Assembly: GCA_942493095.1 (NCBI GenBank)
Contig: OW818675.1
Location: 1,170,001 to 1,202,000 of the forward strand
Source: Candidatus Electronema halotolerans
Lineage (GTDB): Bacteria; Desulfobacterota; Desulfobulbia; Desulfobulbales; Desulfobulbaceae
DNA: 32,000 bases
Direction of reading: 5' to 3'
The translations under genes were made by a program, and so were the position numbers. Of the stretch, positions 1 through 32,000 are shown piece after piece. How positions within the stretch are numbered: the first letter of the stretch is position 1; each line of letters opens with the position of its first letter. A model generated the notes under the pieces. That model was not told the origin of the DNA. It saw only the letters and a list, made by a program, of their open reading frames with translations, and made no database searches.

Positions 1-290
1 CCATGATCACGGTCGCGCCCATGCTCGGCATTCTCGGCACAGTCACCGGCATCATCTCGGCCTTCAGGATGCTGGGCATGAGCAGCGCGCCAGACCCGCG
101 TTTGGTCACCGGCGGCATTGCCGAGGCCCTGCTCACCACGGCTGCCGGGCTGATCATCTCGATCACCACGGTTTTTCCCTACAACTACTTCAAAAGCCGA
201 ATTGAGCATGCCATCCATTTCATGGAGAAGTACGCGACCCGCCTTGAGGTCGGCTGCCGGAAAAATCAGGCTCAGGAGCAGATGCGATGA
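1..290 (+). CDS. exbB: MotA/TolQ/ExbB-family proton channel protein, C-terminal part (gene begins upstream of the window)
   Basis: The frame is open to the window edge. The translation APMLGILGTVTGIISAF...GIAEALLTTAAGLIISI matches the conserved TM2-TM3 core of the ExbB/TolQ family. The TGA stop at 288-290 overlaps the next ATG (ATGA). It is followed by exbD-like and tonB-like genes. Confidence 0.8.
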   Translation, partial: MITVAPMLGILGTVTGIISAFRMLGMSSAPDPRLVTGGIAEALLTTAAGLIISITTVFPYNYFKSRIEHAIHFMEKYATRLEVGCRKNQAQEQMR

Positions 291-721
291 AGCTGTCGAA
301 AAAGCGCATTCCCCCGGTGCGGATGGAGATGACTCCGCTCATGGACTGTGTTTTTCTTCTCCTTGTCTTTTTTGTCTATGCCATGCTGTCCATGGCCGTG
401 CATCACGGCAAGCAGGTCGATTTGCCGCAGTCGGGCAGCGCCGCCTTGGAGATGCAGGAGGCGGTCAGCATCACGATTGAGAACGCCAAGGACGGGCTGA
501 AGATTACTGTGGATGACGGCAAGCCGTGCAGCTTGGCTGAACTGGAGCAGCTCCTGCGGGAGAAGAAGGACAAGGCTAAGGCGGGCAAGGAGCCTGATCT
601 GCAAATTTTTGCCGACAAGACTGTGCCCTACCAGAATCTCTACAATGTGCTGGACAGCATCACCAAGGCTGGTCTGTCCCGCATCTCCCTCCAAGCCAAA
701 TTAGAGCGGAGCGGGCCGTGA
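287..721 (+). CDS. exbD: ExbD/TolR biopolymer transport protein
   Basis: 144 aa. The N-terminus (RMEMTPLMDCVFLLLVFF) has the single TM helix typical of ExbD/TolR, followed by a periplasmic domain. ATGA overlap with exbB. Confidence 0.8.
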   Translation: MKLSKKRIPPVRMEMTPLMDCVFLLLVFFVYAMLSMAVHHGKQVDLPQSGSAALEMQEAVSITIENAKDGLKITVDDGKPCSLAELEQLLREKKDKAKAGKEPDLQIFADKTVPYQNLYNVLDSITKAGLSRISLQAKLERSGP

Positions 722-1881
722 ACGAGGCAATGCAGCGGCTGCTGCCCGCCTGGCTGCTGACCTTGGCCGTGCATGGCCTGTTTCTGAACTGGCGGCTGGA
801 ATACAAACCGATCAAACTGCCAGAGCCGGAGAAAATCTCCGTGACCCTGCGGCAGCCTCCTCCTCCCCCGCCGCCGCAGCAGAAAATCACCAAGAAGCTG
901 CCGCCGCCGCCGGAGTTGCAGCCGGTCGAACGGCAGCCGCTGGAGACCCTGCCGCCGCCGCAGCAAAAAATTCTCAAACCGGTTCGCAAGATACCGGCAG
1001 TCAGGCCAGTGCAGCGCAAGCCTTTGGCCAAGCTGCCGCCGCCGCAACGACGGATTGCCCGCCGCCTGCCGCCGCCGATGGCGGCTCCTGCTGCGCCGAA
1101 CTTGCAGCCTTTAGCGACCCTGCCGCCAGCGCAGCGAAAAATCTCCCGCCAACTGCCTAAACTGCCTGTTGAAGCTCTGGCGACGCAACCGCTGCCCATG
1201 CCGTTGCCAACCCTGCCCCCGGGACCGGAGCCTGTCTGGGAGGAGGTTGTGGAAGAGGCTGTGCCGGAAGAGGTTGTTGAGGAACAGTTGTACGAGGAGG
1301 TCATTCCAGAGAATGTGATTGTTGAGGAAATTCAGCCGCAGCAGGAAGTCTTTGAAGAGGTTGTCTGGGAAGAGCCGGTTGCGCCGCCGACCAGACAGCG
1401 GCGTGCGCGGCAGATTGTTGAGGAAATTCAGCCGCAGCGGCAAGTCTGGGAGGAGCCGGTCAGGCAGGTCAGACGGCAGCCGACCCAGATGCCGCGCCGC
1501 GCCAGAACGCGGTCGGCAAATTATGCGCCGCAGCCGAGCCGGTCAAGCAGCAGCAGAAATTATGAGCAGCGGGCGGCATCCTCTTCCTCTTCTTACGGCT
1601 CAGGCGACAGGGAGGCTGCGCCGCGCTATGACATCAACCCGCGCCCGTCATATCCGATTCAGGCCCGGCGGCGCGGCTTGCAGGGCACGGTCATGCTTAA
1701 AGTGTTAGTTGATGCCAGCGGCAGTGTGGCTGATGTCCGCCTCGCAGGCAGCAGCGGCCACGGCATTCTTGACCGGGCGGCAATGAACTCGGTGCGCAGC
1801 TGGAGTTTCACGCCTGGCACGTCCGGCGGACGGCCACAGCAGATGTGGGTCATGGTGCCGGTGCGCTTTGCCCTGAATTGA
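718..1881 (+). CDS. tonB: TonB-family energy transducer with an unusually long Pro-rich and Glu/Val-rich spacer
   Basis: It has an N-terminal TM anchor (LLPAWLLTLAVHGLF) and PPPP/QQKI..LPPP repeats. The C-terminus YPIQARRRGLQGTVMLKVLVDASGSVADVRL..SGHGILDRAAMNSVRSWSFTPG matches the TonB C-terminal domain. The GTG at 718 overlaps the exbD stop; ATG 727 is an alternative start. Confidence 0.8.
   Translation: MNEAMQRLLPAWLLTLAVHGLFLNWRLEYKPIKLPEPEKISVTLRQPPPPPPPQQKITKKLPPPPELQPVERQPLETLPPPQQKILKPVRKIPAVRPVQRKPLAKLPPPQRRIARRLPPPMAAPAAPNLQPLATLPPAQRKISRQLPKLPVEALATQPLPMPLPTLPPGPEPVWEEVVEEAVPEEVVEEQLYEEVIPENVIVEEIQPQQEVFEEVVWEEPVAPPTRQRRARQIVEEIQPQRQVWEEPVRQVRRQPTQMPRRARTRSANYAPQPSRSSSSRNYEQRAASSSSSYGSGDREAAPRYDINPRPSYPIQARRRGLQGTVMLKVLVDASGSVADVRLAGSSGHGILDRAAMNSVRSWSFTPGTSGGRPQQMWVMVPVRFALN
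1317..1438 (+). repeat. In-frame 26-nt direct repeat (gattgttgaggaaattcagccgcagc) at 1317-1342 and 1413-1438, inside the tonB spacer
   Basis: Read directly from the sequence. The two copies are 96 nt (32 codons) apart and both encode IVEEIQPQ. Confidence 0.9.
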
Positions 1882-2028
1882 ATCCGGCTCTCCTCCCCTT
1901 CTCCGCCTTCCTGTTTTTTTGGACGGAATGCGTTCCCGCCGCCGCCGCAAAAATCCCTCTGGAATCAGGCCGCAGTTTGCGCCTGGCAGGCCCGGTTGCG
2001 GATTTCACCGCTCCGCCGCTCTTTTTAA

Positions 2029-2057
2029 TTGACAAATGCGGGTGATGCGTTTATGTT
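2029..2057 (+). promoter_or_regulatory. Candidate sigma70 promoter of dsrAB (TTGACA-17 nt-TATGTT)
   Basis: TTGACA at 2029-2034, a 17-nt spacer, TATGTT at 2052-2057. This would give a leader of about 135 nt. The dsrA RBS AAGGAGG lies at 2182-2188. Confidence 0.45.
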
Positions 2058-2196
2058 CGGCTGCTGAGAGTAAGCAATTTTACAGGCGGCAGAGAGCTGG
2101 TCTGATCCGGCTCCTGCGCGCCTGATAAGTTTACAGCGGTTACGGTTTTGATTTTATTTAATATCATTCCACTTTAAGAGCAAGGAGGAAGACCCG

Positions 2197-3477
2197 ATGG
2201 CAAAGCACGCTACGCCTTTGTTGGACGAACTGGAGAAAGGCCCGTGGCCAAGTTTCGTCAGTGACATGAAGCGCCAAGCTGAGACCCACCCGGAATGCTG
2301 GGACATACTCGGCCAGCTGGAGCTTTCCTACAAGGACAAAATCACCCATTGGAAGCACGGCGGCATTGTCGGCGTGTTCGGTTACGGCGGCGGCATTGTC
2401 GGACGTTATTCTGACGTGCCCAAGCAGTTCCCCGGTGTTGAGCATTTTCACACCGTCCGCATCGCCCAGCCTTCGGGTCTGTACTACTCGACCAAGAACC
2501 TGCGCGCTCTGATGGACCTGTGGGACAAGTATGGTTCCGGCATGACCAACATGCACGGCTCCACCGGCGACATGATTTTCCTCGGCACCCGGACCGAGAA
2601 TCTGGAGCCGCTGTTCTGGGATCTGACCCATGATCTGGATCAGGATCTGGGCGGTTCCGGCTCCAACCTGCGCACCCCGTCCTGCTGCTTGGGCGAGTCG
2701 CGCTGCGAGTGGTCCTGCTACGACACCCAGGATGTCTGCTACCACCTGACCATGCACTATCAGGACGAAATCCATCGTCCTGCCTTCCCTTACAAGTTCA
2801 AGTTCAAATTCTCCGGCTGCCCGAATGACTGCGTGGCCGCCATTGCCCGTTCTGACTTTGCTCTGATCGGCACATGGAAAGATGACATCCGCATTGATCA
2901 GGCGGCAGTCAAGGAGTACATTGCAGGCAATTATCCTTCCAACGGCGGCGCACATGCTGGCCGCGACTGGGGCCCGTTCGACATTCAGAAAGAGGTCATT
3001 GATCTCTGCCCGACTGGCTGCATGTGGATGGAAGGCGGTGAGCTGAAAATCGACAACAGCGAATGCACCCGCTGCATGCACTGCATCAATGTCCTGCCCC
3101 GCGCTTTGAAACCGGGCAAAGAAAAGGGCGCGACCATCTGCGTCGGCGCCAAAGCTCCGATTCTGGACGGCGCGCAGTTCGCCACCATGGTCATTCCGTT
3201 CATCGAAGTCTCCAAAGAGAACGAGTACGAAAATCTGATCGACGTGATCGAGCAGATTTGGGACTGGTGGATGGAAGTGGGCAAGAACCGCGAGCGCGTC
3301 GGCGAGACCATGCAGCGCATTGGTCTGCCCAACTTCCTGCGCGTGATGGAGGTTGAGGCTCTGCCGCAGCATGTGAAGGAGCCGCGTTCTAACCCCTATG
3401 TCTTCTGGAAAGAGGAAGAAGTCGAGGGTGGTTGGGAGCGCGATGTTGACGCATTCCGCAAAAAACATGCCGCCTGA
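2197..3477 (+). CDS. dsrA: Dissimilatory sulfite reductase alpha subunit
   Basis: 426 aa. The N-terminus [23 protein letters not shown] is typical of DsrA. It has the siroheme/Fe-S Cys clusters ([15 protein letters not shown]; [10 protein letters not shown]) and a ferredoxin insert (CPTGCMW...[12 protein letters not shown]). Strong RBS. Confidence 0.95.
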
Positions 3478-3536
3478 TGGCCGTTGTCCGGTTAAGCCTG
3501 AATTTGAACTATACAACCATATAAGGAGACTTCACA

Positions 3537-4676
3537 ATGGGTTACGATCCAAATAATCCGATGGAAGGCCGGATCACCGACTTGGGGCCGCGCTCGTACA
3601 CCGAAATGCTGCCGCCGGTCATTGCGGCCAACAAGGGCAAATGGGACTACCATGAGATTGTCAAGCCGGGTGTCCTGCTCCATGTGAGCGAGAGCGGAGC
3701 GGAGTGCTACACAGTCCGCGTTGGCTCCCCGCGTCTGGTGTCAATTGAGTATGTCCGCGAAATCTGTGACATTGCTGACAAGCACTGCGAGGGCTACCTG
3801 CGTTTCACCACCCGCAACAACGTCGAGTTCATGGTGGACAGCAAGGCCAAGTGCGATGCCCTGATCGAGGACCTCAAGACCAAGAGCAGCAAGTTCCCGA
3901 TTGGCGGCACCGGCGCTTCTGTGACCAACATTGTTCACACCCAGGGCTGGGTGCATTGCCATACCCCGGCCACCGACGCTTCCGGCCCGGTCAAGGCGGT
4001 CATGGATGACCTGTTCGAGTATTTCGGCTCCATGATCCTGCCTGCGCAGGTGCGCATTGCTCTGGCCTGCTGCCTGAACATGTGCGGCGCAGTGCATGCC
4101 TCTGACATCGCCATCCTCGGCATCCACCGCAAGCCGCCGATGGTCGACCACAACCGCATCACCGGCGTGTGCGAGATTCCGCTGGCCATTGCCGCCTGTC
4201 CGCTGGGCGCGGTCAAACCAGCCAAGGCCAAAGTGGGTGATCAGGAAGTCAAGTCTGTGCAGGTCAATGCCGAGCGCTGCATGTTCTGCGGCAACTGCTA
4301 CACCATGTGCCCGGCCATGCCGCTGGCAGATCCTGATGGTGACGGCATCGCCATTCTCGTGGGCGGCAAGGTTTCCAATGCCAAGTCCGCGCCCAAGTTC
4401 TCCAAATTGGTCGTGCCCTTCCTGCCCAACACCCCGCCGCGCTGGCCGGAGACGGTTGCGGTCATCCGCAAGATCGTTGAGGTCTATGCCAAGGATGCGC
4501 GCAAGTACGAGCGCATCGGCGAGTGGGCGGAGCGCATTGGCTGGGAGAAGTTCTTTGAGAAGTGCGAAATCCCCTTCACCGACAAGTCCATTGACGACTA
4601 CCGTCTGGCTTATGATACTTGGCGGACCACCACCCAGTTCAAGTACACCAAAGCCACAGAAGCTTACACCAAGTAA
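3537..4676 (+). CDS. dsrB: Dissimilatory sulfite reductase beta subunit
   Basis: 379 aa. Motifs [24 protein letters not shown] and the ferredoxin domain CPLGAV...[21 protein letters not shown] at 3523-3528. Lies directly after dsrA. Confidence 0.95.
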
Positions 4677-4688
4677 GATTTCTGCGCA

Positions 4689-4719
4689 CAGCCGACTGGA
4701 CTTTTCCAGTCGGCTGTTT
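4689..4719 (+). terminator. Perfect 12-bp stem / CTTT loop hairpin with a short T-tract between dsrB and dsrD (attenuator or RNA-stabilising element)
   Basis: cagccgactgga (4689-4700) pairs perfectly with tccagtcggctg (4705-4716), followed by TTT. It starts 13 nt after the dsrB stop. Confidence 0.45.
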
Positions 4720-4749
4720 CAGATAAAACTCTGCCAATGAGGAAGAATT

Positions 4750-4995
4750 ATGGCAATGAGTGTTGAAGAAGTCGAGGCGGCCATTATTGCCAAAGCGACA
4801 AAATCGCCCAAGCCGCAGCTTTACATCAAGGATTTCTACGCCTGTGATCCTGAGCGCAAGCCAAGGGATATCAAGAAGATCGCTAATAATCTGGTCAACA
4901 AGGGCGAGCTGATGTTCTGGTCTTCCGGTTCCACCACCATGTATGCCCGGCCTGACCGGATCAAGAATGAAGAAGGTGCTGAAGGAGTCAACTGA
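4750..4995 (+). CDS. dsrD: DsrD, small winged-helix protein of reductive dsr operons
   Basis: 81 aa with the DsrD hallmark ...KKIANNLVNKGELMFWSSGSTTMY (WSSGSTTMY is conserved in DsrD). Positioned right after dsrB. Confidence 0.9.
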   Translation: MAMSVEEVEAAIIAKATKSPKPQLYIKDFYACDPERKPRDIKKIANNLVNKGELMFWSSGSTTMYARPDRIKNEEGAEGVN

Positions 4996-5030
4996 GTACA
5001 ACACCTTTTGTCAGCAGTCCTGATCCAGCA

Positions 5031-5059
5031 AAGCGGGAGCCGCAAGGTTTCCGCTTTTT
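5031..5059 (+). terminator. Rho-independent terminator of the dsrABD unit
   Basis: An 11-bp stem (5031-5041 / 5046-5056, including G-U pairs) closes a GCAA (GNRA) tetraloop and runs into TTTTT (5055-5059). Confidence 0.7.
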
Positions 5060-5077
5060 CATGTCCATGACCAACAG

Positions 5078-6130
5078 ATGAAGCAGAAAATTCTGCAAAC
5101 CGCATCTTCCGTGATGATTGTCCTGCTGCTCTCTTTCTTGGCAGGAGAGACAACAGTGCGCATCTTTCATTTTTTTCATCCGCTGTTCATTTTCTATGAT
5201 GATTCGTATAACCGGTTTCGCGGCAAGCCATTTGCCCCGGATTTTGATTTCAAACTGAATTCGCTTGGTTTCAAAGATACAGAATTTTCCCAGCAAAAGC
5301 ACAGCAGGTTCCGTATTGCAGCCATAGGCGACTCTTTTTCCTACGGCGTTGTTCCGTACAAAAACAATTATCTGACCCTGCTTGAATCCCAGCTCAAAGG
5401 CCAAGGCCTTGATGCTGAAGTCTGCAATTTGGGCATTCCCAGCACTGGGCCAAAAGACTATCTTGCCGTCCTTGAGCAGGAAGGTCTGCGGCTTCACCCG
5501 GACATGGTCCTGCTTTCATTTTTTATTGGCAATGATTTTCCTGAGAGTGGCAGAAAGAAGAAATGGCATGAATATTCCTACTTTGCTTCACTGCTTCGTT
5601 ATCTCTTGGCGGTCAGACCTAAATACGAAGGCCAGATTGTGCATGGAGCAGGCACCTATTGTGATGACTGTCCCAGCTTTGCTGCCAGCACGTACTTGGA
5701 TATTGAAAAAACACGGAGCAGCATTTACTTGACAGATAATGTCGAGTTTCCTGCCCTGCTTGCCAAGGCTCTCGATTATCTGGCCCAAATTCAGGATATT
5801 TGCGCAGAAAAAAATATTGCCCTGTCCGTGGTGCTCATTCCTGACGAAGTGCAAATCAATGCCAAGCTGCAAGAGCAGGTGCGGACGCAGTTTGCCACAG
5901 GAAAAAGCGGCTGGAACATCCTCCTGCCAAATCAGCAGCTTCAGGCCGGACTCAAGAAGATGCGCATTGATTTCCTTGATCTCTATCCTGCTTTTGCGGA
6001 GCAGGCCAAGACGAAACAGCTCTACAGACCACGCGACACGCATTGGAACATTGCCGGAAATCAGCTTGCCGCTGACCTGCTCCAGCAGCATCTTCATTCC
6101 ATACTGACTTTTCTGCCTAAAAATATATAG
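5078..6130 (+). CDS. Membrane-anchored SGNH/GDSL-family hydrolase (AlgJ/AlgX-like esterase or O-acyltransferase fold)
   Basis: 350 aa. N-terminal TM helix (SSVMIVLLLSFLAG), block I IAAIGDSFSYG, block V DTHWNIAGNQLAA. GC is clearly lower than in the neighbours. Confidence 0.65.
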   Translation: MKQKILQTASSVMIVLLLSFLAGETTVRIFHFFHPLFIFYDDSYNRFRGKPFAPDFDFKLNSLGFKDTEFSQQKHSRFRIAAIGDSFSYGVVPYKNNYLTLLESQLKGQGLDAEVCNLGIPSTGPKDYLAVLEQEGLRLHPDMVLLSFFIGNDFPESGRKKKWHEYSYFASLLRYLLAVRPKYEGQIVHGAGTYCDDCPSFAASTYLDIEKTRSSIYLTDNVEFPALLAKALDYLAQIQDICAEKNIALSVVLIPDEVQINAKLQEQVRTQFATGKSGWNILLPNQQLQAGLKKMRIDFLDLYPAFAEQAKTKQLYRPRDTHWNIAGNQLAADLLQQHLHSILTFLPKNI

Positions 6131-6202
6131 ATGTCAGGCCGCTGATCAACAATGTCGAACATAAACAGCCTGATTTGCCATCATAACCGTCGGTCTGAAC
6201 TG

Positions 6203-6241
6203 TTGACAGCATTTTGCCTCGTATGTATAATGTAATTACAT
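6203..6241 (+). promoter_or_regulatory. Consensus sigma70 promoter (TTGACA-17-TATAAT) with an overlapping 12-bp perfect palindrome ATGTAATTACAT (candidate MazE/MazEF operator)
   Basis: TTGACA at 6203-6208, TATAAT at 6226-6231, palindrome at 6230-6241. The mazE ATG follows at 6263. Confidence 0.7.
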
Positions 6242-6262
6242 AAACTGAGACAAGAGGTTGAT

Positions 6263-6517
6263 ATGGCTACATTGATCAGAATAGGAAATTCCCAAGGAGT
6301 GCGGATACCCAAGACGCTTGTCGAACAGGCTAGGCTGCGGGACAGCGAACTGGTCTTCAAAGTGCTTGCAGAGGGGCTGCTGATCCAGCCGGTCAGAAAA
6401 GCCAGACAAGGCTGGAAGGAGCAGTTTGAGCAGGCCCTGCAAGATCGAGAACATTGTGAGCTTGATCAGGAATGGCTGGATGCTCCTCTGGTTTCAGAGG
6501 AGGAATGGGACTGGTGA
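6263..6517 (+). CDS. mazE: AbrB/MazE/SpoVT-family antitoxin
   Basis: 84 aa. The N-terminus ATLIRIGNSQGVRIPKTLVEQARL is the swapped-hairpin AbrB/MazE fold signature. It has an acidic C-terminal tail and overlaps the downstream toxin gene. Confidence 0.85.
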   Translation: MATLIRIGNSQGVRIPKTLVEQARLRDSELVFKVLAEGLLIQPVRKARQGWKEQFEQALQDREHCELDQEWLDAPLVSEEEWDW

Positions 6518-6840
6518 AGCCGGAAATCCATCGATTTGAAATATGGCTGGTCCAGCTCGATCCGACCAAAGGTTCAGAAATCAAGAAAACCAGACCTTGT
6601 GTTGTCATTGCACCAGATGAAATGTCTGTTCTGCATACAGTCATTGTTGCGCCCATGACTTCCAAGGGTTTTGCTTTTCCAAGCAGAGTGCAATGCGTAT
6701 TTCAGGGGAAAAAAGGTCTGATCCTGCTTGACCAGATCAGGACGGTTGACAAGGCACGGCTGATGCAAAAGCTGGGCTTGCTTTCCAAAACCACACAGGT
6801 GAAATTGACCAACTGCTTGCAGGAAATTTTTGCATTTTAA
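6505..6840 (+). CDS. mazF: MazF/PemK-family mRNA interferase toxin
   Basis: [29 protein letters not shown]...VIVAPMTSK...[13 protein letters not shown] is a canonical MazF/PemK pattern. ATG 6505 overlaps the mazE end by 13 nt; the ORF-track start at 6472 is probably too long. Confidence 0.85.
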
Positions 6841-6875
6841 AAGACAACAAGCTACTATTACAGGAACGAAAAGCA

Positions 6876-7340
6876 ATGGCGAATTTCATTGAAGGCAATC
6901 TGCACGGACAGGGATGTAAAATCGGCATCGTTGTTTCCCGCTTCAACTCCTTCATTTCCGAAAAACTGCTGGAAGGGGCACTGGACATTCTGGTGCGCTC
7001 CGGGGTCAAGGATGAGGACATTGACGTGGCGCGGGTGCCGGGCGCGTTTGAAATCCCTTTAGTCACCCAGAAGATGGCCCGGTCCAAAAAATACGACGCA
7101 GTCATCTGTCTGGGCGTGGTCATCCGGGGCGCGACGCCGCATTTTGATTTTGTCGCCAATGAGGTTGCCAAGGGCAGTGCCCAGGTCATGCTCGACAGCG
7201 GCATTCCGGTGCTCTTCGGGGTGCTAACCACGGAATCCATTGAGCAGGCGATTGAGCGGGCCGGCAGCAAGGCAGGCAACAAGGGCGCGGATGTGGCGGT
7301 TGCGGCCTTGGAAATGATCAGCCTTATCAATCAGCTCTAA
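6876..7340 (+). CDS. ribH: 6,7-dimethyl-8-ribityllumazine synthase
   Basis: 154 aa. [23 protein letters not shown]...VPGAFEIP...[21 protein letters not shown] is typical RibH, followed by nusB as in many bacteria. Confidence 0.9.
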
Positions 7341-7341
7341 G

Positions 7342-7758
7342 ATGGGTCTGCGAAGAAAGTCACGGGAGCTGGCTCTCCAGTTCCTCTATGGGCAGGATGT
7401 GCAAAAGGATTTTTGCAGCCAGGAACGCCTTGCAGAGAAGCTGGATGAATTCTGCGCCAGTTTTCAGGCAGACGGCAAATCCCTGCCCTATGCCCGCCAG
7501 CTCATCAGCGGCTTATGCGCGCATTGGCAGGAGATCGACAGCGCGCTGGCCCGCTGCTCGCACAACTGGCGGATCGAGCGGATGGCGGCAGTGGATCGGA
7601 ACATACTCCGCATTGCCGCTTACGAGATGCTGCATGAGGAAGATGTTCCGCCCACAGTGGCCATCAACGAGGCGTTGGAGATCGCCAAACGCTATGCCGA
7701 GCTGGAGGCCATCAGCTTCATCAACGGCATTCTTGACGGACTGCAAGACAGGAGCTGA
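7342..7758 (+). CDS. nusB: Transcription antitermination factor NusB
   Basis: 138 aa. RRKSRELALQFLYG...DRNILRIAAYEM...VAINEALEIAKRY...FINGILD is the NusB signature. Confidence 0.9.
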   Translation: MGLRRKSRELALQFLYGQDVQKDFCSQERLAEKLDEFCASFQADGKSLPYARQLISGLCAHWQEIDSALARCSHNWRIERMAAVDRNILRIAAYEMLHEEDVPPTVAINEALEIAKRYAELEAISFINGILDGLQDRS

Positions 7759-7881
7759 CCTCCCGGCTGCGGAAGGAACTTGCTGTCTCTGCGGCAGAGC
7801 GGTACAATGCAGTTTTCATGCCAGCAGACAGTGATCTGCGGGTTGTTCTTCACGCCAATCTCAAGCATTGCCTCTGAAGCC

Positions 7882-8535
7882 ATGTCCTCTCAGCAGGAAA
7901 TTCATTTTGACGAGATCATCAGCCGCTACCGGGCTGATCCCTATCATTATCAGGATGTGCATGCCGTCCATACCGGCACCATACGTTTTTTAACCAGACA
8001 GGACAGTCCGGTGGAGGGCATTTCCGGTGAATGGCAGCACAAGCCCGGCACCTCGCTCTATGCGATTGAGCGGGAGCGCAACACCAAGGTGATCACCGCC
8101 AAAATCAACGGCACTGTGGCTTCGCTCTGCCAGGAGCTGGACGGACAGTTTGTCGAGGCTGGGGAAAAGCTGCTCACCCTCCGGCATCCCCTGAAAAAGA
8201 AAGAGATTATTGAGGCCATTCTTCAGGAGGTGCTCTTTCTCTTCCGGGCGCCGGAACGGGCGCGCTATTATTTCGCCTTGGACATTCAGACGCGCATCGA
8301 CCAGAAAGGGGCGCGCTCGGTGTTCATCAAGCCGGGCGATGAAATCATCACCATGTCCCTGATGAAGCGCGACACGTCAGTCTATTACAGCGGCGAGGCA
8401 GGCCTGCTTCATTCGGTCTATTTCAAGCCGGGCGACAGCGTCAGTCAAGGTGCGCCGCTGATCGGCATCTGCCCGGAGGAAAAGTTCCCGCTGGTGCAGA
8501 AGGTGATCACCAGAGTGAAGGCTGAGTGGGAATAG
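7882..8535 (+). CDS. Hypothetical protein with two biotinyl/lipoyl-like hybrid-barrel modules (the second retains a hairpin Lys)
   Basis: Module 1: VHAVHTGTIRFL...LYAIERERNTKVITAKINGTVASLCQELDGQFVEAGEKLLTL (no Lys at the hairpin). Module 2: VFIKPGDEIITMSLMKRDTSVYYSGEAGLLHSVYFKPGDSVSQGAPLIGI (an MK hairpin resembling EAMKM). The start is uncertain (7780 TTG, 7807 or 7882 ATG; none has a good SD). Confidence 0.5.
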   Translation: MSSQQEIHFDEIISRYRADPYHYQDVHAVHTGTIRFLTRQDSPVEGISGEWQHKPGTSLYAIERERNTKVITAKINGTVASLCQELDGQFVEAGEKLLTLRHPLKKKEIIEAILQEVLFLFRAPERARYYFALDIQTRIDQKGARSVFIKPGDEIITMSLMKRDTSVYYSGEAGLLHSVYFKPGDSVSQGAPLIGICPEEKFPLVQKVITRVKAEWE

Positions 8536-8545
8536 CTGCACGGTC

Positions 8546-9457
8546 TTGTCCTCGTTTCAAGAACAGGCACTGCGGCACCGCGAAGAGCATCTGACCAAGC
8601 TGGACACAGCCCCCTTCCCTGCTGAGATTGCCACGAAAATTCGCCGTTATGGCGCGCCAATGGGCGCAGTGCTCGAACATCATGCCTGCTTGGACCGCTG
8701 CATGAACCGGCTCCAGCAGCTCATGGCAGAGGCGGAAGGCAGGGGCGGCGTGCTGGCTGCGGGCACAACCGTGCTGGCGGACCGGCTCAGTCAGTCGCAA
8801 GGCCGTTTTGCCCGCCACTGGCACGCTCCGCCCGGCGGCCTCTGGCTGACAGTTGCCTGGCCGGATATCCTCTTGCCGGAGTTCAGCCGTTTGCTGCCCT
8901 TTGCCGCCGGACTGGCCTGCTGCCGCACCGTGCGCCTTTACGGTCTGGATGCCCGTCTCAAGTGGGTCAATGATCTGCTGATCAACGGGCGAAAAATCGC
9001 GGGCATCCTCTGCACCAGCGTGGTTCGGCCCAGCCACGAGCGGTATCATCTGCTTGGCATTGGCCTCAATGCCAACAATCAAGACTTTCCTCACGACTTG
9101 CAGGGCAGAGCTGTCAGCATGGCTGATGCGCTCGGACAGCCAGTTGATTTGGCCGAATTGGCAGGCAGACTGCTGGCCGAGTTGGGCTGGGCAGTGGGGC
9201 TGCTTCATTATGATGAGGAGCTGGCCCTGCACGGGAGAACTTCCTGCGAGGAAGGCTATGCCCCGCTGCTGCTGGCGGCGTGGCGGCAGTTGAGCGACAC
9301 AACGAGCCGCCGGATTGTCTATGGCTTTGATGTCCAGCAGCAGCCGCTCTGCCAAGCAACGGCAGTAGATATTGACTCCTGCGGCGGCCTGATCATGGAA
9401 CTGGAAGACGGCAGCCGAACAGTGGAATATTCTGGGGAAATAGTCTATCTGAGCTGA
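8546..9457 (+). CDS. birA: Biotin--protein ligase family protein (group I-like, no recognisable N-terminal HTH), divergent biotin loop
   Basis: ...SQGRFARHWHAPPGGLWLTV... replaces the GRGRxGRxW loop. KWVNDLLINGRKIAGIL matches KWPNDL..gKK.aGIL. The start is uncertain (TTG 8546; the next ATG is at 8660). Confidence 0.65.
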   Translation: MSSFQEQALRHREEHLTKLDTAPFPAEIATKIRRYGAPMGAVLEHHACLDRCMNRLQQLMAEAEGRGGVLAAGTTVLADRLSQSQGRFARHWHAPPGGLWLTVAWPDILLPEFSRLLPFAAGLACCRTVRLYGLDARLKWVNDLLINGRKIAGILCTSVVRPSHERYHLLGIGLNANNQDFPHDLQGRAVSMADALGQPVDLAELAGRLLAELGWAVGLLHYDEELALHGRTSCEEGYAPLLLAAWRQLSDTTSRRIVYGFDVQQQPLCQATAVDIDSCGGLIMELEDGSRTVEYSGEIVYLS

Positions 9458-9463
9458 ACCGCT

Positions 9464-10903
9464 TCAACCCCGCCTGATTCGCATGGTCACGGCAAAGCCC
9501 TTGGGTTGCAGGTTGCGGGCTGTGACCGTGCCGCCGCAGCTTTCCACGCAGGTTTTGACAATCGCCAGCCCCAGTCCCACGCCGCCGGAATCACTGTCGC
9601 GGGAAGGTTCTGGGCGAAAGAAGGGTTCAAAGAGGCGGTCAAGGTATTCCTCTGCCACACCAGGGCCGCAGTCAGCAACCGTGATTTCCACTTGGCCGTC
9701 CTCTTCATTGGCCGCAACTGTGATCATACCTGCCTTGCCAGCATATTTGACCGCATTGCGGAGCAGATTGGCAATGGCTCTGGTGAGCAGCTCGACTGAG
9801 GCAGTGACTTGAATATCCGGCCTGACCTGCACCTCTATCGCCGCAGCAGAGGAAGACTCGCGCCGCGCTGCCTCCTGCACCACGGACAGCAGGCTTATTT
9901 GCTCCAGCTTTACTGCCTGACTGCCCATGTCAGCCCGTGAAAAGGCGAGCAGCTCGCCGATCAACCGGGAGAGATGGTCAACATCCTCCATCACATCTTG
10001 GACCCGCTCCTGATTTGCGCCTTCCAGCCGCTGTTCCAGCACCCCCAGACCAAACTGGATCCGGGCCACTGGCGAACCCAATTCATGCGAAACATCCCCC
10101 AAGAAACGCTTCTGCCCTTGGACAAAGGCGGACAGCCGGGCAGTCATGTGATTGACAGTCCGGGCCAGCCTGCCTATTTCGTCCGCTCGCGGTTCGTGGA
10201 TGGAGACGGCGAAATTGCCCTTGGCAATCTCCTCCGCAGCCTCTGTCATCCGGGCCAGCGGCTTGGTGATGCTGCGGATCATGGGCAGCCAGAAGAGGAC
10301 GGAGATAATGATGATCACCGCAGCGGCCAGCATCCACGGCAGGGGATCAAAGAAGAAGCCGTTGCCGGTGATGGAGTCGGAAACCGCCAGCAGCAGGACA
10401 GGCAGATGCCGCTCCGAAGCCTCAAGGAAGAGCGGCAGGCGGATGCCGAACCACCAGCGGGCAGGTGTGCCGCTGTGCATGATCAGCAAAGGCCGCCGGT
10501 GGCCCGGTCGCTCTGGCGGCTCACCAGCGCAGGGCGGTTCGTTCGGCGGCCCGCGCCGTTGGAGAAGCTCCTTGGCCCGCACCAGCACCGCCGCCGGGAT
10601 GCTACTCTTTTGCTTGGGCGGAAAGACCAAGCCGCTGGGCAGGACGATCAGGAAATCCACGCCATGAATCTGGCCATGCCGGGCAAGGACATCCGGCCAC
10701 TCATCCGGCGGGGCCTGCCCCAGATCGTGGTTGAGGAGCATCCCGGCAGTGCGCAGACGGTCTGCGCCCTGATGACCAAAGAACTCATCCAAGTCCATGC
10801 GCAGCTGCACGGCAAAGAAGGCAGCCAGCACTGTGGCCAAGAGCAGCAGGTTGAGGAAGAACCACGCTATGATCTTGGCAAAGAGAGAAGACGGCAGCTT
10901 CAT
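9464..10903 (-). CDS. Membrane sensor histidine kinase (two TM helices + periplasmic domain, HAMP, HisKA, HATPase_c)
   Basis: 479 aa. HAMP ITKPLARMTEAAEEIAKGNF...DEIGRLARTVNHM, H-box FLGDVSHELGSPVARI, N/G boxes LLRNAVKYA, DCGPGV, GGVGLGLAIV. ATGA overlap with the upstream RR gene. Confidence 0.9.
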   Translation of the reverse strand: MKLPSSLFAKIIAWFFLNLLLLATVLAAFFAVQLRMDLDEFFGHQGADRLRTAGMLLNHDLGQAPPDEWPDVLARHGQIHGVDFLIVLPSGLVFPPKQKSSIPAAVLVRAKELLQRRGPPNEPPCAGEPPERPGHRRPLLIMHSGTPARWWFGIRLPLFLEASERHLPVLLLAVSDSITGNGFFFDPLPWMLAAAVIIIISVLFWLPMIRSITKPLARMTEAAEEIAKGNFAVSIHEPRADEIGRLARTVNHMTARLSAFVQGQKRFLGDVSHELGSPVARIQFGLGVLEQRLEGANQERVQDVMEDVDHLSRLIGELLAFSRADMGSQAVKLEQISLLSVVQEAARRESSSAAAIEVQVRPDIQVTASVELLTRAIANLLRNAVKYAGKAGMITVAANEEDGQVEITVADCGPGVAEEYLDRLFEPFFRPEPSRDSDSGGVGLGLAIVKTCVESCGGTVTARNLQPKGFAVTMRIRRG

Positions 10904-11619
10904 GGCTGCTCCGGCGGGGCGATGAACATATAGCCTGCGCTGCGCACGGTCTGGATAAAGCGGGGCTGGCGCGGGTTTTCGCCGAGCTTGCGCCGCAGGG
11001 AGGAGATATGCACATCCACAGACCGGTCAAAGACATCATAATCCCGGCCAGCAACCGCCTCAAGCAGGTGATCGCGGGTCAGCACCCGGCCAGCGGCATT
11101 GGCCAGCACAGCGAGCAGGTCGTATTCCAGCGGAGTCAGGGTCAGCACTTCCCCGCCGAGCCGCACAGTGCGGGAATTCTGCTCAATCTGCAAGTCGGTG
11201 AAGCAGAGCACTGGCTCTCCTGCCTCGCTCCGGGTGGTCTCCGCAGCCTGCCAGCGGCGGGTCACAGCCCGGAGACGGGCGAGCAGCTCACGGGAGGAGA
11301 AGGTTTTCGGCAGATAGTCATCCGCGCCCATTTCCAAGCCAACAATGCGGTCGGTCTCCTCGCCCCGTGCGGTGAGCATCAGCACCGGCACGGTTGACAC
11401 CTGCCTGAGCTGTTTCAGGACCTCAAAGCCGTCCATCTGCGGCAGCATCACATCAAGAATCACGGCCTGATACTCCTTCTGCCGGAACAGCTCCAGTCCA
11501 TCCGGGCCGTTGTACGCCGCCTCGACCTCGTAGCCCATCGGCTCCAGGTAATCTCCCACCAAGCGGCAGAGCTTCCGGTCATCGTCAATCATGAGGATTT
11601 TCATGGTCTCGGCTTTCAT
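10900..11619 (-). CDS. OmpR/PhoB-family response regulator (receiver + winged-helix)
   Basis: MKILMIDDD...VILDVMLPQMDG...LMLTARGEE...GADDYLPKTFSSRELLARL...; C-terminus LTPLEYDLLAVL...IQTVRSAGYMF. ATG 11619 has AAGGAG 5 nt upstream and overlaps the ROCO stop (ATGA). Confidence 0.9.
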   Translation of the reverse strand: MKAETMKILMIDDDRKLCRLVGDYLEPMGYEVEAAYNGPDGLELFRQKEYQAVILDVMLPQMDGFEVLKQLRQVSTVPVLMLTARGEETDRIVGLEMGADDYLPKTFSSRELLARLRAVTRRWQAAETTRSEAGEPVLCFTDLQIEQNSRTVRLGGEVLTLTPLEYDLLAVLANAAGRVLTRDHLLEAVAGRDYDVFDRSVDVHISSLRRKLGENPRQPRFIQTVRSAGYMFIAPPEQP

Positions 11620-13817
11620 TGCCGCTCCTTCCGCCCGCTCAATATCTTCCAAAGCTGTTTGAGGTCGATGCCGAAACCTGAGAAACTTGGCTTCAGCATA
11701 AGCAGTTCCTTCTCATCCATCTGCGCTTTCATCATCCGCAGCAGTTCAAGCATCTCATCGTCTCTGCTCGGCTCCACCAAGCCAAGGAGTTCCTTTACAC
11801 TGTAGCACTTCTTTGAGCCGTCTGGAATAAAGACATCTGAACCTGCCTCAGCAAGATTGATCAAGGTCTCGTAATCGGCACTGCGCTGCGGGTCATCAGG
11901 CATGGGAATGCGCTCGCTGACATCAAGATGCTTAAAGGTGTTGTTGATCTCGCGCAAGGAGAACCAGAGGAAGTGGAGATATTCCTTGCGGCGCGGGCCA
12001 TTCACCCAGAGGTTGATACGCCGGGCCTCGGTATCCGCCCGCACTACGGCCTCAGAGCCGCTTTCCCGGTCTTGCAGCACTGCGCCAGTGCGCCAACTCA
12101 GAGCATCCTTGATCTGCTGATGCACCTTGACCATGAAGCGCGGCATGACCGAAGGCGGCAGGAAGTCATGATAATGGAGGACAAACTGGAGCGCGTCCGC
12201 CTCGTCGAAAGTAAAGTCCGGCTCAACCACACCAAGAAGTTGCGGGATCAGCACCCGCTCGCTGTCCAGCTCCCAGCACAGCTCAAACTTCTTCATCAGC
12301 TTGATGATGAAAACATGAGTCTCTGGCGGGTAGGAGTGCGGCTCACCCGGCTGCTGGCGCAGGATGTCCTTCAGGCTTTCCAAACGAAGAATGCCTTTGT
12401 CCGCCGCCACCTGCCCGCTGTTGATAATTTTATAGACCGCGTTGGTCACCCAGACCGGGTCAAGGACGTGGGTGGCATCAAGGATGAAATCTTTGAAATG
12501 AACGGCCACGCCCAGATCGTGGAGAAGGTCAACCAGCGTCTCTTGGCTGGCCTGCTCAGTGATGCCCGCATCGACGCAGATGCTGCCATACTCGCGGCTG
12601 CTGATATAGGACCTGCCGAGCCGGGCAATCTGCTCTTTGACCAGAAACCAGCTCCCCGGCCAGCGGATGCCGATCATCTCCACCCGCGCCAGTTCTTTAA
12701 GTAGGGTCTCGCGGAGACGGCTAATGCCATCGCCGTCAGCGCAGGAGGTTCGGAAAAAGCCTTTGATTGATGGATACTTTGCTTGCAGGAAAGGCCGGTT
12801 GATGTCAAAGGAGGGGTTGGCATCCTGCTTGTTGAGCACCACCAGCACGGGTGAGTCGCCGCCAAAGCTCTCGATATGCTGGAGCCAGTATTCGGGCCGC
12901 TCGTCCTTGCGACCATCGAGCACGAGGACATACAGGCTGCGCTTGGACAGAAAGAACTGGTGCGTGGCGTGCATGATCTCCTGGCCGCCAAAGTCCCAGA
13001 TGTTGACCTTGATTGGCTGGCCGCCCGCAGTTACGTCCCAGCCCCGGATGCTGATGCCGTGCGTGGTGTCTTCGTGCTGGTCAAACTCCTCGCCGAGGAG
13101 CTTCTTGACCAGCGATGTCTTGCCTGCTGCGCCGTCACCGACAAGGAGCACCTTTACTTGGTTGAGGGGCTGGTCTTCTGCTTGGAGATTGGCGAAATAC
13201 TGGCGGATGGCTTCGATGCCTTGACGGGCGATCTCTATCGGCGGCGAGGTGAGGGGGTTGCCGCTGAGGTAAAGTTCCGTCAGTTTAGTGAGCTGGCCGA
13301 TTTCTGACGGTAGGGCGCTGAGTTGGTTTGTGTCGAGGTTAAGCAACGTCAGACTATTGAGTTGACTAATCTCAGGCGGCAGACTGTTCAACCGGTTGGC
13401 GTAAAGGTTAAGCTTCGTCAGGTTCGTGAGCTGGCAGATTTCCAGCGGCAGGGCAGTGAGCTGGTTGCTGCTGAGGAGAAGCACTGTCAGGCTGGTTAGC
13501 TGGCAGAATTCAGGCGGCAGGGTAGCGAGCTGGTTGTTGTTGAGTTCAAGCCTCGTCAAGTTCGTAAGCTGGAACAGCTCTGGCGGCAGGGTAGTAAGTC
13601 GATTACCTCTAAGATTAAGTTCTTGCAACTTAGTTAATTGGCAGATTTCCTGCGGCAAGGAAGTCAGACGATTACCTTGAAGCTCAAGGCATGTTAAATT
13701 GGTTAACTGGCCAATCTCCGGCGGCAGCTCGATAAGTTGCTTGCCACTCAAATAAAGACTGGTTGTCCCCTTCTCCTTAGCCTTGCGTATTACCTCAAGC
13801 AGCTCTTCATTCGTCAT
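11616..13817 (-). CDS. ROCO-family protein: LRR - Roc (Ras-of-complex GTPase) - COR
   Basis: Eight 23-aa LRRs (LxxLxLxxNxLxxLPxEIxQ). G1 LLVGDGAAGKTSL, G3 WDFGGQE, G4 LNKQD. COR-like LDPVWVTNAVYKIINS. Start set at ATG 13817 (AGGTG 8 nt upstream; the N-terminus NEELLEVIRKAKEKGTTSLYLSG is typical). The track start at 13934 runs through a non-coding repeat array. Confidence 0.85.
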   Translation of the reverse strand: MTNEELLEVIRKAKEKGTTSLYLSGKQLIELPPEIGQLTNLTCLELQGNRLTSLPQEICQLTKLQELNLRGNRLTTLPPELFQLTNLTRLELNNNQLATLPPEFCQLTSLTVLLLSSNQLTALPLEICQLTNLTKLNLYANRLNSLPPEISQLNSLTLLNLDTNQLSALPSEIGQLTKLTELYLSGNPLTSPPIEIARQGIEAIRQYFANLQAEDQPLNQVKVLLVGDGAAGKTSLVKKLLGEEFDQHEDTTHGISIRGWDVTAGGQPIKVNIWDFGGQEIMHATHQFFLSKRSLYVLVLDGRKDERPEYWLQHIESFGGDSPVLVVLNKQDANPSFDINRPFLQAKYPSIKGFFRTSCADGDGISRLRETLLKELARVEMIGIRWPGSWFLVKEQIARLGRSYISSREYGSICVDAGITEQASQETLVDLLHDLGVAVHFKDFILDATHVLDPVWVTNAVYKIINSGQVAADKGILRLESLKDILRQQPGEPHSYPPETHVFIIKLMKKFELCWELDSERVLIPQLLGVVEPDFTFDEADALQFVLHYHDFLPPSVMPRFMVKVHQQIKDALSWRTGAVLQDRESGSEAVVRADTEARRINLWVNGPRRKEYLHFLWFSLREINNTFKHLDVSERIPMPDDPQRSADYETLINLAEAGSDVFIPDGSKKCYSVKELLGLVEPSRDDEMLELLRMMKAQMDEKELLMLKPSFSGFGIDLKQLWKILSGRKERQ
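13224..13760 (-). repeat. Coding tandem repeats: 8 leucine-rich repeats of 69 nt each within the ROCO gene
   Basis: The peptide units LTNLTCLELQGNRLTSLPQEICQ / LTKLQELNLRGNRLTTLPPELFQ / ... repeat head to tail. Confidence 0.9.
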
Positions 13818-13859
13818 TGTCTGCGCACCTGTGTTTGTTGGTTGTATAGCATTCGGAGT

Positions 13860-13974
13860 CAGCATGCTGACTCGGCAAGTACCAGCATGGTGGTAAGCCA
13901 AGTACCAGCATGGTGGTAAGCTAAGTTGCAGCATGCTGGAACGACGGGTTGCAGCATAGTGACTCCGTCGCCGT
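13860..13974. repeat. Five-unit tandem array with an exact 23-bp period, each unit starting with a CAGCAT(G/A)(C/G)TG palindromic core
   Basis: Cores start at 13860, 13883, 13906, 13929 and 13952 (cagcatgctg, cagcatggtg, cagcatggtg, cagcatgctg, cagcatagtg). Units 2 and 3 are near-identical (cagcatggtggtaagc[c/t]aagt). The array lies 43-157 nt upstream of the ROCO start codon. Confidence 0.9.
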
Positions 13975-14060
13975 CAGTCGCGGGTTGTACTCTCAAGGGC
14001 CTCCTGCTGCTTTTCCTGCAAGGCAGCCGCAAGAGGCCGTCTCTGCAAGAGGAATACGCC

Positions 14061-14089
14061 ATCCTAAAAAGACGCGCCGGTTTTGTCAA
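14061..14089 (-). promoter_or_regulatory. Candidate sigma70 promoter for the ROCO-RR-HK operon (TTGACA-17-TAGGAT on the minus strand)
   Basis: The reverse complement of 14084-14089 is TTGACA and that of 14061-14066 is TAGGAT, with a 17-nt spacer. This would place the 23-bp array inside a leader of about 235 nt. Confidence 0.35.
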
Positions 14090-14309
14090 GGAAATGCCGG
14101 GCTTGTTCTGTCTTACAGAGAAGCAGGAACAGCAGCGGGAAGAGATGCCCGTCTCCTGCCAGCCATAGGAACTGCTTGCGGTTGGGAGATGAAGCCTGTT
14201 CAGGAAAAACTTGCTGGGCGCAGGGCCGCCGTGGTTACACGGCAGTGCGGGAGGGAAAGACGGAAAAGCAGGGCTGTGCTTGAGAATGGACAGCCGGGGA
14301 AAAGGAAAT

Positions 14310-14338
14310 CTGCGACCGCTTGCGCAGCGGTCTTGCAG
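14310..14338 (-). terminator. Possible terminator hairpin after the sigma54-activator gene
   Basis: gaccgct / agcggtc form a 7-bp stem (14314-14332), extendable by ctgc/gcag. On the minus strand it is followed by ATTTCCTTTT. Confidence 0.35.
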
Positions 14339-14343
14339 ATCGT

Positions 14344-15984
14344 TCACCGGGCAAAGTCAGGCCGCTCCAGATTGAACTTCTTGATCTTGTAGCCGATCTG
14401 CCGCTGAGTCAGGCCCAGCTCCCGCGCCGCCCTGGCCTGCACCCAGCCATGCCGGAGCAGGGCCTCCTCAATTTGCTCGCGCTCAATCTCCAAGAGCGAT
14501 TTGCGGGTTCTGGGCAGTGTTGAGGGCGGCCCAGGCGCAGTGCTGCTGGCTGCGGGCGGAAGAGCAGGAGCGGCAGCAGGCATGGACGGCCTTGCCGCCT
14601 CCTGCGTGGGCGCAAAGAACTGGTCTGGCAGGTCTTCCAGCCGCAGCAGATCATCGGCAGAAAGAATCACCAGCCGTTCGATCAGGTTTTGCAGCTCGCG
14701 GACATTGCCGGGCCAGTCATAAGCGGTCATGGCATCAAGAAAATCACGGCTCATGCGGATGTTCTTGCTGTTCCGCTGATTGCTCAGTTTAAGAAAATGA
14801 TCTACCAGCAGCGGAATGTCCTCCCGCCGTTCCCGCAGCGGCGGCAGAATGATCGGCACCACATTGAGCCGATAATAAAGATCATTGCGGAAGCTGCCCT
14901 GCGCCACAGCCTGCTGGAGGCTGACATTGGTGGCGGCAATAATCCGCACGTCAACGCTGATGGTTCGATTGGAGCCGAGCCGCTCAAACTGCTGCTCCTG
15001 GAGGACCCGCAGCAGCTTGGACTGGAGCAGCAAGGGCATCTCGCCGATTTCATCGAGAAAAAGCGTGCCTTTGTCCGCCAGCTCAAAGCGACCGACCCGC
15101 GTCCCGCCTGCGCCGGTGAAGGCCCCTTTCTCATGGCCGAACAGCTCGCTTTCCAGCAAGGATTCCGGCAGGGCGGCGCAGTTGATCTTGACAAAAGGAC
15201 TGTTGCGGCGCGAACTGCTGTCATGAATGGCCTGCGCCGCCATCTCCTTGCCTGTGCCGGAGTCGCCGAGCAGGAGCACCGTGGCCTGACTGGGCGCAAC
15301 CCGCTCAATGCTCCAGAAGACCTCCTGCATGGCCTTGCAGTGGCCGATGATGTAATGCTTGCGGTGCCGCTCGTGCAGTTGGGCCTTGAGACTGATGTTC
15401 TCCTGCATCAGCTTCTGGCGGTCCCGGCGGATGGCCTGATTCAGGCTGAGAAACTGGGCGATCAGGGTGGCGACCACGGTCAGGAAGCGGACATCTTCAT
15501 CAAACGAAATTTCCAAGCCAAAGAGCCGGTCCACACTCAGAACCCCGACCGGCTTTTCGTGCAGCAGCACCGGCACGCCGATAAAGGCGATCTTGGTCTT
15601 GCGGAAGAGCTGCCTGGAGCCGGTGCGGTTGAGAAAGAGCGGCTCGCTGCTCACATCCGGGACAATAAAGGGCGAGGCAGTGCGGAAAATCTTGCCGCAG
15701 ATGCCTTCGTTTAATTTATAGACCCCGCGTTCCTCCTCCTCCACACTCAGACCATAAGAGGCGCAGATGCTCAACTGCTCCTGCTTCTCATCTAACAGGG
15801 CCAGCGTGGCCCGCTCCATCCGCAAGGTGTCGTGCAGCACTTTGAGAATCGCGGACAGCACTGTTTCCAGATGCACAGCAGAGTCAATCAGCTTGACGAT
15901 CCGATATAAGGCCTTGATCTCCAAGGCCTCGGTGGTGAAACGGTCTTTGGGGAAGAGGCAGAGTTCCTCCTTATCGCTGCCCAT
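14344..15984 (-). CDS. Sigma54-dependent transcriptional activator, GAF - AAA+ - Fis-type HTH (NifA-like architecture)
   Basis: N-terminal GAF-like domain. Walker A GDSGTGKE, the sigma54-contact loop [17 protein letters not shown], a Pro/Ala-rich linker, and the C-terminal [23 protein letters not shown]. Start set at ATG 15984 (AAGGAGA 6 nt upstream) rather than the track start at 16029. Confidence 0.85.
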
Positions 15985-16022
15985 GATGCGTCTCCTTGTC
16001 TCATTAAATTTGTCCAACTTGT

Positions 16023-17132
16023 TCAGCATCCCTGCATGGCCAGGCCAAGCAGCTGCTGTTCGCTGAGGACGCTGCCGCCTGTCCGCAGCTGGCAGACAAG
16101 CTCTTCCGCCCTGCTTTCATCAAGCTGCACCCCCAGCTTTTGCAAATGCAGCAGCACGGCTCTGCGGCCAGTTTTGCCGCCAAAACGAAGCGTTCTCCTG
16201 CCCTTGACCCGCTCCGGCGGATACGGCTCATAAGTGGCTGGATTGACCGCCAGACCATGCTGGTGCAGGCCGGTTTCGCAGGTGAATATCTCTTTGCCCA
16301 CTAACGGATGATGGGCAGGAATGCTTCTCCTTGCCGCCCCGGCCACGCAACGGCAGAGCGCAGGCAGGTTTTCGGTCTGATAGTGCCGCTGTTCCAGGAC
16401 CAAGGCCAAATAACCGACAGCCTCCTCCAAACGGCAGCAGCCTGTCCGCTCGCCCAAACCGAGCACGGCGGCATCAAGACAGTCTGCGCCCGCCTCCAAG
16501 GCGGCAATGGAATTGGCTGTGGCCATGCCAAAATCGTTATGACAATGCACGCCTATTGTGACGGGCAGCACCTTTTTCACCGTCTTGACCAAGGCGGCCA
16601 TTGTGCCGGGCGAGCAGATGCCGACCGTGTCTGCCAAGCGGATTCTGCCTGCGCCGTTTTGCGTGGCGATGCTCCCCGCTGCAAGGACAAAGGCGGGATC
16701 AGCGCGGGAAGCGTCTTCCAAGCCGACTGAGACATAAGGAATGCCCAACACCAGAGCCTGCCGGACTGAGCTGGTTAGCTGCTCCAAAACCCAAGCCCGG
16801 TCTTTGCCCAGCCGCTCCTTGATATGGCAGTCAGACACGGGCATGGACAAGGAGAGAACATCAGGACGGCACGCTGCGGCAAAAGCAATGTCCTCCTCCC
16901 GGCAGCGGCACCAGAGGGCAAGACGGCAGGCCTTGCCGACAAGTTTGCGGGCCGCGCTGACCAAGTTTGGCAGCCAAGCATGCAGCGGCGAGGCCACGCC
17001 CAGTTCTATTTCAGCAACACCAACCCGCCGCAGCCCGGCAATGATCGCCCGTTCTGTCGCCGGACTGAACACCACGCCCGGTGCCTGCCTTCCTTCCCGC
17101 AAGGTGGAGTCAATAATTTCAACATGCTTCAT
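16023..17132 (-). CDS. nifV: Homocitrate synthase-like enzyme (HMGL/LeuA-family catalytic domain only, NifV-size)
   Basis: 369 aa. [60 protein letters not shown]. It lacks the LeuA regulatory C-domain, as NifV does, and sits next to a NifA-like activator. Confidence 0.6.
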
Positions 17133-17187
17133 GCTCGGACCATCTGTAGCTGATTCTGCTTGAACGTGTCATCTCAAACAAAAAGCA

Positions 17188-17204
17188 TACAAAAAATGTG
17201 CCAA
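17188..17204 (-). promoter_or_regulatory. Sigma54 -24/-12-like element upstream of the nifV-like gene (TTGGCAC-N5-TTGTA)
   Basis: The minus strand reads TTGGCACATTTTTTGTA: a perfect -24 TGGCAC and correct spacing, but -12 is TTGT rather than TTGC. It lies about 55 nt upstream of ATG 17132. Confidence 0.3.
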
Positions 17205-17536
17205 GTCAGACAAATATGGAGCTTTTGCAGGCGGGCTTGTGCAATTTCAGGCAGTTGCTGCCTTGAGCGCGCGGAGGGAGGGAGTTGGGAAGAAAAAGCA
17301 GGTTGTCATTTTTGTATTACACGGCTTATTGTTTACATATATGTGAATACCATTTCCGCATAACAGCTAAGTTTTCTAAAATGTAACAAAGGTGAACGGC
17401 CAGCAAATGCGAATCAGGCAGTATAGCAGGTAACATACGGTTTTGTCGGCGCAACAGCTGTTTGGCACAACGAGCAATATTTTTATCCGGTCACGACCTT
17501 GCCGCAACCCTGAATCATGCGGGTGCATGCAAAGTA

Positions 17537-17568
17537 AAAGGGAGACTGCCGCCGGGCAATCTCCCTTT
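17537..17568. other. Stem-loop (9-bp stem, 14-nt loop), sequence-related to the terminator 50 nt away
   Basis: aaagggaga (17537-17545) pairs with tctcccttt (17560-17568). It has the same A-run/GGGAG...CTCCC/T-run design as the 17596-17627 hairpin. Confidence 0.5.
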
Positions 17569-17591
17569 CTGCCTGCCAGACCAATCAACAG

Positions 17592-17636
17592 AAAAAGGGA
17601 GTCTCTGCGACATGGCAAAGACTCCCTGATTTTTTT
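17592..17636 (-). terminator. Bidirectional rho-independent terminator downstream of the MBL hydrolase gene
   Basis: agggagtct (17596-17604) pairs with agactccct (17619-17627). It is flanked by AAAAA on the left and TTTTTTT on the right, so a U-tract follows the stem on either strand. Confidence 0.7.
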
Positions 17637-17656
17637 GGGCGCAGCAGGCGTGCGGA

Positions 17657-18301
17657 TCAAACAATGTCGCGGCTTGACAGATAGGGATTGCTTCGCGCCT
17701 CTTTGCCAATGGTGGATTTGGAGCCGCCATAGCCGTGCCCGGGCCAGACAACCGTTTCCGGCGGCAGGGTCAGGAGCCGCTCTTTGATGGAACGGGCCAG
17801 CTCGTTGGAGGAGCCGCCGGGAAAATCGGTGCGCCCGACTCCATCGACAAAGAGCGTGTCGCCGGTGAAGCAGTTCGGCGGGCTGTAGAGGCAGATGCCG
17901 CCGGGCGTGTGGCCGGGCGTGTGCAGCACGTGCAGCGATTCCTCGCCAAAGCTGATCAGGTCGCCGTCCTCAACCAGAATGTCTGCTGGCGGCGACTCAG
18001 GCAGGCCGAGCATGGAAAAATAGCTCTTCACATCCGGGTTGCTGAAAAATTCGGCATCAGCCCGGTGCATGACGATCTTTGCCCCTGTGGCCTGCTGAAT
18101 CGGCCCGTTGCCGCAGACATGGTCAGCATGACCGTGGGTGGAGATGATGCGCAGCACGTCCAGCCCGCCCTTGGCGCAGGCGGCCAAAATATCTTTTTCA
18201 TCGCCGCCCGGATCAATGACCACGGCCTTGCCAGTCTTTTCGCAGGAAACAATATAACAGCAGACATTCATCATGCCGACGGTCAGTTGCTGGATCTTCA
18301 T
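17657..18301 (-). CDS. MBL-fold metallo-hydrolase (glyoxalase II / persulfide dioxygenase-like)
   Basis: 214 aa. STHGHADHVCGN (HxHxDH), HTPGHTPGGICLY, GDTLFVDGVGRTDFPGGS. Confidence 0.85.
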   Translation of the reverse strand: MKIQQLTVGMMNVCCYIVSCEKTGKAVVIDPGGDEKDILAACAKGGLDVLRIISTHGHADHVCGNGPIQQATGAKIVMHRADAEFFSNPDVKSYFSMLGLPESPPADILVEDGDLISFGEESLHVLHTPGHTPGGICLYSPPNCFTGDTLFVDGVGRTDFPGGSSNELARSIKERLLTLPPETVVWPGHGYGGSKSTIGKEARSNPYLSSRDIV

Positions 18302-18319
18302 TCTATTTCCTATTGTTTC

Positions 18320-18353
18320 AGAAAAGGCCGGGAACGGCAGCCGTCCCGGCCTT
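18320..18353 (-). terminator. Rho-independent terminator after the mrp-like gene
   Basis: aaggccggga (18324-18333) pairs with tcccggcctt (18344-18353), a 10-bp stem. On the minus strand it is followed by TTTTCT. Confidence 0.6.
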
Positions 18354-18363
18354 GGGAGCGCAA

Positions 18364-19350
18364 TCAGCAGGTGCAGGTGTCGGTTTTTTCCGGGGCGCAG
18401 GTGCTGCCGCAGTCACAGCCGCAGGCAGCCGAGGAGCCGGTGGTTGCCATGTTCAGATGGAGTTTTTTCACTGGCATCCGTTGCTCAACCGCAGCCACCA
18501 CTTCGGCAAAGGCTTTCACTGCCGGGCTGTCCGCGTCGGACGTGAGATAGGGCTGACCGCTGTCGCCGCCCATGACCACGCGGGGATCCATCGGCACTTT
18601 GCCAAGGAAGGGCAAGTCAAAATCACGGGCCGTCTTCTCGCCGCCGCCAGCACCGAAGATGTCAACCGTCTCGCCGCAGTGCGGGCAGACAAAGCCGGAC
18701 ATGTTCTCCACCACCCCAACCACCGGCATTTTCACAGTCTTGCAGAAATTGATCGACTTGCGCACGTCAGCTAAGGCCACCTCCTGCGGCGTGGTGACAA
18801 CCACGGCATGAACATTGGGGATGGTCTGGGCCACAGAGAGCGGCTCATCGCCAGTGCCTGGAGGCGCATCAACCACCAGATAATCCAGCTCGCCCCAGTC
18901 CATGTCGCCGACAAACTGGCGGATGGCCTGAATTTTCAGCGGCCCGCGCCAGATGATGGCCTCGTCCCGGTCGCGCATCATATATTCCAAGGACACAACC
19001 TTGACTTTGTCCTTGTAGAGCAGCGGCGGCACCAGATCGTCTTTGCTCTTCAAGGGCTGGAGTTCACCGGTGAGATTGAGCATCCGGCAGACATCCGGGC
19101 CATGCAGGTCAACATCCATCAGGCCGACCTTCCAGCCGCGCTCGGCCAGACCAAGGGCCAGATTGACTGCGACTGTGGATTTACCCACCCCACCCTTGCC
19201 GCTCATGACCAGAATCTTGTTTTTGATCTTGCCCAGCGAGCGGTTGATGGCAATGTCCTGCTGGGCCAGATGGGCGTTGGCCGCATTGGTCTGGGCCGAG
19301 CCGCAGCTTGACTTTTCGGTGCTGCTGCATGTATTGCATGAAGAACTCAT
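18364..19350 (-). CDS. mrp: Mrp/NBP35/ApbC-family Fe-S cluster carrier ATPase with Cys-rich N- and C-terminal extensions
   Basis: Deviant Walker A VMSGKGGVGKSTVAVNLA and the CPHCG cluster-bridging motif. N-terminus SSCNTCSSTEKSSCG; C-terminus AACGCDCGSTCAPEKTDTCTC. RBS GGGAG. Confidence 0.85.
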   Translation of the reverse strand: MSSSCNTCSSTEKSSCGSAQTNAANAHLAQQDIAINRSLGKIKNKILVMSGKGGVGKSTVAVNLALGLAERGWKVGLMDVDLHGPDVCRMLNLTGELQPLKSKDDLVPPLLYKDKVKVVSLEYMMRDRDEAIIWRGPLKIQAIRQFVGDMDWGELDYLVVDAPPGTGDEPLSVAQTIPNVHAVVVTTPQEVALADVRKSINFCKTVKMPVVGVVENMSGFVCPHCGETVDIFGAGGGEKTARDFDLPFLGKVPMDPRVVMGGDSGQPYLTSDADSPAVKAFAEVVAAVEQRMPVKKLHLNMATTGSSAACGCDCGSTCAPEKTDTCTC

Positions 19351-19417
19351 AATGGTTCACTCCCTCAGTTGAGGTTTGCTGAAAATGGGGAATCTCCTTG
19401 CAGGAGATTGGCAGTCA

Positions 19418-20371
19418 TTACTGGGCCGCAGGCGACTCCAAATACCGGAACAAATCCGCCTTGGGTGACAAAACCAGCGAGCTGTTGCGGCTGAGGATGT
19501 TCTGGTAGCTCTCCAGACTTTTCTGGAACGAATAAAATTCCGCGTTGCTGCTGTAGGTTTCGCCGTAGAGCCGGGAAGCCTCGGCATCTGCCTGGCCCCG
19601 GATTTCCGTGGATTCACGCTCGGCTTCAGAAATAATCTCCTTCAGCTCCCGCTCGACCTTGCCAAGGATTTCCGCCTTGCGGCCTTCGCCAAGCGAACGC
19701 TTTTCCGCCGCAATCCGCTTCCGCTCCGAAATCATCCGGGCATAGACCTTTTGCCGCACTGAATCAATGTAATTGACCCGCTTGAACATCACGTCGATCA
19801 GCTCAATGCCGTATTTGAGGGCATCTTGGGATGCCTGTTTAAGCACCATTTCACTGATCTTGTCACGGCCTTGGATCGGCGGCCTGGTCATTTCCTTGTC
19901 AGAACGCGTTTCCACGACATATTCAGAACTCCAGTCTGAGGAGCGGATGATTTCGATCAGATCATTCTGGTTGACCAAGTCACGGACCGCGCCGTTGATG
20001 ATGTCATCAAGCAGAGTCTGAGCGCGGGTCTCATTGCCTGCGGCTTGGAGGAAGCGGAGCGCGTCCTTGATCCGCCAGCGGGCCGTGTTGTCCATGTAGA
20101 TGAAGGTCTTGTCATTGGTGGGAATCTGGTTGGGGTCGCCGTCCCAGATCAGAATCCGTTTTTCAAAGAGCTGGACCCGCTGAAGAAAAGGCATTTTGAT
20201 TTTCAGCCCGGCCTCGGTGACTGGCTCGCCCACCGGCGCGCCGAACTGGGTGATTACGGCTTGCTCCCCTTCGGGCAAAACGTAAAAACCGTCCAGCACC
20301 ATAAGAATCAGGACAGCGGTCAGCAGCAGGTAGAGAATTTTCAGAACCGAGGCTTTTTGCGTCTGCTCCAT
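19418..20371 (-). CDS. hflC: SPFH/band-7 protein HflC
   Basis: 317 aa. N-terminal TM helix, an SPFH domain and a coiled-coil region. It lies immediately after hflK with a 1-nt gap. Confidence 0.85.
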   Translation of the reverse strand: MEQTQKASVLKILYLLLTAVLILMVLDGFYVLPEGEQAVITQFGAPVGEPVTEAGLKIKMPFLQRVQLFEKRILIWDGDPNQIPTNDKTFIYMDNTARWRIKDALRFLQAAGNETRAQTLLDDIINGAVRDLVNQNDLIEIIRSSDWSSEYVVETRSDKEMTRPPIQGRDKISEMVLKQASQDALKYGIELIDVMFKRVNYIDSVRQKVYARMISERKRIAAEKRSLGEGRKAEILGKVERELKEIISEAERESTEIRGQADAEASRLYGETYSSNAEFYSFQKSLESYQNILSRNSSLVLSPKADLFRYLESPAAQ

Positions 20372-20372
20372 C

Positions 20373-21515
20373 TTATTGCGCTCCTGTGGTCTTTTGATCC
20401 GGGATGGTCAGCGGCATCTGCTGACTGCTGCTGTTCAGGTTGAGAAAGGGCAGCACAGGCTGGCCGCTGCTGTCCATGACATACAGATGCTGGACTTGAG
20501 GCAGGACTTCCTGCATGGTCTCCAAGTACATGCGCTGCCGGGTGACTTCCTTGGCCTTGGCGTATTCAGCGGCAATGGCCTTGAAGCGGGCGGTCTCACC
20601 TTTGGCATCGTTAGTCCGCTGGATCGCATAGCCATGCGCCTCCTCAATCATCCGCTTGGCCGAGCCACGCGCCTTGGGAATGACCCGGTTCTGCTGCTCC
20701 TCGGCCTCATTGACTAAGCGTTTCATGTCCTGATCCGCTTCGTTGACCTCGTTGAAGGCAGGCTTGACCTCGTCAGTCGGGGTGATGTCCAAGAGCTGGA
20801 GGGTGACGAGTTCCACGCCGCTTTCCAGCTTATTGAGGTCGCGCTGCAGCTCCTGCTTGGCCATGTTGGCCAGCGCGGTGCGGTTGCCGAGCACGTAGTC
20901 AAAGTCCATGTTGCCGACAATGCGGCGGATGACGGTCTCTGAGTTGTCCCGCACGGCTTGCGGAACATTGCGCACCTTGAAGAGAAAACTGACCGGATCG
21001 CTGACAGTGTATTGGACAATCCAAGCCACCTCAATCACGTTCTTGTCGCCAGTCAGCATCAGCGACTCCCGGTCATGCCCCTTCTTGTCAAACACTGTAT
21101 TTTCACCAGGTATTCTGGTGCGGAAGCCAAACTCCTCCTTGCGCACCGTCTTCACATCGACCCGTTTCATGTCCTCCATGTACGGAATCTTGAAATTAAG
21201 GCCTGGATCGGCAGTGCGGACATACTTGCCAAAGCGGAGGACAATGCCCTGCTCACCCGGCTTAATGCTGTAAAAGCAGGCAAAAGCACCGCGCAGGATC
21301 AGCACGGCCAAGATCACGGCAGCAACCTTGCCAGCTCCGGCGAGGAAATTAGGCTTCTGACCGCTGCCTTCTGGAGGCGGCTCTTTAGGCGCATCCCCGC
21401 CCTCCTGCTGCTGGTCAAAAAAATCGCGGATTTTCTGAATCAGCTCGGCAAGAAATTCCTCTGGCCCGGCTGGTTTCTTCTTCTTCCCCCAATGGGGATG
21501 CTCACTCATGGGCAT
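20373..21515 (-). CDS. hflK: SPFH/band-7 protein HflK
   Basis: 380 aa. A Lys/Gly-rich N-terminus, a TM helix, the SPFH domain (IVLRFGKY...PGLNFKIP) and a long C-terminal helix. RBS AGGTAGGA. Confidence 0.85.
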   Translation of the reverse strand: MPMSEHPHWGKKKKPAGPEEFLAELIQKIRDFFDQQQEGGDAPKEPPPEGSGQKPNFLAGAGKVAAVILAVLILRGAFACFYSIKPGEQGIVLRFGKYVRTADPGLNFKIPYMEDMKRVDVKTVRKEEFGFRTRIPGENTVFDKKGHDRESLMLTGDKNVIEVAWIVQYTVSDPVSFLFKVRNVPQAVRDNSETVIRRIVGNMDFDYVLGNRTALANMAKQELQRDLNKLESGVELVTLQLLDITPTDEVKPAFNEVNEADQDMKRLVNEAEEQQNRVIPKARGSAKRMIEEAHGYAIQRTNDAKGETARFKAIAAEYAKAKEVTRQRMYLETMQEVLPQVQHLYVMDSSGQPVLPFLNLNSSSQQMPLTIPDQKTTGAQ

Positions 21516-21561
21516 TGTCCTACCTGTCGCGTTGGTGTTGACGATTTACGCACTCTTGCCT

Positions 21562-21590
21562 ATTTAAAACGGTATTGACCTGTCTTACAA
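21562..21590 (-). promoter_or_regulatory. Possible sigma70 promoter for hflKC (TTGTAA-17-TTAAAT)
   Basis: Minus-strand hexamers at 21590-21585 and 21567-21562 with a 17-nt spacer. It overlaps the rhomboid stop codon. Confidence 0.3.
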
Positions 21591-22532
21591 GTATTTTCCG
21601 AATTCCTGCCATCCTTCTGTCTGAAAGGCCAGCAGCCAGCAGAAAACTATGAGAAGCAGCGCGCTGATGAACAAGCCCTGCTGGATTGTCTTATGCTCGC
21701 CCTGCTGATCAAATTTGAACAGCCGCAGAAGCAGGCCCAAGATCAGGCCGCTGAACAGGCCGAACAGATGCGCGCCCAAGTCTGTGCGTCCGCTCTCATT
21801 GCTGCTGCCGAGCATGGCCAGCAGGCCGACACCTGCTCCCAGCGGCAGGAGGAGCTGACGGAGCACAGGGCCGGGACTGACAAGCTGCCGTCCACAAAGT
21901 ATGCCAATGGCGGCAAAGATGGCCGTGGAAAAGCCGACCGAATAATGCGGCTCGCTGCGGAAGACGATGTTGAGCAGGTTGCCGAGCAGGCCGGAGAGAA
22001 GCAGGGTCAGCCAGGCCGTGCCGGAGCCGATGCTCTTGCAGAGGAGCTGGGCGATGAAGCCGCCGATCACGCAGTTGCCGACCAAGTGCATCTGGTCCGC
22101 ATGGAGAGTCAGAGCGGTGAGCAGCCGCTGCCACTGGCCCTGCTCCAAGATGGCCTTGCTGTTGATCGCCCCGGCCCGGAACCACGGGCTGTCCGCTGCC
22201 CACGGCCCGGTCAGCAGATAGATAAAAATCAAGAGGCCGAGCATGAACAGGTTGGCGCGGCTGCCGCTGCGGACAAAGGGCGGAGGAGGGACTGTTGGAG
22301 TCGGCCAGTTGCGGTTTTCCACGCGAAAGGCTTGCAGCTCGGCCATAGCCCGTGCGCTGTGACGACGGCGGACAAACACGGCTCCGGCCCGCCGGTTCAC
22401 CTGATGCTCAATGCCGACCGCGCTCAGAACTAACGAATAATCGCTGAGATCAGCAGGCAAGGCCTTGGCAGCCAGCACCCATTGCTCCGGCTCCGGCCCG
22501 GCGGGCGGAATGACAGAATCGTTTTCGTTCAT
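21585..22532 (-). CDS. Rhomboid-family intramembrane serine protease with a cytoplasmic N-terminal domain
   Basis: Multi-TM protein. HADQMHLVGNCV (TM2 H..N region), GFSTAIFAAIG (GxSxxxF catalytic Ser), AHLFGLFSGLILG (catalytic His + GxxxG). Start is ATG 22532 or TTG 22613. Confidence 0.8.
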   Translation of the reverse strand: MNENDSVIPPAGPEPEQWVLAAKALPADLSDYSLVLSAVGIEHQVNRRAGAVFVRRRHSARAMAELQAFRVENRNWPTPTVPPPPFVRSGSRANLFMLGLLIFIYLLTGPWAADSPWFRAGAINSKAILEQGQWQRLLTALTLHADQMHLVGNCVIGGFIAQLLCKSIGSGTAWLTLLLSGLLGNLLNIVFRSEPHYSVGFSTAIFAAIGILCGRQLVSPGPVLRQLLLPLGAGVGLLAMLGSSNESGRTDLGAHLFGLFSGLILGLLLRLFKFDQQGEHKTIQQGLFISALLLIVFCWLLAFQTEGWQEFGKYL

Positions 22533-22609
22533 TCCGCACACAGTAAGCGCGGCAGAGCAAATGGTCAAGAGGAGGCATTGTTCGGCTGCCGCTTCTGAGG
22601 CGGGTAATA

Positions 22610-23249
22610 TCAAAGCCCGCCGCCTTTCCTCGGCAGGACAATTTTCAGACAGTCCTCGCTGACCTCAAAGACCGGTTCCACGCCGTTGTGCTGCCGCATC
22701 AGAGGAATGACCTTGGTGCGCACGCCCATTCCCGGTGCGTCAACATAGCCGTAATCGCGCAAAATCTCCATGATCAGCGGATTGCGGGGAGAACGCTGCC
22801 CGGCGATCATGCGCCAGCGGCCTGCGAGCGGGCCATCCAGCACAGTGTCAAGCCGGGCCTGATATTCTTTGTCCGCACGCACCGGCAAAAATCATGAGCC
22901 GCAGTCCAGCCTAGGGCAAATAGCGGCGGGGCCGGATGCCGAAGCAGACCAGCCCGGCGATGGAGCAGACCTTGTTGCCCAGTCCGTCTTCAGCCATCAG
23001 GCCCAGTCCGAGCAGGCGTTCGATCCACTGCTCCCGGCTGCCCGGCACGTCCGGGTCTTCAATGATGGAGGCCAGATAAAAGTTGAGCCGGTCCAAGTCC
23101 AGCGAGTCTATTGAAGTTCCGGCGACAGGCAGGGTTTCCATATTCACAATCTCTTTTGCCAGCTGTTCCGGGTGGATGTCATCCCGTTTGAACTCCACGC
23201 CGGAGTTCTCGCCGTTGCGGATGATTTCAAGGAGTTCTGCTGTGCGCAT
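22610..23249 (-). pseudogene. Decayed COG2865-type regulator (AlbA_2/Schlafen N-domain ... HATPase_c_4 region), frameshifted and internally deleted
   Basis: The N-piece (23249-22911) reads MRTAELLEIIRNGENSGVEFKRDD...LAKEIV then jumps to ...DLDRLNFYL...AGLVCFGIRPRRYLP*. The C-piece (22888-22610), in another frame, reads ...RNPLIMEILRDYGYVDAPGMGVRTKVIPLM.... Most of the AlbA_2 core and the terminal wHTH are missing. Confidence 0.55.
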
Positions 23250-23423
23250 GAGTGATCTCTCTTGGTCGGTGATGGAAATTCCACATTTTTCCAGTTTGTT
23301 GCGTTCTTTATAATACTGCGCCGCCTCTTGTGCGACAACGAAAAAGACACGTTGCTCTGCCTGCTGCTCCATGATAGGATGGCTTGCCGCCGCCGGGTGG
23401 TCAGTTTGAGATGCAGATGAAAC

Positions 23424-23452
23424 TTGTTTGCACAAATTTTCTGCTGTATCAT
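23424..23452 (+). promoter_or_regulatory. Possible promoter of the ABC-3C operon (TTGTTT-17-TATCAT)
   Basis: Hexamers at 23424-23429 and 23447-23452, about 30 nt upstream of ATG 23484. No SD is visible. Confidence 0.3.
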
Positions 23453-23483
23453 AAACAGATAAGCCGCTTCGACAGCTATTGTC

Positions 23484-24386
23484 ATGAACCTACAACAAGC
23501 CTACTACGAACAGAAATTTGAGAATGCCTTTCTGCGGGCAAAAGGAGACGAGTTCCAGACATTCTTTGAACGCCTGATGGGTTTGGCATGTAAGGCGGAT
23601 TTCATGGCCTGCCGTCCTTGGGGTAATATCGGCGACCGCAAGAACGACGGTTTCCTGAAGTCAGAGCGGCGGCTGTTTCAAGTATATGCGCCAAATGCGA
23701 TGGAAGCAAAGAAAGCCATCGACAAAATCACAGAAGATTTTGAAGGTGCAAAGGTTCATTGGGGCAAGCATTTCGACAAATGGGTCTTTGTTCACAACGC
23801 TTATGACGGATTGCCGCCGCATGTTCACGAAGTCATCCTTGAGTTTGAACGAGTCAATCCGGGAATTGTTTTGGAGCCTTGGGGACTGGAGGAGCTGCGG
23901 CTGATTTTCCGTCTTCTTTCAGAAGAAGACTGCATTTCTTGGTTTGGCTTGGCTCCAACGGAAGAAACAAAAGCCAAGCTCGGTTTCAAAGAACTCCAAG
24001 TTGTCTTTGAAATCTTGGCCAGCAATGCGGCACCTCCCAGTTTCACTGTCCAGCCAGTTCCGCAAGGCAAAATTGAAGCCAATGCGCTGTCTGAAAGCGT
24101 GAGAGAATTGATCAAAAGCGGCATGTCGAAAAGCTGGTTGGTTTCAGATTTTCTTGAAAAATGGCATGATGAAACCTTGGGCGAACGTTTGGCAGTCGCT
24201 TTCCGCGAGGAATACAAACGGCGGCGGGGAACAATGCCGCCCAACCAGATATTCTCTGAACTCCAGACATGGGCAGGCGGCAGAGAGCGCGGCACACCAG
24301 AACATGAAATGGCAGTGCTGACGGTGCTGGCCTATTACTTTGAGCGGTGCGATATTTTTGAAGAACCAAGAACAGTGCGGCCATGA
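23484..24386 (+). CDS. ABC-three-component (ABC-3C / Lamassu-like) effector component: N-terminal Mrr/PD-(D/E)xK-like module + helical C-terminal domain
   Basis: 300 aa. EFQTFFERLMGL...WGNIGDRKNDGF...RLFQVYAP resembles the Mrr-type E...GDxGxDG...QxK core, with Tyr in the Lys position. The C-terminus VLAYYFERCDIFEEP resembles the ABC-3C C-terminal domain. ATGA overlap with the next gene. Confidence 0.6.
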   Translation: MNLQQAYYEQKFENAFLRAKGDEFQTFFERLMGLACKADFMACRPWGNIGDRKNDGFLKSERRLFQVYAPNAMEAKKAIDKITEDFEGAKVHWGKHFDKWVFVHNAYDGLPPHVHEVILEFERVNPGIVLEPWGLEELRLIFRLLSEEDCISWFGLAPTEETKAKLGFKELQVVFEILASNAAPPSFTVQPVPQGKIEANALSESVRELIKSGMSKSWLVSDFLEKWHDETLGERLAVAFREEYKRRRGTMPPNQIFSELQTWAGGRERGTPEHEMAVLTVLAYYFERCDIFEEPRTVRP

Positions 24387-24628
24387 TTCTTCCTTCCAAG
24401 CATCTTTCTCAAGAACGCGCCTTGCTCTCTGTCGGAGCAAAGCTGCTTGTCTGTCTTTCCAAACCTAAGACGGTCTCGGCTCTGTGGGAAGAAATCTCCC
24501 GGCCTGTTGAGAAGCAGGTCAAGAAGCCAGCCTTGCGATATGATGCCTATGTTCTCACGCTTGATCTTTTGTTTATGATCGGAGCGATTGAACTTCAAGA
24601 CGGCTTGTTGAGGCGCAAGAAACCATGA
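24383..24628 (+). CDS. ABC-three-component system middle component (small helical/wHTH-like protein)
   Basis: 81 aa. ...LLSVGAKLLVCLSKPKTVSALWEEI...YDAYVLTLDLLFMIGAIE. Sandwiched by ATGA overlaps at 24383-24386 and 24625-24628. Confidence 0.6.
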   Translation: MILPSKHLSQERALLSVGAKLLVCLSKPKTVSALWEEISRPVEKQVKKPALRYDAYVLTLDLLFMIGAIELQDGLLRRKKP

Positions 24629-26337
24629 TTCACCGCATTTTCAGCAGCCTGCCAACCTTCAAGGAACTGGAATTTCATTCCGGTCTGAATATCCTCATCG
24701 CGCAGAAGGAAGCTGGAGCCACAGACAAGCAGACTCGGAACCGGGCAGGAAAGACCAGTCTGATCGAGATCATTCATTTTCTTGCTGGGGCGAATGTTGA
24801 GAAAGATTCCATTTTTCGTTCTGAGGCACTCAAGAACGAATCGTTCAGCATGACTTTCGACTTTGGCGGCGAATTAGTCACCGCAAGACGTTCCGGCAAG
24901 GAAGCAGCTAAACTGCATCTGGAAGGAGCCAATTTTCCCAACGGAAAGACGCAGCTTTCCAACAAAGATTGGATTTCTGTGCTCGGCGGCAAGATGTTTG
25001 GGCTGAATAACCTTGAAGGCAGTCCGCCCTCTTTCCGGCAGCTTTTTCCGTACTTTGTCCGCCGTCAGAACAGCAATGGCTTCATAGAACCAGAAAAACA
25101 TACTAAGATGCAAAAGCCGGGCGATGTGCAGACAGCTCTGCTTTACCTGCTTGATCTTGACTGGCAGATTGCTGGAGAATGGCAGCAAGTGCGTGATCAG
25201 GAAAAAACTTTGAAAGAGCTGAAAAAGGCGGCTGGCAGCGGTGCCTTCGACGGTTTCATTGGCAAAGCATCTGAACTTCGCACAGACCTGACAGTCGCCG
25301 AGGCGAAACTGAAAGAAATGCAGGAGCAGCTGGGCAAATTCCGCGTCCTGCCGCAATATGCCGAACTGGAGGCCGAAGCTGACCAGCTCACCAAGCAGAT
25401 CAACGAGCTGGCCAATGCCAATGTGGCTGATGCCGCAGCCATCCGCGATTTGGAGGCTGCCATGCGTTCTGAAGCTCCGCCGCCGCTTGATGAACTGGAG
25501 AGCATTTACGCCGAAGCTGGCGTTTCCTTGCCCGGACTTGCCCTGAAACGGTATGAAGAGGTGCGGGCATTCCATCAGTCGGTCATCCGCAACCGCCGCG
25601 ACTATCTTGCCGATGAGCTGGAGGCTGCCAAGCAGCGGGTGAAGGCGCGGGAGAAGCAGAAACAGGCTTTTGATGAACGTCAGTCTGTGGTGATGAATCT
25701 GCTGCAAAGCTGCGGTGCCCTTGACCAGTTTTCCAAATTGCAAGAAGAAGCCGCCCGGCAGAAAAGTGCAGTGGAAGCCTTGCGCCATCGTTTTGCCGCT
25801 GCCGAACAGTTGGAAGAGACCAAGAATGAACTGCATCTGGAGCGCAACCGGCTTGAACAGCGGCTCCGTCGGGACTTTGCGGAACAAAACGACCGCCTTG
25901 CCGATGCCATTCTTGCCTTTGAAGCAACCTCAAAGCGTCTCTATGAATCCGCAGGCAAGATGAATGTCGATCCAACCTCGAACGGCCCCAAATTTGAATT
26001 TCCCATGCAGGGTTCCCGCAGCAAGGGCATTAAGAATATGCAGATATTCTGCTTTGACATGATGCTCATGCGGCTCTGCGTCAAGCGCGGCATCGGCCCC
26101 GGTTTTCTTGTCCATGACAGCCACCTGTTCGACGGCGTGGATGGCCGCCAGCTTGTCAGCGCCCTCAAGGTTGGTGCGGAAACAGCAGAGCAGCTCGGTT
26201 TTCAGTATATCGTCACCATGAACGAGGACGATGCCTTTAAAGAGACTGCTGACGGCTTTGCTGTGCGGCAGCATGTCCTCCCGGTTGTTCTCACTGATGC
26301 GAAGGAAGACGGCGGTCTGTTCGGCTGCCGCTTCTGA
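24625..26337 (+). CDS. DUF2326-type ABC ATPase with an SMC/Rad50-like coiled-coil insert (ABC-3C / LmuB-like core)
   Basis: 570 aa. N-terminus IHRIFSS..FKELEFHSGLNILIA...NRAGKTSLIEIIHFL (Walker A). About 250 aa of heptad-rich Glu/Lys/Ala/Leu sequence. C-terminus QGSRSKG (signature-like) and GFLVHDSHLFDGVD (Walker B/D-loop). Confidence 0.75.
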   Translation: MIHRIFSSLPTFKELEFHSGLNILIAQKEAGATDKQTRNRAGKTSLIEIIHFLAGANVEKDSIFRSEALKNESFSMTFDFGGELVTARRSGKEAAKLHLEGANFPNGKTQLSNKDWISVLGGKMFGLNNLEGSPPSFRQLFPYFVRRQNSNGFIEPEKHTKMQKPGDVQTALLYLLDLDWQIAGEWQQVRDQEKTLKELKKAAGSGAFDGFIGKASELRTDLTVAEAKLKEMQEQLGKFRVLPQYAELEAEADQLTKQINELANANVADAAAIRDLEAAMRSEAPPPLDELESIYAEAGVSLPGLALKRYEEVRAFHQSVIRNRRDYLADELEAAKQRVKAREKQKQAFDERQSVVMNLLQSCGALDQFSKLQEEAARQKSAVEALRHRFAAAEQLEETKNELHLERNRLEQRLRRDFAEQNDRLADAILAFEATSKRLYESAGKMNVDPTSNGPKFEFPMQGSRSKGIKNMQIFCFDMMLMRLCVKRGIGPGFLVHDSHLFDGVDGRQLVSALKVGAETAEQLGFQYIVTMNEDDAFKETADGFAVRQHVLPVVLTDAKEDGGLFGCRF

Positions 26338-26352
26338 AGCGGAATCCTCCCC

Positions 26353-29133
26353 ATGCCCCCACTAAGCTGGAACGAAATCAAGTCCCGTGCGGTCGCCTTT
26401 TCCCGCGACTGGGCTGAGGAAGCCTCTGAGAACGCTGAGGCCAAGACCTTCTGGAACGAGTTCTTCCATATCTTCGGCATCAGTCGCCGCAAGATCGCCA
26501 GCTTTGAGCAGCGGGTCAAGAAGCTCGACAGCCGCGACGGCTACATTGACTTGCTCTGGAAAGGAATGCTGCTCATTGAGCACAAGTCGCGGGGCGGCGA
26601 CCTTGACCGTGCGCACGAGCAGGCCCTCGGCTATTTCCCCGGCCTCAAGGAGCGCGAGCTGCCGCGCTACATTCTGGTGTGCGACTTTGCCCGCTTCCGC
26701 CTCTACGATCTGGAGGAGGACAGCCGCCATGACTTCACGCTCACGGAGTTGCACAAGAACGTGCGGCTTTTCGGCTTCATAGCCGGTTATCAGACGCACG
26801 CCCTGCGCGAGCAGGACCCGGTCAATATCAAGGCGGCAGAGCGCATGGGCCGTCTGCACGACCAGCTCAAGGAGGCGGGCTATCTTGGCCAGCCGCTGGA
26901 AGTCTGCCTTGTCCGCCTGCTCTTCTGCCTCTTTGCCGAGGACACCGGCATCTTTGAGCGGCAGCAGTTTCAGGAGCTGATTGAGCAGCGCACCCGCGAG
27001 GACGGCAGCGATCTTGGCCCGCAGCTTGCCCAGCTTTTCCAGACCCTGAACTTGCCGGAGAGCCGCCGCTACAAGAATCTGGATGAGCAGCTTGCCGCCT
27101 TTCCTTTCATCAACGGCAGGCTTTTTGAGGAATCTCTGCCCATTGCCGCCTTTGATACGGCCATGCGCCAGACCCTGCTGGACTGCTGCGGATTGGACTG
27201 GTCGCGCATCTCGCCCGCCATTTTTGGTTCGTTGTTCCAATCCATTATGGACAAGCAGGCGCGTCGCAACCTTGGCGCGCACTACACCAGCGAGAGCAAC
27301 ATTCTCAAGCTGATTAAACCGCTCTTTCTCGACCGGCTGCGGGAGGAATTTGACAAGATCAGGAGCAGGAAGACGGGCCGGGACAAGCTGCTGGCCGAGT
27401 TCCATAAGAAGCTGCGCAGCCTGACCTTTCTTGATCCGGCCTGTGGCTGCGGCAACTTCTTGGTCATTGCCTACCGCGAGCTGCGTCTGCTGGAATTGGA
27501 CATCCTGCGTGAGCTGCTCAAGAACCAGAGGGGCCAGCAGAGTTTGGATGTGCGCGGCCTGCTCCGCTTGGATGTTGACCAGTTCTTCGGCATTGAGCTG
27601 GAGGAGTTTCCGGCCCAGATCGCCCAAGTTGCCCTCTGGCTGACTGACCATCAGATGAACCAGCGCGTTTCCGAGGAGTTCGGCCTCTACTTTGTCCGCA
27701 TTCCGCTCAAGACCAGCCCGCACATCATCTGCGCCAATGCCCTGCGCATGGACTGGAACGAGCTGATTCCGGCGGAGCGGCTCAGTTGCATCATGGGCAA
27801 TCCGCCGTTTGTGGGGAAAAAGGAGCAATCCGCCGAGCAGAAAGCTGATTTTGTTCCTGTCATGAAAGGAATCCATAGTGCCGGTCTGTTAGATTTCGTC
27901 ACCGCTTGGTATGTGAAAGCAGTCCGAATGATTCAAAGCAGTTCAATCCGCTGCGCCTTTGTCTCCACCAACTCCATCTGCCAAGGCGAGCAGGTCGGGG
28001 TTTTGTGGAGCTGGCTGCTGGCGCAGGGCATCAAGATTTTCTTTGCTCACCGCACCTTTCAGTGGAGCAATGAGGCGCGGGGCAAGGCAGCGGTGCATTG
28101 TGTGATTGTCGGCTTTGCTTATGAGGACATCAGCCCGAAATGGCTCTTTGAGTATGAGGACATCAAAAGTGAGCCTCAGCGCATCGCGGCGGAGAACATC
28201 AATCCATATCTTGTGAATGCGTCGAACGTGGTTCTTCAAAGAAGATCAAAGCCCATTTGTAACGTCCCGGAAATCAACAAAGGCAGCGAGGCAACGGACT
28301 TTGGGCATCTTTTTTTGAACGTCGAAGAAAAGGCATTTCTGGAAAAAGAGAATCCGCTTGCAAGCAGGTGGATACGCCAAGTCTTTGGCTCAAATGAATT
28401 CATCAACAATGAAGAAAGATTCTGTCTCTGGCTTGTTGGAATTTCTCCGGCAGAGCTGAAGACCATGCCTTTAGTCATGGAACGTGTCGCCAAAGTCAGA
28501 CAGGAACGGCTAAACAGCAAAAAAGACCGTACAAAAGAATGGGCTGATCAGCCGTTTTTGTTCAGCGAGAATAGGCAGCCGGAAAGCAATTATCTTGCAG
28601 TACCGAAAGTTTCTTCAGAGAGAAGGCCGTATTTGCCGATTGGCTATTTGAAGCCTGAACAGATAGCAACAGGAAGTCTGCAAGTTATTCCTTTCGCAGA
28701 GTTGTATCATTTTGGCATACTGAGTTCTATTATGCACATGGCATGGATGCGGCATGTCTGCGGTCGCCTTGAAAGCCGTTACCAATATTCCAACAGTATT
28801 GTTTACAACAACTTCCCTTGGCCGGACAATCCCTCTGCCAAGCAGCGGCAGGCGGTGGAAGACAAGGCGCAGGCTGTTTTGGATGCCCGCGCTCAGTTCC
28901 CGGACTCCTCGCTCGCTGATCTCTACGACCCGCTGACCATGCCGCCCGCGCTGCTCAAGGCGCACCGCGCTTTGGACAAGGCTGTGGATGCCGCCTACGG
29001 CAAAACCGACTTTGCCGCTGAGGCCGAGCGCGTCGCTTTCCTCTTTGATCTCTACCAGAAATACACGGCCAGCCTTCTGCCAGCAGCGGCAAAGAAGAAA
29101 ACATCGGGCCGACGGCGCAGGGGCAGTTCATGA
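26353..29133 (+). CDS. MmeI-family type IIL (IIG) single-chain restriction-modification enzyme (nuclease + gamma-class N6-adenine methyltransferase + TRD)
   Basis: 926 aa. N-terminus FWNEFFHIFG...GYIDLLWKGMLLIEHKSRG gives D66-X9-E76-X-K78, the same spacing as the MmeI nuclease motif as I recall it. Motif I FLDPACGCGNFLV, motif IV GNPPFVGKK. Size and order match MmeI. It starts 15 nt after the ABC ATPase stop. Confidence 0.85.
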   Translation: MPPLSWNEIKSRAVAFSRDWAEEASENAEAKTFWNEFFHIFGISRRKIASFEQRVKKLDSRDGYIDLLWKGMLLIEHKSRGGDLDRAHEQALGYFPGLKERELPRYILVCDFARFRLYDLEEDSRHDFTLTELHKNVRLFGFIAGYQTHALREQDPVNIKAAERMGRLHDQLKEAGYLGQPLEVCLVRLLFCLFAEDTGIFERQQFQELIEQRTREDGSDLGPQLAQLFQTLNLPESRRYKNLDEQLAAFPFINGRLFEESLPIAAFDTAMRQTLLDCCGLDWSRISPAIFGSLFQSIMDKQARRNLGAHYTSESNILKLIKPLFLDRLREEFDKIRSRKTGRDKLLAEFHKKLRSLTFLDPACGCGNFLVIAYRELRLLELDILRELLKNQRGQQSLDVRGLLRLDVDQFFGIELEEFPAQIAQVALWLTDHQMNQRVSEEFGLYFVRIPLKTSPHIICANALRMDWNELIPAERLSCIMGNPPFVGKKEQSAEQKADFVPVMKGIHSAGLLDFVTAWYVKAVRMIQSSSIRCAFVSTNSICQGEQVGVLWSWLLAQGIKIFFAHRTFQWSNEARGKAAVHCVIVGFAYEDISPKWLFEYEDIKSEPQRIAAENINPYLVNASNVVLQRRSKPICNVPEINKGSEATDFGHLFLNVEEKAFLEKENPLASRWIRQVFGSNEFINNEERFCLWLVGISPAELKTMPLVMERVAKVRQERLNSKKDRTKEWADQPFLFSENRQPESNYLAVPKVSSERRPYLPIGYLKPEQIATGSLQVIPFAELYHFGILSSIMHMAWMRHVCGRLESRYQYSNSIVYNNFPWPDNPSAKQRQAVEDKAQAVLDARAQFPDSSLADLYDPLTMPPALLKAHRALDKAVDAAYGKTDFAAEAERVAFLFDLYQKYTASLLPAAAKKKTSGRRRRGSS

Positions 29134-29203
29134 GTACGGGACTCCGGGACGGGGCAAACGCTGTTCGCGGATATCCAATGGATCGACAGCATGGTTGCGG
29201 TCT

Positions 29204-29249
29204 GATCCTGAGCCTGCTCATCGTCCGACCCTGAGCCTGCAATCGTATT
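29204..29249. repeat. Two-unit direct repeat with a 23-bp period (ga[t/c]cctgagcctgc...)
   Basis: cctgagcctgc occurs at 29207-29217 and 29230-29240, in the intergenic region between the MmeI-like and TPR genes. Confidence 0.8.
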
Positions 29250-29360
29250 GCGCGAAAGAAAGCTGCTCACCCCTCCCCTCCAGCCGCTCCATGAGGAAGT
29301 CAGCAGCAGGCAAGATATAAAAAAAACTTGAGCAACCAACACACTTGAGAGGTGACTGCC

Positions 29361-30299
29361 ATGAAGAATCTGAGCAAAGGAGATAAATCGCAGGCTTTCT
29401 ACGAACGAACGGTGAAGGAGATGCGGCGTGAGTTGACGTTCCATGAGCAGGCGTTCGGCAAAGATCATCCCAAAGTGGTGAGCACGCTGAACCGGCTGGC
29501 CTCGTTCTGCAAAACGCAAGGCCACCCTGCGGAGGCGGAGCAATACTGGCAGCGGGTGCTGGCAATTGTTGAGCAAACGTACGGCAGAGACCATCTTGAG
29601 ACAGCGTCAGTTCTGATCGAACTGATCGAACTGTATGAAGAGCAGGGCCGCCCTGCGGACGCGGAGCCGCTGTATCAGCGCACCTTGGCAATCTATGAGC
29701 AGGCGCACGGCCCGGCGCACAAGTCTGTGGCGACCACCCTGCACAATCTTGCCCTGGCCTGCAATGCGCAGGGCCGCCCTGATGAGGCGGAAACGCTCCT
29801 GCTCCGCGCTGTGGCCATCTATGAGCAGTTGTTCGGCCCGGAGCATCCACAGCTGGCAGTTCCCCTGAAGAACTTGGCTACAGTGCATTTCAAGCAGGAG
29901 CGCAGCGCGGCGGCCAAGCCGTTCTACGAGCGTTCGCTGGCAATCCGGGAGAAGGAGCTTGGCCCAGAGCATCCGGTGCTCATAGAGCAGATAACCTCGC
30001 TGTCCGCAGTCTATTACGATCTGGGGGATGCTGATGCGGCGGAGCAGCTTATGCAGCGCGCACTGGCAATCAGCGAGAAGGCCTATGGAGCTGCCCACCC
30101 TGTGACAGCCCAGACTCTGAGCTATCTTGCCAGCCTGTATGAAGAGCAGGGCCGCTGCGAGGCAGCGGAAATGCTCTATGAGTGCGCTCTTGTCAGCATC
30201 AAGGCTGCGCTCCCCAGCGGGCATCCTGATTTGCAGCGGTTTCAGGAAAACCACGAGAGACTGAAAGCAAGGCTGGCTTGGCAAAACAGTCAGAGCTGA
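29361..30299 (+). CDS. Stand-alone tetratricopeptide-repeat protein (kinesin-light-chain-type TPR_10/12 units)
   Basis: About seven 42-aa units of the form AE.LYQRALAI.E...G..HP.VA..L.NLA.L. Start is ATG 29361 (GAGGTG 7 nt upstream). Confidence 0.8.
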   Translation: MKNLSKGDKSQAFYERTVKEMRRELTFHEQAFGKDHPKVVSTLNRLASFCKTQGHPAEAEQYWQRVLAIVEQTYGRDHLETASVLIELIELYEEQGRPADAEPLYQRTLAIYEQAHGPAHKSVATTLHNLALACNAQGRPDEAETLLLRAVAIYEQLFGPEHPQLAVPLKNLATVHFKQERSAAAKPFYERSLAIREKELGPEHPVLIEQITSLSAVYYDLGDADAAEQLMQRALAISEKAYGAAHPVTAQTLSYLASLYEEQGRCEAAEMLYECALVSIKAALPSGHPDLQRFQENHERLKARLAWQNSQS

Positions 30300-30387
30300 T
30301 CGTTCTCAATGCAGCATGGGCAGGCAGCAGTCAGACCGCAGCGCAATCACTTTTTTTCTGCTGGAAACCAGCAAGGAGCGGGCAGCA

Positions 30388-31182
30388 ATGAAAACACATT
30401 GCAGCAACAAGGGCGGCAGCAGGCCGCAGCGCAGGACAGAGGAGGAGCCGGACGAGAGTCTGCTCTGGGGCATCAATGCAGTGGCTGAGGCCCTGCGCGG
30501 CAGGCCCCGCAGTCTGAGCGAGGTGCTGATTGAAAAGGGCCGGGCCGGAGGCAGGCTGGAGGAGATTATTGAGGCGGCCCGCTCTGCCGGGGTGCGGCTC
30601 CGCTTTGTTGAGCCTGACCGGCTGGGCCTGCCCAAGAGTTGCAGGCACCAAGGGGTTGCGGCCCGCCAGACTGAGGCCGAGCTGCTGCCGCTGGCCGAGC
30701 TGCTGGCCGCCGGGCCGGAGCGCATTCTCCTGCTCGACTCAATTCAGGACCCGCGCAACCTTGGCTCCATCCTCCGCTCGGCCTTGGCCGCAGGCTTCAG
30801 CTCAGTCATTCTCACTGCCGAGCGCAGCGCGCCCTTGAGCGGCACTGTGACCCGCGCCTCTGCCGGAGCGATTGCCCATATGCGCCTTGCCCGCGTGGTC
30901 AATCTGGCCGAGGCTCTGCGCCAGCTCAAGGAGCAGGGCTGGTGGATTTACGGAGCTGTGGCCGAGCCGGAAGTCCAGTCCATCTATCAGACTGATTTCA
31001 GCGGCAGGATCGGCTTGGTCATTGGCAGCGAGGGCAAGGGCATCCGCCCGTTAGTGCGCAAACTCTGCGATCATCTGGTGACTATCCCCATGCCGGGCGC
31101 GTTCAACTCGCTCAACGCCTCAGTTGCCGCCGCCCTGATCATGTTTGAGGCAGTGCGGCAGCGGGCTGACCTTGCGCCGTGA
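30388..31182 (+). CDS. rlmB: 23S rRNA (guanosine-2'-O)-methyltransferase, SpoU/TrmH family
   Basis: LWGINAVAEAL (substrate-binding N-domain). LLLDSIQDPRNLGSILRSA, LVIGSEGKGIRP and IPMPGAFNSLNASVAAALIMFE (SPOUT motifs 1-3). ATG 30388 is preceded by AAGGAG. Confidence 0.8.
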   Translation: MKTHCSNKGGSRPQRRTEEEPDESLLWGINAVAEALRGRPRSLSEVLIEKGRAGGRLEEIIEAARSAGVRLRFVEPDRLGLPKSCRHQGVAARQTEAELLPLAELLAAGPERILLLDSIQDPRNLGSILRSALAAGFSSVILTAERSAPLSGTVTRASAGAIAHMRLARVVNLAEALRQLKEQGWWIYGAVAEPEVQSIYQTDFSGRIGLVIGSEGKGIRPLVRKLCDHLVTIPMPGAFNSLNASVAAALIMFEAVRQRADLAP

Positions 31183-31420
31183 ACGCATCCAATTCCTCGC
31201 CTCGTGCCTGCCCTTTTGGGACTGGTGCTGCGGGATCACCGCTGCCTGCTGGGGCAGACGGAGCAAAGTAAGGACGGATTACCAGTGCTCCCATTCACAG
31301 GCTCTTAGTATGAGGAGGCTCATACGGACAGACATGGGAGGCGCATGTCTGTCGTATAGCCGGAGCATCATAAAGTGACGAATCATCCTGCTTCGGCTGC
31401 ATGCAAGCAGAGATGTCCTG

Positions 31421-31535
31421 CCGATCAAATGCCTGCATTCGTACCGATCAAATGCATGCATTCGTTCCTATCAAATGCCTGCATTCGTGTCGATCAAATG
31501 CCTGCATTCGTGCCTGTCAAATAAATGACACGAGG
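31421..31535. repeat. Tandem array, exact 23-bp period, four good units plus one degenerate unit; each contains the (near-)palindrome AATGC(C/A)TGCATT
   Basis: Units: ccgatcaaatgcctgcattcgta (31421), ccgatcaaatgcatgcattcgtt (31444), cctatcaaatgcctgcattcgtg (31467), tcgatcaaatgcctgcattcgtg (31490), cctgtcaaataaatgacacgagg (31513). There are no spacers, and the array is intergenic. Confidence 0.9.
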
Positions 31536-31646
31536 AATAGTCAGGCTATCCGGCTTTGACTATATGAGCCTCCTTGCTCTTTGGTGGAGAAGGAAGGCGG
31601 GCGCACAACGCGCCCTTGGCAATGGCGCATCAACCAAGGAGCACCC

Positions 31647-31917
31647 ATGCAATACGTGAAAGAATGCCTGCAACTGCTGTACTGGATTTACTTCAAGCCC
31701 TACACCCTGAAGCAGCATGTACGGGAGATATGCCCGGAGGCAGCCCGGCGATGTGGGGGCAATCCTGCTGGCCGCCTTGACCAAAGGAGAGGCCGTGCCG
31801 CCGGAGCTGAACGCGGCTGCGGCTGTCCTCCTGCGCAAGGAAGTGCTGGTGCAGGAGAACAGCGGCTATGCCTTCAAGGTGCGGCTTATCGGGAAATGGA
31901 TTGCGGCGAGGGGCTGA
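31647..31917 (+). pseudogene. Possible remnant of a large STAND/AAA-like ATPase gene (N-terminal about 28 codons joined out of frame to a C-terminal about 55 codons)
   Basis: The frame from 31647 reads MQYVKECLQLLYWIYFKPYTLKQHVREI, then degenerates into Gly/Arg/Cys-rich nonsense. The +1 frame reads ...AILLAALTKGEAVPPELNAAAAVLLRKEVLVQENSGYAFKVRLIGKWIAARG*, which looks like the C-terminal wHTH end of AAA-like/STAND proteins. Confidence 0.3.
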
Positions 31918-32000
31918 CTGAGCAATGCCGACTGGAGGACTTTTGCCTTCACTGCTGGGGCTGCATCTCCTGCACCGCCTCTGTCGCCAAGTCGGCCACA

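What the first reader, a model, noticed from the sequence alone, without database searches (positions are those of the whole stretch)
9464..13817. LRR-Roc-COR (ROCO) GTPase translationally coupled to an OmpR-type response regulator and a membrane histidine kinase
Three minus-strand genes are chained by ATGA stop/start overlaps (11616-11619 and 10900-10903). The RR's AAGGAG lies inside the last ROCO codons, which implies co-transcription and coupled translation.

The ROCO protein has eight LRRs, intact G1/G3/G4 GTPase motifs and a COR domain, but nothing after COR. In eukaryotic ROCO proteins (LRRK2, Dictyostelium Roco kinases) a protein kinase follows COR. Here a His-kinase phosphorelay occupies that genomic position in trans.

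This suggests a GTPase-gated two-component pathway, or a cytoplasmic LRR sensor feeding a TCS. The physiological role of bacterial ROCO proteins is largely unknown, to my knowledge.
Basis: partly seen in the sequence, partly recalled or inferred. Interest (0 to 1): 0.75.

Follow-up and report, generated by a model that had tools for sequence, protein, structure and literature searches.

The report
Roco GTPase gene heading a two-component operon
A cable bacterium carries a LRRK2-like GTPase gene fused into one operon with an ordinary envelope-type sensor kinase and regulator, but the arrangement occurs only in one small clade and the GTPase copy has been swapped there, so it looks like a local operon fusion, not a new signalling pathway.

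Summary
Three minus-strand genes encode an LRR-Roc-COR (Roco) GTPase (13817-11616), an OmpR-type regulator (11619-10900) and a HAMP-HisKA kinase (10903-9464). Both ATGA overlaps are present, and AAGGAG lies 5 nt before the regulator's ATG. The window is from Candidatus Electronema halotolerans, a cable bacterium.

The functional reading is weakly supported.
- No regulator or kinase lay within 3 kb of the Roco gene in any of 79 Roco loci from many phyla.
- No Roco gene lay beside the roughly 65 kinase orthologues of 43-76% identity.
- The trio exists only in one Electronema clade (kinase 80% identity or more). All six sampled members have it, while the outer flanks, seen in five, differ between species.
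- In that clade the Roco copies are not orthologous in sequence. Synonymous divergence is about 1.0 for Roco against 0.34-0.44 for the regulator and kinase. Nucleotide identity jumps from about 60% to over 90% exactly at the Roco stop codon.
- Other cable-bacterial Roco paralogues sit upstream of unrelated genes (MutS, CobD, AcrB, ProS) and are domain mosaics.

Best reading: one copy of an expanded, recombining Roco family was captured at the head of an ancient CpxRA-like operon. Co-transcription is likely. Direct gating of the kinase by the GTPase is not supported, though not excluded.

The parts
11616..13817 (-). Roco gene (LRR-Roc-COR GTPase), 733 aa
   Evidence: ORF; Pfam Roc, COR-A, COR-B and LRR_8; 100% identical to P0001, Ca. 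Electronema halotolerans GCAAIG_05360; CtRoco/MbRoco2 homology
13218..13769 (-). Eight 23-residue leucine-rich repeats (about aa 17-200)
   Evidence: Read from the translation; Pfam LRR_8/LRR_4/LRR_14
12696..13154 (-). Roc G domain (aa 222-374) with G1 GDGAAGKTS, G3 DFGGQ and G4 NKQD
   Evidence: Pfam Roc/Ras; invariant columns in a 20-sequence alignment. It is the most conserved block between paralogues (84-95% nt identity).
11784..12659 (-). COR-A (aa 387-528) and COR-B (aa 542-678)
   Evidence: Pfam PF16095 E 1e-36 and PF25497 E 1.5e-28
11619..11783 (-). 55-aa C-terminal tail after COR-B. It is conserved among cable-bacterial paralogues (consensus ..ELKPxxFGxGxNLNELFxRIL..) and has no domain hit.
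   Evidence: Consensus of alignment A1; no Pfam hit beyond aa 678
11625..11630 (-). AAGGAG Shine-Dalgarno-like hexamer, 5 nt before the RR ATG and inside the last Roco codons
   Evidence: Sequence; also present in L159 and L160
10900..11619 (-). OmpR/PhoB-family response regulator, 239 aa; alternative start at 11604 (MKILMIDDD)
   Evidence: Pfam Response_reg plus Trans_reg_C; orthologue N-termini
9464..10903 (-). Membrane sensor histidine kinase (TM, periplasmic segment, TM, HAMP, HisKA, HATPase_c), CpxA/BaeS-like
   Evidence: Pfam; NCBIfam best hits are CpxA/BaeS, below their cutoffs; orthologues across Desulfobulbales
14061..14089 (-). Candidate sigma-70-type promoter TTGACA-17-TAGGAT for the Roco-RR-HK unit
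   Evidence: Consensus scan, 10 of 12 matches; prediction only
14310..14327 (-). Terminator-like hairpin plus T-run just after the nifA stop; it would separate nifA from the trio
   Evidence: prediction only
13860..13961 (.). Tandem array with a 23-nt period, 4 copies, palindromic core CAGCATGCTG, 43-144 nt upstream of the Roco ATG
   Evidence: The core motif occurs 6 times here against 0.65 expected in the window. Similar arrays precede Roco paralogues in L002 and L090.
13818..13895 (-). Leader shared by Electronema Roco paralogues, ending ..ACAGGTGCGCAGACA before the ATG
   Evidence: 74-88% nt identity to L080/L082 although the coding sequence is about 60-70%; alignment of 14 leaders

Best explanation
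This is a lineage-specific operon fusion, not a dedicated Roco-TCS signalling system.

The RR-HK pair is an ancient, vertically inherited, CpxRA/BaeSR-like envelope-type two-component system of Desulfobulbales. In almost all lineages it works as a stand-alone two-gene operon.

At the base of one Electronema clade, a copy of the strongly expanded cable-bacterial LRR-Roc-COR family came to lie directly in front of the RR. It brought its family-typical leader and displaced the pair's own upstream region. The three genes are now most likely transcribed from a promoter upstream of Roco. The RR is then translated by coupling or re-initiation at the Roco stop (ATGA, or an ATG 11 nt later), and the HK by the usual RR/HK ATGA overlap.

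The Roco protein is a canonical, probably active GTPase of the CtRoco type, with LRR as the binding surface and a GTP-dependent dimer-monomer cycle. The gene in this slot has since been replaced or gene-converted by other paralogues. Its relationship to the TCS is therefore co-expression, not a co-evolved protein interface.

Shown: the anatomy, the phyletic distribution, the sharp identity break and the excess synonymous divergence. Inferred: a single transcript, translational coupling, GTPase activity and the absence of direct Roco-TCS contact.
For: 1. No RR or HK hit (tblastn E<=1e-3) lies within 3 kb of Roco in any of 79 Roco loci from cable bacteria, Methanosarcinales, cyanobacteria, Chloroflexota, Acidobacteriota and others. 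Fifty-nine of these loci have at least 3 kb downstream.

2. HK orthologues are conserved full-length across Electronema (71-90%), Electrothrix (60-65%) and other Desulfobulbales (about 57%). RR-HK stays paired in wider-family loci whose contig reaches upstream of the HK, and none has a Roco next to it. E. aureum, Electronema sp. PJ, Electrothrix aarhusensis and a JGI contig have RR-HK without Roco.

3. Roco-positive loci (window, L159, L160, L091, L080, L082) form one clade in the HK tree, which fits a single gain.

4. The Roco copies at the slot are not each other's closest relatives in a Roc-COR tree.

5. For window versus L080, dS is 0.37 (RR), 0.44 (HK) and 1.00 (Roco). For window versus L091 the values are 0.34, 0.41 and 1.09.

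6. Nucleotide identity jumps from 56-63% to 90-95% exactly at the Roco stop/RR start in three comparisons.

7. L160 shares the window's Roco 3' end, while its HK-sister L091 has a COR region only 54% identical.

8. The closest relatives of the window's Roco (P0046, P0013) are not next to a TCS.

9. Other cable-bacterial Roco paralogues sit upstream, on the same strand, of MutS (twice), CobD, a CobQ fusion, AcrB, ProS and a VWA protein.

10. Domain-wise dS between paralogues is mosaic. For example, L089-L090 gives COR-A 0.19 against LRR 1.59. This indicates recombination within the family.

11. No sigma-70-like promoter or terminator was predicted between Roco and RR. A promoter-like site lies upstream of Roco and a terminator-like site lies after nifA.
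Against: - Within the clade the trio is kept in all six sampled members. The genes outside it differ in the members whose flanks were seen: nifA/birA, CbiMNQO, aconitase/glycosyltransferases, NicO. Such retention is what a functional unit would show. It is equally expected if RR-HK now depend on the Roco promoter.
- A second, differently arranged adjacency exists in L086, with Roco 350 nt downstream of the HK. Two adjacencies to the same TCS are somewhat more than expected by chance.
- The number of Roco paralogues per genome could not be counted, so the chance expectation is only rough.
- The tight junction (overlap or 11 nt) is tighter than for most other Roco paralogues (65-290 nt; only L003 has 6 nt).
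- dS values near 1 are close to saturation. Several comparison contigs come from metagenome assemblies of a multi-copy gene.
Confidence: 0.6

Rival explanations
1. The Roco GTPase is a cytoplasmic LRR sensor or GTP-dependent switch that directly gates the co-encoded RR/HK phosphorelay. It would be functionally analogous to the Roc-COR-kinase coupling in LRRK2.
For: - Tight operon structure with coupled translation, which favours stoichiometric co-production.
- The trio is retained in all six members of the clade despite rearranged flanks.
- A second Roco adjacency to the same TCS exists in L086.
- There is precedent for Ras-like GTPases wired to histidine kinases or response regulators in bacteria: the actinobacterial conservon, MglA-RomR and Group 1 Rup neighbourhoods (PMC4316618; PMC13343842).
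Against: - No Roco-TCS adjacency in 79 Roco loci or in about 65 HK orthologue loci outside the clade.
- The TCS clearly functions without Roco in most lineages.
- The Roco in the slot is exchanged between close relatives (54-65% aa identity, dS about 1) while RR and HK stay 90-96% identical. This is hard to reconcile with a specific interface.
- The HK has its own periplasmic sensor and HAMP input.
- Other Roco paralogues sit in front of unrelated housekeeping genes.
Confidence: 0.13
2. The link is regulatory, not physical. The RR autoregulates the operon, so this Roco copy is an output of the envelope-type TCS and is produced when the HK is activated. Its LRR-GTPase activity then acts on some other target.
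For: - Two-component operons are commonly autoregulated (established knowledge).
- Roco is the first gene of the transcription unit, so any RR-dependent promoter control would include it.
- A repeat array lies between the candidate promoter and the Roco ATG.
Against: - The 23-nt array and leader also precede Roco paralogues that have no TCS next to them (L002, L090). They belong to the Roco family, not to this TCS.
- The array core is a palindrome, whereas OmpR-family regulators typically bind direct repeats about 10-11 bp apart (established knowledge).
- No RR binding site could be defined here.
Confidence: 0.15
3. The Roco paralogues of cable bacteria are an NLR-like, diversifying family of intracellular LRR receptors serving conflict or immunity in a multicellular filament. 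This copy's position in front of the TCS is incidental.
For: - The family is expanded, with several copies per genome, and the copies are domain mosaics.
- Roco is found mainly in filamentous, multicellular or giant prokaryotes in the genome scan: cable bacteria, Thiomargarita, Marithrix, Nostocales, Chloroflexota, Methanosarcina.
- Roc-COR occurs in conflict systems of multicellular prokaryotes (PMC7159879), and ROCO proteins are candidate immune receptors in brown algae (PMC11378527).
Against: - There is no effector domain, and no defence-system hit in PADLOC.
- Domain-average dN/dS is 0.15-0.45, which is purifying or relaxed selection, not positive selection.
- Neighbours are housekeeping genes, not defence islands.
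- No site-level selection test was run.
Confidence: 0.12

Closest known systems
Chlorobium tepidum Roco (CtRoco; PDB 6hlu, 8r4b) and Methanosarcina barkeri Roco2 (4wnr): group 1 prokaryotic LRR-Roc-COR proteins
   Same: Same domain order of LRR, Roc, COR-A and COR-B. Full-length sequence homology (E 3.5e-139 over aa 37-681). Same G motifs. No kinase or other effector domain. [quoted passage not shown]
   Different: Shorter LRR region (8 repeats; the CtRoco entries run to 974-1107 residues) and only a 55-aa conserved tail after COR-B. It belongs to a multi-copy, recombining family in cable bacteria. It is the first gene of an operon with a TCS, which was not seen for any of 79 other Roco loci.
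CpxRA / BaeSR / OmpR-EnvZ-type envelope two-component systems
   Same: RR has a receiver plus a winged-helix Trans_reg_C domain. HK has two TM segments, a periplasmic segment, HAMP, HisKA and HATPase_c. The RR/HK stop-start overlap is present. Best NCBIfam hits are OmpR/CpxR and CpxA/BaeS.
   Different: All equivalog scores are far below cutoff (CpxA 178 bits against 486; OmpR 221 against 331). It is a distinct Desulfobulbales orthologue group of unknown signal. The periplasmic segment has no Pfam match.
Actinobacterial conservon (CvnA HK-like, CvnB roadblock, CvnC, CvnD Ras-like GTPase) and Group 1 Rup neighbourhoods
   Same: Bacterial operons that combine a Ras-superfamily GTPase with a histidine kinase. 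This is the known precedent for a 'G protein plus HK' module (PMC4316618; PMC13343842).
   Different: Those use small single-domain GTPases with an MglB/roadblock partner and a dedicated, distinct HK clade, in a neighbourhood conserved across many genomes. Here there is no roadblock or CvnC-like gene, the GTPase is a multidomain Roco, the HK is an ordinary widespread orthologue, and the neighbourhood is confined to one clade.
LRRK2 and Dictyostelium Roco kinases (group 2/3 Roco)
   Same: Homologous LRR-Roc-COR core (LRRK2 E about 1e-44).
   Different: No Ser/Thr kinase domain in cis. The neighbouring HisKA kinase is unrelated in fold and chemistry. It is separated from COR by a response-regulator gene and is a membrane sensor with its own input.

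Membership tests
Roco family (group 1, LRR-Roc-COR) | Ras-like Roc G domain with G1, G3 and G4 motifs | tested here: met
   Pfam Roc E 3.8e-31 and Ras 1.9e-13. GDGAAGKTS, DFGGQ and NKQD are present, with key residues invariant in A1.
Roco family (group 1, LRR-Roc-COR) | COR domain (COR-A plus COR-B) immediately C-terminal to Roc | tested here: met
   PF16095 aa 387-528 and PF25497 aa 542-678, both far above cutoff
Roco family (group 1, LRR-Roc-COR) | N-terminal LRR domain and no further catalytic domain | tested here: met
   Eight 23-aa LRRs; nothing after aa 678 except a 55-aa tail
Roco family (group 1, LRR-Roc-COR) | GTP binding and hydrolysis with a nucleotide-dependent dimer-monomer cycle | not testable with these tools
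   Inferred only, from homology to CtRoco (PMC5714945 and PMC11052575 listed)
OmpR/PhoB response regulators | Receiver domain with phospho-acceptor Asp, plus a winged-helix Trans_reg_C domain | tested here: met
   Pfam, both domains; DDD near the N-terminus and the Asp in ..VILDVMLP.. are readable in the translation
Class I (HisKA) sensor histidine kinases | TM segments, HAMP, HisKA with H-box His, and an HATPase_c domain | tested here: met
   Pfam HAMP, HisKA and HATPase_c; H-box ..DVSHELGSP.. in the translation
CpxA / CpxR equivalogs | Score above the NCBIfam equivalog cutoff | tested here: not met
   CpxA 178.1 bits against cutoff 486; CpxR 201.5 against 341. It is CpxRA-like, not CpxRA.
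   0 of 79 Roco loci and 0 of about 65 distant HK orthologue loci. It is present only in one clade, consistent with a single gain, plus one rearranged case, L086.
   The Roco copies at the slot are polyphyletic. Their dS is about 1.0 against 0.34-0.44 for RR/HK. There is a sharp identity break at the Roco stop.
   No multimer modelling or biochemistry was available
Conservon-type G protein/HK system | MglB/roadblock partner, CvnC-like protein and a dedicated HK clade | tested here: not met
   Only three genes lie in the unit. The neighbours are nifA and a birA-like gene. The HK is a widespread orthologue.
Known anti-phage defence systems (PADLOC) | A significant match to a defence-system protein model | tested here: not met
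   Only marginal hits (E 2e-5 to 2.5e-3, 15-22 bits) to generic ATPase or receiver regions

The most novel reading that the evidence does not exclude
In this Electronema clade a Roco GTPase may truly have been recruited as a cytoplasmic input or modulator of a CpxRA-like two-component system. That would be the first natural case in which a prokaryotic LRRK2 homologue has an identifiable downstream pathway. The interchangeable Roco cassettes would then supply different LRR specificities to the same phosphorelay.

The evidence does not exclude this. The trio is retained in every clade member despite flank rearrangement, and a second Roco adjacency to the same TCS exists.
Probability: 0.12. Interest if true: 0.75.

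Novelty: new member of a known kind. Interest (0 to 1): 0.3.

Why it matters
The physiological role of bacterial Roco proteins is unknown, although CtRoco is the main structural model for the LRRK2 GTPase. A conserved operon partner would have given the field its first functional handle.

The comparative data say this locus is probably not that handle. The TCS is an ordinary, ancient pair, and Roco is a recent and replaceable addition. This redirects effort. The more informative fact is that cable bacteria hold a multi-copy, recombining Roco family, whose members share a leader and sit as first genes in front of diverse housekeeping operons. That pattern is worth a genome-wide survey. The clade-restricted Roco-RR-HK operon remains a cheap in vitro test case for any Roco-effector hypothesis.

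Tried and rejected
- **Sigma-54 promoter.** I read the repeat 'CTGGTACTTGGCTTACC' as a possible -24/-12 promoter because nifA is next door. By eye the -12 element is TTAC or GAGT, not TTGC, so I dropped it. No scan tool exists for sigma-54.
- **Rfam.** A search of the 13700-14400 intergenic region gave only a sub-threshold chance hit (flavi_FSE 18.6 bits against 43).
- **PADLOC.** No defence family was found.
- **Literature.** Searches for cable bacteria with LRR or GTPase, for Roco with anti-phage, and for Roco with operon or two-component found nothing relevant beyond general Roco reviews and the prokaryotic small-GTPase survey.
- **Simple orthology of the slot's Roco copies.** I expected it and rejected it after the tree, dS and sliding-identity analyses.
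- **Assembly chimeras as the cause of the Roco swap.** A mis-join in a metagenome assembly cannot explain the divergence of the last 100-300 nt, which are contiguous with the RR. It remains a caveat for the 5' parts of L080, L082 and L091. Two contigs (L159, L160) do break inside Roco, as expected for a multi-copy gene.
- **Counting Roco paralogues per genome.** This was not possible.

Full report
**1. What is in the sequence**

- Roco: 13817..11616, 733 aa.
- Response regulator (RR): 11619..10900, 239 aa.
- Histidine kinase (HK): 10903..9464, 479 aa.

The junctions read ...cggAAGGAGcggcaATGAaagccgagaccATGaaaatc... and ...gagcagccATGAagctg.... Both ATGA overlaps are real, as is the AAGGAG 5 nt before the RR ATG.

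Pfam gives these domains:
- Roco: LRR_8/LRR_4, Roc (aa 222-332), COR-A (387-528) and COR-B (542-678).
- RR: Response_reg plus Trans_reg_C.
- HK: HAMP, HisKA and HATPase_c.

Eight 23-residue LRRs can be read in the translation. The motifs G1 (GDGAAGKTS), G3 (DFGGQ) and G4 (NKQD) are present, and their key residues are invariant in a 20-sequence alignment. Only a 55-aa tail follows COR-B.

The protein matches the solved bacterial and archaeal Roco proteins over its full length: CtRoco 6hlu/8r4b at E about 1e-139, and MbRoco2 4wnr. NCBIfam places the RR and HK nearest OmpR/CpxR and CpxA/BaeS, but far below the equivalog cutoffs.

The Roco protein is 100% identical to a hypothetical protein of Candidatus Electronema halotolerans, a cable bacterium, on a 3.2-Mb contig.

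The flanks are housekeeping genes:
- nifA (above its TIGR01817 cutoff) and a homocitrate-synthase-like gene lie upstream.
- A convergent birA-like gene lies downstream.
- dsrAB-like genes lie further away.

A terminator-like hairpin follows nifA (14327-14310). A TTGACA-17-TAGGAT site lies at 14089-14061. No promoter-like or convincing terminator-like site lies between Roco and the RR. These are consensus matches only.

One caveat concerns the RR start. All RR orthologues without an upstream Roco begin at MKILMIDDD, which is the ATG at 11604. In the window, L080 and L082, the Roco stop lies exactly 11 nt before that conserved ATG, and an ATG or GTG overlaps the stop. The 5-residue extension this produces is not conserved. 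The RR therefore starts either at the overlap, which AAGGAG favours, or 11 nt after the Roco stop. Either way the two genes must share a transcript, and ribosomes finishing Roco are delivered to the RR start.

**2. Is the linkage conserved? Broadly, no**

I scanned one genome per GTDB species with an alignment of Roco homologues. This returned 79 loci with up to 10 kb of flank, at 37-64% identity. They come from cable bacteria, Methanosarcinales, cyanobacteria, Chloroflexota, Acidobacteriota, Thiomargarita, Marithrix and others.

A tblastn search with the window's RR and HK found no hit at E<=1e-3 within 3 kb of Roco in any of the 79 loci. Fifty-nine loci have at least 3 kb downstream.

I then tested the reverse direction. 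The HK has clear full-length orthologues in Electronema (71-90%), Electrothrix (60-65%) and other Desulfobulbales (about 57%). A metagenome scan returned 67 loci. In about 65 HK orthologue loci of 43-76% identity, the RR sits directly upstream of the HK in nearly every locus whose contig extends that far. None has a Roco next to it.

RR-HK without Roco is also the state in E. aureum (two assemblies), a JGI contig, Electronema sp. PJ and Electrothrix aarhusensis. The TCS is thus an old, vertically inherited pair that normally works alone.

**3. Within one clade, yes**

Every sampled relative with an HK at least 80% identical has a Roco directly upstream of the RR.
- L080 (HK 90%): both 4-nt overlaps are present.
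- L082, Electronema sp. KV (HK 81%): gaps of 11 and 4 nt.
- L091 (HK 90%): a Roco COR C-terminus, then a 34-nt gap.
- L160 (HK 88%): the contig starts 74 nt before the RR, and those 74 nt are the window's Roco 3' end, including the ATGA.
- L159 (HK 99%): the contig starts 23 nt before the RR, within the same tail.

In an HK tree these loci form one clade, which is consistent with a single gain. The genes outside the trio differ in the members whose flanks were seen: nifA/birA in the window, CbiMNQO, aconitase/glycosyltransferases, and NicO.

One more distant relative, L086 (HK 73%), has a Roco 350 nt downstream of the HK on the same strand.

**4. The Roco in the slot is not a stable partner**

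In a Roc-COR tree of 123 homologues, the window's Roco, L080's (= P0045) and L082's (= P0115) do not group together. Each is closer to paralogues found elsewhere.

The window Roco's nearest relatives, P0046 and P0013, lie next to a pyruvate-kinase-like gene with small ORFs, and next to HicAB/MutS. Neither lies next to a TCS.

Synonymous divergence (NG86):

| Comparison | RR | HK | Roco |
|---|---|---|---|
| window vs L080 | 0.37 | 0.44 | 1.00 |
| window vs L091 | 0.34 | 0.41 | 1.09 |

Sliding nucleotide identity jumps from 56-63% to 90-95% exactly at the Roco stop/RR start in all three comparisons.

L160 shares the window's Roco tail, at about 89% by my count over 74 nt. Its HK-sister L091 has a COR region only 54% identical in protein.

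Among paralogues, dS is mosaic by domain. L089-L090 gives COR-A 0.19, COR-B 0.41 and LRR 1.59. L089-L001 gives COR-B 0.27 and COR-A 0.42. The Roc domain is homogenised (dS 0.24-0.9). Omega is 0.13-0.6 everywhere.

The simplest reading is one ancestral insertion, followed by gene conversion or replacement from other paralogues. This argues against a co-evolved Roco-RR/HK interface.

Caveats: dS near 1 is close to saturation. The tree is neighbour-joining. Several contigs are metagenome assemblies of a multi-copy gene, although the divergent 3' ends are contiguous with the RR.

**5. Roco paralogues sit in front of many unrelated genes**

In other Electronema and Electrothrix loci, the next substantial gene downstream is on the same strand in most cases. 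The downstream genes are:
- a CobQ fusion (L001)
- AcrB (L002)
- CobD, with a 6-nt gap (L003)
- MutS (L004 and L090)
- ProS (L005)
- a VWA protein (L011)
- small ORFs (L016, L089).

Many paralogues share a leader ending ...CCCACAAACAACRCAGGTGCGCAGGCG-ATG, followed by the N-terminus MTNEELLKVIEEAKA. The TCS is therefore one of many contexts for this family.

**6. Mechanism, as far as it can be committed**

- Most likely (about 0.6): a lineage-specific operon fusion. Roco-RR-HK is transcribed from a promoter upstream of Roco. The RR is translated by coupling at the Roco stop and the HK by the usual overlap. Roco is a canonical CtRoco-type GTPase whose link to the TCS is co-expression.
- Less likely: direct GTPase gating of the phosphorelay (about 0.13).
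- Less likely: Roco as an output of an autoregulated TCS operon (about 0.15).
- Less likely: Roco as an NLR-like diversifying receptor with incidental placement (about 0.12).

Retention of the trio in the clade fits a functional unit. It also fits RR-HK simply depending on the Roco promoter.

**7. Comparison with what is known**

By the literature, prokaryotic Roco proteins are all LRR-Roc-COR and have no known physiological role (PMC6337361).

Links between bacterial Ras-like GTPases and two-component proteins are known for small GTPases. Examples are MglA with response regulators, the actinobacterial conservon (HK, roadblock protein, CvnC and GTPase), and Group 1 Rup neighbourhoods with an HK or GGDEF/EAL output (PMC4316618; PMC13343842). 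Roco proteins were set aside in that survey. I found no paper describing a Roco-TCS operon or the Roco expansion in cable bacteria.

The locus fails the features of a conservon-type system: there is no roadblock partner, no dedicated HK clade and no broadly conserved neighbourhood. It also matches no PADLOC defence model.

**8. Verdict**

The proteins are new members of known kinds, and the arrangement is a clade-restricted operon fusion. Interest is modest at 0.3. The residual novel reading, true recruitment of Roco to this TCS, has a probability of about 0.12.

Noticed in passing
window 13860-13961 (both strands), bracketed by 13854-13869 / 13952-13967: A tandem array with a 23-nt period and 4 copies lies in the Roco 5' region. 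Its core is the palindrome CAGCATGCTG, and it is flanked by a 16-nt inverted repeat. The core motif occurs 6 times here against 0.65 expected in the window. As RNA the region folds to -53.4 kcal/mol (z -2.8). Similar arrays precede Roco paralogues in L002 and L090. Other paralogues (L086, L013, L082) have short tandem arrays of different sequence.
   Followed up: partly
window 13818-13895; L080:5201, L082:5262, L089:6001, L090:1157, L001:5040, L002:10001, L003:3236, L004:10001, L005:9971: Electronema Roco paralogues share a leader (..CTGACTCCGAATGCCACACAACCCCACAAACAACRCAGGTGCGCAGGCG-ATG) and the N-terminus MTNEELLKVIEEAKA. The same leader heads truncated Roco 5' stubs (L080:4479; L005 minus strand 8825 and 9055) and a non-Roco ORF (L001:4212). 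It may be a portable promoter/SD module or a recombination anchor.
   Followed up: partly
L001:4212 and 5040, L003:3236, L004:10001, L080:4479 upstream regions; weaker in window about 13990-14010: A dispersed intergenic repeat recurs upstream of several Electronema genes. It reads '..GGGWWCCCTTGAGGATG..CCCGTAGGGGCACGACATGTCGTGCCCCTAC..' and contains a GC-rich hairpin. It looks like a REP/MITE-like element.
   Followed up: no
L004:12415-15153 and L090:3285-5984; L001:7416-9980 and L003:5611-6615: Roco paralogues lie directly upstream, on the same strand, of mutS in two different Electronema genomes and of cobalamin genes (CobD, CobQ fusion) in two others. These may be further conserved 'Roco-first' arrangements.
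   Followed up: no
L082 and L002 (Electronema sp. KV, JAPEVH010000020.1): Two Roco genes, P0115 and P0061, lie about 10 kb apart on the same contig and flank the RR-HK region. Tandem or nearby Roco pairs also occur in L025, L032 and L048.
   Followed up: no
L159 and L160 contig ends: Two independent metagenome contigs break inside the Roco 3' end, 23 and 74 nt before the RR. Assemblers typically break at multi-copy genes in this way.
   Followed up: yes
window 11619-11783 (Roco aa 679-733): The 55-aa tail after COR-B is conserved among cable-bacterial paralogues (..ELKPxxFGxGxNLNELFxRILxxxKxK) and has no domain assignment. It ends in a basic stretch and might be an interaction or membrane-association motif.
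   Followed up: no
window 14344-17132 (minus strand): A NifA-type sigma-54 activator (TIGR01817, 571 bits against cutoff 529) is preceded on the same strand by a homocitrate-synthase-like gene (HMGL-like plus HCS_D2). The two coding regions overlap by 7 nt at 16023-16029. Nitrogen-fixation regulatory genes thus sit next to the trio in this cable bacterium.
   Followed up: no
L084:6623-7123 (E. aureum): In one E. aureum assembly the region upstream of RR-HK holds transposase remnants (rve, DUF4096, HTH_Tnp_4). A second assembly of the same species has different upstream genes. The locus is a rearrangement hot spot.
   Followed up: no

Follow-up and report, generated by a model that had tools for sequence, protein, structure and literature searches.

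An intact Lamassu-type (ABC-3C) candidate anti-phage module was found in a cable bacterium, an assignment supported by the analysis of the 32,000-nt stretch of DNA that carries it (the window). The profile matches described below support the placement of its three genes in the CTD10/MC6/DUF2326 subtype of ABC-3C, PADLOC candidate PDC-M68. The whole explanation, in which the trio belongs broadly to the Lamassu superfamily, acts by a Lamassu-like mechanism and travels in a horizontal cassette linked to an MmeI-type gene, is considered probable. The three ORFs follow each other on the + strand (A, 23484-24386, 300 aa; B, 24383-24628, 81 aa; C, 24625-26337, 570 aa) and an ATGA at each junction creates a 4-nt stop/start overlap (24383-24386 for A/B and 24625-24628 for B/C). 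The ORF coordinates and the junction sequences confirm the layout with two ATGA overlaps proposed in a sequence-only reading of the same DNA. The ORFs are not due to chance, because a 300/81-82/573-aa trio with identical 4-nt overlaps recurs in unrelated phyla. The lower GC content announced in that reading was also recovered (52.0% for the trio versus 56.9% for the window); its hand-counted range of 38-53% was roughly right but started slightly too low, the minimum in 100-nt windows being 41%. The GC3 values of A, B and C (0.52, 0.52 and 0.60, respectively, versus 0.69-0.77 in the flanking housekeeping genes) are atypical and argue for horizontal transfer of the module. The reported lack of Shine-Dalgarno sequences held for A and B, upstream of which no clear one could be detected, as was the case for the MmeI gene described below, but not for C, which has a GAGG 11 nt upstream. 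This lack was rejected as a sign of foreignness, since a Shine-Dalgarno sequence is also missing from many host genes in the window, and it is therefore not diagnostic. A promoter-like element, TTGTTT-17 nt-TATCAT, is located at 23424..23452 (+), within the ~60 nt upstream of A that the MmeI-linked cassettes conserve. These 58-64 nt display 88-92% identity among the window and the homologous loci L008 and L010, and are not conserved in other contexts. On the basis of its sequence the element is only a candidate promoter, and it is not among the sites listed by a consensus promoter scan.

The family assignment relies on profile searches. A matches Pfam CTD10 (PF20275) over aa 173-293 (E = 6.8e-19, 69.2 bits for a cut-off of 28.1), B matches MC6 (PF20293; 3e-14, 53.2 bits for a cut-off of 27.2) and C matches DUF2326 (1.9e-41), its match to AAA_23 being weak. 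The trio thus consists of a coiled-coil ABC ATPase, a small middle component encoded between effector and ATPase and an effector with a CTD, in agreement with the ABC-3C assignment of the earlier reading. The ABC-3C systems (Pfam CTD1-12, MC1-8 and DUF2326), which are said to have been defined by Krishnan, Burroughs, Iyer and Aravind in 2020, share all three components with the trio, and no difference was found. In PADLOC, the whole of C aligns with PDC-M68B (1.2e-152, 508 bits) and A matches PDC-M68A (1.8e-24) by its CTD only (aa 162-294), not by its N-domain; as adjacent genes, they correspond to the PADLOC definition of PDC-M68, which was called. The MC6 gene has no counterpart among the PADLOC models. 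The LmuB models of PADLOC are matched by C only weakly, far below PDC-M68B (5.7e-10, 37 bits, and 1.1e-8), and no match to the LmuA or LmuC models was observed for either A or B (E<=0.01, PADLOC-DB 2.0). In RefSeq, relatives of the trio are named "ABC-three component system protein" and those of B 'ABC-three component system middle component 6'. Computational catalogues already contain this family, listed in PADLOC and named in RefSeq, which the earlier reading did not mention.

Gene C (24625..26337, +) encodes an SMC/Rad50-like ABC ATPase of the DUF2326 type, as identified by Pfam, PADLOC and Foldseek, whose 570 aa are 3 aa fewer than the 573-aa consensus, the sole difference. The protein is made of an N-head (aa 1-175), a folded coiled coil (aa 181-438; 25165-25938) with a proline-rich apex (aa 281-303) devoid of a CxxC hook, and a C-head corresponding to DUF2326 (aa 436-570). 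The Walker A motif, T37-R-N-R-A-G42-K43-T44-S45 (24733..24759, +), is preceded by an insertion of ~10 aa and departs from Gx4GK[ST] by the replacement of the first G by an invariant T37; Q36, T37, R38, N39, A41, G42, K43 and S45 are invariant in 30 homologs of C. LSGGQ is replaced by a signature-like motif, Q462-G-S-R-S466-K-G468 (26008..26028, +), and the Walker B motif F-L-V-H-D498 is followed by S499 instead of a catalytic Glu (26104..26121, +) and then by the D-loop F-D-G-V-D, all three in invariant columns. The AF2 model of C (pLDDT 76) displays split heads and a long helical insertion. Its best Foldseek match is B. subtilis YydD (9a6c; E = 4.5e-21, TM 0.52-0.53), which belongs to the same Pfam family with an identity of 18%. 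Seven of the next eight matches are LmuB chains (9hqx, 9hqu, 9uxh, 9ux7 and 9nyg; 2.8e-12 to 5.9e-9), which outrank almost all the Rad50/SMC/JetC entries, the SMC head 5xei ranking 8th. By sequence, A, B, C and their profiles gave nothing meaningful against all PDB chains, and the profiles of C found no solved LmuB, Rad50 or SMC. In the 9a6c entry, an integrative crosslinking-MS model, the DUF2326 ATPase YydD contacts YydB, the product of the neighbouring effector gene; the profile of A matched neither YydB nor any other solved chain. The opinion of the earlier reading that hardly any experimental work exists on the DUF2326 branch is in line with the literature searches, the YydD-YydB model in the PDB being the sole experimental trace found: in the literature searched, no function is reported for YydD/YydB and no functional study of DUF2326, PDC-M68, yydD or YydB was found.

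Among the known systems nearest to the trio is the type II ('short') Lamassu or DdmABC of V. cholerae and Salmonella enterica (9hqu, 9hqx, 9uxh and 9nyg). Lamassu, present in about 10-15% of genomes, counts as one of the commonest immune systems of bacteria. The published gene order LmuA-LmuC-LmuB is that of the trio (effector, small protein, SMC-like ABC ATPase), and this order, together with the match of the C model to solved LmuB chains, bears out the Lamassu/DdmABC-like layout recognised earlier. In both systems the ATPase is of ~600 aa with a folded coiled coil and a Walker B without catalytic Glu (hhhhD[Q/S/T/E] in short LmuB, which contains 0-2 CxxC motifs), a zinc hook is absent from C as it is from the V. 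cholerae system, and the effector combines an N-terminal enzymatic domain, predicted in A, with a CTD. On the other hand, the fold match between solved LmuB and the predicted model of C is accompanied by an identity of only 12-15%, CTD7 and MC3 of short Lamassu are replaced by CTD10 and MC6, the prototypical Gx4GK[ST] Walker A of LmuB becomes TxxxxGKT, and the N-domain of A belongs to a family that has no Pfam model. The middle component MC6 (gene B, 24383..24628, +), counterpart of LmuC, is also much smaller. As the functional residues of V. cholerae LmuC extend up to K149 whereas B counts 81 aa, the B-DNA and B-C contacts of the Lamassu type may not carry over.

Gene A (23484..24386, +), identified as the effector by Pfam CTD10 and PADLOC PDC-M68A, encodes an N-terminal domain with a predicted restriction-endonuclease-like topology (aa 1-160; 23484-23963) followed by the PF20275 CTD10 domain (aa 173-293; 24000-24362), whose AF2 model is of low confidence. 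The N-domain model (pLDDT 70-94) shows alternating helices and strands (H22-39, E56-58, E63-68, H75-90, E99-104, H112-124 and E130-133, at pLDDT 65-94), no strand being assigned to aa 40-55 when the model is compared with the alpha-beta-beta-beta-alpha-beta core of PD-(D/E)xK nucleases, and its conserved residues are D39, D51, K53, D55, Y68, P70, K81, D85, H104 and N105. Its Foldseek matches are enriched in XPF/Hef/Mus81, EcoO109I, EcoT38I, Vsr, DUF559 and 'restriction endonuclease' entries, all with E>=0.03 and therefore weak, the best ranging from 0.03 to 0.1. Two candidate motifs can be read: D39 ... D51-x-K53, with a conservation of 88%, 100% and 98%, respectively, in the family representatives, or a Mrr-like G-D51..D55-G .. 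Q66-x-Y68 in which the Lys would be replaced by a 98%-conserved Tyr. A Bosea homolog has a Gly at the position of K53, with K52 present. No significant similarity to Mrr was found: hhalign against E. coli Mrr aligned the GDxxxDG motifs with a probability of only 0.6%, and this alignment was rejected as evidence. No Pfam family matched the N-domain of the window at E<=10, no consistent family emerged from 45 diverse members of the domain compared with Pfam at E<=5 (one member matched PDDEXK_15 at 0.017), and the broad profile of the domain retrieved only spurious HIV gp41 coiled-coil matches from all PDB chains. The nuclease-like nature attributed to the effector in the sequence-only reading is only partly supported: the predicted fold and the candidate, ambiguous D..DxK motif resemble those of restriction endonucleases, but none of the comparisons with known nuclease families reached significance. 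The domain is a separate module which is present in further architectures, including STAND proteins (NB-ARC/NACHT, followed by TPR/HEAT repeats) in which it is N-terminal (E from 1e-45 to 1e-58). The N-terminus is the usual effector position in STAND proteins and bacterial NLR-like immunity, and this placement suggests an effector role for the N-domain of A. The STAND/NLR-like (Avs-like) proteins share with A this N-terminal effector domain but use a single-chain STAND NTPase switch instead of an SMC-like ATPase and a middle component. Because Pfam CTD10 matches both A and C, the CTD of A was also considered as a copy of the coiled-coil apex of the ATPase; this idea was rejected, nothing being found by BLASTP, hmmsearch --max or hhalign with narrow and broad profiles.

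An MmeI-type enzyme tightly packed downstream of the trio had been missed by the earlier reading. This MmeI-family type IIG restriction-modification (RM) enzyme of 926 aa (26353..29133, +) starts 15 nt downstream of C, contains all five MmeI Pfam domains (2.4e-24 to 7.1e-91), matches PADLOC REase_MTase_IIG with E=0 and displays the D-x9-ExK, DPACGCGNF and NPPF motifs. In L008/L011, L010 and L012, the MmeI gene likewise follows the trio at a distance of 6-19 nt, and no terminator-like site was detected between C and the MmeI gene of the window. The trio and the MmeI gene probably share an operon and probably arrived horizontally as one cassette. On the opposite strand, a decayed AlbA_2 and HATPase_c_4 gene (22610..23435, -; fragments of 174 and 92 aa, the short one matching HATPase_c_4 in Pfam) is part of the mobile cassette: in L010 the gene is intact (411 aa) at the equivalent place, and in L012 the cassette is accompanied by a homolog. 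By tblastn, aa 41-141 and about 261-325 are missing from the decayed gene, which also contains a frameshift. Only the MmeI-linked cassettes share flanks; no flanking repeats or mobility signals common to all trio contexts were found, and the window contains no tRNA gene that could mark an island border.

The conservation of the trio was determined on 80 species-level loci. A is located upstream in 76 of them, at least two of the four exceptions (L033 and L076) ending at a contig edge, and B separates A from C in 79. Intact copies of the trio occur in many phyla and on 53 plasmid records, of which 12 are predicted to be conjugative; no homolog was found in phage genomes. The plasmid copies, the toxin-antitoxin genes next to some copies and the RM operons described below form a defence-type context that speaks for the Lamassu-like reading.

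By analogy with the solved LmuACB complexes, we infer that a dimer of C together with the small protein B would hold one A by its CTD10 at the folded coiled-coil apex, keeping it monomeric and inactive. The ATPase heads would be triggered by aberrant DNA, most likely free ends or replication intermediates of the invader. The ATP turnover by C, expected to be slow because its Walker B is devoid of the catalytic Glu, would free A, which would oligomerise through CTD10; its restriction-endonuclease-like N-domain would then degrade nucleic acid and the infection would be aborted.

A tentative and rather unlikely extension of this mechanism makes the trio a second layer coupled to RM. A co-transcribed RM enzyme, MmeI-type IIG here and type I elsewhere, would cut the invader and produce the ends detected by the SMC-like sensor, and an invader that is not cleared would provoke the release of the effector. 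The latter would combine a restriction-endonuclease fold, in a domain common to STAND/NLR-like proteins, with a non-canonical active site (invariant Y68/P70/K81/D85/H104-N105). If true, restriction would be hard-wired to abortive infection as in a relay, and the chemistry of the effector would be new. The PADLOC PDC candidates were derived from genes found inside type I RM, BREX or DISARM systems ('guilt by embedding', Payne et al. 2024). For PDC-M68, a candidate system derived from computation, embedding in RM operons was re-observed independently: in homologous loci, the trio is embedded in or abuts type I and type IIG RM operons. A same-strand RM gene lies within ~50 nt in about 20 of the 46 loci of the window's subclade, with three classes of RM genes and some 4-nt overlaps at the junctions. 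These data, and the fact that LmuB-type proteins, descendants of SbcC, bind DNA ends, would also be compatible with an SbcCD/Rad50-like RM accessory which recognises restriction-made ends and directly degrades the invader fragments without killing the cell, so that restricted DNA would be lost instead of being repaired. This function is unlikely: the RM neighbour is missing in about half of the window's subclade and in essentially all of the RelB-linked one, the N-domain of A is also carried by STAND proteins, whose usual mode of action is cell suicide, and the characterised Lamassu systems act by abortive infection.

Improbable as well is a selfish addiction or stabilisation module, comparable to a toxin-antitoxin and without any anti-phage role, that would kill the cells losing it. 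The occurrence on plasmids, among them the conjugative IncF plasmid pSG.H2a_1 of Enterobacter kobei, the Nitrospira copy located among toxin-antitoxin pairs and a RelB/DinJ-family antitoxin-like gene that precedes A by ~55 nt in 27 sister-subclade loci are in its favour. However, no RelB-like gene is found in the window's subclade, the RelB-like protein could be no more than a transcriptional regulator of the ribbon-helix-helix type, simple addiction needs no 570-aa SMC-like sensor, and the LmuB homology and the RM wiring point to the sensing of foreign DNA. A passenger in decay, with intact ORFs but lost function, is suggested by the clear degradation of the adjoining AlbA_2/HATPase_c_4 gene and is very improbable, since A, B and C are full length, A and C carry the residue of their homologs in all invariant or nearly invariant columns (in the A and C alignments only) and the MmeI gene keeps all its domains and motifs.

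Taken as a Lamassu-like ABC-3C module, the trio belongs to a branch which is set apart by an ATPase with so little identity to solved LmuB, by its short middle component and by an unannotated effector domain shared with NLR-like proteins. To our knowledge, all the Lamassu structures and assays so far concern DUF3732-type LmuB with Cap4 or lipase effectors, and work on the CTD10/MC6/DUF2326 branch would reveal the generality of the 'sequester, then release and oligomerise' principle. The repeated insertion into RM operons offers a natural system to ask if DNA-end sensors use restriction products as an alarm. On its own, the window is an ordinary and correctly recognised defence island. Besides the IncF plasmid of E. 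kobei, chromosomal homologs are found in Pseudomonas zanjanensis, Stutzerimonas degradans DSM 50238 and Aeromonas rivuli DSM 22539, and the existence of these homologs in culturable hosts makes such work practical.

The three-ORF layout proposed by the sequence-only reading was borne out exactly: the genes of the effector A (23484-24386, 300 aa), the middle component B (24383-24628, 81 aa) and the SMC/Rad50-like ABC ATPase C (24625-26337, 570 aa) all lie on the + strand, and the two ATGA overlaps are present at the A/B and B/C junctions. The lower GC content was likewise recovered, with 52.0% for the trio versus 56.9% for the window, and GC3 is 0.52-0.60 in the trio versus 0.69-0.77 in the adjoining housekeeping genes. 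The claimed lack of Shine-Dalgarno sequences is correct in that no clear one was seen, but it is uninformative as evidence because many host genes are also without a clear one.

Analysis with Pfam placed CTD10 at aa 173-293 of A, identified B as MC6 and located DUF2326 at aa 436-570 of C, together with a weak AAA_23 match across the N-terminal half of this protein. The assignment of the trio to the ABC-three-component (ABC-3C) systems held in all the defining tests. Membership of PDC-M68, a PADLOC candidate defence system, was also confirmed: the PDC-M68B model matches C over its full length (1.2e-152) and PDC-M68A matches A in its CTD only. Such PDCs are candidates whose genes were singled out by their location inside type I RM, BREX or DISARM systems, known systems having been excluded beforehand. 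NCBIfam holds nothing specific for the trio; in RefSeq, plasmid-borne relatives are named 'ABC-three component system protein' and 'middle component 6'. Pfam, PADLOC and the RefSeq nomenclature already define the family by computation, so the window adds a further member to it. The CTD10 model also matches C at aa 272-397, over the whole model and at ~1e-18 as for A, and no similarity between this segment and the CTD of A was detected in any direct test. Because the two matched regions are not detectably alike, the Pfam model may be heterogeneous.

In recent Lamassu papers, ABC-3C is a synonym of type II Lamassu (LmuA-LmuC-LmuB), CTD1-12 being LmuA-CTD types and MC1-8 LmuC types. The likeness to Lamassu suggested earlier was supported by the structural and architectural tests, but failed at the HMM level for A and B: in PADLOC, the LmuB models match C weakly (5.7e-10) and the LmuA and LmuC models gave no match to A or B. 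The trio best fits the description of a divergent Lamassu-superfamily branch and, by analogy, probably works like Lamassu.

In the alignment of 30 homologs of C (71-94% identity), the Walker A (T37-RNRA-G42-K43-T44-S45), the Q-loop (R146-R147-Q148), a signature-like motif (S466-K-G468), the Walker B (FLVHD498, followed by S499 instead of Glu) and the D-loop (FDGVD) are invariant. The CxxC hook is absent from C, and the coiled-coil apex is a proline-rich segment (aa 281-303). In size, hook absence and hhhhD-S Walker B, C resembles the short Lamassu of Haudiquet et al., whereas its Walker A departs from the Gx4GK[ST] prototype that they report. In the AF2 model of C (mean pLDDT 76), the ABC heads are split and the long helical insertion is broken at several points. 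The best PDB match of this model by Foldseek is the B. subtilis YydD-YydB integrative model (9a6c, E 4.5e-21), followed by LmuB chains from four independent depositions (2.8e-12 to 5.9e-9); Rad50, SMC, RecN and JetC rank below LmuB, except the SMC head 5xei at rank 8. Sequence and profile searches of C against the solved chains gave no match, so the relationship to them is remote.

Clustering at 90% identity divides the family of A into over 2000 groups. A protein identical to A is on record from Candidatus Electronema halotolerans, a cable bacterium, in keeping with the DsrAB-like genes, HflKC and other genes of the window. The best 120 matches of A span Desulfobulbaceae, Nitrospira, Ignavibacteria, Chlorobi, Verrucomicrobia, Gallionella and further groups, yet none is less than 70% identical to the query. 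In the AF2 model, aa 1-160 are of good confidence and the CTD is poor. No Pfam model matches the N-domain, and a profile search with it retrieved 1511 clusters among 1.84 billion representatives. Among the best 150 of these matches, 83 combine the N-domain with CTD10 in ~300 aa, as in A, and ~25 are long proteins in which the domain is usually N-terminal. In the six long proteins with informative Pfam matches (P0247, P0252, P0254, P0255, P0277 and P0285), it heads STAND-type architectures with NB-ARC, NACHT or AAA-type (AAA_14) NTPase modules and/or TPR/HEAT repeats; in P0250, it precedes a glycosyltransferase-2 domain. In bacterial NLR-like immunity, the N-terminus is the effector position.

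Residues F24, Q25, D39, F40, G47, G50, D51, K53, D55, G56, Y68, P70, K81, D85, W93, W100, H104 and N105 are conserved in members 34-67% identical. Two catalytic readings are possible from these sequences: a canonical PD..DxK site made of D39 and D51-x-K53, or a Mrr-like GD51..D55G..Q66-x-Y68 site in which the lysine would be replaced by the conserved tyrosine. The Foldseek matches of the N-domain are all non-significant (best nuclease-fold E 0.03-0.1) and mostly of the restriction-endonuclease fold (XPF/Hef/Mus81, EcoO109I, EcoT38I, Vsr/DUF559, the Rpb5 N-domain and phage 'restriction endonuclease' entries), and the hhalign comparison with E. coli Mrr is not significant. The N-domain is accordingly regarded as restriction-endonuclease-like and probably a nuclease, with no more than moderate confidence.

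In the Lamassu LmuA1-LmuB2-LmuC1 complex (2025), the oligomerisation CTD of the effector is sequestered at the folded coiled-coil apex, and LmuC joins the heads in binding DNA ends; through slow ATP turnover LmuA is freed, becomes an active nuclease as a tetramer, and infection is aborted. Transferred by analogy onto the observed homology, architecture and motifs of A-B-C, this mechanism is the best-supported explanation, from which the complex, trigger, effector chemistry and phenotype of the module may be inferred. In a predicted complex of one A, two C and one or two B, A would be held via its CTD10 at the folded apex (aa 281-303 of C), DNA ends would be bound by the ATPase heads and B, and slow ATP turnover would release A as an oligomeric, active nuclease, leading to aborted infection.

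Trios of 300, 81-82 and 573 aa with 4-nt overlaps were also found in Ignavibacteria, Nitrospira, metagenomic contigs and other cable bacteria. A close relative of C turned up in 201 genomes of a scan that took one genome per species; 80 loci were kept, with A upstream of C in 76 and B in 79. Two subclades emerge from these loci. In the subclade of the window (A at least 60% identical), a same-strand restriction-modification gene lies within ~50 nt in ~20 of the 46 loci, in three arrangements: a classic type I system with hsdR upstream and hsdS/hsdM downstream of the trio; a type I-like one with R, KilA-N, then a fused M+S, its stop codon running into the start of A in L028; and a MmeI-type IIG gene immediately downstream (the window, L008/L011, L010 and L012). 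An accessory role in restriction-modification, with the trio processing ends without suicide, is less likely than the Lamassu-like mechanism. Because the trio is so tightly wired to restriction-modification genes, it is possible that restriction-generated ends trigger the module in a relay. The recurrent type I-like operon (HsdR-like, 846 aa; KilA-N protein; fused N6_Mtase and two Methylase_S, 846 aa) lies upstream of the trio in L015, L019, L027, L028, L031, L035, L036 and L053; its last gene overlaps the effector start codon by 4 nt in L028, and in the others of these loci the M+S match stops ~36 nt before A.

In the sister subclade (A 49-50% identical; L057-L090, L091 and L092), which includes many cultured Proteobacteria, the E. 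kobei IncF plasmid pSG.H2a_1 (L091) and Brucella abortus S19 plas1 (L092), no restriction-modification neighbour was found. A RelB/DinJ-family ribbon-helix-helix gene precedes A by ~55 nt in 27 loci, and the trio there resembles a four-gene system that brings along a regulator or antidote of its own. Homologs of C occur on 53 plasmid records and none was found in phage records. A selfish addiction module is also a less likely explanation of the trio than the Lamassu-like one.

In the window, A-B-C is preceded by a decayed AlbA_2 (Schlafen-type) and HATPase_c_4 gene (22610-23435, minus strand) and followed by the MmeI-type gene. Relative to L010, where the gene occupies the corresponding place in the cassette and is intact (411 aa), the pseudogene lacks aa 41-141 and ~261-325 and carries a frameshift; for A-B-C itself, the state of a non-functional remnant is less likely. 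The ~60 nt upstream of A, which include TTGTTT-17-TATCAT, are kept among the MmeI-linked cassettes. The MmeI-family type IIG enzyme (26353-29133, + strand, 926 aa) is intact: the five MmeI domains are all present, as are the D-x9-ExK, DPACGCGNF and NPPF motifs. Its gene starts 15 nt past C, no terminator-like site was found between the two, and its GC3 (0.70) is host-like, unlike that of the trio. Directly 3' of it, a GTG-started ORF (29352-30299, + strand) encodes a TPR_12/TPR_10-rich protein of 315 aa. In the sources consulted, we found no earlier description of the effector N-domain family and its presence on STAND proteins too, of the split into restriction-modification-wired and RelB-linked subclades, or of the recurrent MmeI-linked cassette.

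Elsewhere, the window encodes HflKC and carries DsrAB-like sulfite reductase genes (2197-4676), the latter just upstream of the ORFs of a second low-GC stretch (4500-7000, 46-51%). Its ORFs include one for an SGNH/GDSL-type hydrolase (5078-6130) and another (6737-7330, minus strand) that matches no Pfam model. A two-component system (9464-11652) adjoins the gene of a 772-aa bacterial ROCO protein (11616-13934, minus strand) with the organization LRR - Roc GTPase - COR-A - COR-B.

Follow-up and report, generated by a model that had tools for sequence, protein, structure and literature searches.

In a 32,000-nucleotide stretch of contig OW818675.1 of the cable bacterium Candidatus Electronema halotolerans (the window), four co-directional plus-strand genes at 23484-29133 place a three-gene ABC-3C cassette directly ahead of a single-chain restriction-modification (RM) enzyme of the MmeI family. 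On balance, the cluster is probably a lineage-specific composite defence operon of two self-sufficient modules that are co-transcribed and co-inherited. Obligate biochemical dependence between the modules is not the coupling proposed, and this reading as a whole is held with moderate confidence. Each module is an unremarkable representative of a known family, and the general notion that defence systems embed in restriction systems is already in print. New are a compact natural construct, in which a single-chain Type IIL enzyme would be read through from an ABC-3C candidate cassette, and the linkage of one cassette clade to four or more different restriction architectures, often through an overlap of stop and start codons.

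Gene layout and junctions

The features of the cluster and its flanks are collected in Table 1. The original prediction had described four open reading frames on one strand, with 15 nt between the ATPase stop and the MmeI-like start and no Shine-Dalgarno sequence there, and the coordinates are exactly as claimed. Both the A/MC6 and the MC6/ATPase junctions are 4-nt ATGA overlaps, and no Shine-Dalgarno sequence for the MmeI gene was found in the spacer at 26338-26352. The further claim that this junction holds neither hairpin nor promoter is half right: a consensus promoter scan of 26000-26353 returned no promoter-like site, but a stem-loop does lie at the end of the ATPase gene. This stem-loop was rejected as a terminator, since it has no U-tract, folds no better than shuffled sequences (z = 0.6) and is accompanied by a negative terminator scan at the ATPase/MmeI junction.

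Because the spacing is short and the junction has no terminator or promoter match, the four genes are most likely co-transcribed, from the cassette's own leader. In the upstream alignment this leader is common to the MmeI-linked loci and is shared in part by one locus without MmeI (L169). It may serve as the promoter for the whole cluster; its promoter-like element at 23424-23452 is a poor match to the sigma-70 consensus, under the threshold of the consensus scan.

Table 1. Features of the four-gene cluster and its left flank in the window.
Feature	Position	Strand	Details and evidence
Relic copy of ATPase gene end	22579-22603	+	25 nt, 24/25 identical to 26318-26342; repeat search
Decayed SLFN_AlbA_2 / HATPase_c_4 gene	22625-23249	-	fragments aa 1-40, 142-260, 326-408; tblastn with L164 protein
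Weak relic of MmeI 5' coding sequence	23385-23422	+	codons about 45-56; just 5' of cassette leader; alignment
Conserved leader	23424-23483	+	promoter-like TTGTTT-17 nt-TATCAT at 23424-23452; upstream alignment
Component A (effector)	23484-24386	+	300 aa; Pfam CTD10 6.8e-19; PADLOC PDC-M68A 1.8e-24
Middle component MC6	24383-24628	+	81 aa; Pfam MC6 3e-14; ORF coordinates
DUF2326 ABC/SMC-like ATPase	24625-26337	+	570 aa; Pfam DUF2326 1.9e-41, CTD10 5e-18; PADLOC PDC-M68B 1.2e-152
Stem-loop	26304-26335	+	13 bp, G+C-rich; in last ATPase codons, ends at stop codon; folding
C-rich spacer, ATPase stop to MmeI start	26338-26352	+	15 nt; agcggaatcctcccc
MmeI-orthologous Type IIL/IIG RM enzyme	26353-29133	+	926 aa; Pfam, PADLOC, phmmer, motifs

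The cassette and the MmeI-family enzyme

The first three genes encode an ABC-3C triad of CTD10 protein, MC6 and DUF2326 ATPase, joined by the ATGA overlaps. Of 80 related loci, 78 contain the complete triad, and a contig end interrupts it in the remaining two. The CTD shared between components in ABC-3C systems is present here as CTD10, which occupies aa 173-293 of the effector and aa 272-397 of the ATPase, within the coiled-coil insert of the latter. Both PDC-M68 marker models are matched over their full length (PDLC04772, 1.8e-24; PDLC04774, 1.2e-152). The ATPase carries a Walker A motif (AGKT, aa 41-44) and, as judged from motifs and invariant columns, a deviant Walker B (LVHD-S) from which the catalytic Glu is missing. 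In PADLOC it scores 508 bits for PDC-M68B, compared with a weak match to LmuB models (5.7e-10, 37 bits). PDC-M68 is a PADLOC candidate, with a putative function in defence.

In the effector, an alpha/beta domain (aa 1-165) precedes the CTD10 tail. This head has no sequence match in Pfam or PDB, and its AF2 model has a pLDDT of about 85 over aa 1-165. Foldseek placed EcoT38I, EcoO109I and XPF/Hef at the top, all as weak matches (best E 0.037), and a restriction-endonuclease-like fold is probable from the model. The head has Q66-V-Y68, with Tyr where the Lys of (D/E)xK is expected, and its assignment as a nuclease is weak.

The cassette resembles ABC-3C or type II Lamassu systems (LmuA-LmuC-LmuB; DdmABC) in its order of effector, small middle component and SMC/Rad50-like ATPase, in the CTD common to effector and ATPase, in the deviant Walker B and in the expected logic of sequestration and release. 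It differs in that its 570-aa ATPase falls in the DUF2326/YydD branch and matches LmuB at only 37 bits, its effector head is not Cap4/DUF4297, and CTD10 and MC6 stand where the studied systems have CTD7/CTD12 and MC3. Effector sequestration and DNA-end sensing have been described for Lamassu (bioRxiv 10.1101/2025.06.23.660979; 10.1101/2025.03.14.643221). By analogy, module 1 would be a mobile, type II Lamassu-like PDC-M68 cassette in which the SMC/Rad50-like ATPase and MC6, a small adaptor, form a complex that keeps the effector, probably a REase-like head with a CTD10 tail, inactive via its CTD. Once DNA ends, replication intermediates or another infection cue had been sensed, the effector would be freed to oligomerise and attack DNA, and abortive infection would follow.

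Gene 4 matches all five Pfam domains of MmeI (MmeI_N, _hel, _Mtase, _TRD and _C; E 1e-24 to 1e-91, far over the gathering score) and the PADLOC model REase_MTase_IIG (1224 bits). Using phmmer, it was aligned over its full length with MmeI of Methylophilus methylotrophus (PDB 5HR4; 1169 bits, residues 4-920 against 3-918). The nuclease and methyltransferase motifs, which had been called intact, were located and aligned with MmeI: D66-X9-E76-H-K78 lies at nt 26548-26586 and aligns with D70...E80-M-K82 of MmeI (PMC4833311), and the methyltransferase motifs I and IV are represented by DPACGCGNF (27433-27459) and NPPF (27799-27810). Gene 4 therefore has the architecture expected of the MmeI family, with an N-terminal nuclease, a helical spacer, a gamma-class N6A methyltransferase, a TRD and a C-terminal domain in one chain. 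Module 2 would methylate its own asymmetric site and cut unmodified DNA about 20 bp away; lone-strand methylation and cleavage at about 20/18 nt are the behaviour expected of this family. Over a low-GC TRD segment (about 28160-28730), seen as a blastn gap, gene 4 has diverged from its Electronema orthologues, and its recognition sequence therefore probably differs from theirs.

Distribution and history of the pairing

About 170 related loci were compared in all. The adjacency recurs beyond this genome: the four-gene order was found in six loci, the window and five other Electronema-type loci. These loci are about 80% identical at the nucleotide level and occupy at least four genomic contexts. 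In the other five, the ATPase-MmeI gap is 6-18 nt, with unrelated spacer sequences and conserved coding ends, and the gene order is permuted between the window and L002. The co-occurrence and synteny check proposed in the original prediction bears out the pairing in these six loci alone among those compared. MmeI lies beside the cassette in 2 of 80 species-representative cassette loci, and no cassette was found near the MmeI homologues of 80 metagenomic loci, from all 80 of which gene 4 differs in standing behind an ABC-3C cassette.

The closest relatives, L162 (between an ABC transporter and GAF) and L169 (between LepA and UPF0102), contain the triad without MmeI. With L168, they are cable-bacterial relatives in which the cassette occurs by itself, close cable-bacterial cassettes lying between housekeeping genes. 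The cassette is also present on 43 plasmids; among three that were inspected, none has an RM gene attached to the cassette, and in one of them an N-6 DNA methylase is encoded some 4 kb off on the opposite strand. In one lineage (L166/L167) the effector gene is a pseudogene and the rest of the genes are kept. Given these counts, the sister cassettes without MmeI and the pseudogene, the description of the enzyme as hard-wired to the cassette appears overstated. The MmeI link is confined, among the loci compared, to one Electronema subclade and appears lineage-specific, rather than an obligate four-gene machine.

The cassette is flanked by relics of MmeI 5' coding sequence. The copy in the window is weak and is far clearer in L001 and L166; such relics were also found by tblastn in L164 and L166, and in blastn window 26443-26479 is 89% identical to L001 8710-8746. 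The relic at 22579-22603, which copies the last 20 nt of the ATPase gene with the stop codon and the next 5 nt, sits at the island's left edge, adjoining the start of a rhomboid gene, and the window contains two exact copies of the 20-mer. The decayed SLFN_AlbA_2 / HATPase_c_4 gene is divergent from the cassette, and its called 90-aa ORF gives a weak HATPase_c_4 match. The same gene is intact in L164 (411 aa; Pfam) and lies 3' of MmeI in L001 and L002. In an ancestor of the Candidatus Electronema group, the cassette may have landed in or beside the 5' end of an MmeI gene that was already there, after which the four genes and the AlbA_2/HATPase_c_4 gene would have been passed on, reshuffled and mobilised as a group.

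RM genes are linked to 23 of 45 loci in the cassette clade and to 0 of 35 in its sister clade (Fisher p about 1e-7, a value inflated by the kinship of related loci), and the attachments are spread over at least five distinct clades of the tree. The stop codon of a fused HsdM-S abuts the start of component A in 11 loci, with a 4-nt ATGA overlap in 10 and a 4-nt gap in L022. Other arrangements include embedding of the triad between HsdR and HsdS and an upstream Eco57I-type IIG gene; the embedded relatives are L008, L010, L016 and L054. The partner architectures comprise type I with fused M-S, EcoR124-type type I, Eco57I IIG and MmeI IIL, and the joining of several RM types appears, from these loci, to be a trait of the cassette clade.

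Payne, Hughes, Fineran & Jackson (bioRxiv 2024) nominated PDC-M68 through "guilt-by-embedding" in operons for type I RM, BREX or DISARM. The window cassette resembles it in that genes 1 and 3 match the A and B models and many relatives are RM-attached or embedded, and differs in its partner, a single-chain MmeI-type IIL enzyme 3' of the cassette. The window cassette lies ahead of that gene, and no subunits of a multi-gene system enclose it; embedding was the route of discovery of PDC-M68 and is not demanded of every member. It had been suggested that such a combination was undescribed as a unit. This is true of the MmeI-type partner, which alone is new here, and not of the association with restriction systems, through which PDC-M68 became known.

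Alternative explanations of the linkage

In the composite-operon reading, the coupling would be regulatory and evolutionary, with first-line restriction co-expressed and co-transferred with a second-line abortive system. Layered defence, with restriction first and ABC-3C as backup, fits best among the two readings that had been offered; direct coupling, in which ABC-3C senses restriction-generated ends, is possible, though unsupported. The stronger proposal that both modules form one immune unit, the ABC-3C being fired by restriction-made double-strand ends on phage DNA or, as a guard, by inhibition of the restriction enzyme by anti-restriction proteins (as for PrrC with EcoprrI and PARIS with Ocr), seems unlikely. 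The joining of the cassette clade to RM in at least five tree clades with often translationally coupled junctions would suit it, as would the tight junction kept in six loci despite spacer turnover. DNA ends are bound directly by Lamassu complexes and switch them on (bioRxiv 10.1101/2025.06.23.660979; 10.1101/2025.03.14.643221), and PrrC/Stp and PARIS/Ocr are ABC-ATPase defences triggered by anti-restriction proteins (Payne et al. 2024). However, the RM partners are structurally unrelated across loci, which argues against a specific protein-protein guard, and an adjacent RM is missing from about half of the clade, from 35 of 35 sister-clade loci and from the three inspected plasmids. The absence of MmeI from L169 and L162, of the cassette from MmeI homologues outside Electronema (80 metagenomic loci), and the independent decay of the effector in L166/L167 also speak against it.

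At the other extreme, the modules could be neutral neighbours in a defence 'sink', a genomic explanation discussed by Payne et al. 2024, with MmeI transcribed from a promoter of its own within the ATPase gene's 3' end and a shared history that is simply linkage. Tight spacing is common in the MmeI family: 10 of 60 homologues lie at most 40 nt behind unrelated housekeeping or toxin-antitoxin genes, with GlnE, AspRS, LplA/B, PBP and ParE among the genes tightly ahead, so that a short gap without a Shine-Dalgarno sequence is weak evidence of an operon. The modules also differ in composition, with a GC3 of 0.52-0.60 for the cassette versus 0.70 for MmeI and 0.70-0.77 for host genes, and the relics and permuted gene orders point to a recombination-prone locus. 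Neutrality is nevertheless doubtful, as the 6-18-nt junction is found in six loci of about 80% nucleotide identity across at least four contexts and no promoter-like or terminator-like site was found at the junction. In 10 loci of the cassette clade, type I genes are joined to the cassette by an ATGA overlap, which is hard to square with pure neutrality.

A broader proposal, regarded here as rather improbable, would make the DUF2326/CTD10/MC6 cassette a general 'restriction-coupled Lamassu', triggered by the double-strand ends that any restriction enzyme next to it makes on incoming DNA, or by restriction failure. If true, it would account for the independent joins to type I, Eco57I-type IIG and MmeI-type IIL enzymes, and the Electronema operon would be its minimal form, with one RM polypeptide and three sensor/effector proteins. 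Four genes suffice to ask a question with a long history of debate, whether embedding reflects co-regulation and co-transfer or a Lamassu-like sensing of restriction products or failure, and the locus gives experiments a first way into PDC-M68.

PrrC-EcoprrI and PARIS, in which an ABC-type ATPase second-line system is genetically tied to RM, provide a precedent for backup or guard logic (Payne et al. 2024). The cassette differs from both in having no anticodon-nuclease or TOPRIM domain and in its heterogeneous partners, which are not limited to type I hsd loci. A PrrC-type RM guard was rejected, as there is no anticodon-nuclease fusion or architecture and the partner in the window is not type I. 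BREX was likewise rejected, in line with the original prediction, since PglZ, BrxC and BrxL are absent from the window genes and the nuclease motif of gene 4 is intact, where the PglX of BREX has no nuclease; the methylase core of gene 4 is matched by PglX models, at no better than 1e-4 to 1e-5.

Four co-directional genes and their products

The region comprises four ORFs in one direction, in which a triad of effector, MC6 and DUF2326 ABC ATPase is followed by an MmeI-type enzyme. ATGA overlaps join the first three genes, and a C-rich spacer of 15 nt separates the ATPase and MmeI genes. ORF calls, Pfam, PADLOC and motif positions confirmed the array with intact gene 4 motifs claimed in the original prediction, and the spacer indeed has no Shine-Dalgarno sequence. 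Neither a promoter-like nor a terminator-like site was found in a sequence scan of the ATPase/MmeI junction, which upholds the predicted lack of a promoter but not that of a hairpin: a 13-bp stem-loop, ordinary against shuffles, without a U-tract and not of terminator type, lies within the final ATPase codons. BREX genes are absent from the window by Pfam, PADLOC and gene annotation, so the exclusion of BREX holds and a BREX/PglX identity for gene 4 was rejected. An Rfam search of the whole window gave no match.

The triad shows ABC-3C hallmarks, namely gene order, a Walker A of AGKT and a CTD that the effector has in common with the ATPase, as far as Pfam names and later citing papers describe that class. 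Its proteins match both marker models of PDC-M68, a PADLOC phage-defence candidate (PDC-M68B against gene 3, E 1.2e-152), while gene 4 is called Type IIG (1224 bits). The ATPase Walker B motif (aa 495-500) has no catalytic glutamate, a deviation that does not vary among 19 homologues, and it resembles Lamassu, where LmuB carries an E-to-Q deviant Walker B. In Lamassu, LmuB/LmuC hold LmuA via its CTD and free it upon DNA-end binding (10.1101/2025.06.23.660979; 10.1101/2025.03.14.643221). By analogy, the ATPase-MC6 complex would keep the effector in check until infection is signalled. No ATPase homologue was found in the phage collection searched.

The effector matched no PDB sequence and no named NCBIfam family. 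Residues 1-165 were modelled confidently (pLDDT about 85) as alpha-alpha-beta-beta-beta-alpha-beta-alpha-beta, and the Foldseek neighbours of this head are of the restriction-endonuclease fold (EcoT38I, EcoO109I, XPF/Hef). Since these matches are sub-threshold (E 0.04 or weaker) and a tyrosine occupies the position where the (D/E)xK lysine is expected, a nuclease role is only tentatively suggested by the model.

MmeI-type enzymes are self-sufficient restriction-modification (RM) systems. Over its whole length gene 4 can be aligned with MmeI of known crystal structure (5HR4; 1169 bits), and it retains the methyltransferase motifs DPACGCGNF and NPPF. Its nuclease motif D66...E76-H-K78 matches MmeI D70...E80-M-K82; MmeI no longer cleaves when these residues are mutated (PMC4833311). 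The segment encoding the TRD is unalignable at the nucleotide level with Electronema orthologues and has a GC of 0.45-0.51, versus about 0.60 across the remaining gene. From its sequence it looks like a swapped specificity domain, and the recognition site therefore probably differs.

Features of the window and of related loci (L-numbers)
Feature	Location	Strand	Basis
Gene 1, CTD10 / PDC-M68A	23484-24386	+	ORF call, Pfam, PADLOC
Gene 2, MC6	24383-24628	+	ORF call, Pfam
Gene 3, DUF2326 with internal CTD10 / PDC-M68B	24625-26337	+	ORF call, Pfam, PADLOC
Gene 4, five MmeI domains / Type IIG	26353-29133	+	ORF call, Pfam, PADLOC
Leader TTGTTT-17 nt-TATCAT	23424-23452		Upstream alignment
Walker B, LVHD-S(-H)	26107-26124
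Stem-loop	26304-26335		Strand folding
TRD-encoding segment	about 28160-28730
25-nt direct repeat	22579-22603; 26318-26342
MmeI 5' relics	window 23385-23422; L001 8710-8746; L002 19422-19709; L003 760-665; L164 7334-7447; L166 2857-2961
Decayed SLFN_AlbA_2/HATPase_c_4 gene	22625-23249	-
Intact SLFN_AlbA_2 + HATPase_c_4 gene	L164 7481-8716	-
Rejected regulator ORFs	22911-23435; 23144-23485	-
Effector A pseudogene	L166 3014-3919; L167 168-1073
Unannotated pair, examples	L067 5487-6749; L060 13050-14108
NIR_SIR (DsrAB-like) pair	2197-4676	+
Low-GC stretch	5000-7000
ROCO gene	11616-13934	-

Recurrence and separability of the two modules

Conservation of the linkage was assessed from both sides. The ATPase family spans at least 276 genome loci and about 2,500 protein clusters. 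Among 80 species-representative genome loci with ATPase homologues at 61-79% identity, the triad was kept in 78, the other 2 being interrupted by a contig end, and an MmeI homologue followed the ATPase in 2, both Ca. Electronema. Closer relatives yielded three further four-gene loci (L164, L165 and L166, the MmeI gene of the latter two being cut at the contig end). With the window included, the ATPase-MmeI gap is 6-18 nt in 6/6 loci, with conserved coding flanks and a variable spacer sequence. The six loci occupy at least four genomic contexts and the same blocks are permuted in the window relative to L002, indicating that the four genes and the SLFN_AlbA_2 + HATPase_c_4 gene move as a group. 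The latter gene lies upstream in divergent orientation in the window and in L164; in L001 and L002 it is found downstream and is convergent.

Approached from MmeI, the linkage was not seen: all 80 metagenomic loci (homologues at 58-70% identity; 600 bp or more available upstream in 62) lacked the triad. A co-directional ORF ended within 40 nt upstream of the MmeI homologue in 10/60 loci; as these ORFs are unrelated (GlnE, AspRS, lipoyl ligase, PBP, HTH, ParE, Fic, N4/N6 methylase), tight spacing is weak evidence in this family.

The nearest cassettes outside the MmeI group are solitary between housekeeping genes: LepA / triad / UPF0102 in L169, ABC transporter / triad / GAF in L162 (Electrothrix scaldis), and a similar arrangement of the triad alone in L168. 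The triad is also present on 43 plasmids. In the 3 inspected the cassette has no attached RM gene; one of them, the Hymenobacter plasmid, encodes an N-6 DNA methylase on the opposite strand at a distance of about 4 kb. None of the phage records contained the triad. In L166 and L167, independent assemblies of one Electronema lineage, the gene for effector A has become a pseudogene that lacks its start and has a stop in place of W100, with MC6, the ATPase and as much of MmeI as can be seen (the gene start) intact. This decay and the solitary cassettes show that the two modules are separable.

Restriction partners of the cassette clade and meaning of the linkage

RM genes lie within about 4 kb in 23/45 loci of the cassette clade versus 0/35 in its Pseudomonadota sister clade (Fisher p about 1e-7, inflated by relatedness of loci). 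Such attachments occur in at least five separate clades of a neighbour-joining ATPase tree, the MmeI link being one. A gene fusing HsdM and HsdS (N6_Mtase + Methylase_S; about 830 aa) terminates at the effector start in 11 loci, with an ATGA overlap in 10 and a 4-nt gap in L022; an HsdR-like gene lies farther upstream in 8. In L008, L010, L016 and L054 the triad separates HsdS/HsdM from an EcoR124-type HsdR that lies 7-19 nt upstream; in L006 and L011 an Eco57I-type IIG enzyme is encoded upstream of the triad, as is an SMC_N ATPase. This agrees with the nomination of PDC-M68 (cassette entry CAS_00212, count listed 32) as embedded in type I RM, BREX or DISARM operons (Payne et al., 2024). The same authors cite PrrC/EcoprrI and PARIS as precedents and discuss backup, co-regulation, co-transfer and a 'genomic sink' as explanations (Payne et al., 2024).

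The interpretation in the original prediction is supported in part. The operon-like four-gene unit is genuine, and its conservation is limited to a narrow lineage. Adjacency is not unique to this genome, as six loci share the gene order, but among the loci compared it recurs within Electronema only. The description of RM as 'hard-wired' to ABC-3C does not survive 2/80 cassette loci, 0/80 MmeI loci and close cassettes without MmeI, and the claim of an undescribed unit was overstated: the concept has precedent in published PDC-M68 embedding, and the MmeI-type partner alone is new.

The reading that needs the fewest assumptions is a layered defence, with expression from a single leader, a candidate promoter conserved in the MmeI-linked loci. 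That the triad guards a specific RM protein through protein-protein contact is argued against by the heterogeneous RM partners of its clade. The same heterogeneity is compatible with sensing of a generic restriction product, e.g. DNA ends, which we regard as a minority hypothesis beside layered defence. The locus is a minimal natural RM + ABC-3C construct and, together with the clade-wide linkage to RM of several architectures, opens the meaning of defence-system embedding to experiment.

Further neighbours were recorded in these clades. A KilA-N domain protein (about 276 aa) sits between the HsdR-like and fused M-S genes in L017, L018, L026 and L027, type I operons bearing the triad at their 3' end. 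Within L045-L080 (Pseudomonadota clade), the triad is followed in 8-9 loci by a conserved pair (about 420 and about 352 aa) for which no annotation was obtained, and in others by a 260-aa protein + DUF4917 or by Gabija-like AAA_15/TOPRIM + UvrD; these genes may be additional partner modules.

Relics and surroundings of the island

The two copies of the direct repeat are 24/25 identical and bracket the AlbA_2 relic, effector, MC6 and ATPase. The left copy, an orphan with the rhomboid start on one side and the decayed AlbA_2 gene on the other, lies at the left island edge and corresponds to the ATPase 3' end with its stop and the following 5 nt. Roughly 80 nt 5' of the conserved leader originate from MmeI codons about 30-56, with a distinct match in L001 and L166 and a fainter one in L164, L165 and the window. 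Past the AlbA_2 gene, L164 further carries MmeI codons 1-38 (95% identity), and L002 has, 6 kb away and directly after a 1600-aa ORF without a Pfam match, an in-frame mini-MmeI of 95 aa (N-terminal 38 aa and C-terminal ~60 aa).

Duplicated parts of the ATPase/MmeI junction thus border the cassette on both sides, which fits its having inserted into, or recombined with, a resident MmeI locus, with duplication and deletion afterwards. Either tandem duplication or single-crossover insertion of a circular intermediate could have produced the relics and permuted order, and these sequences suggest repeated duplication, deletion or recombination at cable-bacterial MmeI loci. Att-like repeats of a site-specific element were rejected, as there is no integrase in the vicinity and the repeats are remnants of the cluster's own genes; no tRNA that could serve as an integration site was found in the window. 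Third-position GC is 0.52-0.60 in the triad, below the MmeI gene (0.70) and host genes (0.70-0.77), so the triad looks like the later arrival.

The gene 1 product shares 100% identity with a protein of Candidatus Electronema halotolerans, a cable bacterium of the Desulfobulbaceae, and gene calls agree across independent assemblies. Housekeeping genes flank the island, with DsrAB-like genes, Band_7, ParA and rhomboid on its upstream side and genes for a TPR protein and a SpoU methylase on its downstream side. Just upstream of gene 1, two minus-strand ORFs considered as a regulator were rejected as pieces of the decayed AlbA_2/HATPase_c_4 gene. The two adjacent NIR_SIR proteins are consistent with a sulfur-cycling Desulfobulbaceae genome; the low-GC stretch (0.475) after them encodes an SGNH/AlgX-like hydrolase. 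A bacterial ROCO protein of 772 aa (LRR - Roc GTPase - COR-A/COR-B) is encoded next to sigma-54 activator and histidine kinase genes.
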